Shown: one piece after another, positions 1 to 64,000 of the stretch | How positions within the stretch are numbered: position 1 is the stretch's first letter | How the letters are laid out: each line of letters starts with the position of its first letter | DNA from: Ranitomeya imitator | Lineage: Eukaryota | Reading direction: 5' to 3' | DNA length: 64,000 bases | Assembly: GCF_032444005.1 (NCBI RefSeq) | Contig: NC_091288.1 | Coordinates: 221,836,001 to 221,900,000, forward strand | Program-made: the position numbers and the translations under genes | Notes under the pieces: generated by a model | Told to the model about the DNA's origin: nothing | The model's input: the letters and a program-made list of their open reading frames with translations, nothing else | Databases searched by the model: none

Positions 1-2166
1 TGCACCGCTTTAAGAGAATGGGGTTCCTGCCAGTCCATCACAGCCTGTAGCTTGGCAGGATCCATAGCCAATCCCTGGGCAGAGATGATATAACCATGGA
101 AAGGCAAGGACTCCTGCTCAAACACACAGTTCTCCAACTTGGCTTAGAGGGCGTTTGCCCGTAAGAGGTCAAACACTTTGCGAACATCTCTCTGATAGGA
201 GTCAATATCTGGAAAGTAGATGAGAATATCATCCAGATAGACTACGACCGAGGTGGTGAGCATATCCCGGAAGATGTCATTCACAAAGTCTTGCAAAACG
301 GCTGGGGCATTACAGAGCCCGAACGGCATCACCAGATATTCATAGTGCCCATCCCTGGTGTTAAAAGTCATCTTCCATTCGTCACCCTCACAGATGCGAA
401 TCAGGTTGTAAGCACCCTGCAGATCTAATTTTGTAAAAACCCTTGCTCCCTGTAGCCTATCAAAGAGTTCAGAAATCAGGGGTAGTGGGTACTTGTTCTT
501 AACGGTGATAGTGTTAAGACCCCTGTAGTCTATGCATGGACGTAATTCTCCACTCTTCTTCTGCACGAAGAAGAACCCAGCCCCTGCAGGTGACACTGAC
601 TTCCTAATGAATCCTCTTGCCAGATGCTCTTGGATGTACTGAGACATTGCTTCCGTCTTCAGGAGAGATAACGGATAGACTCGACCCCGGGGAGGCTCTG
701 CACCAGGCAAGAAGTCAATAGGACAGTCATAGGGGCGGTGAGGTGGAAGGGTCTCCGCAGCTCTTTTGGAGAACACGTCAGGCCAATAGTGCTTGGGGCC
801 AATAGTGCTTGGGGAGAGAGGATAGATCTGCGGGTACCTTTGTTGTAGCAACCTGAACGCACTCCATCTGACATCTATCCTCGCAGGATTTACTCCATTC
901 CAAAATTCTCCCTGAGGACCACTCTATATGAGGAGAATGATAGCGTAGCCATGGTATCCCTTGCAGGACCTCATCAATTCCCTCAGGAATGACTAATAGG
1001 GAGATAATCTCCTGATGTGATGGAGACACAGAAAGCGTGAAAAGAATGGTTTGGTGGGTAATCTGTGAGGGTAGTGTTGACCCATTTACCACTCGAACGG
1101 TTCCTGGGTTTGCGAGCATCACCAGGCGTGTTGCATGTCGCTGGGCAAAAGCGGATGACATAAAATTACCCTCCGCCCCAGAGTCCACGCGAACCTCTAC
1201 CATAATAGTGGATGGGCCTAAGGTAATTGTCCCCTTGAAGGACAGCTTAGAAGTAAACGTCGCCGTGTCTAGTGTACCTCTTCCAACTGCCACTATACGC
1301 TGTCGTTCCCCCGACCGCTGAGGACACCTGGAGGCAAGATGTCCTGACTGCCGGCAAACATGACAGACCTTAAGTGCACGAGCAGACAGGGACTTGGATC
1401 CCGCTCGTGACACCTCTATGGCCTCATGTGACTCGGGCGCCTGGACTGGAGATTCCAAAGGTTTGGCGAAGGTGGGAGCCAGCCAAAACCTCTGCCTACA
1501 CTGGGCTCGCTCCAAGCTTCTCTCGTGAAAATGAAGGTCGATGCGAGTTGATATAGCTATGAGCTCTTCCAGTGTGGTGGGAATCTCCCTAGGGGCCAAA
1601 GCGTCCTTCACATGGTCAGCCAGCCCCCTCCAAAATACCGGGATGAGGGCTTTATCCAGCTCAGACGCTAATGTCTGGAAGTGGACGGCAAAATGGCTGA
1701 CCATGGTCGAACCCTGAGTCAATGCCAACAGTTGGAGCGCCGTATCATGGGTGACTCAAGGTCCCAAAAAGACCTGTTTCAGAGTGCCCAGAAACCGAGG
1801 AACACTCTGCACCACATGATCGTTGCGCTCCCACAGCGGTGTAGCCCACTCCAAAGCTCTGTCCGACCGAAGAGAGAGAATGAATCTCACCTTTGCCCGC
1901 TCTGTGGGAAAATGTGCAGCCAGGAGATCGAGGTGTATAGAGCACTGGCTCACGAAACCCCTACAGGATTTACTGTCACCAGAGTATTTTTCAGGCAGCG
2001 GGAGGTGAGATAAGGTCGGAACAGAGGTGGCAGTGGGTAAAGTTTCTGCAGCCACGCTAGCAGCCTGAACAGCTATTGCGGTAAAATCCACCGCCGAGGT
2101 TGCACGCTCGAAAGCCGCCATCCTACCCTCAAGCAGCTGGATGTACCCCTGCTGTTCATCCGCCAT
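1..2166 (-). pseudogene. gag-pol of gypsy family 1, disrupted
   Basis: Reading frame broken near 1750, by a 16-bp tandem duplication at about 783-814 (ccccaagcactattgg x2 on the minus strand), and by a TAA at 144-146. Confidence 0.9.
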
Positions 2167-2194
2167 TACATAGCCAGACCCAGTGCTAGTGTAC

Positions 2195-2964
2195 TGTTAG
2201 GGTTGGCGGAACACACCGAGTATATATATCAGAAGTAGTAGGTGCGTTCGCAACCCGGGGTCCACCATGCAGGAAAGAACCTGCTGCTAGTAAAAGCGGT
2301 ACAATATGGCGGTATAAACGAACTCTGTTACTTCACAGAGTCCGATAGCAAAGAGAACGTTGTGCCCTGTTAAGCTCACAGAGGAACACAGCTACTTAGT
2401 AGAGCCGATAGTGGTCATGCAGTCAATAGCAAACACGCTGCTCCTCTCCAGTGGAGCCGGAATTCTAATGGCTATACGCCAGCCCTGAAGTCACACACAG
2501 AAAACTCCTCGCCGGAGGTGCCAACATTTAGGGGCTTATTTCAGTCAACAAATACATACAAACATGACCACACTGGCGCTGAGCTCATACATAAATTGAC
2601 ACTAGTGCATGGCCGTGCGGCCATGCGAACGTTTTATAGTTGCAGCTCTACAGGACCTTCCTGGAGAACCAATGGGAGCTGCTACAGGGCCTGAGCGTGT
2701 GACCCCTGACCTCCATTGAGAGGTCCTCCCGTGGGCATGCTGAGTGTGTGCAAAGCAGGACTTAGTCCCAGAAAAGCCTGCTCACCGCAGACCAGTGCAG
2801 GGTACAAAAGCAGAGTCTGGAAAGGCACAGTATCAGACAGAGTGAGACACTGGGACCGATGTCTCCGCTGAGCAGACTCCACTGTGGTTGATGCAGAATG
2901 GGAGACTGCAGCAGACATGGTTTGAGATTCCCCCTGTGCAGAGGCGGGAACTCGACCCCTAACA
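2195..2964 (-). repeat. 5' LTR, gypsy family 1 (770 bp)
   Basis: TGTTAG...CTAACA termini; homologous to the solo LTRs at 21202, 25275 and 40638; minus-strand TATAAAA at 2638-2632. Confidence 0.93.
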
Positions 2965-3460
2965 GGGTTTATCCACTGGGACCTACACTGATTGGCAGAA
3001 GGTGGCACTTGTATCCCCATTACCACGGCCATTGTGCTGCATCTTCACTATAGACAAGGCCTTAGAGGTCACTGCTCGTCATAACGTAGGTAACAATATG
3101 TGTCAAAGTGTTTCAATGTCACAACACGCACTTTGTTGGCACTGTCACAGAGATGTCCAAGGCATGTTCTTGGCCAGAAGTCCAATTATATAGAAAAGGC
3201 ACAGGAGATGCGGTGTGAAATGAAGAAGAGACATGAAGGACAGGATGGCAGGAAGTGGACAGCAAAGGCAGCCACAAAGGTGAGCGGTGAGTATTTTGTT
3301 TTTTCTTTTTTTTACATCTTACATTTATTCCGTACTAAAGTCTAATCAGACCCCAGTGCAATAAAGGGACTTTCAATTCACAGTGAATAACTTTGCTGCA
3401 AATCAAATTTCCAAGTAAAATGATTTGGTCAATTTGAATTTTGCCAGATGTGCTCATCTC

Positions 3461-3801
3461 TAGAGTTGAGCGAATTTGCTCGGGTCCCCTCTTATTTGGC
3501 TAGCTATAGCGCTTGCCAAATAAGCTTTACAGGGAACCTGGCTTCCTAGATCGTGCCGGCCGATCAGCTGATGCATGTGTCAGTGGCTGTGTGACAGTCA
3601 CGACACATGCATGGAGAGCCCAACAAACAGGCTCTCCATGCATGTGTCATGACTGTGACACAACAGCGATACATGCAGCTGCGGCGCTGATCAGCTGATC
3701 GGCCAGCGCAATACAGGAAGCCGGGTTCCCTGTGCAGCTTATTTGGCTAGTGCTATAGCTGGCCGAATAAGAGGGAACCCGAGAAAATTCGCTCAACTCT
3801 A
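3461..3801. mobile_element. hAT-type MITE, near-perfect long palindrome
   Basis: TIR TAGAGTTGAGCGAATT / AATTCGCTCAACTCTA; exact 8-bp TSD CTCATCTC at 3453-3460 and 3802-3809. Confidence 0.88.
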
Positions 3802-4369
3802 CTCATCTCTAATATTAAGCAGATGATCTAGTAAGGGTTAAAACCAATAAAATACTTTACTCTTGCCCCTCACTTGTGCTCGCCTTCACAGAACCCTTTC
3901 TGCTAGCTCCTATAAGCACCGGCTTTGCTCCAGCGCTGGTCTCCATTTCACTCTTTGGCAGCGCTTCGGATGCCAATGCACATTCTGACATCATAATGTC
4001 ATAACATGTGTCGCCCCATCCAGTGGAGGAGGTCATGATGTCGTAAAGTGCAACTTAGCCTAGTTCACGTCAAAAGCCCCGAGAAGAGGAGACATGATGC
4101 CTAAGAATTCTAGTAAATGGCTGAAAGGGCAGAAACCAGTTAGTGGTTAGGTGAGCATGACATTTTATTGATTTGGTTGTATTTTAATCCATCCATAGGC
4201 CAAACAAATCCAGCAAAATGGTGGCTGGATGAGTTAATGCACACGTATTGAATTCCCAAAAATTTGGATTTACTAGAATCTGCAAATTTTGGAGAATTCG
4301 AAATGAATCTTAGTAATTTAGAATCAAGTTTCTCATCCTTGGAAGATGACTTGTAAGTTTTGGAAAGTG

Positions 4370-5272
4370 TCATTCTCCAGAGTCTGCACAAGTGAGGAAG
4401 ATGATCAGCTTATTCAAAATTTGCCTTAATTTTGGATTACTATAGATAAGAAGAGCCGACTGCCCTGTGGGAAATGACAGCAGTGCCATTGCACATATCC
4501 AGTATTCTTCACTTCCATCAGCAAATGTTCCTAGTCCAAAACAGATTGCAGAAATAATAACCATCAGATATAAGATGAGAAGACCGATCATCATCTGGAC
4601 TGCCGTTTGATAATCCTTCACGTTTGTGTTGGCTAAAGTCCCGCTATTTTTCCTTATCTGGCAGTTGTACCATCTGAGGAACCAAGCGGTGGTAACAGTC
4701 ATCGTTATGGTTAGAATAAGGGGCAAACAATTGAGAATCATGATGATACTTGTAAATTTCAGTCTTCGGCTTCTATTTTCTTCCATTGTTTCGACATTCA
4801 TAGTTGAGTTTTTTCCATTTGAGTTTTGAAGAGATAAAAGTGTTGATAGAAAACTTCCCGAAACAGACACGATCTCCACCATCAATATCAACCTCCAGAT
4901 AATGGCACCAATTCTATTCCTAATCTTCATGACAACTCCAGGTCGGGAAGGTATGATCTTCATGAAGTAGAAGAAGCAGAGAGTTCCATTGAGCCATGCA
5001 GTGGATGTAATGGCGTACAAGGCCATGGTGGAGATGAAGTAAAACACAAAACTATTGCTGTTGAAATACGGCCATAAGTTGCTGGTGAGGAGGTATGCCG
5101 ACATGAATATGGTGTACAACAGATTGGCGGTATTCAGAGAAATCAAGATCCTGTTCAAAGTAGCAAAATTTGGCTTTTGAAATCCAGTAAAATAAAGACA
5201 AGTGATTATGAAGATACTGGAGGACAGGCCGGTAATGCTCTCCAGAAGAAAAATGATAGGAAAAATCTCCAT
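4370..5272 (-). CDS. TAS2R: Bitter taste receptor (TAS2R family), 300 aa, intronless
   Basis: Seven hydrophobic segments; TM3 end WLNGTLCFFYFMKII matches the TAS2R W..LxxFYxxKI pattern; ECL2 sequon NST; TM7/helix 8 LIYSNPKLR. Confidence 0.9.
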   Translation of the reverse strand: MEIFPIIFLLESITGLSSSIFIITCLYFTGFQKPNFATLNRILISLNTANLLYTIFMSAYLLTSNLWPYFNSNSFVFYFISTMALYAITSTAWLNGTLCFFYFMKIIPSRPGVVMKIRNRIGAIIWRLILMVEIVSVSGSFLSTLLSLQNSNGKNSTMNVETMEENRSRRLKFTSIIMILNCLPLILTITMTVTTAWFLRWYNCQIRKNSGTLANTNVKDYQTAVQMMIGLLILYLMVIISAICFGLGTFADGSEEYWICAMALLSFPTGQSALLIYSNPKLRQILNKLIIFLTCADSGE

Positions 5273-7860
5273 GTTAGAAATATGGATAGAAGGAATTTTA
5301 TACCATACGTTAATATAAACCTTAGAACGTTCAGACTTCTAGGGATGTATCTTCACTAGTTGTTCTGACTTTTCAGACCATACCTCCTCCTTTCAGGTAT
5401 CTTGCTTATGTAGAATATTCTGATCTTCAACTCCAAACCTCAGAACAAACTACCTAAAAAAGCGAAGTATAAAGATGAAGATATCTGGATGATGCTCCTG
5501 CTCCAGATCTGAGGAAAACGCAGTCCTGGGTTAGAGGTTGATGCGTCCTCCAACCAAATTAATGGTCAAATGATAAATCTTCATGAATGATGTATGACTG
5601 GTGTTAGCTTTCTGATATTTTCGTAAATGCAAACTCTGCAGATACAGTATTCAGTAACCATTTCATTGCTGTACGTTGAACTATTTTTCTCTTTCAGATG
5701 TTTAGCCATTATTTCCTCTGCGTTTTCCATAATTTCAGAGCAAAGTGCAGATGCCATTTTTTGGAAGTCACATTTTTTTTTCTTTTTTTTTTTTAAACAG
5801 TTACTAACTGGAATCTCATTGTCAAAAATTATGACATCAAAACAGATTAAAATTGTAAAAATGGTTAAAAAAAAATTATGTAATTTTTTTTTAAGTAGAA
5901 TCTGATAACGTTATTTGGCATTAATCCCACTTGTCCTGCTATGAAAATACTCTGTAATTCTTTATTAGCATAATACTGGTCTCTCACCTGTTTTCTTTGG
6001 TTTGGTCACTGCTGAAGATGGTCAGTGATGACCACACTGGTGCCCGAACAGGAAAAGACGAGGATAACTTTTTGTAATCTTTGGACTTATGTTTATTATT
6101 CTATATTAATATATTATTCTGCTTTTATACATAATCAAATGATAATCACTTTGCATTCGAATTACTTGAAGTTTGCAAGTCCCTAGGAATTTGAACAATT
6201 TTCAATTCAAGTTGTTTGAATCCCCAAAAGATTGCTTGCTGCCTTACAGATTGCAGAAGATTGCATCAACCACGGAAGGCTGACTTGACCTCAGGCGCGA
6301 CCATATAAGTTTTCCCACCCTGATTGATCAGTGATATGGTGTAGCTTGAATTACAACTACGCATTGTATTTTCTATTTTTAATGCGCTAGAAAGCAAAAG
6401 CAAGGCAGCACAATAGTTTTTAAAGAAAAAAATTCAGAAATTAGTGTTGGTTTATCTTATGCGACTGTACTAAGTTTTGGGATTTTTTGTGAAGAGGGAA
6501 ATACTTTTTTTTGTTCCCTAAAATCCAGACATTTATCTTTGCCTTCTTCAGAAAGTGTGCATGTCATCAGACCAAGACAGTTCCTGGTTGCAGGTGCTGG
6601 CAGTTTGGATGTGTACCTACCTAGAATATCTTCTTTTGTCATATTTAGGAAAATAGTCAAATTTTTTTGAAAAAACCGTACATGACTGTTTTTGCGCACC
6701 GTTTTTACAAATTTACTACCAATTTAACATCCACACATGCCATATCTATATTGTGGCCTGCTGCCACATTTTGATCTCCGTGCATTGTCCTAACTGCACA
6801 GTATTTTTGTTATGTCATTTTTAGCATGGGATTAATAATTGGGATCGAAAGATTGTCAAAAGCTCATTATATTGTTTTACAAATTGCATGAAAAAAAGAA
6901 AAAACGGCAATGGAAATTGATTTCAATGGTTGAGGTTGTGTAAAAGAAAAAACAACAACATCTAACATCTAACAATATGATAGTTACCAACAGAAGAAGC
7001 ACTGCCACTACCACTGGCCATCCGGGCAGACGTTCAACCAAACGCAGGCCAATCTTAGCCTATTATTGTGGAAGGGGACTATTGTATACATAGCACAGTC
7101 ACAGTAAAAGGATGTTACCTCTGACAGTGACACCTTCAGTCTGAGTGTTTTCTTCAGAATGGTCTCCCTGGTCACAGAGAACTAAGAGGGATAAGTTTTG
7201 GACCTTTTTTTAATTAAGAAGAAAACTTGAAAATTCTGCCACTGTTCTGTGCTATTAAACGGCATCTTATTTACTACCCGTTATTATCTGCCTCTATGGT
7301 GATGTCATTGGACATTACCAAGATTATTTTTGCATTAAAGAGTTTAAAAGGGGTTTGATACAGTCTCTGGAGGCCTCAGAGCATTATACATCTTTCAGGG
7401 CAATTGGAGCAAATTTATTCACCGTGAACAGAATTTTTGGAGAAAAAATCACTGAACTTGACAAATTCAAATTTGAAAACATTTCTTCATCTCTATGTGC
7501 TATGATTATTTTACCTGCATTTCTCATCCTTTTTAGCAACATTTGTTAAATAAGTAAAATTTTTGTTACTTTTGTAACATGTGATCCAGAATAATATAGG
7601 TAAGAACCCGACGCCGTGTATACACATGTTTCAGGAAATTCGCACATGGACAGTTTTCTTTTTCTTCAAACATAGTTCTTCCCTTTTTAACCGATTTTTT
7701 TTTACTGATTTTATTTAATAATAAAATTATATTTGTGTTTTTCTTTTTTTTTGTTCTTGAATTTTATCCTTCATCGCATGTGATTATTTTTTCCGTCCCC
7801 TTTTTTGAAATTTTTTTTGCATTTAACCACATGTATGTTATCCATTGTTTTATCTGTGGT

Positions 7861-7980
7861 TGTCCTGAGGAAGGAGTCGATGTGACTCTGAAATGTGTTA
7901 GTATTAAACCACCATTCCTTCATTTTTTACCTGTGGTTGTCCTGAGGAAGGAGTCTGAGTGGCTCTGAAATGCGTTGGCA
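7861..7980 (+). ncRNA. Two tandem minimal hammerhead-ribozyme-like motifs (Penelope/retrozyme type), CpG-decayed
   Basis: 77-bp tandem unit. Each copy has tgtc-CTGAGGA-a-GGAGTC[5 nt]G(A/G)CTCT-GAAA-tg(t/c)gtt; copy 2 continues with ggca, which pairs with tgtc. Confidence 0.65.
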
Positions 7981-8518
7981 TTACACCACCATTCCTTCAT
8001 TGTTTCTGTGACTATCTTTGATATTCAGCAGCGCAGGATACTTCCATCTCCCCTGGTATAATTTGTACACAATTCTGTGGCAGCTGCAGCAGCTTGAATT
8101 CATGCTGACTCTTGTAGGGTAGTTTGTCGTGGTAAGTCATTTGGTTTAGCCGGTAAACTTTCCCTCTTCTACAGGTGAAGACATTTATTGTCTGGACTGT
8201 CAGGAGTTAATTTGTGAGATATTTTTCCTGTTTTATGTTTTTTATTTGCTCGTATACGTCTTGTGCGCACATTGCAGTTTGCATTGATACCACCGATGAG
8301 CTATCCGATGACATTTGATATGGCAGATGTGCTGGAATTTTGTCATAAATTCGATTTGCATTGCATTCTCACGACATTTATTCTCTAAAACTCAAACGCG
8401 CATTACTGACTGCTATGGAGCCCAAAACTCATCAAAATGGAAAATATTAATGTATTTAGTCATAAAACAACCTTGACGCTATCATCACACATCAGAGTAC
8501 AGTACATAGGTAAAATAA

Positions 8519-10200
8519 CTAATGTAAGCCTAAGGCCTGGAAAATAAGGAGATGTAAGGCAACGGCCGGAAAATAAGGAGCTGTAAGTAGTGTTGAGCAT
8601 TCCGATACCGCAAGTATCGGGTATCGGCCGATATTTGTGGTATCGGAATTCCGATACCGAGTTCTGATATTTTTGCGATATCGGGAATCGGTATTGGGAT
8701 GAAGATTCATGTGTAAAATAAAGAATAAAAAAAAAAAATATTGATATACTCACCCTCGGACGCGCCCTGGTTGTAACTGCTGCAACCGCCATGCTTCTGT
8801 TCCTAAGAATGAGCACGTGAAGGACCTGCGATGACGTCGCAACTTGTGATTGGTCGCGTGAGTGGTCACATGAGCGGTCACGTGACCAATCACAAGCCGC
8901 GACGTCATCGAAGGTCCTTCACTCGCTCATTCTTAGGAAGGGAAGCATGGCGGTTGCAGCGGTTACAACCAGGATGCGTCCGAGGGTGAGTATATCAATA
9001 TTTTGTATTTTTATTCTTTATTTTACACATGAATATGCATCCCAGGGCCTGAAGGAGAGTTTCCTCTCCTTCAGACCCTGTGAACCATTACAGGATACAT
9101 TCCGATATTTGCGTCCCATTGACTTGTATTGGTATCGGATATCGGTATCAGCGATATCCGATATTTTTCGGATATCGGCCGATACAATCCGATACCGATA
9201 CTTTCAAATATCTGAAGGTATCGCTCAACACTAGCTGTAAGGCTAAGGCCAGGAAAATAAGGAGATGTAAGGCTAAGGCCTGGAAAATAAGAGGATGTAA
9301 GGCTAAGGCCGGGAAAATAAGGAGATGTAAGGCTAAGACCTGGAAAATAAGAGGATGTAAGGCTAAGGCCAGGAAAATAAGGAGATGTAAGGCTACGGCC
9401 GGAAAATAAGAGGATGTAAGGCTAAGGCCAGGAAAATAAGGAGATGTAAGGCTACGGCCGGAAAATAAGAGGATGTAAGGCTAAGGCCAGGAAAATAAGG
9501 AGATGTAAGGCTACGGCCGGAAAATAAGGAGCTGTAAGGCTAAGGCCAGGAAAATAAGGAGATGTAAGGCTAAGGCCAGGAAAATAAGAGGATGTAAGGC
9601 TAAGGCCGGGAAAATAAGGAGATGTAAGGCTACGGCCAGAAAATAAGGAGCTGTAAGGATAAGGCCTGGAAAATAAGAGGATGTAAGGCTAAGGCCGGGA
9701 AAATAAGGAGATGTAAGGCTAAGGCTGGAAAATAAGGAGATTGTAGACTAAGGCATGGAAAATAACAGAGATGAAGGCCTAAGGCTGGAAAAAAAAGGAA
9801 ATGTAAGGCTAAGACCTAGAAAATAAGGAGATGTAAGGCTAAGGCCAGGGAAATAAGGAGATATAAGGCTAAGGCCAGGAAAATAAGGAGATGTAAGGCT
9901 AAGACATGGAAAATATGAGGATGTAAGGCTAAGGCCAGGAAAATAAGAAGATGTAAGGCTAAGGCTGGGAAAATAAGCAGATGTAAGGCTAAGGTTGGAA
10001 AAATAAAATGTAAGGCTAAGGCCTGGAAAATATGAGGATGTAAGGCTAAGGCTGGGAAAATAAAAGGATGTAAGGCTAAGACCTGGAAAATAAGAGGATG
10101 TAAGGCTAAGGCCAGGAAAATAAAGAGATGTAAGGCTAAGGTTGGAAAAATAAGACGTAAGGCTAAGGCTGGGAAAATAAGGAGATATAAGGCTACGGCC
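8519..10200. repeat. 30-bp minisatellite (TGTAAGGCTAAGGCCAGGAAAATAAGGAGA)n, about 35 copies, interrupted by a MITE
   Basis: Visible tandem array; explains the 10-aa-periodic ORFs at 9080-9409 and 9816-10283. Confidence 0.95.
8588..9233. mobile_element. hAT-type MITE inserted in the 30-bp minisatellite
   Basis: TIR TAGTGTTGAGC / GCTCAACACTA; 8-bp TSD GCTGTAAG at 8580-8587 and 9234-9241; internal inverted symmetry. Confidence 0.9.
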
Positions 10201-11015
10201 TGGGCCACACTGTGACTTTTTGTAGCGCTACTAATTGATGTTAACTGTTTAGCACCAGTCCAAAGCCGTACCCACTCACCCATTCTCCCAGCCTGACTGT
10301 CAGCTGTTTAATCGCCACTCACTCTTTCTCCCAGCCTGACAGACAGCTGTTCAGTCTCCTCTCACCTCCTCTCCTAACGAAAATGCGCGTCGAGGTGCAG
10401 CATTTTGGATCACACATTGAGGGCTAGGGTTGAGCGAAACGGGTCGGCCATTTTCAGAAGTCGCCGACTTTTGGCAAAGTCGGGTTTCATGAAACCCGAC
10501 CCGACCCCTGTGTGGGGTCGGCCATGAGGTCGGCGATCTTCTGAATCTGGTATCGGAATTCCGATACCGATTCCCGATATGTTTGCAATATCGGAAATCG
10601 GTATCGGAATCCATATTTAAGTGTAAAATAGTTACATAGTTACATAGTTACATAGTTATTAAGGTTGAAGGTCTCTGCATCCAGAGCCCTGATCTCTGGA
10701 TTGAACCCCCAGCAATCAGTAAGTAATCACTTAAAGGGATTCTATCAATAGGATCAACCCTGCTAAGCCAAACCAGGGATTCAAGCTTCAGGAGGCTAAT
10801 TTGCATATTCCAGGTGCCTTCTGGGAGAAGCGAAGTCTCCCTAAGCTAGAAGATCGTTGGGTACAGCCGGGACCAGCTACTTCGAAAGCATCACCAAACC
10901 GCGCGCCTTACGGCGCGCAAATTTTTGCCTGTAGGACATTATTGCAAGAGAGCTTGGCTGAGTAGATTACACAAGAAGGAAAACACACAGCAAGTCAGCA
11001 GGATCTAGGAGCAAC

Positions 11016-11969
11016 ATGGCAGATGTGACAACCTACATGGTGAGCTGCAGCATGTGCTACATGTTCACAGATCGACCAGAAGAAGAATCCAATTTCACCT
11101 GTCAGAAGTGTAGACTAGTGGCCCTTTTAGAAGAAAAGGTGCGGGGTCTGGAAGAAAGAATAGCAACTTTGAAACTCATCAAAGAGAATGAAGACTTTCT
11201 AGACAGAACAGAAGCATCTCTACTGGTCACAGAAGGTGCAAAAAGTGTCAGAGAACCTCCAAAAGCAGATGAGTGGAAGCATGTGACCAAAAGAAGCAAG
11301 AAGACCATGGAGAAATCACCAACCACACAACTGAAGAACCGATATCAAATCTTTGTAGAGGATGAAGATGGCACACCTAAGAATGAAGCAATACCAGCAA
11401 GCAAAAAAGAAAAGGGCACACAGCAACAAGTGACAGCAAAAAGTACAGCCAAGAAGCAACGAAGAGTGGTGGTGGTGGGAGACTCACTACTGAGAGGCAC
11501 AGAAGCAGCCATCTGCAGACCGGACATAACTGCAAGAGAAGTATGCTGCCTTCCAGGTGCGATGATCAAGGATGTGACCGATAGGATACCAAAGCTCTTC
11601 AGCTCCAAGGACGTCCACCCATTTCTTCTGATACATGTTGGCACCAATGACACGGCAAGGAAGGACCTACCGACAATCTGCAAGGACTTTGAAGAGTTGG
11701 GGAAGAAAGTAAAGGAACTGGATGCACAGGTAGTTTTTTCTTCTATCCTTCCAGTAGATGGGCATGGCACCAGGAGATGGAACAGGATCCTTGATGCAAA
11801 CAACTGGCTAAGACGATGGTGCAGACAACAAGGATTTGGATTCCTGGACCACGGTGTGAATTACTGGTATGATGGACTCCTCGCCAGAGACGGACTACAC
11901 CTCAACAAACCTGGGAAACACACATTCGCCAGAAGACTCGCTACACTCATCAGGAGGGCGTTAAACTAG
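11016..11969 (+). CDS. CR1 ORF1p (zinc finger, coiled coil and SGNH esterase), 317 aa
   Basis: CxxC...CxxC (VSCSMC...TCQKC); VVGDSLLRG, HVGTND and DGLHLN SGNH blocks; ends RALN* as in CR1-clade ORF1. Confidence 0.93.
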   Translation: MADVTTYMVSCSMCYMFTDRPEEESNFTCQKCRLVALLEEKVRGLEERIATLKLIKENEDFLDRTEASLLVTEGAKSVREPPKADEWKHVTKRSKKTMEKSPTTQLKNRYQIFVEDEDGTPKNEAIPASKKEKGTQQQVTAKSTAKKQRRVVVVGDSLLRGTEAAICRPDITAREVCCLPGAMIKDVTDRIPKLFSSKDVHPFLLIHVGTNDTARKDLPTICKDFEELGKKVKELDAQVVFSSILPVDGHGTRRWNRILDANNWLRRWCRQQGFGFLDHGVNYWYDGLLARDGLHLNKPGKHTFARRLATLIRRALN

Positions 11970-12106
11970 AAGAAGAGGGGACGGGAAGAAAAACATTAGA
12001 CTCGAACAAAGACGACCCAGGAAAACATACTCAGAAGGGAGGTAAGAACATTTCTAAAACAATCCACAGTGAGGAGATTGGAACAAAACAAAATCCTCTA
12101 AACTGC

Positions 12107-14887
12107 ATGCTCGCAAACGCCAGAAGCCTGACAAACAAGATGGAAGAACTAGAAGCAGAAATATCTACAGGTAACTTTGACATAGTGGGAATAACCGAGA
12201 CATGGTTAGATGAAAGCTATGACTGGGCAGTTAACTTACAGGGTTACAGTCTGTTTAGAAAGGATCGTAAAAATCGGAGAGGAGGAGGGGTTTGTCTCTA
12301 TGTAAAGTCTTGTCTAAAGTCCACTTTAAGGGAGGATATTAGCGAAGGGAATGAGGATGTCGAGTCCATATGGGTTGAAATTCATGGAGGGAAAAATGGT
12401 AACAAAATTCTCATTGGGGTCTGTTACAAACCCCCAAATATAACAGAAAGCATGGAAAGTCTACTTCTAAAGCAGATAGATGAAGCTGCAACCCATAATG
12501 AGGTCCTGGTTATGGGGGACTTTAACTACCCGGATATTAACTGGGAAACAGAAACCTGTGAAACCCATAAAGGCAACAGGTTTCTGCTAATAACCAAGAA
12601 AAATTATCTTTCACAATTGGTGCAGAATCCAACCAGAGGAGCAGCACTTTTAGACCTAATACTATCTAATAGACCTGACAGAATAACAAATCTGCAGGTG
12701 GTTGGGCATTTAGGAAATAGCGACCACAATATTGTGCAGTTTCACCTGTCTTTCACTAGGGGGACTTGTCAGGGAGTCACAAAAACATTGAACTTTAGGA
12801 AGGCAAAGTTTGAACAGCTTAGAGATGCCCTTAATCTGGTAGACTGGGACAATATCCTCAGAAATGAGAATACAGATAATAAATGGGAAATGTTTAAGAA
12901 CATCCTAAATAGGCAGTGTAAGCGGTTTATACCTTGTGGGAATAAAAGGACTAGAAATAGGAAAAACCCAATGTGGCTAAACAAAGAAGTAAGACAGGCA
13001 ATTAACAGTAAAAAGAAAGCATTTGCACTACTAAAGCAGGATGGCACCATTGAAGCTCTAAAAAACTATAGGGAGAAAAATACTTTATCTAAAAAACTAA
13101 TTAAAGCTGCCAAAAAGGAAACAGAGAAGCACATTGCTAAGGAGAGTAAAACTAATCCCAAACTGTTCTTCAACTATATCAATAGTAAAAGAATAAAAAC
13201 TGAAAATGTAGGCCCCTTAAAAAATAGTGAGGAAAGAATGGTTGTAGATGACGAGGAAAAAGCTAACATATTAAACACCTTCTTCTCCACGGTATTCACG
13301 GTGGAAAATGAAATGCTAGGTGAAATCCCAAGAAACAATGAAAACCCTATACTAAGGGTCACCAATCTAACCCAAGAAGAGGTGCGAAACCGGCTAAATA
13401 AGATTAAAATAGATAAATCTCCGGGTCCGGATGGCATACACCCACGAGTACTAAGAGAACTAAGTAATGTAATAGATAAACCATTATTTCTTATTTTTAG
13501 TGACTCTATAGCGACAGGGTCTGTTCCGCAGGACTGGCGCATAGCAAATGTGGTGCCAATATTCAAAAAGGGCTCTAAAAGTGAACCTGGAAATTATAGG
13601 CCAGTAAGTCTAACCTCTATTGTTGGTAAAATATTTGAAGGGTTTCTGAGGGATGTTATTCTGGATTATCTCAATGAGAATAACTGTTTAACTCCATATC
13701 AGCATGGGTTTATGAGAAATCGCTCCTGTCAAACCAATCTAATCAGTTTTTATGAAGAGGTAAGCTATAGACTGGACCACGGTGAGTCATTGGACGTGGT
13801 ATATCTCGATTTTTCCAAAGCGTTTGATACCGTGCCGCACAAGAGGTTGGTACACAAAATGAGAATGCTTGGTCTGGGGGAAAATGTGTGTAAATGGGTT
13901 AGTAACTGGCTTAGTGATAGAAAGCAGAGGGTGGTTATAAATGGTATAGTCTCTAACTGGGTCGCTGTGACCAGTGGGGTACCGCAGGGGTCAGTATTGG
14001 GACCTGTTCTCTTCAACATATTCATTAATGATCTGGTAGAAGGTTTACACAGTAAAATATCGATATTTGCAGATGATACAAAACTATGTAAAGCAGTTAA
14101 TACAAGAGAAGATAGTATTCTGCTACAGATGGATCTGGATAAGTTGGAAACTTGGGCTGAAAGGTGGCAGATGAGGTTTAACAATGATAAATGTAAGGTT
14201 ATACACATGGGAAGAAGGAATCAATGTCACCATTACACACTGAACGGGAAACCACTGGGTAAATCTGACAGGGAGAAGGACTTGGGGATCCTAGTTAATG
14301 ATAAACTTACCTGGAGCAGCCAGTGCCAGGCAGCAGCTGCCAAGGCAAACAGGATCATGGGGTGCATTAAAAGAGGTCTGGATACACATGATGAGAGCAT
14401 TATACTGCCTCTGTACAAATCCCTAGTTAGACCGCACATGGAGTACTGTGTCCAGTTTTGGGCACCGGTGCTCAGGAAGGATATAATGGAACTAGAGAGA
14501 GTACAAAGGAGGGCAACAAAATTAATAAAGGGGATGGGAGAACTACAATACCTAGATAGATTAGCGAAATTAGGATTATTTAGTCTAGAAAAAAGACGAC
14601 TGAGGGGCGATCTAATAACCATGTATAAGTATATAAGGGGACAATACAAATATCTCGCTGAGGATCTGTTTATACCAAGGAAGGTGACGGGTACAAGGGG
14701 GCATTCTTTGCGTCTGGAGGAGAGAAGGTTTTTCCACCAACATAGAAGAGGATTCTTTACTGTTAGGGCAGTGAGAATCTGGAATTGCTTGCCTGAGGAG
14801 GTGGTGATGGCGAACTCAGTCGAGGGGTTCAAGAGAGGCCTGGATGTCTTCCTGGAGCAGAACAATATTGTATCATACAATTATTAG
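12107..14887 (+). CDS. CR1 ORF2p (APE endonuclease and reverse transcriptase), 926 aa from the first ATG
   Basis: ITETWLD, VMGDFN and SDHN endonuclease motifs; GVPQGSVLGP and FADDTKL RT motifs; uninterrupted frame, also open upstream into the end of ORF1. Confidence 0.96.
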   Translation: MLANARSLTNKMEELEAEISTGNFDIVGITETWLDESYDWAVNLQGYSLFRKDRKNRRGGGVCLYVKSCLKSTLREDISEGNEDVESIWVEIHGGKNGNKILIGVCYKPPNITESMESLLLKQIDEAATHNEVLVMGDFNYPDINWETETCETHKGNRFLLITKKNYLSQLVQNPTRGAALLDLILSNRPDRITNLQVVGHLGNSDHNIVQFHLSFTRGTCQGVTKTLNFRKAKFEQLRDALNLVDWDNILRNENTDNKWEMFKNILNRQCKRFIPCGNKRTRNRKNPMWLNKEVRQAINSKKKAFALLKQDGTIEALKNYREKNTLSKKLIKAAKKETEKHIAKESKTNPKLFFNYINSKRIKTENVGPLKNSEERMVVDDEEKANILNTFFSTVFTVENEMLGEIPRNNENPILRVTNLTQEEVRNRLNKIKIDKSPGPDGIHPRVLRELSNVIDKPLFLIFSDSIATGSVPQDWRIANVVPIFKKGSKSEPGNYRPVSLTSIVGKIFEGFLRDVILDYLNENNCLTPYQHGFMRNRSCQTNLISFYEEVSYRLDHGESLDVVYLDFSKAFDTVPHKRLVHKMRMLGLGENVCKWVSNWLSDRKQRVVINGIVSNWVAVTSGVPQGSVLGPVLFNIFINDLVEGLHSKISIFADDTKLCKAVNTREDSILLQMDLDKLETWAERWQMRFNNDKCKVIHMGRRNQCHHYTLNGKPLGKSDREKDLGILVNDKLTWSSQCQAAAAKANRIMGCIKRGLDTHDESIILPLYKSLVRPHMEYCVQFWAPVLRKDIMELERVQRRATKLIKGMGELQYLDRLAKLGLFSLEKRRLRGDLITMYKYIRGQYKYLAEDLFIPRKVTGTRGHSLRLEERRFFHQHRRGFFTVRAVRIWNCLPEEVVMANSVEGFKRGLDVFLEQNNIVSYNY

Positions 14888-14996
14888 GTTCTGTAGAAGG
14901 ACGTAGATCTGGGGATTTATTGTGATGGAATATAGGCTGAACTGGATGGACAAATGTCTTTTTTCGGCCTTACTAACTATGTTACTATGTTACTAT

Positions 14997-15105
14997 GAAG
15001 GAAGACTTTAAGTCCATCTAGTTCAACCCATAGCCTAACCTAACGTGCCCTAACATGCTGATCCAGAGGAAGGCAAAAAAAACCCCATGTGGCAAATAGT
15101 AAGCT
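14997..15105 (-). repeat. Older antisense CR1-like 3' end (other part at 10631-10671) that served as the target of the full-length CR1
   Basis: Joining the two sides gives gttacatagttacatagttattaaggttgaagg/aagactttaagtccatctagttcaacc, the reverse complement of a CR1-type tail with (ACTATGTA)n. Confidence 0.75.
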
Positions 15106-16492
15106 TTATTGTGGTCAAATGGACAGATACTCCAGTCTCTGCTTGAAAATTCTGCATCTCCTTTAGGGTTGCATTTAGTCTCTGGGCTGCCCCTCTCTCA
15201 GACAGGGCTGACAGTCAGCCTCCCTTGTCCCGGCTGACGATTTTGGTGGCATGTTTTTTTGTGGCACCATGTTCTTTTCATTAGATGATTGATGATAATG
15301 GATTTGATAGTGCTCTGGTTATCATCAGATATTTAGATTTTTTTTTATAACCCAACCATGACTTGTACATCACAACAACCTTGTTTCTGACTTGTTTGGA
15401 GATCTCCTTGGTCTTTATGGTGTTGTTGGTTAGTGGTGCCTCTTGCTTAATGGTATTGCAGCCTCTGTGGTCTTTCAGAAAAGGTGTATGTATATTGACA
15501 GACCATGTAACACTTAGTGAAATGAAGTCTGTTGTGAATTCCGTTCTTGGGCTCCCTCCAGTAAAGAATTAAAATAAAAAATATTGCTATACTCACCCTC
15601 TGACGCGCCCTGGTACTAACCGGGAGCCTTCCTTCCTTAGAATCAGCTCGTGAAAGACCAATCAGAAGCCGCAACGTCACCGAAGGTCCTTCAAGCGCTG
15701 ATTCTTAGGAAGGAAGGCTGCCGGAATGAAGCAGGGCGCGTCCGAGGGTAAGTATATACCTAATAGGTATACACTTAAATATGGATCGCAGGGCCTGAAG
15801 GAGAGTTTCCTCTCCTTCAGACCTTGGGAACCATTGGAAACCCAATGCACTGCATTGGGTTTCGTGTTTCGGCCGACCCCGACTTTTTTATAGGATCGGC
15901 CGATTTCACTCGACCCGACTTTTGAAAAAGTCGGGTTTCGTGAAACCCGACCCGATCCTATAAAAGTAAAAGTCGCTCAACCCTATTGAGGGCACCATGA
16001 CTGCAGGTATATTGTGATGATGGTTTGAGAAATTCATGGAGCCATTATATGGATATATGTGAAGGGGTTAGGTGCAATAGTCACTTTCATTGAACGTTAT
16101 AAGCTATAGGATTTTTGTGGTGACATACCTGCACCTTATCCAAATGATCCAATTAGCATTAGGCTTCATGGACAAATTAGATTTCATTTTACCGCTAACA
16201 TTTTTATGGTGACCAGTAAAAGATAACTATAGGCCTTCTATAGAACGTTAATGTGATGGCCATGTTGCTTATTGATGTGTGATTCCATTCTTTCTATTTC
16301 TGCAAAACTTTCAACAGATGGGTAAAACCATCTGAGGTGTACTCGTTTATATATATATTAAAAAGTGTTATTGTAAATCTGTCATTTTTTATGATAATAG
16401 AAATAAAGGTTGTTATATTGGAAAATGACTCCTTCGTTTTCTCGATTGGTAAATAGTCTTTGGTATATGAGGTGCTCTCTTTAAGTGTATAT

Positions 16493-17435
16493 TCCTCTCA
16501 CCCACTCTCCCAGCCTGACTGACAGCTGTTCAGTCTCCTCTCACCCACTCTCCCAGCCTGACTGACAGCTGTTCAGTCTCCTCTCAACCACTCTCCCAGC
16601 CTGACTGACAGCTGTTCAGTCTGCTCTCAACCACTCTCCCAGCCTGACTGACAGCTGTTCAGTCTCCTCTCACCCACTCTCCCAGCCTGACTGACAGCTG
16701 TTCAGTCTCCTCCCACCCACTCTCCCAGCCTGACTGACAGCTGTTCAGTCTCCTCTCACCCACTCTCCCAGCCTGACTGACAGCTGTTCAGTCTGCTCTC
16801 AACCACTCTCCCAGCCTGACTGACAGCTGTTCAGTCTCCTCTCACCCACTCTCCCAGCCTGACTGACAGCTGTTCAGTCTCCTCTCACCCACTCTCCCAG
16901 CCTGACTGACAGCTGTTCAGTCTCCTCCCACCCACTCTCCCAGCCTGACTGACAGCTGTTCAGTCTCCTCTCACCCACTCTCCCAGCCTGACTGACAGCT
17001 GTTCAGTCTGCTCTCAACCACTCTCCCAGCCTGACTGACAGCTGTTCAGTCTCCTCCCACCCACTCTCCCAGCCTGACTGACAGCTGTTCAGTCTCCTCC
17101 CACCCACTCTCCCAGCCTGACTGACAGCTGTTCAGTCTCCTCTCACCCACTCTCCCAGCCTGACTGACAGCTGTTCAGTCTGCTCTCAACCACTCTCCCA
17201 GCCTGACTGACAGCTGTTCAGTCTCCTCCCACCCACTCCCCCAGCCTGACTGATAGCTGTTCAGTCTCCTCTCACCCACTCTCCCAGCCTAACAGCTGTT
17301 CAGTCTCGTCTCACCCACTCTCCCAGCCTGACTGACAGCCGTTCAATCTGCTCTCACCCACTCTCCCAGCCTGACTGACAGCTGTTCAGTCTCCTCTCAC
17401 CCACTCTCCCAGCCTGACTGACAGCTGTTCAATCT
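16493..17435. repeat. 43-bp minisatellite (CCCACTCTCCCAGCCTGACTGACAGCTGTTCAGTCTCCTCTCA)n, about 22 copies; two more copies at about 10283-10365
   Basis: Visible tandem array. Confidence 0.95.
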
Positions 17436-17788
17436 CATGACATATGAGTTATTTCATTCTATACCTAGGCTCATAAAATGCTTATCTTAATATCAGGATG
17501 ACACACCCATTCTGACATGGATTTTCACAGTAAATATACCAGCCTCTTCAGCACTAAGAGATCAGTCTAATAATGTATTCAGTCTATATGAAATCTGGTG
17601 AGAGATCTGCTTCATACGTTGAGAACAAGGAGTGGCTATGAGATACATAAGATAATTTGTGTTGTTTTTACTTTCTCTGCTAGTATGTAACATTATTTCA
17701 TACTTACAGTAGAGAGGCAGCGTAATATGGAAATTATGTAAAATGTCGTCTAGTAAAAGAACATAAAACACATTTTCTATTCCCTTCT

Positions 17789-18670
17789 TCAATGTCTCCT
17801 CATCGTCCTGCTGCAAGGAAATATGTTTGTCTTCAGTTTTGGATTTCCTACAATGAATATAATGGACTGGAAGGTAGAATATAACATTAGAAATAGCCAG
17901 CAGAGCATGTCCACCACTATGTCCACACGTAACTTTGCCATTAATAAACCCACAGACACCAAGCAAAGAATCAAGTCTAGAATCAGGCGCGTGGCCATGG
18001 TTTTCACTGCTCCACCATGAGCCTTTAGCTGAGGCCTCCTGAAGTTATTCTCGCCATTTTTCATCTTCATGATATGACTCAGGAGGGAACGGATGCTGAG
18101 CACAATCGATGTGAAAGTTATAAGAAAGGGGAAGAAGCAACCAAACATCAAGTTAAAGATTATATGTGGGTAATGAATTTCAAGCGTATGATCAGTCATA
18201 TTGGGATGGAAGGTTATCTGTAGAGTCCAGAGAAGTGGTATGTTAATTACAAGGGAGCCTATGAGGGATCCTAAGAGAAGCAGAGGAACACATGGAGAGA
18301 ACCATAGCTTCATCTGGATGAAGAACTGGTTGGGAAGGTTGACCAGTTTCAGGCAGTAGTAGACGGAGAGCCAGGTGGCATGCCAGAAACTCAGTTCTAT
18401 CAGGAAATACAGAATTATCAAGTCCAAGATGTAGACTTCTTGTACAAACCTCACGTAGCTAAAAAAAAGATACAGGGAACCATCGAGAGTGATGGAGCAC
18501 TGAAGAAGGAGATGAGTTACCGTTGTGGAGAAGACAATGTAACCAGCAGGTTGATGCTTCTGGCTCCAGGTTCTGCAGTATTCGGTGATTATTGATGAGT
18601 TCATTGAGAGTCCAGATATCAGTGTCAAGACTAAAATGATTGCCTTGATGATCTTTACCGACAGCAGCAT
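17789..18670 (-). CDS. TAS2R: Bitter taste receptor (TAS2R family), 293 aa from ATG 18670
   Basis: SFWHATWLSVYYCLKLVN (TM3), ECL2 sequon NMT, FPFLI (TM5), FQSIIFIVGNPKLK (TM7). The track start at 18760 is a TTG, so the first in-frame ATG was used. Confidence 0.93.
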   Translation of the reverse strand: MLLSVKIIKAIILVLTLISGLSMNSSIITEYCRTWSQKHQPAGYIVFSTTVTHLLLQCSITLDGSLYLFFSYVRFVQEVYILDLIILYFLIELSFWHATWLSVYYCLKLVNLPNQFFIQMKLWFSPCVPLLLLGSLIGSLVINIPLLWTLQITFHPNMTDHTLEIHYPHIIFNLMFGCFFPFLITFTSIVLSIRSLLSHIMKMKNGENNFRRPQLKAHGGAVKTMATRLILDLILCLVSVGLLMAKLRVDIVVDMLCWLFLMLYSTFQSIIFIVGNPKLKTNIFPCSRTMRRH

Positions 18671-20309
18671 GATGGCATGAAAGATGGTTCCAGGAGGATG
18701 ATGGATGAAGGAGTGGCGGGCGCCAGCAGAAAAAATCAGCAGAACACATAATTGATGCAAATCTGGACAATATCTCGTTTCTGTTTGTACTTTGTTTTTA
18801 CTGTTTCTTCAAAGCAGCACAATGATGTCCATAAGAAATGACTGAAGCAATGTACCTTCAATATCATCGATGTGACTGACATATATTCTGTGTTTACCCA
18901 CAATTTCTGCAGTCTAAAAAATAATTCATAAACGTTTCTACTAAACGTTATTGTTAATGTTCATGTGGAGCCCAAGTTGGTAAAGTATGATTGTTCGAAG
19001 AAAAGATAAAAAGAGACAGGAGCTTCACGGAGGTAGTAAATGAGTGGTAGAATGAGGGAAAACACTCAGTTATGAAGTCCTCACCATGCAGGTTGCGCTA
19101 GGAAAGGCACAAAACTATTGAGAACCTGAAAAACAGGGACTGCTTCTCCTCGGGAAGCCAGCTGAAGAGGGATTCCACTGGTGTGGTCAAAGAGCATGAG
19201 GTAGGAGAAAAGCCGATCTACGGAGGCACCAGCCCATGGATACAACGCGTCAGGTATCTTCCAAAGACAGGTATCCTACATCGTTTTTAAGATCTCATTA
19301 ATATGTATAAATATGTGTGTGGTTAATACAAAGGACGGTGCATGACTTACTCCATCCAAAGACCATACTATGGACTAGAAGACACTCATCATAGGTGGAA
19401 GAAAGGCAATTCCGGCACATAAATAGGAAAGGGTTCTTTACAGTCAGAATGCCAACCACAAGAGGTAGTAATGGCCGACACTATAACAGCTTTTATACAA
19501 GGGCCAGGTGATTTCCTCAAGGCACATAACATTGTGCGTTAGGTCTCTTTCACATGTCCATTTATTTCCAGTACCGGAAAAAAGGGTACCAGAGATATCC
19601 GTGTCCATGTGTATAATACATGCGCCACACTTGTGGCAACCATGTGCTGCCTGTGTGCCGCATGAGTACCACACTAACGGCTGCCAGGGAAGAAGCGCCA
19701 CAGTAAGCGCTGTTCCCCGGCGGTGGGTGCTGAAGACAGCTCTCATCATTCTCCCCTGCCCCGGCTTATATTAAAGTCAGAAGGATGACAGTAGGCAGGG
19801 GCTTTTGGGACTATTACTCCCATCATCTGACACCTGCTGCCGCTAATAACAGTGACAGCAGGAGCGGATGATTGGGGTGTTCTTCAGCCATCGTCTGCAA
19901 TATAAATAAATAAATAAATGAATGAATGAAAAACCTGGCGTGGGTTCTCCCCTATTTTCTTTAACCAACCAAGCAAAACTCCCGGATGGGGACTGCAACC
20001 CACAGCTGTCAGTTTCAGCAACGTTGGTTATCAAGAATAGAACGGTCCCCATGCAGTTTTTTAAATTATTTAATTAAATAATTTAAAAAATGGCGTGAGT
20101 TTTCCCCCATTATTGACAACCAGCCTTCCTAAAGCTCACAGCTGGGGGTTGCTATTCTCAGACTGGTAAGGAGCTAATAATATAGTCCTCCCCAGCCTAA
20201 AAACAATCGGTGGCAAGCGGGGTTCATATTTGTGAGGTTGATGTCACCTTTGTATTGTCAGGTGACATCAAGCCCACGGCTTAGTAATGGAGAGGTCTCT
20301 ATGGATGGA

Positions 20310-22004
20310 GGCACATGGCTCCATCCATTCTCCCAGTGATGCGGTGAAGTAGTCATGTGCCCTTAGCAGAGAAACACTCCAAAAACATAATGTTTCCACC
20401 TCCATGCTTAACAGTGGGGATGGAGTTCTTTGGGTCATAGGCAGCACTTCTCTTCCTCCAAACACAGCGAGTTGAGTTAATGCCAAATAGCTCAATTTTT
20501 GTCTCATCTGACCACAGAACCTTCTCCCAATTATTCACAGAATCATCCATGTGTTCATTGGCAAACTTCAGACGGGCCTGCACATGTGCTTTCATGAGCA
20601 GGGGACCTTATGGGCACTGCAGGATTTTAAATCTTTACGGTGTATTGTGTTAGCAATGGTTTTCTTGGTGACTGTGGTTCCAGCTGCCTTAAGATCATTA
20701 ACAAGTTCCCCCCGTGTAGTTTTAGGCTGATCTCTCACCTTCCTCTTGATCAAGGATACCCAAGGTGAGATTTTGCATTGTGCCCCAGATCGATGTCGAT
20801 TGACAGTCATTTTGTATTTCTTCCATTTTCCTACAATTGCACCAACAGTTGTCTCCTTCTCACCCATCACCTTATGTATGGTTTTGTAGCCCATTTAAGC
20901 TTTGTGCAGGTCTATGATCTTGTCTCTGACATCCTTAGAAAGCTTTTTGGTCTTGCCCATGTTGTAGAGGTTAGAGTCTTATTGATTAGCTGAGTCTGTG
21001 GACAGGAGTCTTTAATAAAGGTGACTATGTAAGACAGCTGTCTTTAATGCAGGTAATGAGTTGATGAGGAGCTTCTAACTGGTCTGTAGGAGCCAGAACT
21101 CTTAATGGTTGGTAGGGGATCAAATACTTATTTCTCGCTGCAAAATGCAAATGTATATAATTTATACAATGTGATTTTCTGGATTTTATTTTTGATATAT
21201 CTGTTAGGGCTAGCGGAACATACCGAGAAAATAGAGATATTTATTATAAATGGTGCGTTCGCGTCCACCGTGCAGGTGGAACCTGCTGCTAGCGAATGGC
21301 GGCACTGTTAGGCGGTATAGGCTAGCTCTGTTACTCCACAGAGTAGCCGTAAAAGGTAAGCACTGCGCCCTGTTAGCCTCACAGGAGCACAAGCTTACTG
21401 CCAAGCTGATAGCAGTCAGTGGTTATGCAACATGCAATCTCCTCACCGGAGAAGCCGGTATTCTAGGGGCTTATTTCAGCCGGGTCCCTGAACACACTCA
21501 TACATAACCACACTGGCGCAAAGCACATATATGTGCGAGCCTTACATAGCTGCAGCACGTTTAGGACCTTTGAAAGAAGGACCAATGGAGAGCTGCAGTA
21601 CCTGAGCATGTGACCCCAGATCTCCACTGAGAGATCTTACTCTGGGCATGCTCAGAATGTGAAAAGCAGGATTTAGCCCCAGAAGCGTCCGCTCGCCGCT
21701 GCCCAGCACTGACTTCAATGGCAAAAGCAGGAAATGCAGCAGTAACTCTTAGCACAGAGTCAGACTGAGCGAGACGCTGGGATCGACGTCTCCGCTGAGC
21801 AGGCTCCACTGCGGCAGGAGAAGAATGGGAGACCGCAGCGGAGATGGCCCGAGATTCCCCCTGTGCAGAGGCGGGAACTCGACCCCTAACAATATCTCTC
21901 AATGTTAAAATTAACCTACTCTTAAAGTTATAGACTGTTCATGTCTTTTTCAGTGGGCAAACTTACAAAATCAGCAAGGGATCAAATAATTAGTTCCTTC
22001 ACTG
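20310..22004 (-). mobile_element. Tc1-like DNA transposon, 3'-truncated and frameshifted, with a solo LTR in its left inverted repeat
   Basis: Transposase pieces MGYKTI...[20 protein letters not shown] and WEKVLWSDETKIELFG...VKHGGGNIM (first catalytic D). Terminus CAGTG followed by TA at 22005-22006. Inner direct repeat at about 21113-21140. Confidence 0.9.
21202..21891. repeat. Solo LTR, gypsy family 1
   Basis: TGTTAGGG...CCCTAACA; 5-bp TSD ATATC. Confidence 0.93.
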
Positions 22005-22039
22005 TATGTGGCTTGATAGGAGGGCAGCAGAGAGACAAA

Positions 22040-23430
22040 ACCCCTATCTAATGATCTAACCCCACTTCCTATATAAAGACAAAGATCCATCCCACATGCT
22101 ATAGAGAGAAAAATCCTCCCCACTTCCTATGGAGACATAAAGGTCCTCGTCACTTCCTGCAGAGAGACAAAGATCCTCCCCACTTCCTGTAGAGAGGCAA
22201 AGATCCTCCCCACTTCTTGTGGAGAGACAAAGATCCTCCTCACTTCCTGTAGAGAGGCAAAGATCCTCCCCACTTCCTTTGGAGAGATAAAGATCCTTTC
22301 CACTTCCTGTAGAGAGACAAAGATCCTCCTCACTTACTATAAATAGACAAAGATCCTCCTCACTTCCTGTGGAGAGACAAAGATCCTCCCCACTTCCTAT
22401 GGAGACATAAAGGTCCTCGTCACTTCCTGCAGAGAGACAAAGATCCTCCCCACTTCCTGTAGAGAGGCAAAGATCCTCCTCACTCCCTGTAGAGAGACAA
22501 AGATCCTCCCCACTTCCTATGGAGAAATAAAGGTCCTCGTCACTTCCTTTGAGAGACAAAGATCCTCCCCACTTCCTGTAGAGAGGCAAAGATCCTCCCC
22601 ACTTCCTGTGGAGAGATAAAGATCCTTTCCACTTCCTGTAGAGAGACAAAGATCCTCCTAATTTACTATAAAGAGACAAAGATCCTCCTCACTTCCTGTG
22701 GAGAGACAAAGACCCTCCCCACTACCTGTAGAGAGACAATGATCCTCCTCACTTCCTGTAGAGAGACAAAGATCCTCCCCACTTCCTGTGGAGAGACAAA
22801 GATCCTCCTCACTTCCTGTAGAGAGACAAAGATCCTCCCCACTTCCTGTGGAGAGACAAAGATCCTCCTCACTTCCTGTAGAGAGACAAAGATCCTCCCC
22901 ACTTCCTGTAGAAAGACAAAGATCCTCCTCACTTTCTGTAGAGAGACAAAGATGCTTCCCACTTCCCATAGAGAGACAAAGATCCTCCCCACTTCCTGTG
23001 GAGAGACAAAGATCCTCCCCACTCCCTGTGGAGAGACAAAGATCCTCCCCACTCCCTGTGGAGAGACAAAGATCCTCCCCACTCCCTGTGGAGAGACAAA
23101 GATCCTCCCCACTCCCTGTGGAGAGACAAAGATCCTCCCCAGTTCCCATAGAGAGACAAAGATCCTCCTCACTTCCTGTATAGAGACAACGATCCTCCCC
23201 ACTTCCTGTAGAGAGACAATGATCCTCACCACTTCCTGTAGAGAGATGAATATTCTCCCCACTTCCTGTAGAGAGACAAAGATCCTCCCCACTTCCTGTA
23301 GAGAAACAAAAACCTTTTCTCACTTCCTGATGGGAGAAAATGATCTAACCCCACTTCCTGTAGAGAGGAAAGAACCATCCCACTTCCTATAGAGAGATGA
23401 AGATCATCTTCACTTCCTGTCCTACCTTCA
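22040..23430. repeat. 30-bp minisatellite (GAGAGACAAAGATCCTCCCCACTTCCTGTA)n, about 45 copies
   Basis: Visible tandem array; source of the 10-aa-periodic ORFs on both strands. Confidence 0.95.
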
Positions 23431-23912
23431 CATAGAGAGCTCCATCTCCACATCCTATAATTTCATGGTCAGTGCTGCTAGAGAAAGATTACACTTGACA
23501 AAATAACAGAAATGCCGACAGAAGGCGCACACCTAGTAGCAGCCCTTTTAATTGATTTTTGGGAATAAGACAACATAATGGTGAAATAATGTAATTTGTA
23601 GATTTTCTTTTTAACATATCATTTATGAATTTTGTCCCATTGTCTGATCGCACACTGACATTTTATATTTTAAAATATATTGTGGAAAATTTCAGCAGAT
23701 GGAGACTGACCTGCAGGGAAATGAACAAGTATCAGGTGATCGAGGACTGGAACACAGAACCCTGATCAGATATCATCCAGCTATGAAATTCAGACTGTAG
23801 GTAGATTTGCTTGCAATGATTAGAAGCATTAGACACAGATCTGCAGTCTTCTTCTTACTGAGAATACTCAAGATTTTCATTGTGGCTGAGGATTGATCAC
23901 AGTCTGAAGATC

Positions 23913-24809
23913 ATGAGGCCACAACTGAAGATTGCACGATTTATTCTCACGATGATCACTGGGGTCAGTGGGATTTTCCTTAACTCTGCTATTGTTGCCC
24001 TGAATTTGAGATTCCGGAGAGACACTACTACATCAGGGAACTACAAGAAAATTCTCATTAGCATTGGACTCATAAACATCCTCTTCCAAGGAAGCTTGAT
24101 CTTTGATAGCATTTGTGAGACTTTCGATTATTATTTGTTGAATGAAGACCTTCTTTTATTTCTTTTAGCTTTCGAAATGACTTTCATTAATGTGAATGTC
24201 TGGAACACCACCTGGCTCTCCATGTTCTGCTTTGTTCGGCTGGTTAATTCCAAACACCGGGTTTTACTTTGGATAAAAACAAAGTTTATTGCTTTCCTTC
24301 GTTATATCTTGGCTGGGTCAGTCTTGGTCTCGGCCACCTTTCATTTTCAATTACCCTGGACAACCATGCTGCAAAGTTATCAAAATACAACTGAATACCA
24401 AAACTTGTCCGGTAAAAGAATTATCTTTCACCAGTACTACGTAATCTTCTGCATACTGATTGGCTTTATTCTTCCTTTCTGTGTGACTTGTGTCTCTATT
24501 GGGTTTAGTGTCACTACTTTGGTGAGACACATCTGGAGGATCGGGTCCAGTGACTCTAGCCTATCATCTGACCAACTACAAGGACATTACCAAGCGGTCA
24601 GGACAATGGTCATACGGGCTCTCTTAGACTTGTCATTCTTTGTTGTATCAGTTCTATCCCTTTCAGACTCAGTTGTCATTAATTCACCTGTATTGTCTTT
24701 TTTATGGATGATAATTTTGCTGTATCCAACTTCTCAGGCTTTGCTCCTAATCCTAGGAAATCCCAAATTGAAGAGTGCAGTGTATGGACTTATAAAGACA
24801 TTAATATAA
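23913..24809 (+). CDS. TAS2R: Bitter taste receptor (TAS2R family), 298 aa from ATG 23913
   Basis: NVWNTTWLSMFCFVRLVN (TM3), ECL2 sequons NTT and NLS, LPF...LVRHIWRI (TM5/ICL3), LYPTSQALLLILGNPKLK (TM7). The track start at 23880 is a TTG. Confidence 0.94.
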   Translation: MRPQLKIARFILTMITGVSGIFLNSAIVALNLRFRRDTTTSGNYKKILISIGLINILFQGSLIFDSICETFDYYLLNEDLLLFLLAFEMTFINVNVWNTTWLSMFCFVRLVNSKHRVLLWIKTKFIAFLRYILAGSVLVSATFHFQLPWTTMLQSYQNTTEYQNLSGKRIIFHQYYVIFCILIGFILPFCVTCVSIGFSVTTLVRHIWRIGSSDSSLSSDQLQGHYQAVRTMVIRALLDLSFFVVSVLSLSDSVVINSPVLSFLWMIILLYPTSQALLLILGNPKLKSAVYGLIKTLI

Positions 24810-25274
24810 CTTTTTTTTGCCTTTTCTCCTATGATGGTGGCCTGTCTCTTTTGTATTGACTGTTGTTTAATTTAAAGGTAACCTGTCCATTATTTCATGG
24901 TGCCCAAACTCTCCGCAGCAGAAATTAGATATTATTAATATAGTATATTACGCTCTGAAATGTTGCAACATTTCCGCTCAGCTTCTCCTTCGCTGTATCG
25001 TGCTGTTCACAGATCGTACTGCGGGTACAATGTCACAGGTTCACTTTACCATTGGGCTGCTATTATTTAGAATTGTGGACTGCAGAGGAGGATACAGAGT
25101 GATAATTATCCCAGCAGGTGTTCCCAGGAAATGTCCAATACATAAATAACTCACCAATATATTTTTGACTGCACTGCAGAACCCTAAGAGTTGCCCCACC
25201 TTCTATAGTAAAGAGCGCACCGCTGCCGGACATCTGACTTCCTGTTTCCTGGTGGTTGCTGCTCTCCTATGCAA

Positions 25275-25899
25275 CGATAACGCTGTGCCCTGTTTGGCTC
25301 ACAGAGGAACACAGCCACTTAGTAGAGCAGATGGTGGTCATGCAGTCAAATGCAAACATGAAACTCCTTGCCGGAGGTGCCAGCATTCTAGGGGCTTATT
25401 TCAGCTGGGTCCCTGACTGCATACAAACATGACCACACTGGCGCTGAGCTCACACATAAATTGATACTAGTGCATTGTCGTGCGGCCATGCGAACCTTAT
25501 ATAGCTGCAGCACGTACAGGACCTTCCTAGAAGGACCAATGAGAGGCTGCCACAGAGCCTGAGGAACTTCAGGACCTTCCTGGAGAACCAATGGGTCTTG
25601 CTGCAGTATCTGAGCATGTGACCCTCGATCTCCAATGAGAGATCTTACCCTGGGCATGCTCAGAAGGGGAAAAGCAGGACTTAGTCCCAAAAGCATCTGC
25701 TCGCCACTGCCCAACACTGGCTTCAATGGCAGAAGCTGGAAAAGCAGCAGTAACCCTTTGCACAGAGTCAGACTGAGCGAGACGCTGGGACTGACGTCTC
25801 CACTGAGCAGGCTGCACTGCGGCAGGAGAAGAATGGGAGACCGCAGCGGAGATGGCCCGAGATTCCCCCTGTGCAGAGGCGGGAACTTGACCCCTAACA
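25275..25899. repeat. Truncated solo LTR, gypsy family 1
   Basis: Ends CCCCTAACA; matches 2355-2964; the left terminus is missing, so no TSD can be tested. Confidence 0.85.
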
Positions 25900-27060
25900 C
25901 AAACCTAACCAAAGAAGCTTCATCTTTGATTCCATCTTTTCAAAATTGTATTTAGATTTTCAGGACAAACATCTTTCAGAATCTATAAGTCTCACATTCA
26001 CTGTCACTGTAGTTAGTATTTGGAACACAACCCGACTCTCCGTATTCTGCCGTGGTCGGCCTGTTAATTTTAACCAGTGTTTTATACTTAGGATAAAAGC
26101 AAAGTTCATGACTATTTTCCTTATCTCACAGTTGGGTCAATCTAGATCTTGGCCATCATTAGTTTTCTAGCCACTCGGACCACCCTTAGGATGACTGCTC
26201 AGAATCTGATTATCCAATGCCAGATCATGTAATTCTTTTTTGCTATTAGCCATCATTTTCTGTGCACTATTTGGCGTCATCCTTTCATTATGACTCGTTT
26301 TTAAGAAAAGTTTTTAAAAGTTTACCTAATATTGGTTAAATTCGAAGCTGTGCTAAAATGTTGTGATTTTTGGCGTTCTCACGCAATCTTTGCCCAGCTC
26401 CAAAAAAGTAGGCAGAACTGGGATGGGGGCATGGCGACCATTGCTTGTCAAATTTATGACTTAAGTCTTAATTTTAAGAACTGGAGTAAGATTTGTGGTG
26501 AGGCGCCCACTGAGGCGTAGGCCACTCATCTGATGCTCCTGATTCATGAAGAAGCATACGCGTGACTCCAGCATCTCCTCATCAAGACCAGCGTCAACTA
26601 TGGCAGTGTTGATAAATCGGGCCCCGTATGTTACATATTTATAGGAACAATTCTATGTAAAAACCAGACTGATGGCGACGGACTTTACTATGGAAAAGGT
26701 GAGAGTGACTCTACGGTTTGCATAACCTTTCCTTTCTATCCTCCTTGATACAGATATACCGTATGTCAGTGGAAATTGTAGATGGAAGGTATTTGCATGA
26801 ACGCAAATTGTGGTCTTCCGTCATTTATCTTGTCAGAGAGATAAAAAGTACCAATCACCATGACCCTTCCCTCTACAGAACTTTTGTGAGGAGGATACGG
26901 ATGAAGGTAAGACTCCGCAAAGCTGAGATACATGAGCAGAATGGATACATGGATATGATCACATGCGGATTGTCACTGGGTCATACAATAATATGAGACA
27001 ATTCTGATTATTCTGGAGAAAAACATTTTTGAGCCAAGAGAGACAGTTGATAATATTACG

Positions 27061-27996
27061 ATGGATATTGACGTCTTGTCCTTCGTCATTGTTTTATCCC
27101 TGGAGTTAACTGCAGGAACATTTTTTAATGTATTTATTATATCAATCATCTTCTCTGACTTCTACAGAGAGAAAAACATGAATGACAGTAATAAAATTGT
27201 GTTGTGCATTTGCGCCTCGAATGTGAATTACAGCGTTCTGATAGCTGCGGGCATCATGGATGTGTATATTGGTCGTCACGCCTCATACACATATGTCCTG
27301 TCTTACGTGTACATCATCTTACTACTCTACAGCGTCGGCTCTTGTGCGTGGCTTTCCGCCGGCCTGGGATTCTTCTATTTTATCAAGATATCCCAGGTCA
27401 GACTTCTTTCCTGGGTGAAGTTCCACATCAGCTCCATTGTTCCTTGGATGCTGTTGATCCTTGAGGTTGTGTCCCTCACCATCAGCTTCGTTAGAAGTTT
27501 ACTGCTCCTTCCTCATCTGAGCAGATCTCGAAACATCACGGATAGTCCTCCATCTGTCATGACGGTGCTAGCAGAGAACAAAGTAGGACTTATCAACGCT
27601 GCTGTGGCAACTTCTTCCATACCTGTTGTGATAATACTGATCTCCACCATCTGCACTGTATGGACCCTGAAACGAGACAGTCTGAAGATGAAGAGAGGTA
27701 TGGAAACAGTGGACAAAAGACGCTTGACGCCATATGAGAGGGTGGTTTGTAGAATGACCTATTTCCTTTTTTTCTACCTGGCTTTTTACGCTCTGATATT
27801 GATTTTTTATTTTTCTATTGTTGTACAAGTTGAGTCAGGATTTTGGTTAACGCTCATGCTGATGTTGTCCTTCGCCCCTGTTCAGTCTATCCTAATGATT
27901 CTTGGCAATCCCAGACTTAAAGATGCGTGGAAGGAGATCTTATGTTATCATGACTTTGTCAAGTTGTTACGTAGCACTAGTGATGGAGCAATGTGA
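27061..27996 (+). CDS. TAS2R: Bitter taste receptor (TAS2R family), 311 aa
   Basis: GTFFNVFII (TM1), CAWLSAGLGFFYFIKI (TM3), ECL2 sequon NIT, PVQSILMILGNPRLK (TM7). Confidence 0.92.
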   Translation: MDIDVLSFVIVLSLELTAGTFFNVFIISIIFSDFYREKNMNDSNKIVLCICASNVNYSVLIAAGIMDVYIGRHASYTYVLSYVYIILLLYSVGSCAWLSAGLGFFYFIKISQVRLLSWVKFHISSIVPWMLLILEVVSLTISFVRSLLLLPHLSRSRNITDSPPSVMTVLAENKVGLINAAVATSSIPVVIILISTICTVWTLKRDSLKMKRGMETVDKRRLTPYERVVCRMTYFLFFYLAFYALILIFYFSIVVQVESGFWLTLMLMLSFAPVQSILMILGNPRLKDAWKEILCYHDFVKLLRSTSDGAM

Positions 27997-30750
27997 GCCG
28001 CTTGTATGGTAATTGCTCTTGTGGTGGTCATTTTATCAATTTAGAATCTCAAGAATTGTTATACTCAGCAAAACTAGCGATACATTTGTCAGTGCAAGGA
28101 ACCTCTGGAATAAATGGATCCATTAGGATGAAGAATTGTATATGGAGTACTAAATAATGGAGTCAAGGATGCTGCTCTGCAAAGGTTTAGATGCAAAAGT
28201 GATCAGAAGGTACCTAATTATACAAACTGCTTCTTCAGATTGGAGGAGGACTAGACCTATAACACCACCTATTGGATGTGACAATCCTAAAAGGCATTAT
28301 CGTCCCGTTAACGAGACTTGGGATAAGGAGAAGCCAGACCAGACGCTCCATTGACAGACTCATGTTTTGAGATATTTTCCCCTCATCAGTGCAAGGCAAT
28401 AGACGTTTATTGCATTAATTATGTGTTTTAGACATTTTCTGGGCCTTGTCTGACAAGGGGTGTTAAATATTAATTAATTGAATTATTCTTATTCTGTACT
28501 GAGCACATTGCTTCTTGCTGACATTACAGAAAGCTATTTCTGTGTATGTAGCTCAGAGTATAAGTTATCACCATATACAGAGAACACGTGGTCTGTGGGA
28601 CATATAAATAACATCTCTTAGGAGGGTGGGGGGCTTTTTGTCACGTGGGGGCTGCCACCTCCTATCTTCACCATCATTCTCCATGGACATGAGACAAGAC
28701 ACACCAAGAAGCAACAGCTGATAGCCATGAACAGCTGATAGCCATGATGATTTCGGACTTCACACAAACAGACGGGTTTTACCATTCAGAACCTTGGGAA
28801 AGATGAGTAACAAGCGCTGATATTTACACATGGACAATCTGTTCGTAACTATTTCATCTACTTTTATGTTTTGCTGCAATGTGGTTTTTCTGTGGACAAT
28901 TCAATAAACCACTATACTTTTTATGAGAATACCATGGCATTTTTCTTTAAGAGTAAGCACCTGGTGAATAGTCCTGATTAAATAAATGTGCGAAATAAGC
29001 ATTTTTAACAAGGGGGCATGTATTATTCAGAAGGGGAGTCACTTAGCAAGCGGGACCATGACACAAAAAATAATCCAAAAAGTTTGTGACAACTTTCAGG
29101 TTCAAAGTAAGCCAAAGAGGCTAAAGATGAAAAACGTATCCAAATCCTTAAAATCCGTTTTTATACATTTGGCAGAATATAAGACTGTCTTCTTAGGTGT
29201 GCCCTCTCTAAGAACTGGACATTATTGATAAATCTTACCCATTTTGTGTTGTATGATGCATTGATGGTTGAATACTGGTTAGTTTTATTCTTCCAGCTCA
29301 ATATTTTTAAAGAGGTTGTTCGCTACTGTTACATTGATGACGTATCCTTACGTCATTGGAGGGGAAGTCACCGGCGCCTGCGCGGAAGATCCCTGAATGC
29401 AGTGGCCATAGAGGGGAGAAAAAAGTGCGGATTGTGGAGGGAGTGCACGGCGCAGGCGCGGGATTCCGGCTCCACAACTGACACATCTTCAGAGATGTCC
29501 TTGTTCCCATACCTGGTAATCCCAAACTGTGCCTTACTTTTTGGAGGATATTTTGCTGTTTCCCACCGTGGGACTGCACTCATATTGGGTTTTCTGAGAC
29601 TTTAGAAGTAGATCATTTACTGCTATATTATTATATGAGATAATGCAGACATGATAGTTAGGTTTATTGTTATACATGACACATACATGATACATACATG
29701 ACACTACATTACAATGTCTATAAAATGTAAAGCAGAAATACACGGAGAAAAGAGACCGTGGTAAATGGACATGAATAAAAACAAAATAAAAATGGGAACA
29801 ATTTAGGACCCGCGCTGATTTTGTCATCTCGTTTGTAAAATGTGGATATTAAATAACAAAAAATGGAATTCTACAATAATATTCAAGTGTAATTGAAGAG
29901 AAAGAAGTAGTATGGGAAGAATGATACCGGGGATAGTGACTTCTGAGGGATGCAGAGAATATCCGGGGTATAAACACATCGCTATAGGGGCACAGTGAGG
30001 ACTACGCTTAGATGATAAGAGACAATCAGAAATATTCATCCAAAAATGCTTTTAGGGAAATCTGTAGTCATAGGAATGGAGCATTAGTCATGTTACCATT
30101 ATTTTAAAACGAATCTGTCAGCAGGTTTTTTTTTCTCTAATCTGACAGCAGCATGATGTCAGGGCAGAGACCCTGATTCCAGCCTTGTGTCGCTAGTTTA
30201 CTGGGTGCAGCAGTGGTGATAAAGTCACAGATGTAGCAGAGCTCAGAATGCTGAGCCGTGTATAACCCTGCCCACATGGCGACTTCCTGTGTGCATTGTA
30301 TAGTGACAGAGAGCTGCCAATCAGTGCTGGGGGCGCGGCCAGACCAGGAGGCAGGAGACACCTAGTCCTGCTGTGATAATCTCCTGATGATAAAACACTG
30401 ATTGTACTGAAACAACAAAACAGCTCAGTAATTTCTTCCCTACAACTCTCATGAGATCCCTCCATTAGGCGACAACCCTCCTGGAAATTCTCTGTTGGTT
30501 TGTGGCATAATTTATTGTCATTGAAGCAGAATGTTATATTGTAGGATTATACCTAGAAATCCATTGAGTAATTCCAGCTATAAGTCCTTCTAATGTCCGG
30601 TTACTGTCAGTTGTGGACGGAGAAACCCGCAAACTCTTCTATAATGATAAAACAGAGTGAGAAATGAAATGGGGCGACATCTGACATCTACGGCACTGTC
30701 TTCACAGCACAACGTTTCCCTCATATTACAGTAAAACAGGGTTGTCCATA

Positions 30751-31056
30751 GTGACCAATCAGAGCTCAGCTTTCACCTACTATCACAACAAATTAGAACT
30801 AAGCTTTTATTTTACTCAATCAGAGCTCAGCTTTCATTTTACCAGAGCAACCAATCAGAGCTCACTTTTCTTTTTACTATAGCAACCAATTAGAGCTCAC
30901 CTTTCATTTTACCACAGCAACCAATCAGAGCTCAGCTTTCATTTTACCAGAACAACCAATCAGAGCTCACTTTTCATTTTACTATAGCAACCAATCAGAG
31001 CTCAGCTTTCATTTTACCACAGCAACCAATCAGAGTTCAGCTTTCATTTTACCAGA
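30751..31056. repeat. About 35-bp tandem repeat (AGCAACCAATCAGAGCTCAGCTTTCATTTTACCAC-like), 8-9 copies
   Basis: Visible array; most units carry AACCAATCAG. Confidence 0.85.
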
Positions 31057-32668
31057 GCAGTATAAAACATGAAGGAGGCCCATCTGAGGTGGTGAACGAG
31101 CCTAAACTGGGGCTGATTGATGTCCCGATGTGCGTCCCCCCGTGTCATCATGATGTCACTTGAGATCCGCGGCCCATGTAATCTAGACGCTCATGTTTTC
31201 ACACACGCATTGTTGTTCCAAACATCCAGGAGATAATTATGAGAAAAGGAAAAATCTCCCATGAGATGTTCATCAGTAGAAACACTGTGCACTGAAATCC
31301 CCGTGAGTGAAAAAGTGGTGTCATCAGTGTAAGGGTTACAGGTCGTGGATGACCAGGAGCGTGCAGTGGATCGCTGCTGGAGATCTGTATTTGGGAGATC
31401 ACTTGAATTTGGCACACAGCCTGTGAAGCTACATTAAAAGATGGACTCAGACTACATGGGGCGGAAGATACTGCCATCCGTATATACCGTTAGAGGTGAG
31501 GAAGATCCCCAAAGTGTAGGAAAGCCAGGAAGGGGGATGTGCCACCTATCCCGAGAACCAGGGCTGAAGTTGTACCCGGTACTTGTGGGAAAGATGACAA
31601 CCCGTTGGGCCGTATCCTTTGTATCTGCTTGTAAATATTGCACGGACTGCCATTCACATAGTAACAGTTTGTTTTTATGAACCATGTGTGTCCTGGATTA
31701 TTTTCTGCCCTCCACATACTTAGCAGCACACTGGGGCTGGGACCCCCTTGTCTGTAGGATGCCAGAGCGCGTGGGGACCAAGGCTCGCCCATGACTACCT
31801 CGCTTGGGCATCTTGCAGACTCACCACCAGTTTTCTGATTTGGAAGTGCCCATCAGTTTTTTGTTATTTGTATATCAGCCCTCTATCCTCCGCCCTCCAT
31901 CCTGAGGCAGTTTTTATTGATATGGATCCTACCTACCCATAAATTCAGGTTTTAACCTAAGAGAGGATTCACATTAGGCAGGTTCCCAGCAAACCGGAGA
32001 TCGCATTATCATTGGCTGCTGGGCTGCATGAATTGGCCAAATTTACTGCTAAGCGCCTCCATGTTGTATTATTATCTAGAGCACTAGGGCTATTCATATT
32101 TCATATATTTCGTATTTACATGCTTTAGCGCTACAGAGTGCAACTTTATTTCTTCGCTAAACCTCAGAGCATAATAAGCAGATGGTGAAAGAAAGAAAAA
32201 CGATCTACTCACCTCACCGCCCACCTGTCCCCCACCGCCACCACCAGCACTCACTGTCTGGTTCTCTGCATCATCCAGTCCTTCTTTCCGCCTTTCCTCA
32301 TTGTGCAGCATCCGTCAGGACTTTCATGGACAAGTAGGCCTCTCACAACACAACATACGTCATGAGGTCCGAGGCCTGCGCTGTGAAAACACGTGACAAG
32401 ACGCCATAACGGGTGTCGGAAGCCCCAAACAATATATAGAAGGCTAAAGAGGATGTTGCGAAATTTAGAAGGTGGAAAAAAAGAGTCTGGAAAGCAGACT
32501 ATGGTGAGAAACATTTGTTTTTATCTCTTTTCCTGACCCTCTATAAAATCTATTCTATGCCCAGTTACCTGATCCCCAGCCTGAAGATTACTAATCTCAG
32601 CCGATAGTTGGGTTTATTCTTTGGGATCCAGCCTGCAATATTCTACGTAAAATAATCAGATTAATATC

Positions 32669-32819
32669 TTACGCATTAGAAGGTCCTGGAGATTTTTGTC
32701 TTTGACATCACAAATGTTTCTGTAGCTTTGGATTGCCAGGAATGAGAATCACAGATTGCAGAGAAGGATACAGCATGATCGTTATCCAGGAGATCATGGT
32801 TCCCAGGACACGTCCAATT
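32669..32819 (-). pseudogene. TAS2R: TAS2R remnant (TM7 and C-tail only), paralog of the gene at 37044
   Basis: Translates IGRVLGTMISWITIMLYPSLQSVILIPGNPKLQKHL*CQRQKSPGPSNA*, versus ...ATITWIIILLHPSLQSVILVSGNPKLQKHFFCQRQKPSGPSSA* in the paralog. The 3' flanks are also homologous. Confidence 0.88.
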
Positions 32820-33706
32820 TATAACCTTACATTTATCATTGTTAAACCTCATCTGCCAACTTGGGCTGAAAGGTGGCAGATGAGGTTTAACAATGATAAA
32901 TGTAAGGTTATACACATGGGAAGAAGGAATCAATATCACCATTACACACTGAATGGGAAACCACTGGGTAAATCTGACAGGGAGAAGGACTTGGGGATCC
33001 TAGTTAATGATAAACTTACCTGGAGCAGCCAGTGCCAGGCAGCAGCTGCCAAGGCAAACAGGATCATGGGGTGCATTAAAAGAGGTCTGGATACACATGA
33101 TGAGAGCATTATACTGCCTCTGTACAAATCCCTAGTTAGACCGCACATGGAGTACTGTGTCCAGTTTTGGGCACCGGTGCTCAGGAAGGATATAATGGAA
33201 CTAGAGAGAGTACAAAGGAGGACAACAAAATTAATAAAGGGGATGGGAGAACTACAATACCCAGATAGATTAGCGAAATTAGGATTATTTAGTCTAGAAA
33301 AAAGACGACTGAGGGGCGATCTAATAACCATGTATAAGTATATAAGGGGACAATACAAATATCTCGCTGAGGATCTGTTTATACCAAGGAAGGTGACGGG
33401 CACAAGGGGGCATTCTTTGCGTCTGGAGGAGAGAAGGTTTTTCCACCAACATAGAAGAGGATTCTTTACTGTTAGGGCAGTGAGAATCTGGAATCGCTTG
33501 CCTGAGGAGGTGGTGATGGCGAACTCAGTCGAGGGGTTCAAGAGAGGCCTGGATGTCTTCCTGGAGCAGAACAATATTGTATCATACAATTATTAGGTTC
33601 TGTAGAAGGACGTAGATCTGGGGATTTATTATGATGGAATATAGGCTGAACTGGATGGACAAATGTCTTTTTTCGGCCTTACTAACTATGTTACTATGTT
33701 ACTATG
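32820..33706 (+). mobile_element. 5'-truncated CR1 copy with a 39-bp inverted duplication at its 5' junction
   Basis: 32858-33706 is nearly identical to 14144-14997 of the full-length CR1; 32820-32858 is the exact reverse complement of 32874-32912. Confidence 0.95.
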
Positions 33707-35744
33707 TATCACAGCCACATATGTTATCTGAGGATGTAATGGGATGCTTTCACTTTTCTACATATTTCAGCTTTGGTTCTGATCTGGTGATCACCACGGC
33801 CAGCACTGTGTGTATCAGTGGAGGATTATGTGCAGATGTTGTAGCTTTTATATTCATGTCCTCATAATTCACAGTCACGAGTGGTTTCCATATGTAAAAC
33901 CTGAGGGTTCAGCTAAGTCTTCACTTTGCGTTCTTGTCTGCAGTTGATAGTTATGTAAATCCGCAGTTTTGCTATTCAAACTGTGGTTGGGTTTCTGTTA
34001 CATTGTACAAATCATCCTTCAAGTCTGAGAAGTGAGATGATGAGGCTGATTCTAATCCCAGCAATATTCCTACTAGGTCTACAACAATGACAATGACTAG
34101 TACTGACAGAGGTGTAATAAGAAGGATAAGAAGGGTAAGAAGTTGCATATAATAGTTAAGGATCCTCTGAGAGAACTTGCCTATTAGTGATGAATCGGGC
34201 AGTTTGCTCGAATTTGGCCAGAAAATGTAAACAACAATAAATGTAGGCAATGGCAGTCAGATGTGCCTTGTTATGCTCTGTGCTTTTCCCAGAACCCAGA
34301 GCATAATATACATAGGGCTTCAAAAATGAAAGAAAAATGTATAGTACGTCTCGATTCACCTGTTGGGCCACCGCAGCTCAACACCTGGTCCTACGCTCTC
34401 TACCAATGGCTCCAGTCTCTTCTGTTCTTCATTCTTCCTTGTCCTCCTTCACTTCTTGGGTGACACATGACATGACTTCCTGATATTATGACATTATGAA
34501 TTCACACCATGCATTATCTGAGGTCTACTCAGTGCCGGAAGCCCCAACATAGAGTGAAGGAAGACATGGAAAAGGACAACGCCGGCCATGAAGACCAAAA
34601 GAGACAAATACTGGAAACAGTCAATATAGGGCCGGCCAGAGAACTGCAGAAGCAGGACAGGCGAGTGATTAGTTGACTATATTTTTTTATAACCGCTTTC
34701 CCGGCCCTCTACAATCTAGCAAAATAGCAACCAGCTCTAGCTGCCACTTTGCTGGATATGTGAATCACAAAAATGGTGAATTTGATTTCTCAGATCTGAA
34801 TCACGGTGTGTAAATTCACTGGGGACTGTTAGTGATACAGCTGTGAACGTCATATATTAAAATATAAGCCTTAATTATTTATAACTAGAACTAAATATCA
34901 AAGTGCAAGGTGCAGGACAGAAAAACATAAAGAGAATAATAAGCAAAAGTACTGACTCCTATCAGTCAAACTGTTACAAGGTTTGCGAATGAGGCTTTTA
35001 CCCGAAGCGGAATGGATTATAACCTTCTACTTTACAGGATAACTTAGTCAACGATGGCAACTATTTCTATTAGGCACAGATGCCGAATTTGACCAATCAC
35101 ATATATGATCATTTATTTATCAGTCTATGTCCTAAAGCAACACGTCGTGACTCGTGACTGATGACCCATCGTCGCACAAAAAGAATAGCATATTAATCAA
35201 TTCTTAATTAGGAATACTAAGGTGCTGAGGCTGCAAATAACCAATCAAATGTGGCATTTAACGTTTCAATAAAACTCAATTCTGTATACCAATGCAGTAT
35301 ATTGCAGCCTGTAAAAACAATATTTTACATGAGAAAACATATATTGAAGGTTTCACTCACCTAAGCAACCATTAGACATCTCTAATTGCACAAATCATCC
35401 ATGTCATCTTCAGAATTCAATAAGTGTATTCCTATTGTATTAGGTCTCAGTGGTGACCCATATCAATTCAAAACCATAATTTTTTCCAAAACCAAGCTGG
35501 ATGGAATATATATCTATTGGTTCCCTAAGCCATATACAAATATATGGTATACATGATAAAATATTTTGGAACAGCCTCACCCAACTTCGGATGGTGGTTT
35601 GGTCAGCAAATCCCTCAGGTGCTATAGCCGACCATACCAGTGGGAGTCATTGACATGACATGGACACAAGATGAGAGCAAAGATATGGAGTATGTACATT
35701 CTAAGATGGCCGCCAGACAGGGCTGAGTCTGTCTACTGCCGTAC

Positions 35745-36330
35745 CTTCTATTCTCCATCAGAGAAGTCCCACAGGCCTCTACTGGATTCTCCCCCTTTGA
35801 ACTATTGTATGGCCAGCACCCCATTGGGCTTCTCAACATAGCAAAGGAGACAAGGAAGGTGAAGTCTACAGCCTACCGGAGTGTAATAGAGCATGTGGCC
35901 CAGATGCAAGAAAGGATTGCTGAGGTGATGCCCATTGTGAGAGAACACCTCCTCAAAGCACAAGATGCACAGTCGAGGATGTACAATAGGTCGGCGAGGG
36001 TGAGACACTTTGACTCTGGGGATCGAGTACTGGTGCTAGTACCTACGGTGGCCAAGTGGCCAAGTGGCAGGGCTCCTATGAAATAGTTTAAAAGGTTGGA
36101 GATGTCAACTATAAAGTCCACCAACCAGGAAGAAGGAAGCCCTACCAGTTAATCAATCTGATTAAGCCATGGCAAGATAGGGAGTCAGTGGAGGCTCCGT
36201 GTTTGGTGGTTAAGCCTGAAGCTGACATGGCAGATGTTAAGGTGGCAGAGACACGGTCACGTGCCCAAAAGCAACAGTGCCGAGAGTTGCTACATTGGAA
36301 CAGAGGCCTGTCGTCAGAACAGTGTAGATT
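35745..36330 (+). mobile_element. Degenerate Ty3/gypsy integrase C-terminal fragment (a third lineage)
   Basis: SIREVPQASTGFSPFELLYG and FDSGDRVLVLVP...GP motifs, with frameshifts. Confidence 0.8.
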
Positions 36331-37043
36331 TGCAATGACTATAGGAAGCTGAATGAGGTCTCTAAGTTCAATACAAAGTCAATGCTCCATGTGCATGAAT
36401 TAATTGAGAGGCTAGTGCTATTTCGGTACAATACTACCCTTGAGCTCACAAAAGGGTGTTGTAAAATATGAACGCAAGACAAGGTGTCAAGAAATGACAA
36501 GAACACATGACGAGAAAACATGGAGAAAATCTGTCGGCATATAGAGAAAATACATGGAAACAAGACAAGAAAACAAAACATGAAGTCATGACTTGTAAAC
36601 AAGACATGGAGACAAGTAATGAAGTAAAGACAAGAATACAGAACTGAGAATAATCAAATAGCAATCCAAAAATTGTTGAAAATGCAATAAAAAAATATTC
36701 ACAAAATAAAGTTAATATTGGGACTGTCAAAAATGTCAGGTATTGAAATGTCTGAAGAAACCCCAATAGAGAAACCATTCCCAGGATATACTAAATGCTA
36801 CACCATTGGATAAAGACGGGTCAAAAACTAAATTCTTGAAGGAGTCTCCATCTCCGGCCTACAGGACATGGAAGTCATCAATGTCATGCACCCAACAGAA
36901 GTCTTGTGGACACCCTCGGGCATGATCCATAGTGGATAAAGTTAACTTTTAATAAAAAAAGTGAGCATCTGTCTTTCACCACGTGCAGGGTTTTATTCTT
37001 TGTGATCCACCCATTAATATTGTAAATAGGAAGGATTAATGTC

Positions 37044-37955
37044 TTACGCACTTGAAGGTCCTGAAGGTTTTTGTCTTTGACAAAAGAAGTGTTTCTGTAA
37101 CTTTGGATTGCCACTGACTAGAATCACAGATTGAAGAGAAGGATGCAGCAGGATAATTATCCAGGTAATAGTTGCCGGGAAATTTCCAATGTTCAGATAA
37201 ACTAACTTCACCCTCATGACTGCAACGCAGAACATCAAATCCAGGAATAACAGCAGAATCATTGTCCTGATGGCACAAATATGTCCCTGAAGGTGAGAAT
37301 ATTTGATATCAGACGAGTTCTTCTGAATCTTCCAGATGTGTCTAAGGAGAGATTTTACACAGAGCAGAATGCATAAAAATGTCAAAAGAAAGGGCAAAGA
37401 AGTCCCAAAAATGATCTTCACAAGTAAGAAGGACAAGTGGAAATCAAATCTATAGTCAATGACATTCGAGCTTCCATTGAAATGTAGATTTATCTGTGTA
37501 GTTGTCCATAGAAGGGGCAGATTAACGAGAATTGATCCCAAGGTTGACCCCAGGAGAAGCACATTCACAGCAGAGGACAATCTTGACTTCATCCATAGTA
37601 ACATTTGTTGGGAATAGTTGACCAGTTTTAAGCAGTAACAGATGGAGAGCCAAGAGGTGTTCCAAAAACAAATATCAATGAGAGATACGAATGTGAAAAT
37701 ATATGGTGAAAGGGGGATATCGAGGAGAAGAAGAAGAGCCTGTGAAAATAATAATCCTCCATAGATAAGTAAGACCTGGAGGAGAGCATTGACTGAAGCC
37801 ATGGCGAGGACCACCTTGTCACACCCACCAGCCGTCACATGCTGCGTCCAGTTTTTGATGTGAACTATGACAATGCCGAGATTCAAAACGATTCCTGAAA
37901 CCAAAGAGATGAAATTGATGACTAAGATGAAAACCCATGATGTTGATACCATCAT
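37044..37955 (-). CDS. TAS2R: Bitter taste receptor (TAS2R family), 303 aa
   Basis: SGIVLNLGIV (TM1), CFWNTSWLSICYCLKLVN (TM3), ECL2 sequon NGS, LPFLL...SLLRHIWKI, HPSLQSVILVSGNPKLQK. Confidence 0.94.
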   Translation of the reverse strand: MMVSTSWVFILVINFISLVSGIVLNLGIVIVHIKNWTQHVTAGGCDKVVLAMASVNALLQVLLIYGGLLFSQALLLLLDIPLSPYIFTFVSLIDICFWNTSWLSICYCLKLVNYSQQMLLWMKSRLSSAVNVLLLGSTLGSILVNLPLLWTTTQINLHFNGSSNVIDYRFDFHLSFLLVKIIFGTSLPFLLTFLCILLCVKSLLRHIWKIQKNSSDIKYSHLQGHICAIRTMILLLFLDLMFCVAVMRVKLVYLNIGNFPATITWIIILLHPSLQSVILVSGNPKLQKHFFCQRQKPSGPSSA

Positions 37956-38987
37956 GCCAGGGACCTGAGCTTTTTTCGATGTGGTATGGTGAAGACCCTT
38001 CAGTTTATGAATCCTTTTCAGAATCAGCCAGCAGGAAATGCAAAATAATCAGGTGTTACATTTCAGTATTGAGAGGGAGGTTTGCTTGTGATCAGATTTC
38101 TCTTGGGCAGTGGGTGCCAAACAGACATCATTAAAGGGAATGTGTCATGAGAAAATCACACTTTGTTTAAATCAGATTTTTGTGTTTCATGTGTTATTTT
38201 ATTTGGGAAATCTTTTCATGACATTTTCTTTATTAACCCCTTCACACCCCAGCCTTGTTTTCTCCTTCCTGACCAGCCCAATTTTTACAATTCTGACCGC
38301 TTTCACTTTATGAGGTCATAACTCCGGAGCTTCAACGGATCCCGATGATTCTGAGATTGTGTTTTCGTGACATATTGCACTTTATGACAGTGGTAAATTC
38401 AGGAGAATATTTTTTTTTAGCTTACTTGTAAAAATATCAGAAATTTTGGAGACAATTTTGAAAATTTTGCAATTTCAAACTCAAGGAGCTACATCACAGA
38501 AAATAGCTAACAAATAACATTTCCCACGTGTCTACTTTACATCAGCACAATTCTTGAAACATATTTTTTTTTGTTAGGAAGGGTTAAAAGTTCATCAGTG
38601 ATTTCTCATTTTTCAAACAAAATTTACAAAACCAATTTTTATTGACCACGTCACATTTGAAGTGACTTTGAGGGGCCTATATGACAGAAAATACCCAAAA
38701 GTGACACCATTCTAAAATTTGCACCCATCAAGGTGCTCAAAACCACATTCAAGAAGTTTATTAACCCTTCTGGTGTTTCACAGGAATCAAAGCAATGTGG
38801 AATTCAAAAATAAACATTTCCTTTTTATGACAAAAATGTTACTTAAGCCCCAAATCTTGCATTTTTACAAGGGTAACATGAGAAAATGCACCATATAATC
38901 TGTTGTGGAATTTCTGCTCAGTACGCCAATACCCAATATATTGGGGAAAACTATGGATGCATGGCAGGGCTCGGAAGGGATGAGCAC

Positions 38988-39277
38988 TAGTGATGAGCGA
39001 GTGTACTCGTTGCCCAGGTTTTCCCGAGCACGCTCGGGTGTTCTCCGAGTATTTTGGCGTGCTCGGAGATTCAGTTTGAGTCCCCACAGCTGTATGATTT
39101 GTCGCTGCTAGACAGCCTGAATACATGTGGGAATGTCTTTTTGTTAGGGAATCCTAACATGTATTCAGGCTGTCCCAGCAGCCGCAAATCATACAGCTGT
39201 GGGGACTCAAACTAAATCTCCGAGCACGCCGAAATACTCGGGATAACCCGAGCTACAAGTATACTCGCTCATCACTA
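38988..39277. mobile_element. hAT-type MITE, 290 bp, palindromic
   Basis: TIR TAGTGATGAGCGAGT / ACTCGCTCATCACTA; 8-bp TSD ATGAGCAC. Confidence 0.92.
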
Positions 39278-40608
39278 ATGAGCACCGGTTGACTTTTTGA
39301 AAGCAAAAATGGCTGGAATCGTGAGCGAACGCCATGTCGTGTTTGGAGAGCCCCTAATATGCCTAAACAGTAGAAACCCCCACAACTGACCCCATTTTCG
39401 GAATTAGACCCCTCAAGGAATGCATCTAGATGTGTGGTGAGCACCTTGAACCCCCAGGTACTTCACAAAATCTCATAACGTTGGGCTGAGAAAATAAAAA
39501 ATCACATTTTTCCCACAAAACTTTTGTTTTAACCCCATATTTTGTGTTTTCACCCATATTTTGTGTTTTCACAAGGTTAACAGGAAAAAATGTACCATAT
39601 AATTTGTTGTGCAATTTCTCCGGAGTACGTTGATACCTTATATGTAATGGATACCTGCTGTTTCAGTGCTCAGCAAGGCGAAGCATTTGAATTTTGGAGC
39701 ACAAAACTGTCTGGGATAGATAGTGCACACTATGTCACATTTGGAGAGCCCCTCACATGACTAAATAGTGACCCCTCAAGGAATTCAGTTAGATGTGTGG
39801 TGAGCATTTTAAATCCCCAGGTGCTTCACAAAATTTTATAACATTGAGCCGACAAAATAAAAAATCATATTTTTCCCACAAAAATGTTAATTTAGCCTCA
39901 CATTTTCCATTTTAACAAGGGCAACAGGAGAAAATGCACATAACAATTTGTTGTGCAATTTCTGCTCAGTACGCCGATTCCCAACATGTTGGGGAAAACT
40001 ACTGTTTGGACTCATGGCAGGGCTCAGAAGGGATGGATCACTGTTTGACTTTTTGAATGCAAAAATGGCTGGAATCGAAAGTGGACACAATGTCGTGTTT
40101 GGAGAGCCCCTGATGTGCTAAAACAGTAGAAACCTCCCCAACTGACCCAATTTTGGATACTAGACCCCTCAAGGAATGCATCTAGATTTGTGGTGGGCAC
40201 CTTGAACCCCTGGGTGCTTCACAGAATTTTGTAACGTTTGGCTGAGAAAAGAAAAATCATATTTTTTTTGGAATGGTCTTCGGGCGTCATGTTGCTATTG
40301 CAAAATACATAATGTGCCTGATGTGACTAAACAGTAGAACCCCCCATAAGTGACCCCATTTTACAAACTACACCTCTCAATTAATTAATCTAGGGATGCA
40401 GTGCTCATATTGACCCCACAAGTATGTCACTGAATTTTATATCATTGGGCAGTGAAACATTTTGTTTTAGCCCCAGATTTTACATTGTCACATGAGGAAA
40501 TGGAAAATATGGCACCAGATTTGTTCCAGAATTTCTGCAGAACATGGCAATACCTCATATGTGACTAAACATTGCTGCTTGGCGAGACTCGGGAGGGACG
40601 GAGATCTA

Positions 40609-41995
40609 CAGCTCTGGCAAAAATGAAGAGACCACTGTGTTGGGGCTAGCGGAACGCACCAAGTAATGAGTAGGTAGCTACAAGGTGTGTTCGCAGCCCG
40701 GTGTCCACCGTGCAGAGATATCTGCTGCTAAGTAATAGCGGATGGACTCTGAGCTCACACGTGGGTTAGGCTTCACCCCATTTGAACTGGTAGCGAACTC
40801 TGTTGCCTCACAGAGTCACGCTGTACACAATAACTAAATACCCTAACTAGGCTAATTGCCCCCACAGACGCTAGCTGCCTGCCTGAGTGTACAGTCCCAA
40901 TGCTAACAGCTTCACACCACATAAGAACTGAGTGGTATAGTATCCACTGGCATAAGCCAAAACACATTTGATACTAGCGCATGGCCGTGCAGCCATGCGA
41001 GCCTTATATAGCTGCAGCAAGTAAAAGACCTTCCAAGAAGGACCAATGAGAGACTGCCATACCTGAGCATGTGACCCTAAATCTCCACTGAGAGATCTTG
41101 CCCTGGGCATGCTCAGTATGTGCAAAGCAGGATTTAGACCTAGCACTTAAAGGACCTTCCAAGAAGGACCAATGGCCTTAGCTGCAGTATCTGATCATGT
41201 GTCCCTTTATCTCCACTGAGAGATCTCACTCTGGGCATGTTCAGAACGTGAAAAGCAGGACTTAGTCCCAGAAGCGTCTGCTCGCCGCTGCCCAGTACTG
41301 ACTTCAATGGCAGAAGCAGGAAATGCAGCAGTAACTCTTAGCACAGAGTCAGACTGAGCGAGACGCTGGGATCAATGTCTCCGCTGAGCAGACTCCACTG
41401 CGGCAGGAGAAGAATGGGAGACCGCAGCGGAGATGGCCTGAGATTCACTCTGTGCAGAGGCAGGAACTCGACCCCTAACACACTGCAAAATGTCCACTTT
41501 CTCTGATTTTTCTCTTTATATTTTTGAGTAAAATGTAAATTGTTCTTTTATTCTATAAACAACTGACAACATGTCTCCGAAGTTCCAAGCAATAAATTTT
41601 TTATTTATTTTCTGAAAATGAGAAATGGTCAAAATAACAAAAAAAATGCATTGCTGCAGACCTCAAATAATGCAAAAAAAAAACAAGTTCATAATCATTT
41701 AGAAACAACAATACTAATGTTTTACCTGAGGAAGAGGTCAGAAATCAATATTGTGTGGAATAACCATGATTGTTAATCCCAGCTTTCCTGCGTCTTGGCA
41801 GCTTTCCACCAGTCTCTCACACGGCTCCTGGGTGACCTTATGTCACTCCTGGTACAATAATGTAAGAAGTTCTTCTTTGTTTGATGGCTTGTGACTCTCC
41901 ATCATCCTCCTGATTACATTTCAGAGGTTTTCAGTGGGGTTCAGGTCTGGAGATTGGGCGGTCCATGACAGGGATTTGATCTCGTGGTCTCTTAA
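40609..41995 (-). mobile_element. Tc1-like element, terminal fragment, split by a solo LTR
   Basis: TA-CAGCTCTGGCAAAAATGAAGAGACCACTG|CAAAATG... terminus. The minus strand at 41950-41990 resembles the transposase W(P)xQSPDLNP region. Confidence 0.7.
40638..41480. repeat. Solo LTR, gypsy family 1, with an internal duplication of about 120 bp
   Basis: TGTTGGGG...CCCTAACA; 5-bp TSD CACTG; duplicated block at about 41027-41145 and 41152-41270. Confidence 0.92.
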
Positions 41996-44192
41996 TTTAT
42001 GCCAGAGCTGTATTTTACTCTGGGAAAACAAATTTTGCTAGAATAGTTTGCTGACTCCATATACAGAGCCCCTAAGCGCCAGAACAGCAGAATCCTCCCC
42101 TCACGTGACCCCACTTTGGAATTACATCCTTCCATAAATTTACCTACAGATGTACTTACGATTTTGACTCCATTGGCATTTTCCAGAAACAAGCAGAAGT
42201 GGTTGAAAATTGCAAATCTGCCAGTGTAGTGCCCATTACATTGCACTGTCCATTCTTTGTAGTGCCCACACGTTGTTGTGCCCACTACATTGTAGTGCCC
42301 ATACATGACACCAGCTCATGCTTCTGGAGACATGGACCCTTTTAATCAGGTGGGTTCTCATCACTACAGAAATGCCAGCCATGTGGACACTAAATGTGGT
42401 TTAGGCACACTGGGGCTCAGAAGGGAGGGGCCACTGGGAAACGCAGGATTCACTGGTTTTCTTTTGAGAGGCAAGGATACATAGCACTTTTCTGGAGCCT
42501 TTGTACTACCAGCAATGTGGAAGCCCCCTATATTTATGTTAACAGATTATGGACCTGAGTGGGAACTTGCTTTTTTTGTGACTTGAGTTGAGGCTTTTGT
42601 TGAGAACATTTTACGTAACATTTTGGACCACTTTTGTTCTGTGCTCTATGCTGAGCACTTATATTGAGGTGTCAAGCTAAATCTCCAAATTACATGATTC
42701 AGATGAAACCCACGAGGGATCCATTCACTAAAATGCGGCAACAGACTTACTCTAGACTGCGTCTGGCCTCTGTTCAGGGGTGCCCTTTTTTCAGAGGTGC
42801 ACAAACCTATGTCTGACCGCACTTTTATACACTGTTAAAAAGACAAACACCACCAGATCAGCAACTACAGTGTCTCCATCTAACTCATTATAGGAAATCT
42901 GTTGGGGGTTCTGTCTGAATCACATATTTCAGAGATTTACACGAAAACCCCGTTATAAGAGCTCAGTGCAGAGCACAGGATAAATGTGAACCAAGCCTTA
43001 CTGTGATCTTTGGGAGGCAGAATGAACAAATCAACAGTAGGTGAAGAATGTTTTATTTGTTTTTTTTTATGCTGTTCCTCATGCGGAATAAGCAATTAGG
43101 TGACTTTATTCTTTGGGTTGGCGCCATTACAGCGATATCAGATTTATATCGGTTTTTGTGTTTGGGTGCGGTCACACGATATAAAACACTTTTTATTGTA
43201 AAAACAAGCATTTGCATCACCGTTTTCTAAGAGCCATAATTTTACTATATTCCTGCAGACAGAGTCATTTTTGGGTTTGTTTGTTGCGGGACAAGTTAAT
43301 GTTTTTATTTGTACAAATTTCGAACACATGACATTTTTGATTGCTTTCTAGTCCCATTTTCGGGAGGCAGAATGAACAAGATCAAGCAATTCAGGAATTG
43401 TTTTGGTTTTTTTTTATGCCGTTTCACGTGTGGTAAAATTGATAAGGCAGCTTTATTCTTTGGGAATAGATGAGAGAGATGCCACCTGGGCTGCTGACAA
43501 ACATGTATCCCTTTAGTCATTATTTCTTACATGGTTTTTATTATTGTATGTTGTGCTTGAGAACTGATACAAGTAACGAGTCAGATATCCAGGTCAGTCA
43601 TGTATCACAGCGGCTTATGGTATCTGATGATGGAATGAGAGGCTTTCACTTTTCTGTAAATCTTCAGCTTCTGATGTGATGATCACCACGGCCAGCTCTT
43701 ATTGTGCATGCAGATGTTGTAGCTTTCATGTTCACAGACTTATAATTCACAGTCACAAGTGATTTCCATATGTAAAACCTGAGGATTCAGTGAAATCTAT
43801 TGTTGTTCTTTCTCTGGTTGATAGTTATGTAAATCCCCAGTTTTGCTATTCAAACTGCGGTCGGGTTTCTGTTACATTGTACAAATCATCCTTCAAGTCC
43901 TCTGAGAAGTGAGATGATGAGGCTGCTGCTAGAGACGGGAGGATTCATGGATATTCGGGTCCGTCGGGTTCTGCCGAACTTTAAAAGAAATTTTGGTTTG
44001 GGTAACAGAACAGTACCTGAAATTGATCCCCAATCCGAACCCCATTTACTTGAATATCAGGCCTGAACAGCAGGTGGTTCCCACGGTGTCCTCTGTATGA
44101 CAGCGTGGTAAACAGCAGCTCTGATCGGCGGTAACCTTACTGAAGTCACCGCTGGTAACAGTCGCTGGGTATTGCGGAGAGCTACACATTCC

Positions 44193-44995
44193 TGTTATAA
44201 TAGGCAATTCAGTAACACAATGTACATAGCGATCAGAGCACATACAGTGATCTGACAATAACCCAAAATAATAGAACGAGCTCTGAGACGTGGGAACTCT
44301 GTAGACCGCAATTCCTGATCCTCTCCAAACACAACTAGAGGCAGCCGTGGATTGCGCCTAACGCTCCCTATGCAACTCGGCACAGCCTGAGAAACTAACT
44401 AGCCTGAAGATAGAAAAATAAGCCTACCTTGCCTCAGAGAAATACCCCAAAGGAAAAGGTAGCCCCCCACATATAATGACTGTGAGTAAGATGAAAAGAC
44501 AAACGTAGGGATGAAATAGATTCAGCAAAGTGAGGCCCGATATTCTAGACAGAATGAGGATAGGAAAGATAACTTTGCGGTCTACACAAAACCCTAAAGA
44601 AAACCACGCAAAGGGGGCAAAAAGACCCTCCGTACCGAACTAACGGCACGGAGGTACACCCTTTGCGTCCCAGAGCTTCCAGCAAAACAAATAGACAAGC
44701 TGGACAGAAAAAATAGCAACAAATAGCAAAGAAGCACTTAGCTATGCAGAGCAGCAGGCCACAGGAATGATCCAGAGAAACACAAGTCCAACACTGGAAC
44801 ATTGACAGGAAGCATGGATCAAAGCATTAGGTGGAGTTAAGTAGAGAAGCAGCTAACGAGCTCACCAGATCACCTGAGGGAGGAAACTCAGAAGCTGCAG
44901 TACCACTTTCCTCCACAAACGGAAGCTCCCAGAGAGAATCAGCCGAAGTACCACTTGTAACCACAGGAGTGAACTCTGCCACAGAATTCACAACA
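44193..44995 (-). repeat. 3' LTR, gypsy family 2
   Basis: TGTTAT...CACAACA; follows the PPT on the minus strand. Confidence 0.96.
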
Positions 44996-45016
44996 GTACC
45001 CCCCCTTGAGGAGGGG

Positions 45017-48000
45017 TCACCGAACCCTCACCAGAGCCCCCAGGCCGACCAGGATGAGCCACATGAAAGGCACGAACAAGATCGGGAGCATGGACATCAG
45101 AGGCAAAACCCAGGAATTATCTTCCTGAGCATAACCCTTCCATTTAACCAGATACTGGAGTTTCCGTCTTGAAATACGAGAATCCAAAATCTTCTCCACA
45201 ATATACTCCAATTCCCCCTCCACCAAAACCGGGGCAGGAGGCTCAACAGATGGAACCATAGGTGCCACGTATCTCTGCAACAATGACCTATGGAATACGT
45301 TATGTATGGAAAAAGAATCTGGGAGGGTCAGACGAAAAGACACAGGATTAAGAACCTCAGAAATCCTATACGGACCAATAAAACGAGGTTTAAACTTAGG
45401 AGAGGAAACCTTCATAGGAATATGACGAGAAGATAACCAAACCAGATCCCCAACACGAAGTCGGGGACCCACACGGCGTCTGCGATTAGCGAAAAGTTGA
45501 GCCTTTTCCTGGGACAAGGTCAAATTGTCCACTACCTGAGTCCAGATCTGCTGCAACCTGTCCACCACAGTATCCACACCAGGACAGTCCGAAGACTCAA
45601 CCTGTCCTGAAGAGAAACGAGGATGGAACCCAGAATTGCAGAAAAACGGCGAAACCAAGGTAGCCGAGCTGGCCCGATTATTAAGGGTGAACTCAGCCAA
45701 AGGCAAAAAGGACACCCAGTCATCCTGATCAGCAGAAACAAAGCATCTCAGATATGTTTCCAAGGTCTGATTGGTTCGTTCGGTCTGGCCATTAGTCTGA
45801 GGGTGGAAAGCCGAGGAAAAAGACAAGTCAATGCCTATCCTACCACAAAAGGCTCGCCAAAACCTCGAAACAAACTGGGAACCTCTGTCAGAAACAATAT
45901 TCTCTGGAATGCCATGCAAACGAACCACATGCTGGAAGAACAAAGGCACCAAATCAGAGGAGGAAGGCAATTTAGACAAGGGTACCAGATGGACCATCTT
46001 AGAAAAGCGATCACAGACCACCCAAATGACTGACATCTTTTGAGAAACGGGAAGGTCAGAAATAAAATCCATAGAGATATGTGTCCAAGGCCTCTTCGGG
46101 ACCGGCAAGGGCAAAAGCAACCCACTGGCATGAGAACAGCAGGGCTTAGCCCGAGCACAAATCCCACAGGACTGCACAAAAGTACGCACATCACGCGACA
46201 GAGACGGCCACCAAAAGGATCTAGCCACTAACTCTCTGGTACCAAAGATTCCAGGATGACCAGCCAACACCGAACAATGAAGTTCAGAGATAACTCTATT
46301 CGTCCACCTATCAGGGACAAACAGTCTCTCCGCTGGGCAACGATCAGGTTTATTAGCCTGAAATTTTTGCAGCACCCGCCGCAAATCAGGGGAGATGGCA
46401 GACACAATTACTCCTTCCTTGAGGATACTCGCCGGCTCAGATACACCCGGAGAGTCGGGCACAAAACTCCTAGACAGAGCATCCGCCTTCACATTTTTAG
46501 AGCCCGGAAGGTACGAAATCACAAAGTCAAAACGGGCAAAAAACAACGACCAACGAGCTCGTCTAGGATTCAAGCGTTTGGCAGACTCGAGATAAGTCAA
46601 GTTCTTATGATCAGTCAATACCACCACGCGATGCTTAGCTCCTTCAAGCCAATGACGCCACTCCTCGAATGCCCACTTCATGGCCAGCAACTCTCGGTTG
46701 CCCACATCATAATTTCGCTCAGCAGGTGAAAACTTCCTGGAAAAGAAAGCGCATGGTTTCATCACTGAGCAACCAGAACCTCTCTGTGACAAAACAGCCC
46801 CCGCTCCAATCTCAGAAGCATCAACCTCGACCTGGAACGGAAGAGAAACATCTGGCTGACACAACACAGGGGCAGAAGAAAAACGACGCTTCAACTCTTG
46901 AAAAGCTTCCACAGCAGCAGAAGACCAATTGACCAAATCAGCACCCTTCTTGGTCAAATCGGTCAATGGTTTGGCAACACTAGAAAAATTGCAGATGAAG
47001 CGACGATAAAAATTAGCAAAGCCCAGGAACTTTTGCAGACTTTTCAGAGATGTCGGCTGAGTCCAATCATGGATGGCTTGGACCTTAACCGGATCCATCT
47101 CGATAGTAGAAGGGGAAAAGATGAACCCCAAAAATGAAACCTTCTGCACACCAAAGAGACACTTTGATCCCTTCACAAACAAAGAATTAGCACGCAGGAC
47201 CTGAAAAACCGTTCTGACCTGCTTCACATGAGACTCCCAATCATCCGAGAAGATCAAAATGTCATCCAAGTACACAATCAGGAATTTATACAGGTACTCT
47301 CGGAAGATGTCATGCATAAAGGATTGAAACACTGATGGAGCATTGGCAAGTCCGAACGGCATCACTAGATACTCAAAATGACCCTCGGGCGTATTAAATG
47401 CAGTTTTCCATTCATCGCCTTGTCTGATTCTCACCAGATTATACGCACCACGAAGATCTATCTTAGTGAACCAACTAGCCCCCTTAATCCGAGCAAACAA
47501 ATCAGATAACAATGGCAAGGGGTACTGAAATTTAACAGTGATCTTATTAAGAAGGCGGTAATCTATACACGGTCTCAGCGAACCATTCTTCTTGGCTACA
47601 AAAAAGAACCCTGCTCCTAATGGCGACGATGACGGGCGAATATGCCCCTTCTCCAGGGATTCCTTCACATAACTGTGCATAGCGGCGTGCTCAGGCACGG
47701 ATAAATTAAACAGTCGACCTTTAGGGAATTTACTACCAGGAATCAAATTGATAGCACAATCACAATCCCTATGCGGAGGTAGGGCATCGGACTTGGGCTC
47801 ATCAAATACATCCCGGTAATCAGACAAGAACTCTGGAACCTCAGAAGGGGTGGATGACGAAATTGACAGAAATGGAACATCACCATGTACCCCCTGACAA
47901 CCCCAGCTGGACACCAACGTGGAATTCCAATCCAATACTGGATTATGGGCTTGTAGCCATGGCAACCCCAACACGACCACATCATGCAGATTATGCAAGA

Positions 48001-48551
48001 CCAGAAAGCGAATAACCTCCTGATGTGCAGGAGCCATGCACATGGTCAGCTGGGTCCAGTATTGAGGCTTATTCTTGGCCAAAGGTGTAGCATCAATTCC
48101 TCTCAATGGAATAGGACACTGCAAGGGCTCCAAGAAAAACCCACAACGTTTAGCATAATCCAAGTCCATCAAATTCAGGGCAGCGCCTGAATCCACAAAC
48201 GCCATGACAGAATACGACGACAAGGAGCATATCAAGGTAACGGACAGAAGAAATTTTGACTGTACAGTACCAATGGCGGCAGACCTAGCGAACCGCTTAG
48301 TGCGCTTAGGACAATCAGAGATAGCATGAGTGGAATCACCACAGTAGAAACACAGCCCATTCAGACGTCTGTGTTCTTGCCTTTCAACTCTGGTCATAGT
48401 CCTATCGCACTGCATAGGCTCAGGTTTAATCTCAGGTAATACCGCCAAATGGTGCACAGATTTACGCTCACGCAAGCGTCGACCGCTCTGAATGGCCAAA
48501 GACATAGACTCATTCAGACCAGCAGGCATAGGAAATCCCACCATGACATCC
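45017..48551 (-). pseudogene. gag C-terminus and pol (PR, RT, RNase H, integrase, chromodomain) of gypsy family 2
   Basis: 1175-aa frame with FVDSGAA, YLDDILI, VDASEIG, HCSVLAGH...C..C, D-D-E integrase residues and YLVKWKGY chromodomain. A 1-bp deletion near 45108 (A4 versus A5 in the copy at about 61365) truncates the chromodomain end. Confidence 0.93.
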
Positions 48552-48555
48552 TTAA

Positions 48556-51067
48556 CCCTCCGTCACATACAACTGATCTGACAGGCGCTTCTCTTTTACT
48601 TTCATTTCTCCTTCCTCACCAGATTGTGAGGAAACCCCCTCCCTCCAGGTAGTCTCCTGTCTCTTGAAGGTCTGTGAAACCTGATATCACAGTTGGATTT
48701 CAGAGCTTCAGGGGAGAGGATATAGCTGCACAGATCTCTCAGGCTCATTGTATGTGAATACGTCACATTCAGTAAGGTTGGTATTTTATGTTTTTATTCA
48801 TCACAATAGTTTATTTAGCTTGTTTTATGAATGTATAGCACAAAATGTGAGGATATTTCATAGAAATAAGGGAGATTTTATAAAAGAAAGTGTGCTGCTC
48901 AGGCATATACAGTAGTTCCCTAACATATTCCTTCTCTTGCTTCAGATTATCTGCTGAAATGGAGAGGAAAATGTACAATTTATCCAAACAACTTGATGTT
49001 GAGGAAGTAACAAACATGCTGTTAGATGATAGAGACGTCACACTGAATGAGGATTTAGGAGAGGAAATTGAGATTGATTCTCATGATGAGGTGGAAGAAT
49101 GTGTCCTGGATTCTGAAACAGAGCAAGATGGTGACAGTGGTGAGGATGAAGAAGTTGGATCATATTATATTGGAAAAGATAAAAATACTAAATGGAACAA
49201 GAAGCCATTCCAGAAAAAACGTAGGGAACCTTTAAACATTATTACTCACCTTCCTGCAGTAATAGGAACTGCACGTAATGCAAAAACTGCAGTTGAATGC
49301 TGGAACAGTATATTTACAGATGACATTCTGGACTCTATTGTCACATATACCAACCAATATATAGACATTATAAAGGACAAGTACATCTGCAACAGAACCA
49401 TCAAGCCCACAGATTAAATAGAACTGCATGCTTTTTTTGGATTACTGTACCTTGCAGGAGCTTATAGGGCAAATAGACAAAGTTTGGAGGAACTTTGGGG
49501 TAAAGATGGGGATGGAGTTGAAAAATTTAGCCTTGTTATGTCCATAAACAGATTCAAGATTCTAATTCGTTGCCTTCGGTTTGATGACAGAACTACCCGA
49601 ACCGAACGCAAAACACATGACCGACTTGCTCCAATTCGTGATATATTTCAAAGATTTGTTGTAAACTGTAAACAAAGTTATTACCCTGGAGAGAATCTCA
49701 CTATTGACGAAATGCTCCCTGGTTTTCGTGGTAGATGTGCCTTTCGTCAATATATTCCATCAAAGCCAAACAAATATGGAATAAAAATTTATGCCCTTGT
49801 TGATGCCAGTAAGACCTACACTTACAACCTGGAAGTTTATGCAGGAAAACAACCAGAAGGTCCTTACTGTGTGAGCAACAAACCCATTGATGTTGTAAAA
49901 AAAGACTGGCTGAACCCTTATTTGGATCGGGTCGCAATATTACAGCTGACAATTGGTTTACAAGTTGTGATCTGATTGATTATCTGAAAATTCAGAAGCT
50001 GTCATATGTGGGAACTGTAAGAAAAAACAAAAGGGAATTGCCGCCACAGTTTGTAAGTGTGAAAGAGAGACAACAGTACAGCAGTATGTTTGCATTCCAT
50101 AATGGAAAGGCTTTAGTTTCCTATGTACCACATGCCAAAAAAATCGTACTTCTTCTATCAACACTTCATGATGATGCTGCCATCGATCCTGGGACTGGGG
50201 CAGAAAAAAAACCGGAGATAATTACATTTTACAATGCCACCAAAGGGGGTGTGGATACAGCAGATCAGATGTGCTCCACTTTCAACGTCAGCAGAAACAT
50301 CAAACGCTGGCCAATAGTCATATTTTTTGCTATGTTGAATTTGGGTGGTATAAATTCACAAGTAATTTATCTTGAAAACAAGCTTGAACCACTCCGTAGA
50401 CGATTGTATCTGAAAAAATTGGCCCATGAACTAGTACTTGGAGAGCTACGCAGGAGAAGCGTGAAAACAATCGGTATCCCCTCTCGCCTTCAAGTTCAGC
50501 TCAAAAGGTTCCGCCCAGAAGATGATGGTGAAAAGTCACCATCTGCACCACCTCACAAAAGAAGGAGATGCACCACCTGCCAAACGGAAAGCGGAACCAG
50601 AAGGCTTTCAAATTATGAATGTCTCAAATGTCATAAAGCAATTTGCCTGACACATGCAAAAATGGTGTGTAATTCTTGCTATTTGCTCTGCAAGTGTGAC
50701 TTTTCTGGGGAAACCTCAGCATCTACTTCTGATTGAATATGTTTTTAATAGTACTTAAGGTACCTTAAAATTAAGTTTGTGTTCAAAAATTTTCTTTGTA
50801 CATTTTTTTGAGAGAGTCGAACTGGGGACTATTTGGCGGGAGTTTTGAAAAGTTTGTATTTCATAGTTATTAGTTTTATGTTAAGTAAATTTTTTTTTTG
50901 CAACTGATTATGTGTAGTCTCTTTTATTACATCCCTATGAAGGTCACTGATCACTTTTAGAGCACTGAAATTGCAAACATTAGATATTATAGGTATTTTT
51001 CCAGCAGGCGCCTGACAGGCACATTGTATGTGAACTCGTTAGTCCGAATATTGTATGTGACGGAGGG
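48556..51067 (+). mobile_element. piggyBac DNA transposon, 2512 bp, complete ends
   Basis: Perfect 17-bp TIRs CCCTCCGTCACATACAA; TTAA TSD at 48552-48555 and 51068-51071. Removing it restores the gag frame ...GLSEAIKDVMVGFP.... Confidence 0.97.
48959..50736 (+). pseudogene. piggyBac transposase (about 590 aa) with one nonsense codon (49415-49417) and one frameshift in an A7 run (about 49897-49903)
   Basis: DDD triad in TIDEM, TADNWF and GGVDTAD; PSKPNKYGIK; C-terminal cysteine-rich domain CTTC...CLKCHKAICLTH...CNSC. Confidence 0.93.
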
Positions 51068-51071
51068 TTAA

Positions 51072-51640
51072 TGGCTTCAGAGAGACCCTTTCTGAAAATG
51101 GCTGCAAGCGCAGATTCATTCCATTGAGTGAGCACGGACCATTTTCTAAATTTCTGGCAATATAGCTCTATCTCATCCTGAGCCTGACAAAGAGCCAGCA
51201 AATTTTTTTCTGCCTGATCTACTGAATTAGGCTCATCGTACAGCAATCCAAGCGCCAGGAAAAACGCATCGATATTACTTAATGCAGGATCTCCTGACGC
51301 AAGAGAAAATGCCCAGTCCTGAGGGTCGCCACGCAAAAAAGAAATGACGATCCTAACCTGTTGCGCAGGGTCACCAGCGGAACGAGGTTTCAAAGCCAGA
51401 AACAGTTTCAATTATTCTTGAAACTCAGAAATTTAATTCTATCTCCAAAAAACAAATCTGGAATAGGAATTCTCGGTTCTAACAAAGAATTCTGAACCAC
51501 AAAATTTTGAATATCTTGAACTCTTGCCGTGAGCTGATCTACACATGAAGACAGACCTTTAATGTCCATTGTAACACCTGTGTCCTGAACCACCCAAATT
51601 TCTAGGGGAAAAAAAAGACAAATCACAGTGCAAAGGAAAA
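51072..51640 (-). pseudogene. gag N-terminal part of gypsy family 2
   Basis: EPRIPIPDLFFGDR...KLFLALKP...ISFLRGDPQDWAF; 1-bp deletion near 51410. Confidence 0.88.
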
Positions 51641-51705
51641 AAAATGGTCTCAGAACTTCTTTTTTCCCTCTCTTGAGAATCATTAGTACTTTTGGCTTCC
51701 TGTAC

Positions 51706-52508
51706 TGTTATGATAGGCAATTCAGTAACACAATGTACATAGCGATCAGAGCACATACAGTGATCTGACAATAACCCAAAATAATAGAACGAGCTCTGAG
51801 ACGTGGGAACTCTGTAGACCGCAATTCCTGATCCTCTCCAAACACAACTAGAGGCAGCCGTGGATTGCGCCTAACGCTCCCTATGCAACTCGGCACAGCC
51901 TGAGAAACTAACTAGCCTGAAGATAGAAAAATAAGCCTACCTTGCCTCAGAGAAATACCCCAAAGGAAAAGGTAGCCCCCCACATATAATGACTGTGAGT
52001 AAGATGAAAAGACAAACGTAGGGATGAAATAGATTCAGCAAAGTGAGGCCCGATATTCTAGACAGAACGAGGATAGGAAAGATAACTTTGCGGTCTACAC
52101 AAAACCCTAAAGAAAACCACGCAAAGGGGGCAAAAAGACCCTCCGTACCGAACTAACGGCACGGAGGTACACCCTTTGCGTCCCAGAGCTTCCAGCAAAA
52201 CAAATAGACAAGCTGGACAGAAAAAAAAGCAACAAATAGCAAAGAAGCACTTAGCTATGCAGAGCAGCAGGCCACAGGAATGATCCAGAGAAACACAAGT
52301 CCAACACTGGAACATTGACAGGAAGCATGGATCAAAGCATTAGGTGGAGTTAAGTAGAGAAGCAGCTAACGAGCTCACCAGATCACCTGAGGGAGGAAAC
52401 TCAGAAGCTGCAGTACCACTTTCCTCCACAAACGGAAGCTCCCAGAGAGAATCAGCCGAAGTACCACTTGTGACCACAGGAGTGAACTCTGCCACAGAAT
52501 TCACAACA
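51706..52508 (-). repeat. 5' LTR, gypsy family 2
   Basis: Near-identical to 44193-44995; followed on the minus strand by GTACAGGAAGCC at the PBS position. Confidence 0.96.
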
Positions 52509-53424
52509 CATTCCCACGCTGTCACTCTGTGAACCAGCAGCTGTGACTGGCGGTGACAAAGTGACCACCAGTCAAGTACCAGCTGATGACTACTACTCTT
52601 ATCAGCCAGCGCCTGGTCTCACTGATAGCAGCGATAGCAGGCGACGCTGATGAGAGTAGTCATCAGCTGGTGTCTGTGCATAGCGATATCTTTAGTGCAA
52701 TCCACAGTCACCGGAGACAAAGAAGATGAACGTTGAGTACTTTGTGGGAACATTTCAATAATAAAGACTTTTCTTTATTGAGTACATTAATCTCTACAGA
52801 GTGACAACGTCCTACATGGCGCGGTAGCGGAATTCTGCTCTCATGGCGAGCGGCTGTCTAGGGTGCAGGAGGCAAAAGGAAATTCTTATGAGATATTGAG
52901 ATGTAAAATGTCAAAAGCATAAAAATATAAACTTCATAGAAGAAGCCAAAAGCGAACGACGTTCATCTAGTATTCAGAGGGAGGATCAGCTGGACCAGGG
53001 ACCACAACAATGGACTCCTTGTCTGTAGCCCCAATGTTCTCCAGAACTTTAGTTAATTTTTCACCTAAACTTCATTTATTTTATTTTATTGTTCCTTTAG
53101 TTTCTGACAAGAAAAGCAAGAAAAGTTATTTGATGAATGATTAAAAAAACCTCCAGATTTCTGAGTCCTCGCTGGGCTGATGCTTTATCATCAGATAGGT
53201 ATGAAGGATTTTCTTTACCAAAACCTTCTACCTAAGCCTCATTGCTGGCTACTGACTAATAACAAGGTCATTACACCGGCTATATCTGAAGAATGCTGCA
53301 AACTACACATTTGATTTAATTTTTCCAATTACAAAAATAAGCCGTGTTTTATTCCACAGAAAGGTGTTATGGTCACGGGAAAACCCATTCAATGGATAAC
53401 CCTCATCATTACTAATCCTCTTAC

Positions 53425-53601
53425 CTCCATTTATGGAGCTTCTCATCTTCACCAGGGGCTCTAAAAGTTTCTTCTCCTCTGTGGTGAAGAGGAACAAGTC
53501 TAGAGCTTTCTCTTTAATGGACGGCTGACTGCTTAAGATCCGTAATTTCTCCTCATCATTACCGTCATTTAGGTCATCGACCACCACAATCACATTTTTA
53601 T
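53425..53601 (-). CDS. Exon: second half of TIR-like domain 2
   Basis: tttttag|AT AAA AAT GTG...GGA G|gtaag; NKNVIVVVDDLNDGNDEEKLRILSSQPSIKEKALDLFLFTTEEK. Confidence 0.85.
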
Positions 53602-56600
53602 CTAAAAACAATGTAAAAAATCCAAGACGATTCAGCATAATATGCCTCATTGAATGGTAACAATTGATTCATATTTGTACATTTTCATCTGAGAAGATTT
53701 GTACTGCAGATGTGATCTTCACCCCGAAGACCGAAACACCGAGGAACCAAATCCCAATCTAAGACCAATACGTTAAGACACTAAATAACCAAAACCAAAA
53801 ATACCACATAAATCAGTGGAGAACCAAGTATCTAATGAAGCCTGAAACAAGAAACACTACAGACCCTTTAAGGTGGTTGTGTAATGAAAAATAAATAAAA
53901 CAAAGTTTAGAAACAACTTACTTCAATACTTTGATTATGTTTGGTGGCCGATCCACTCTGGCCTCAGGACGGCCGCTCTGCTCCCAACTTGCGTTCCATA
54001 CAGGAGAGTTCTTTGTGTTTTGGCACATCGTCAGGTTTGTGTGTGAAGGGAGCCGGCTTACTGCTCATTGCTATAGCGAAGACAGACTCCTCTGTCACAA
54101 CAAAAGTATTGACCGAGAAGAGTCGGTGACTAAGCGATGGAAATGAGCAACCAACCAACGTCAACACACAAGGCAATGGCCACCTGCCGACACAGGAAAC
54201 GTTCTTATATGTTGAGCACCAGAGCAAGCCTGTGACCAGAGGGGATTGAAGAACCTGCACTAATGGAACAATATTATCATCTTAATGTTTTTCCCAAATG
54301 TATGCATCATTTTTTGGGTTGGACAAGTCCTACAAGACCCTGTAAAAAGTCTGTGCCATTGCCACTTACTCATCATGGAGGACATGTAGTCCAGCTCATC
54401 GTCATACAGAGAATCAGTGACATCCGTGATATTGATCCTCCCTCGGTTTTTGGTGTGATACAAGATTCCAAAGGTACAATTAGAGACGTTAGTCATGAAC
54501 TGTTGGAAGCCCCTGTTGGAAATATAATAAGACTGGACGTTTTCTACAGAACCTCGGAAATAGTCAGATTCCAGCTCCATCTTCAGCCATTCATATTCAC
54601 TTTCTGAAGATCTTGAAAAGATTCCAACCTTATGGCCCTGGTAAAATCAGAAAGACCATAGAGAAAAGAGTAAAACAAGAGAGATATAAAAAACGTCAAC
54701 TTGAGATCCTTTATGATCACCCATGAGATTTATCTTTTTTTTCTAAAGTAAGAATTTGCCAATTGAGAAATCTTATTTCTTGAAATCCTGCTCTAAATGT
54801 GCCTAATGTGTGCATCACTTATAGAATCACATCCAATATTGTCAGCTGTATACCAGCTGTGAAGAATGTGTACCCATTGTCAAATATGTGTAAGTCAATT
54901 TGACATTACTAAGGCTCTATTTGCACTAAAAAGCTTAAGATGTGTGGGATGTAGTCCTAGAAGACCTCAGAATGTTGTACATGTCTTCTCAGGGCAATTG
55001 GAGGCTTTTCGTCACTATACTTGTGCCACAAAATGAATTGTTGGAAATATTTGGTGAAGTTGGTGAATTCGGATGTAAAAACATTTGCTCTTCTCTATTC
55101 ATGTGAAAACATTGTGAACTTTTATGTCAATCTTAGAATTTCAAAACGAGATGAACTTTCCCAATTTTGAATTCCAATTCAATTTTTCTAATTAAATGCA
55201 CAACCATCCTAATAATTTGGGTGGAGGTATTCCTTAACATCGAGACATCTGACAACACTTAGAATATTGTCTATGGAGCTGTAGACATTCTCTCTTCTCC
55301 TCTTGTAGACATCTCATCTAATCCCCATCACTTTTCTCATGTTTGTCCATGTAGCAGCATTAGGAGTCGTCTCTTACCGTCCAGGAAGCCGAACCTGGAA
55401 CAAAAGTGCAGAAAAGCTGAAATTCACTATGTGCGTTGAGTGACACCTCAACCTCTAATCTTATTCTGTGGAAGTATTTTAGACTTAGACTCATGGTACC
55501 TTTTAAAATTGTCTTCATTTTCTCCATCTTCGTGTTGTAAAGCTTGAGATTGTCTTTATACCAGGCGATTTGTTGTTTTGAGAACTTTAGAACCGGAAAA
55601 TTGTGTTGACCGTTGATTTGTCGAGGAGGACAATTGTCTGGAGTCTTTTCACTCAGCAAAATTATAACATTTTTCAGGCCTTAAAGTCAAAGAGAAAAAA
55701 GTAATACTCAGAAAGACTCAATCTAAGCCGCAAGTCTAAATGGAAATGTCTTACATTATAGGAGCACATTATTCTGATACAGATACAGCAACTTCTGAAA
55801 CGGCCTGGTCACATTACCCTGGATGTCTAGTCTGTGTCAAGTGCTTCAGTCATACTTGTGATATACAAAACTAGACACAAAGCTAATTTACCGTAATAAA
55901 AAGACAACTCCTCCACTTCTCGCGATGACTCTGAATCCCATTGGTCACTTTCAAAACAGAACACGACACAAGAGCAGGAGGAGACGCTTTTCCTGAATTT
56001 CCAATCTCCATCAATTTTAAAAATTTCAATCTTTTCATCACTTTTATACTCATTGAAGATTTCTGATTTCAGCGCGTCCTTAATCCAGTCACACGAGTAC
56101 GGAGACTTAGTGACAACCTGCAACTCGTAAGAAGTAACAGCATCAGAACGGAAAGTGGGCGAGGATATTTCATTTATCAATACTGGGTATTGATGTAAAG
56201 AAGAAAATGTTTCAACATGTCTCCGTGTGAAGAGAATATCTAAGACAGTAGCCTCCACTGTCTCTATGGATGACCAATTAGACAAAGGGGCTGGTTTAGC
56301 TGTCAGCCAGCCTCCTTCACGCACCACCAGTACAGGAAGCATTACTCAGAATTGGATGTTCCCATTAACATATCAGGACATAAACTTCATTGGTACTGCA
56401 TCATGAGTGGTAAGAGATGACACTGAAGGGGTCACACAGATTCCACCACTGCCACCAATTTTCAAGAGATGACGCCAGAGAGACCACGCAGAGTCCCACT
56501 GCTGCCACCAATTGTCAAATATCATAGCCTGGGGGGACGTAACTGATCCACCAACACTGTTATTTTTGTTTCATGAACAGCCCTCTCCTCCCCCTATTGT

Positions 56601-59600
56601 CCGGACAATTACACAATTACCAGCTGTTTCCAATAAGGCCGGTTATGGGGAAAATAATAGTGAGCATAGGGTATATACACCTCTGATTCCCACACATGGG
56701 ATTTGTGTATATCCCCCTGACACAGTCACTGCTAGCTCCATGATAACCCACAAAACTACTCGCTGCCACTATTGATCGTTTTTTATATACAGGCCGACTG
56801 GAAGACTGATTCTGGTAATATATGACTTTGGAGTGCGGTTTAAAGAACAAAAGTAACAGAACTATTAAATGTTATCCTCAATCCATTATCCATTATAATA
56901 TTTGGCCATCGTATGTGATACAGAGACCTTTGGCCTCTAAAACACAAGCACCTGGCTGAGGGACAATCGCTGCACCCCCTCTATCTACACTCCTGATCCT
57001 TCTGGTTAAATATCTTTCTTCTAATACTAAAAAAAAATTAATTCATCAAAGAATGCTGAAAATAGTCCACTGGCAGGCTCATGTGAAATACTGCTATAGA
57101 GGTGACAGGAGCAACATTGTGTCCAGTGTAAAAACAAAATACTAGACAATGTGGAAAAACATCATCCATACGTCATAAGGGCGAGTATATGTAAAGGACG
57201 TGATGAGACGGGCACAAGTTCATCATATGACATCTTGCAAGTGTGTGATGCTGTAAAAAGGAAATTACAATGATGGATCTCAAGTAGTAACATCCCTAAA
57301 CTCCACACAGCACCCACCAACCTAAAAAATAATAAATAATAGACCTTACCCACAAAGACGAAACACATTTATGCCAATTTACATATTTCCAATTATCTGA
57401 AAAATAGAGAAAAGTGAAGAACATGATCGACACTGCACAAAGGGTTAATCGATCAGGACAGATCTATATACAGTAAGCACTCACCTGATATTGTGGGGTC
57501 GACAAGATCAAAGTCTTCATTAAATCCTAGAAAAGATCATAAAATACAGTTACTGATCATGGTCCCTCTCATCATATAATCCCCCCGTAATAAAATTACA
57601 ATGGTAACATGTCAGGGACACAGCTGGTTACATCAGGGGGCTCTATAGGTGGGGGGCAGGGGTATTATTAGTGTGCTCCTCCTATGGTTCCTCACTTCTA
57701 CATAACATAATAAACTAATTTACTATCTATAAGTTTGAGCTTTTTCGTTGATGATTTTTCTAGTTCTCAGATAGATAAATGTCACTGAGAACCGCGGCAG
57801 CATGAGTGTGAACAGCAGGAGAACGGCTGATTTCCAGCAGAGCCGCGGAGTCAGATAGAGCTGCAGGCTTAGTCCAACGCTCTTCAATATTTACATCAAT
57901 GAGCTGGCCACTGTTCTGGAATCCTCCGAGGCATCAAGTCTCACACTGTATGATGCCCAGGTGAAATTCTTCCTGTAAGCAGATGACCTACTATTGCCAT
58001 TAACAACAGAGGCAACCTGAAAATCTTGGAGAAATTCAACTCCACATGGCCACTACCAATCAACCCCCCAAAACCAATATCATGGTGTTACAGAAGAGAA
58101 AGCCAAGATGGGACCAGCACTCTCCATTTGTGCTAAACAACTGTACATTTACAGGAACGGACAAATATACCTACCTGGGCCTGAAAACTCACCAGTCAGG
58201 AAGCTTCAAACAAGCCATAGAGACCCTGAAAGACAAGGCCTGCAAAACCTTCTATACCATCCATAGGAAACTCTACCATCCTAAGCTACCAGTGATGGTC
58301 TGGCTAAAAATCTTCGATGCCATAATCACCCCAATCCTCCTGTACAGCAGTGAAGTCTGGGGCCCTCACACATCCCCAGACAGGTCAATGTGGGATTCCA
58401 GTCTAACAGAAATATTCCCCCTGGAATTCTGTAAACACCTTCTCCAGGTCCATCAGAGCACCACCAACATTGCCTGCCGAGCTGGGCAGATTCCCACTGC
58501 ACCTAGCAGTCCTGAAGAGGGTGCTATCCTTCCAGGATCACCTACAGAGTAGCAACACAAGCTCCCATCACCATAAAGCCATGCTACATATAGGTGGTCC
58601 CCACAATCCAGGACCCCTAGAACAGCTCACTCAATCCCAACCTGACCGAACCATCAACCAAAACAACCTGACAAAAGTCACAATCAGGAAGATGGTAGAG
58701 GAGGGGCAGGAGAGGTATGTCAGTGACTGGAGGAACGAGATCATCAGCTCACAGAAACTGACCATGTACCGGAGCCTACAGAGAGACTACAGACTGGCCC
58801 CATATCTGGAGAAACTCACGGACCCCAGAGACCGCCAGATCCTGAGCCGATATAGACTCAGCGCCCACAGTCTGGCCATCGAATGTGGCCGACACAGGCA
58901 GAGCTACAAGCCCAGGGAGGAAAGACTGTGCCAACACTGTGACCAGGAGGCCATAGAGGACGAAACCCACTTCCTGCTACACTGCTCCAAATACTCAGCA
59001 GTGAGGGACACTCACTTCAGGAGACTTTCCGATCTCTTTCCGGATTTCAGCTCCATGAAGGAGGAAGAGGAAGCATATATCCTGCTGGGGGAAGAAGAGA
59101 GCGCAGTGGAGAGAACAGTGCAGTATGAAAGCGTGGGGGAAAGAGCAACACAGTACGTGATCGCAGAGGAGCGCAGTGCAGTATGTGAGTGTGTTTCATA
59201 GGCTGTGAGAAAGACAACTATAAGATGCCATGGACTTCCATAACCCTCAATCTGAGTTTTTCTCACGGTGCTAGCAGGGATCTCACCAAAGTCATGTCAG
59301 TTCAGCCCGGCAGGGAAAGCAAAAAAGTTAAACTGTGTTTAGTCTTATCTCTAATAAACGACTTTATTCTGCCTGTGTCTTTATTTACCATGCAACTATA
59401 GGATTAGTAATGGAGAAGTTTCATATGGACGCCACTCCACTAGTAATCCGTGGGCTTAATGTCACCTGACAATACAAAGGTGACATCAACCCCACAAATA
59501 TAAACCCCACTTGCCACTACTACCGCTTTTAGCAATTGAAAAAAAACAGCATGGGGACCCCACTATTCTTGATAACCAACCTTGTTGAAGCTGACAGCTG

Positions 59601-60387
59601 AGGATTGCAGCCTCCAGCTGTGAGTTTTGACTGGCTGATTATCAAAAATACAGGGGACCCCACGCCATTTAAAAAAAAAAAATATTTATTTATAGTGCAG
59701 ACGCCAGCTGATAAATACTCGCCGCTCCTGCTCTAACTGTTATTAGCAGCAGCAGGTGTCGGATGATGGGAGCAGTTGTCCCATCAGCTGATACCAGTGA
59801 CTGCAGGTGACTGGAGGTAAACTGTATACCTCCGATCACAGCTGAGTGTTCCCGCTGTCTTTTGACCGCATGGGAACTGAGGCTCTCTGACCGCCGAGGA
59901 TGATTTCACCGCCAATCACATGACAGCATGGCAAACACTGGATGTTCGGGTTCCCCATTCAAGTGAATGGGGTCCGGGTTTGGATTCGGGTTCTGATCTG
60001 GTACCCGAATCTGAACTTTTTGTAACTGTTCGGCCGAACCCGAACATCCAGGTGTCCGCCCATCTCTCGTACTGGACAACCTTTTAAGTCATCAAAGTGA
60101 AATCCTTGTCCTATTAAGAATGGCTACATCTGGAACACATAAGTAGCTGATTTCCCACCTTCAGGTTTTGGTTGATTTGCGGATGTTTCTTCTTCATTCT
60201 TCAGATTCATCATCTCAGATCCTTCATCTGAAACTAAGATATAAAAGAAAATAGATGTCAGCTCCTAGAAGTTTCTGGGCTAATTCTGCTTTTATAGTTG
60301 TAAAATCAGTATATTAATTATTTTATTTATCTATAGATATTTTACCTGGCAGCGGAGGATCTTCTATAACATTTTCTACAACGGTTT
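53425..60387 (-). CDS. Multi-exon gene for an uncharacterised protein with two tandem TIR-like alpha/beta domains; N-terminus outside the window, last exon unresolved
   Basis: GT-AG exons in compatible phases: 60387-60346 (1/1), 60227-60159 (1/1), 57526-57485 (1/1), 56182-55892 (1/1), 55679-55500 (1/1), 55394-55378 (1/0), 54637-54370 (0/1), 53601-53425 (1/1). They join into one stop-free frame. The domain identity is inferred from motif pattern only. Confidence 0.8.
54370..54637 (-). CDS. Exon: first half of TIR-like domain 2
   Basis: ttttaccag|GGC CAT AAG...ATG A|gtaagt; GHKVGIFSRSSESEYEWLKMELESDYFRGSVENVQSYYISNRGFQQFMTNVSNCTFGILYHTKNRGRINITDVTDSLYDDELDYMSSMM. Confidence 0.88.
55378..55394 (-). 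CDS. 17-nt micro-exon (GSASWT) linking domains 1 and 2
   Basis: cttttgttccag|...|gtaag; supplies exactly the phase 1-to-0 change needed to join the flanking exons. Confidence 0.78.
55500..55679 (-). CDS. Exon: second half of TIR-like domain 1
   Basis: tttgactttaag|GC CTG AAA AAT...AAA G|gtacc; GLKNVIILLSEKTPDN..., parallel to KNVIVVVDD of domain 2. Confidence 0.8.
55892..56182 (-). CDS. Exon: first half of TIR-like domain 1 (divergent)
   Basis: ttttcttctttacatcaatacccag|...TAC G|gtaaat; YELQVVTKSPYSCDWIKDALKSEIF...KFRKSVSSCSCVVFCF...SREVEELSFYYG. Confidence 0.78.
57786..59250 (+). mobile_element. 5'-truncated, frameshifted non-LTR retrotransposon (L2/Crack-like within the CR1 group; subclade uncertain), intronic and antisense to the TIR-like gene
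   Basis: Degenerate RGVR.SC.LSP.LFNIYINEL and L.ADDL RT motifs; YTYLGL; C-terminal ERLCQHC...EDETHFLLHC. Confidence 0.85.
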
Positions 60388-60488
60388 CTATAATATAGAA
60401 ATATATTATCTGATAAATCTTATACAAATATACACAAGTGATTGTTCTACTCTGTCTTTTCTTAGTGTATCGTAGAAGGGTACGAGGC

Positions 60489-61253
60489 TGTTATGAACGC
60501 AATCCAGTGACACAGAGGACCAACAGTGTACCAGCGATCAGAGCACATATAGTGATCTGACAGTAACCCAAAAATATAAGAACGAGCTCTGAGACGTGGA
60601 ATCTCTGTAGACCACAATCCCTGAACCTATCCTAAACACAACTAAAGGCAGCTGTGGATTGCGCCTCAAATACTACCTATGCAACTCGGCACCGCCTGAG
60701 AAGCTGACTAGCCTGAAGATAGAAAAACAAGCCTGACTTGCCTCAGAGAAATACCCCAAAGGAAAAGGCAGCCCCCCACATGTAATGACTGTGAGTGAGA
60801 TGAAAAGACAAACGTAGGGATGAAATAGATTCAGCAAAGTGAGGCCCGATATTCTAAACAGAGCGAAGATAGTAAAGAGAACTTTGCAGTCTACAAAAAA
60901 CCCTAAATCAAAAACCACGCAAAGGGGGCAAAAAGACCCACCGTGCCGACTAACGACACGGTGGTACACCCTTTGCGTCTCAGAGCTACCAGCAAAACAA
61001 AAGACAAGCTGGACAGAAAATTAAGCAACAAAAAGCAAAAATGCACTTATCCAAGCAGGGCAGAAGTCCACAGGAAAGATCCAGAAGCTCAGATCCAAAC
61101 TGGAACATTGATCAGGAGCAAGGAAAACAGAATCATGTGGAGTTAAATAATGAAGCAGCTAACGAGCTCCCCGGAACACCTGAGGGAGGAAGCTCAGAAG
61201 CTGCAGTACCCCTTGTGACCACAGGAGTGAATTCAGCCACAGAATTCACAACA
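60489..61253 (-). repeat. 3' LTR of the third gypsy element (765 bp)
   Basis: Homologous to, but clearly diverged from, 44193-44995. Confidence 0.93.
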
Positions 61254-64000
61254 GTACCCCCCCCTTGAGGAGGGGTCACCGAACCCTCACCAGAGCCCCC
61301 AGGCCGACCAGGATGAGCCACATGAAAGGCACGAACAAGATCGGGAGCATGGACATCGGAGGCAAAAACCCAGGAATTATCTTCCTGAGCATAACCCTTC
61401 CATTTAACCAGATACTGGAGTTTCCGTCTAGAAACACGAGAATCCAAAATCTTCTCCACAATATACTCCAATTCCCCCTCCACCAAAACCGGGGCAGGAG
61501 GCTCAACAGATGGAACCATAGGTGCCACGTATCTCCGCAACAACGACCTATGGAATACATTATGTATAGAAAAGGAGTCTGGGAGGGTCAGACGAAAAGA
61601 CACAGGATTGAGAACCTTAGAAATCCTATACGGACCAATAAAACGAGGCTTAAACTTAGGAGAGGAAACCTTCATAGGAATATGACGAGAAGATAACCAA
61701 ACCAGATCCCCAACATGAAGTCGGGGACCCACACGGCGTCTACGATTAGCGAAAAGTTGAGCCTTCTCCTGGGACAAGGTCAAATTGTCCACTACCTGAG
61801 TCCAGATCTGCTGTAACCTGTCCACCACAGAATCCACACCAGGACAGTCCGAAGACTCAACCTGTCCTGACGAGAAACGAGGATGGAACCCAGAATTGCA
61901 AAAAAATGGAGAAACCAAGGTAGCCGAGCTGGCCCGATTATTAAGGGCGAACTCAGCCAATGGCAAAAAGGACACCCAATCATCCTGGTCTGCAGAAACA
62001 AAACATCTCAGATATGTTTCCAAGGTCTGATTGGTTCGTTCGGTCTGGCCATTAGTCTGAGGATGGAAAGCCGAGGAAAAAGATAGGTCAATACCCATCC
62101 TACCACAAAAGGCTCGCCAAAACCTCGAAACAAACTGGGAACCTCTGTCAGAAACAATATTCTCAGGAATGCCATGCAAACGAACCACATGCTGGAAGAA
62201 CAAAGGCACCAAATCAGAGGAGGAAGGCAATTTAACCAAGGGCACCAGATGGACCATTTTAGAAAAGCGATCACAGACCACCCAAATGACTGACATCTTC
62301 TGAGAAACGGGAAGGTCAGAAATGAAATCCATCGAAATATGTGTCCAAGGCCTCTTTGGGACCGGCAAGGGCAAAAGCAACCCACTGGCACGAGAACAGC
62401 AGGGCTTAGCCCTAGCACAAGTCCCACAGGACTGCACAAAAGCACGTACATCCCGTGACAGAGATGGCCACCAGAAGGATCTAGCCACTAACTCTCTGGT
62501 ACCAAAGATTCCAGGATGACCAGCCAACACCGAACAATGAAGTTCAGAGATAACTTTATTAGTCCACCTATCAGGGACGAACAGTTTCTCCGCTGGACAA
62601 CGATCAGGTTTATTAGCCTGAAACTTCTGTAGCACCCTCCGCAAATCAGGGGAGATAGCAGACACAATTACTCCTTCCTTGAGGATACCTGCCGGCTCAG
62701 ATACCCCCCGGGGAGTCGGGCACAAAACTCCTAGACAGAGCATCCGCCTTCACATTCTTAGAGCCCGGAAGGTACGAAATCACAAAGTCGAAGCGGGCAA
62801 AAAATAACGACCAACGGGCCTGTCTAGGATTCAAGCGCTTGGCAGACTCGAGATAAGTCAAGTTCTTATGATCTGTCAATACCACCACGCGATGCTTAGC
62901 TCCTTCAAGCCAATGACGCCATTCCTCGAATGCCCACTTCATGGCCAGCAACTCTCGGTTGCCCACATCATAATTACGCTCAGCGGGCGAAAATTTCCTG
63001 GAAAAGAAAGCACACGGCCTCATCACAGAGCAACCAGCACCTCTCTGTGACAAGACCGCCCCTGCTCCAATCTCAGAAGCATCAACCTCGACCTGGAACG
63101 GAAGAGAAACATCTGGCTGACACAACACAGGGGTAGAACAAAAACGACGCTTCAACTCCTGAAAAGCTTCCACAGCAGCAGAAGACCAATTAACCAAATC
63201 AGCACCCTTCTTGGTCAAATCGGTCAATGGTTTGGCAATGCTAGAAAAATTACCGATGAAGCGACGATAAAAATTAGCAAAGCCCAGGAACTTTTGCAGA
63301 CTTTTCAGAGATGTCGGCTGAGTCCAATCATGGATGGCCTGGACCTTAACCGGATCCATCTCGATAGTAGAAGGGGAAAAGATGAACCCCAAAAATGAAA
63401 CTTTCTGCACACCAAAGAGACACTTTGATCCCTTCACAAACAAGGAATTATCACGCAGGACCTGAAAAACCGTTCTGACCTGCTTCACATGAGACTCCCA
63501 ATCATCCGAGAAGATCAAAATGTCATCCAAGTAAACAATCAGGAATTTATCCAGATACTCACGGAAGATGTCATGCATAAAAGACTGAAACACAGATGGA
63601 GCATTGGCAAGTCCGAACGGCATCACTAGATACTCAAAATGACCCTCGGGCGTATTAAATGCAGTTTTCCATTCATCTCCTTGCCTGATTCTCACCAGAT
63701 TATACGCACCACGAAGATCTATCTTAGTGAACCAACTAGCCCCCTTAATCCGAGCAAACAAGTCAGATAACAATGGCAAGGGATACTGAAATTTAACAGT
63801 GATCTGATTAAGAAGGCGGTAATCAATACACGGTCTCAGCGAACCATCCTTCTTGGCTACAAAGAAGAACCCTGCTCCCATTGGTGATGACGATGGGCGA
63901 ATATGCCCCTTCTCCAGGGATTCCTTCACATAACTGCGCATAGCGGCGTGTTCAGGCACGGATAAATTAAATAATCGACCTTTAGGGAATTTACTTCCAG
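60489..64000 (-). mobile_element. Ty3/gypsy chromovirus, family 2 (divergent subfamily); 3' LTR and pol, continues beyond the right edge
   Basis: LTR 60489-61253 (TGTTAT...CACAACA), PPT, RT-RH (62697-63959) and IN-chromodomain (61133-62743), separated by a +1 insertion in a C run at about 62704-62709. Confidence 0.96.

Follow-up and report, generated by a model that had tools for sequence, protein, structure and literature searches.

TIR domains, including those of RRS1/RPS4, SARM1, and bacterial TcpC, comprise ∼130 to 145 residues in five beta-alpha units, with strand 1 lying between strands 2 and 3. The third TIR helix (alphaC) carries the catalytic Glu, and a conserved Glu followed by Leu stands at the start of this helix, after a long loop from strand 3. 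TIR domains occur in tandem arrays and at the ends of GTPase/NTPase-type immune proteins, and most animal TIR adaptors act as homotypic interaction modules. According to two 2026 preprints (10.64898/2026.05.01.722283; 10.64898/2026.09.04.749371), the DUF4062/NIR domain (TEP1, NWD1, and bacterial Swarozyc, Avs2, and Evangelion) is a TIR-like NADase whose catalytic residue is a Glu. In immune-type proteins this domain precedes the NTPase modules; its strand 1 contains an aromatic residue, and at its third helix a Glu is followed by either an aromatic or an aliphatic residue.

Of these features, the size, the five beta-alpha units, the placement of strand 1, the aromatic residue in strand 1, the Glu at the third helix, and the occurrence in tandem arrays and in immune-type proteins with GTPase or NTPase modules recur in the family of a domain that is present in two copies in a minus-strand, spliced gene of Ranitomeya imitator, found in a 64,000-nucleotide stretch of DNA (the window). 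Unlike TIR domains, the frog domain has no profile match above noise to TIR-clan Pfam models and only a very short equivalent of the BB-loop, and structural scores do not set TIR matches apart from other flavodoxin-like folds. It differs from DUF4062/NIR in having neither a PF13271 match among the families listed nor a recognized Q/W/E motif, with a TM-score of only ∼0.55, and in forming tandem arrays, which the DUF4062/NIR preprints do not describe.

Gene structure and annotation

The gene is real, annotated in RefSeq, and unstudied, and it belongs to a large frog-wide family. Ten GT-AG exons in the window match residues 59 to 431 of XP_069591227.1 exactly; the gene is therefore not hidden, as an earlier note on this DNA had called it. 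XP_069591227.1 is isoform X2 of the four on record for the locus (XP_069591226-229) and is labeled "uncharacterized protein"; its residues 1 to 58 are encoded past base 64000 of the window. The coding exons are listed below in the order of transcription.

60346..60387, minus strand: cassette mini-exon (ETVVENVIEDPPLP), GT-AG, phase 1 to phase 1; included in isoforms X1 to X3, skipped in X4
60159..60233, minus strand: acidic linker exon (VSDEGSEMMNLKNEEETSANQPKPE), annotated acceptor at 60233; exact match to XP_069591227.1
57485..57526, minus strand: mini-exon (GFNEDFDLVDPTIS), phase 1; part of the XP_069591227.1 match
57350..57396, minus strand: 47-nt exon (DNWKYVNWHKCVSSLW), GT-AG; exact RefSeq match
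55892..56117, minus strand: first exon of domain 1, strand 1 to helix 3; acceptor ttgcag/GTTGTC, phase 0
55500..55679, minus strand: second exon of domain 1, (G)LKNVIILL onward, with a long linker helix; preceded by a phase-1 intron; ortholog cDNA block ends at 55500
55378..55394, minus strand: 17-nt micro-exon (GSASWT) of the interdomain linker, phase 1 to phase 0
54370..54637, minus strand: first exon of domain 2, strand 1 to helix 3; motifs GIFSRS, YHTKNRGRINITDV, and YDDEL
53425..53601, minus strand: second exon of domain 2, (N)KNVIVVVDD to the C-terminal helix; preceded by a phase-1 intron; ortholog cDNA block ends at 53425
53081..53103, minus strand: terminal coding exon of isoform X3, (E)TKGTIK then stop; ending kept in orthologs (ENK, GTIK)
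43929..43978, minus strand: alternative terminal exon of isoforms X1, X2, and X4, (V)RQNPTDPNIHESSRL then stop; RefSeq match

The eight GT-AG exons proposed in the earlier note do join in frame, and every peptide quoted there lies on the minus strand at the place given. The 17-nt micro-exon also proved genuine, being matched by RefSeq, and homologs carry a counterpart at the same place (GSAPWK, GSSSWT, or DSAPLK). The real gene nevertheless differs from that join. The 47-nt exon had been left out, and the first exon of domain 1 had been started too early, the true start being 56117 in phase 0, with the "ELQ" ahead of VVTKS intronic. The second mini-exon had been given an acceptor at 60227 in place of the annotated one six bases upstream, which adds Val-Ser. 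The coding sequence, ended at 53425 in that model, in fact goes on to 53103-53081 (X3) or to 43978-43929 (X1, X2, and X4); the latter exon is 9.4 kb downstream, with transposon insertions in between. Another domain 1 acceptor, at 56182 (cccag/TA, phase 1), is in frame yet was rejected because RefSeq and the orthologs use exon 57396-57350 plus the acceptor at 56117. Read-through of the eighth exon to a stop at 53306, partly conserved in one paralog (P0007), is not taken as the main form, since splicing at 53425 is seen in both the orthologs and the cDNA.

The locus is best read as an uncharacterized R. imitator gene that is probably expressed. A cDNA contig from another frog (L059, SRR27929899) has a single uninterrupted ORF and agrees with the junctions of the gene. 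Its aligned blocks end exactly where the exons do at 55500 and 53425, and they start within 2 to 3 nt of 54637 and 53601; the cDNA runs on into 53090-53032. No further copies of the domain were found in the window by tblastn.

Two homologous domains

The proposed homology of the two domains was confirmed. A family HMM derived from domain-2-type copies hits domain 1 with a domain E-value of 5e-7, the two are 24% identical in a pairwise BLASTP alignment, and both contain a phase-1 intron at the homologous position (55892 and 54370), before (L)KNVI. The best explanation of the protein is an N-terminal acidic linker built from mini-exons, followed by two ∼130-residue (beta-alpha)5 copies that arose by internal duplication. 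According to an AF2 model of both domains (pLDDT 85, pTM 0.81), the two domains probably pack together into a fixed pseudo-dimer. The 47-nt exon forms an extra N-terminal beta strand in this model and pairs with strand 1 of domain 1 (the strands at model residues 6 to 13 and 16 to 23).

Predicted fold and conserved residues

The repeated ∼130-residue domain is predicted to fold like a TIR or flavodoxin module. A five-stranded alpha/beta fold, as anticipated in the earlier note, was modeled for domain 2 by AF2 with high confidence (pLDDT 95.3, pTM 0.89). The secondary structure of the model and coevolution loop contacts together support a parallel fold with strand order 2-1-3-4-5, contacts 11-39/40 and 10-63/64 connecting the loop that follows strand 1 with the loops that follow strands 2 and 3 and so placing strand 1 between these two strands; the mean-field coevolution analysis yielded useful loop contacts without clear strand-strand pairs. 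The model aligns collinearly with the RRS1 TIR domain over model residues 1 to 139. The loop from strand 2 to helix 2, at the BB-loop position, is only ∼5 residues long.

At the C-terminal sheet edge, domain 2 displays a set of co-conserved polar residues. Strand 1 is followed by Ser-Arg, strand 3 by Tyr-His, and strand 4 by Asp-Asp; a G-R-x-N-x-T-D loop, Y-D-x-E where helix 3 begins, and a Gln in helix 4 complete the set. The Glu of this set, Glu348 of the YDDEL motif (codon 54397-54395, minus strand), is located in the first turn of helix 3 in the AF2 model and is invariant in 18 close homologs. Its conservation across the family is borne out by its presence in 314 of 376 domain copies (84%), in which it covaries strongly with Arg9, Asn69, Tyr78, and Gln115; the probability of Arg9 is 0.94 given the Glu versus 0.29 without it. 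The Asp-Asp is kept in 95% and 92% of the copies, and both it and the Tyr-His are more conserved than the Glu. Strand 1 has a Phe in 98/129 copies, and the motif D-S-L-Y-D-x-E-L is present. We know of no TIR counterpart of the YHTKNRGRxNxTD loop or of the nearly invariant Asp-Asp, nor of any TIR family with such a motif after strand 4.

A Glu at the catalytic place had been claimed for both domains. In the predicted fold of domain 2, the Glu does lie where TIR alphaC has its catalytic Glu and is a candidate catalytic residue. Domain 1 has kept its Glu (Glu193, codon 55919-55917, minus strand), but almost none of the other conserved site residues remain; speaking of two domains with a catalytic Glu therefore overstates domain 1. 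The best explanation of domain 1 is a degenerate partner that has retained the fold and the Glu and lost the rest of the polar set. Such degenerate domain-1-type copies persist and are conserved among orthologs. Domain 2 is the canonical copy in this explanation, probably with a ligand-binding or catalytic role.

Comparison with TIR and related families

Assignment to a TIR/SIR-like flavodoxin-fold family, as proposed in the earlier note, agrees with the fold, the placement of strand 1, and the helix-3 Glu; it did not extend to profile matches with Pfam TIR, TIR_2, ThsB, or DUF4062. Searches of Pfam with the exon pieces and 129 domain copies (hmmscan) gave nothing above noise among the matches listed; PF10137 was touched by 3/129 copies (best E-value, 0.014). 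PF13271 was absent from the full listing for domain 2 and from the best 25 of 97 families listed for the copies, and the Q/W/E motif of DUF4062 could not be recognized. When the family profile was compared to PDB sequences, no TIR domain was found at an E-value of ≤10, the best match being caspase-3 (E-value, 0.15), and a phmmer search with a member called TIR by UniRef found nothing. The hhalign comparison of the family with ThsB_TIR was not significant (P 0.09 over 111 columns), and that with TIR_2 gave nothing. The control comparison of ThsB_TIR with TIR_2 reached only P 0.15; therefore, these shallow alignments cannot detect even a known clan relationship. In the P 0.09 alignment, the family Glu falls on the invariant Glu of ThsB_TIR, which itself aligns with the invariant Glu of TIR_2 in the control.

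Foldseek TM-scores to all known folds were only about 0.45 to 0.55, and TIR structures were not clearly above other folds. The top PDB match was the RRS1/RPS4 TIR domain, with TIR-STING, CAP12 TIR, and BCAP TIR among the other neighbors, and CAP12 TIR was again a neighbor when the structure of a family representative was the query. Next after family members in the AFDB clusters and the ESM atlas were DUF4062 and ThsB. DUF4062/NIR was the nearest nonfamily neighbor in the atlas (TM-score, 0.53 to 0.56 over 112 to 114 residues), and ThsB (PF08937) and CAP12/Pycsar TIR (PF10137) were weak structural neighbors across the AFDB clusters, Swiss-Prot, and the atlas. The two-domain model was uninformative in Foldseek (TM-score below 0.31). 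The domain, we infer, most likely represents a far-diverged branch within the TIR/DUF4062(NIR)/nucleoside-deoxyribosyltransferase-like group of flavodoxin-type folds.

Family distribution and domain fusions

With the first exon of domain 2 as the query, at least 361 family clusters (50% identity) were recovered, of which 339 had an E-value of ≤1e-10. Word-indexed searches with a single protein and with a 129-sequence profile returned frogs only. The named members are all anuran, covering more than 20 genera from Ascaphus, Bombina, and Xenopus to Neobatrachia, and are uncharacterized, as the earlier note had suggested for frog relatives. UniRef labels three members "TIR domain-containing protein" and one fragment "NB-ARC domain-containing." The literature on the Xenopus loci of the family and on frog TIR expansions yielded nothing about this family. 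One to six copies of the domain are present per protein. Fusions to kinesin motors were found in Xenopus laevis, X. tropicalis, and Discoglossus, and in Bombina the domain is fused to "interferon-induced very large GTPase 1" (URGCP GTPase, GVIN-type) and to P2RX7_C. The viral structure library contained no hit below an E-value of 1e-3 and no ranavirus relative, a tblastn search of plasmids with domain 2 returned only haloarchaeal acidic-protein noise, and the TcpC relatives in viral contigs represent a single locus.

Proposed function and alternative explanations

A TIR-like enzyme is a plausible reading. By analogy with TIR and NIR modules, domain 2 would, once copies are brought together, bind and cleave NAD(P)+ or a related nucleotide, Glu348 being the putative catalytic residue, and the family would serve as an effector or signaling module in frog innate immunity. 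We put forward, tentatively and as a reading that is quite possible, an anuran multigene family of divergent TIR/DUF4062/NDT-like type in which domain 2 of this gene cleaves NAD(P)+ or nucleotides in an immune role. It is unlikely that the family is, in full, an undescribed animal lineage of TIR/NIR-like NAD(P)+- or nucleotide-cleaving enzymes massively expanded in Anura, with a domain-2-type catalytic copy and degenerate copies in intramolecular pseudo-dimers or arrays acting as the effector on interferon-type giant GTPases, kinesins, and P2RX7 tails, and so a vertebrate counterpart of the bacterial and plant TIR effectors.

The domain could instead be a nonenzymatic adaptor or scaffold, a TIR- or flavodoxin-like homotypic interaction module whose tandem copies build signaling assemblies and whose polar residues form an interface. 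Tandem repetition, the fusions to motors and large GTPases, the fixed arrangement of the two modeled domains, the persistence of conserved degenerate copies such as domain 1, and the match to BCAP TIR, a noncatalytic adaptor, are all consistent with this role; it is somewhat unlikely, however, considering that in doubly wound alpha/beta folds, polar residues co-conserved at the C-terminal sheet edge typically mark a ligand or active site and not an interface. The greater conservation of Asp-Asp and Tyr-His would suit a flavodoxin-type domain acting on nucleotides or nucleosides that is not derived from TIR, either a relative of the deoxyribosyltransferases and CMP N-glycosidases (PDT, MilB, and BcmB) or an independent lineage, with those residues as the key ones. 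BcmB and MilB were among the Foldseek matches, and phage deoxyribosyltransferases appeared in the viral library, but their scores were no better than those of TIR domains, no Pfam deoxyribosyltransferase match was present among those listed, and the known enzymes are oligomeric and bacterial. We regard this origin as decidedly unlikely; because deoxyribosyltransferases and N-glycosidases are commonly grouped with TIR, it overlaps the TIR/DUF4062/NDT-like reading.

Descent from a P-loop GTPase, as a CENP-M-like pseudo-GTPase or a decayed AIG1/GIMAP domain that has lost the P-loop and is structural or regulatory, is very improbable. The nearest named families by language-model features were not TIR but CENP-M (0.62) and AIG1/GIMAP (0.54 to 0.59), with scores far below the reliable level of the tool. 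The Asp-Asp at the end of a hydrophobic strand is reminiscent of a Walker B motif, and the NB-ARC label and the GVIN-type fusion point the same way. Strand 1, however, is followed by SRSSES (within GIFSRSSES), with a three-residue loop to the helix and no Walker A motif (GxxxxGK[ST]), strands 2 and 3 are joined by a helix and not by the antiparallel hairpin of G domains, and the neighbors next to the family in the AFDB clusters and the ESM atlas are not GTPases.

RefSeq already contains the gene, which makes the gain in annotation modest. Should the domain prove to be an active TIR/NIR-like enzyme, hundreds of frog genes would encode a vertebrate immune module that cleaves NAD or nucleotides, for which the only human counterparts known to us are SARM1 and, since 2026, TEP1; the tandem layout of a canonical and a degenerate copy would then offer a natural model for switching on by pairing. 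Even without catalysis, an anuran-wide family lacking a Pfam entry represents a sizeable unannotated part of amphibian genomes and is relevant to studies of chytrid and ranavirus immunity.

Structure and annotation of the gene

The minus-strand gene proposed in the earlier note at 53425-60387, in sequence of the mimic poison frog Ranitomeya imitator, is real, spliced, and already annotated in RefSeq, although without a name. Word-indexed protein searches identified its product as XP_069591227.1, "uncharacterized protein isoform X2," one of four RefSeq isoforms (XP_069591226 to XP_069591229, here X1 to X4). Residues 59-431 of XP_069591227.1 are the translation of ten minus-strand exons in the window, with 0 differences and GT-AG boundaries throughout, and residues 1-58 are absent from the window. 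Upstream of the first in-window exon, the window is occupied by a Ty3/gypsy element (61133-63959), so the 5′ exons must lie past base 64000.

Exon features of the gene, with their source
60387-60346, minus strand: cassette exon, skipped in isoform X4
60233, minus strand: annotated acceptor of the second mini-exon (RefSeq)
57396-57350, minus strand: exon absent from the earlier model (RefSeq and orthologues)
56117, minus strand: acceptor (phase 0) of the first domain-1 exon, with a phase-1 intron at 55892 (RefSeq and orthologues)
54637, minus strand: acceptor of the first domain-2 exon, with a phase-1 intron at 54370 (RefSeq)
53601-53425, minus strand: second domain-2 exon, donor at 53425 (RefSeq, orthologue cDNA)
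53103-53081, minus strand: 23-nt terminal coding exon of isoform X3, the ending common to orthologues
43978-43929, minus strand: alternative terminal exon of isoforms X1, X2, and X4 (RefSeq)

All peptides quoted in the earlier note were found on the minus strand, and its eight exons do join in frame at GT-AG junctions, but the model departs from RefSeq and the orthologues at four places. Exon 57396-57350 was left out; domain 1 was begun too early, so that the residues read as "ELQ" are intronic, given the phase-0 acceptor at 56117; the acceptor of the second mini-exon was placed six bases inside the annotated one; and the proposed coding end at 53425 is a donor, from which the coding sequence continues into one of the two terminal exons. 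A 17-nt micro-exon is genuine and is retained in homologues. At the transcript level, the gene is supported by a Logan contig from another frog (L059, SRR27929899, 1808 nt), which carries the orthologue as one uninterrupted 392-codon open reading frame (ORF) and aligns with the window in five blocks, with block ends at 55500 and 53425, block starts at most 2 to 3 nt from 54637 and 53601, and the last block inside the X3-type terminal exon.

Isoforms X1, X3, and X4 contain an additional Gln (SASWTQGHK) at 54637-54640 on the minus strand. Its codon, CAG, coincides with the acceptor trinucleotide of exon 54637 and is preceded by the dinucleotide AC rather than AG. Dendrobates tinctorius and an older R. 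imitator model likewise show the Gln-containing form. In P0024, an older public R. imitator model of a near-identical copy, compared here with window positions 60227-56117, both mini-exons are read in wrong frames to gain a start codon (MKKKHPQINQNLK...), and the 3′ end extends into LTR-derived sequence; the gene is thus easily mis-modelled.

Internal duplication and predicted fold

The two domains are 24% identical (BLASTP), and a hidden Markov model built from domain-2-type copies matches domain 1 (domain E-value 5e-7). In each domain, a phase-1 intron (at 55892 and 54370, respectively) cuts the codon at one shared alignment column, that of the conserved Gly before K-N-V. Judged from these sequence comparisons, the domains arose through internal duplication, as the earlier note had argued from their homology and matching introns.

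AlphaFold2, supplied with a 129-sequence alignment for domain 2 (residues 268-413), confidently predicts a five-unit alpha/beta fold (mean pLDDT 95.3, pTM 0.89), in which a strand-helix unit is repeated five times and a 16-residue loop leads from strand 3 to helix 3. Coevolution contacts join the loop after strand 1 to those that follow strands 2 (11-39/40) and 3 (10-63/64), and strand 1 to helix 2 (4-45/47/48). These contacts are consistent with the strand order 2-1-3 of the flavodoxin/TIR arrangement rather than with 2-3-1. In a two-domain model (pLDDT 85, pTM 0.81), domain 1 is predicted to share the core of domain 2 and to have an additional N-terminal strand, encoded by the exon missing from the earlier model, together with a poorly ordered helix-4 region and a long linker helix.

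A co-conserved polar site

The family possesses a co-conserved polar site that includes Glu348 of domain 2 (codon 54397-54395, minus strand), which the model places in the first turn of helix 3, 12 residues ahead of strand 4. Glu348 is invariant in 18 homologues, and the position is Glu in 92/129 diverse copies and in 314/376 (84%) near-complete copies. Kept or lost jointly with it are a Ser-Arg pair following strand 1, a Tyr-His pair following strand 3, the loop motif Gly-Arg-x-Asn-x-Thr-Asp, Tyr-Asp 2 to 3 residues ahead of Glu348, an Asp-Asp pair following strand 4, and a helix-4 Gln. Arg9, for example, occurs in 94% of Glu-bearing copies versus 29% of copies without Glu, and Asn69 in 94% versus 32%. 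All of these positions are predicted to lie along the C-terminal edge of the sheet, the ligand-binding side of doubly wound folds, and coevolution contacts (36-75/76, 39/40-68) connect the long loop with the end of strand 2. Since the Asp-Asp pair is more conserved (95% and 92%) than the Glu (84%), Glu348 is one candidate catalytic residue and not the sole one.

The earlier note had placed a candidate catalytic Glu in both domains. The residue is indeed kept in both, with Glu193 of domain 1 retained in 17/18 homologues, but nearly all other residues of the polar set are replaced in domain 1. From its sequence, the best interpretation of domain 1 is that of a degenerate partner copy.

Proposed relationship to TIR and NIR domains

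The earlier note had also assigned the domains to a TIR-like family. Pfam returned zero matches, TIR included, for the exon pieces, and only scattered noise among the matches listed for 129 domain copies. No TIR among PDB sequences was matched by the frog family profile, and a search with a member labelled "TIR domain-containing" by UniRef likewise yielded no TIR. For profile-profile comparison, TIR alignments were derived from two Escherichia coli CFT073 genes, tcpC (TIR_2/TIR; 14 TIR_2 relatives from plasmids) and the neighboring ThsB_TIR gene (55 ThsB-type relatives from genomes). With hhalign, the frog profile aligned with ThsB_TIR over 111 columns at P 0.09, with the frog Glu aligned to the invariant Glu of ThsB, and gave no alignment with TIR_2; the control, ThsB_TIR against TIR_2, reached only P 0.15 for accepted members of one clan, so the comparison lacks the power to decide. 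In the E. coli region used (L003:32764-34328, serU island), the neighbors of tcpC are a macro-domain gene and the ThsB_TIR gene, the latter in convergent orientation.

In two structure libraries, the nearest neighbor of the domain was DUF4062/NIR. Two 2026 preprints show that DUF4062/NIR, in bacteria and in human TEP1, is TIR-like and cleaves NAD with a Glu as catalytic residue (10.64898/2026.05.01.722283; 10.64898/2026.09.04.749371). We infer that the family is kin to the TIR/NIR/deoxyribosyltransferase group. By analogy, the domain would cleave NAD(P)+ or a nucleotide, and pairing of domain copies would activate them. Because the 2026 preprints show NADase activity of DUF4062/NIR, the hypothesis is timely and testable. 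An immune role is suggested only by a GVIN-type fusion, rapid tandem expansion, and the TIR/NIR analogy.

A very large frog family

The gene belongs to a very large frog family that has no Pfam model. With the largest domain-2 exon as the query, at least 361 protein clusters (50% identity level) were retrieved at E<=0.001. The members named through word-indexed searches are all Anura (Ascaphus, Bombina, Discoglossus, Xenopus, Rhinophrynus, Pelobates, Spea, Leptobrachium, and many neobatrachians), every one labelled "uncharacterized" or "hypothetical"; the same searches gave no caecilian, salamander, or fish proteins, and a literature search found no published paper on the family. Structure and language-model searches hint that the family extends outside frogs: candidate remote relatives include a 268-residue protein (30% identity), several proteins that are 16-27% identical, including one labelled "AIG1-type G domain-containing," and unnamed clusters, mainly from Echinodermata and Cnidaria. 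The AFDB relatives are presumably from shark and sea urchin, judging by their accession series.

Members contain one to six domain copies. In long members, the copies are joined to a kinesin motor (Xenopus laevis LOC121398805, X. tropicalis, and Discoglossus), a URGCP/GVIN GTPase module (Bombina "interferon-induced very large GTPase 1"), or P2RX7_C (Bombina LOC128642224). Part of these multi-domain members may be gene-model fusions; the kinesin-containing form was seen in three species. Locus numbers run consecutively on single chromosomes and point to tandem clusters.

Neighboring sequence

The TAS2R cluster reported beside the gene is genuine, with five intact ORFs matching Pfam TAS2R (E 4.5e-20 to 6e-39).

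Other features of the window
4370-5272, minus strand: TAS2R bitter-taste receptor ORF, intact, single-exon
17789-18760, minus strand: TAS2R bitter-taste receptor ORF, intact, single-exon
23880-24809, plus strand: TAS2R bitter-taste receptor ORF, intact, single-exon
27061-27996, plus strand: TAS2R bitter-taste receptor ORF, intact, single-exon
37044-37955, minus strand: TAS2R bitter-taste receptor ORF, intact, single-exon
11016-14887, plus strand: LINE, apparently intact, comprising a GDSL-esterase-type ORF1 and a 926-codon ORF2 for endonuclease and reverse transcriptase
32733-33596, plus strand: 3′ fragment of that LINE
45017-48544, minus strand: Ty3/gypsy chromovirus-type element (RT, RNase H, integrase, chromodomain), copy 1, a single 1175-codon ORF
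61133-63959, minus strand: Ty3/gypsy chromovirus-type element, copy 2, split into two ORFs
48890-50736, plus strand: three successive ORFs, the third (50008-50736) matching Pfam DDE_Tnp_1_7, a piggyBac-type transposase family

Besides the two Ty3/gypsy copies, related LTR-like sequence flanks 52000-52700 and 60400-61200. The three ORFs at 48890-50736, the first of which had no Pfam match, sit between exon 8 of the gene and its distal alternative last exon. Imperfect 30-nt repeats form a long array between two TAS2R genes (22056-23392, both strands); several of its frames are open, and one reads as GSGEDLCLST-like units.
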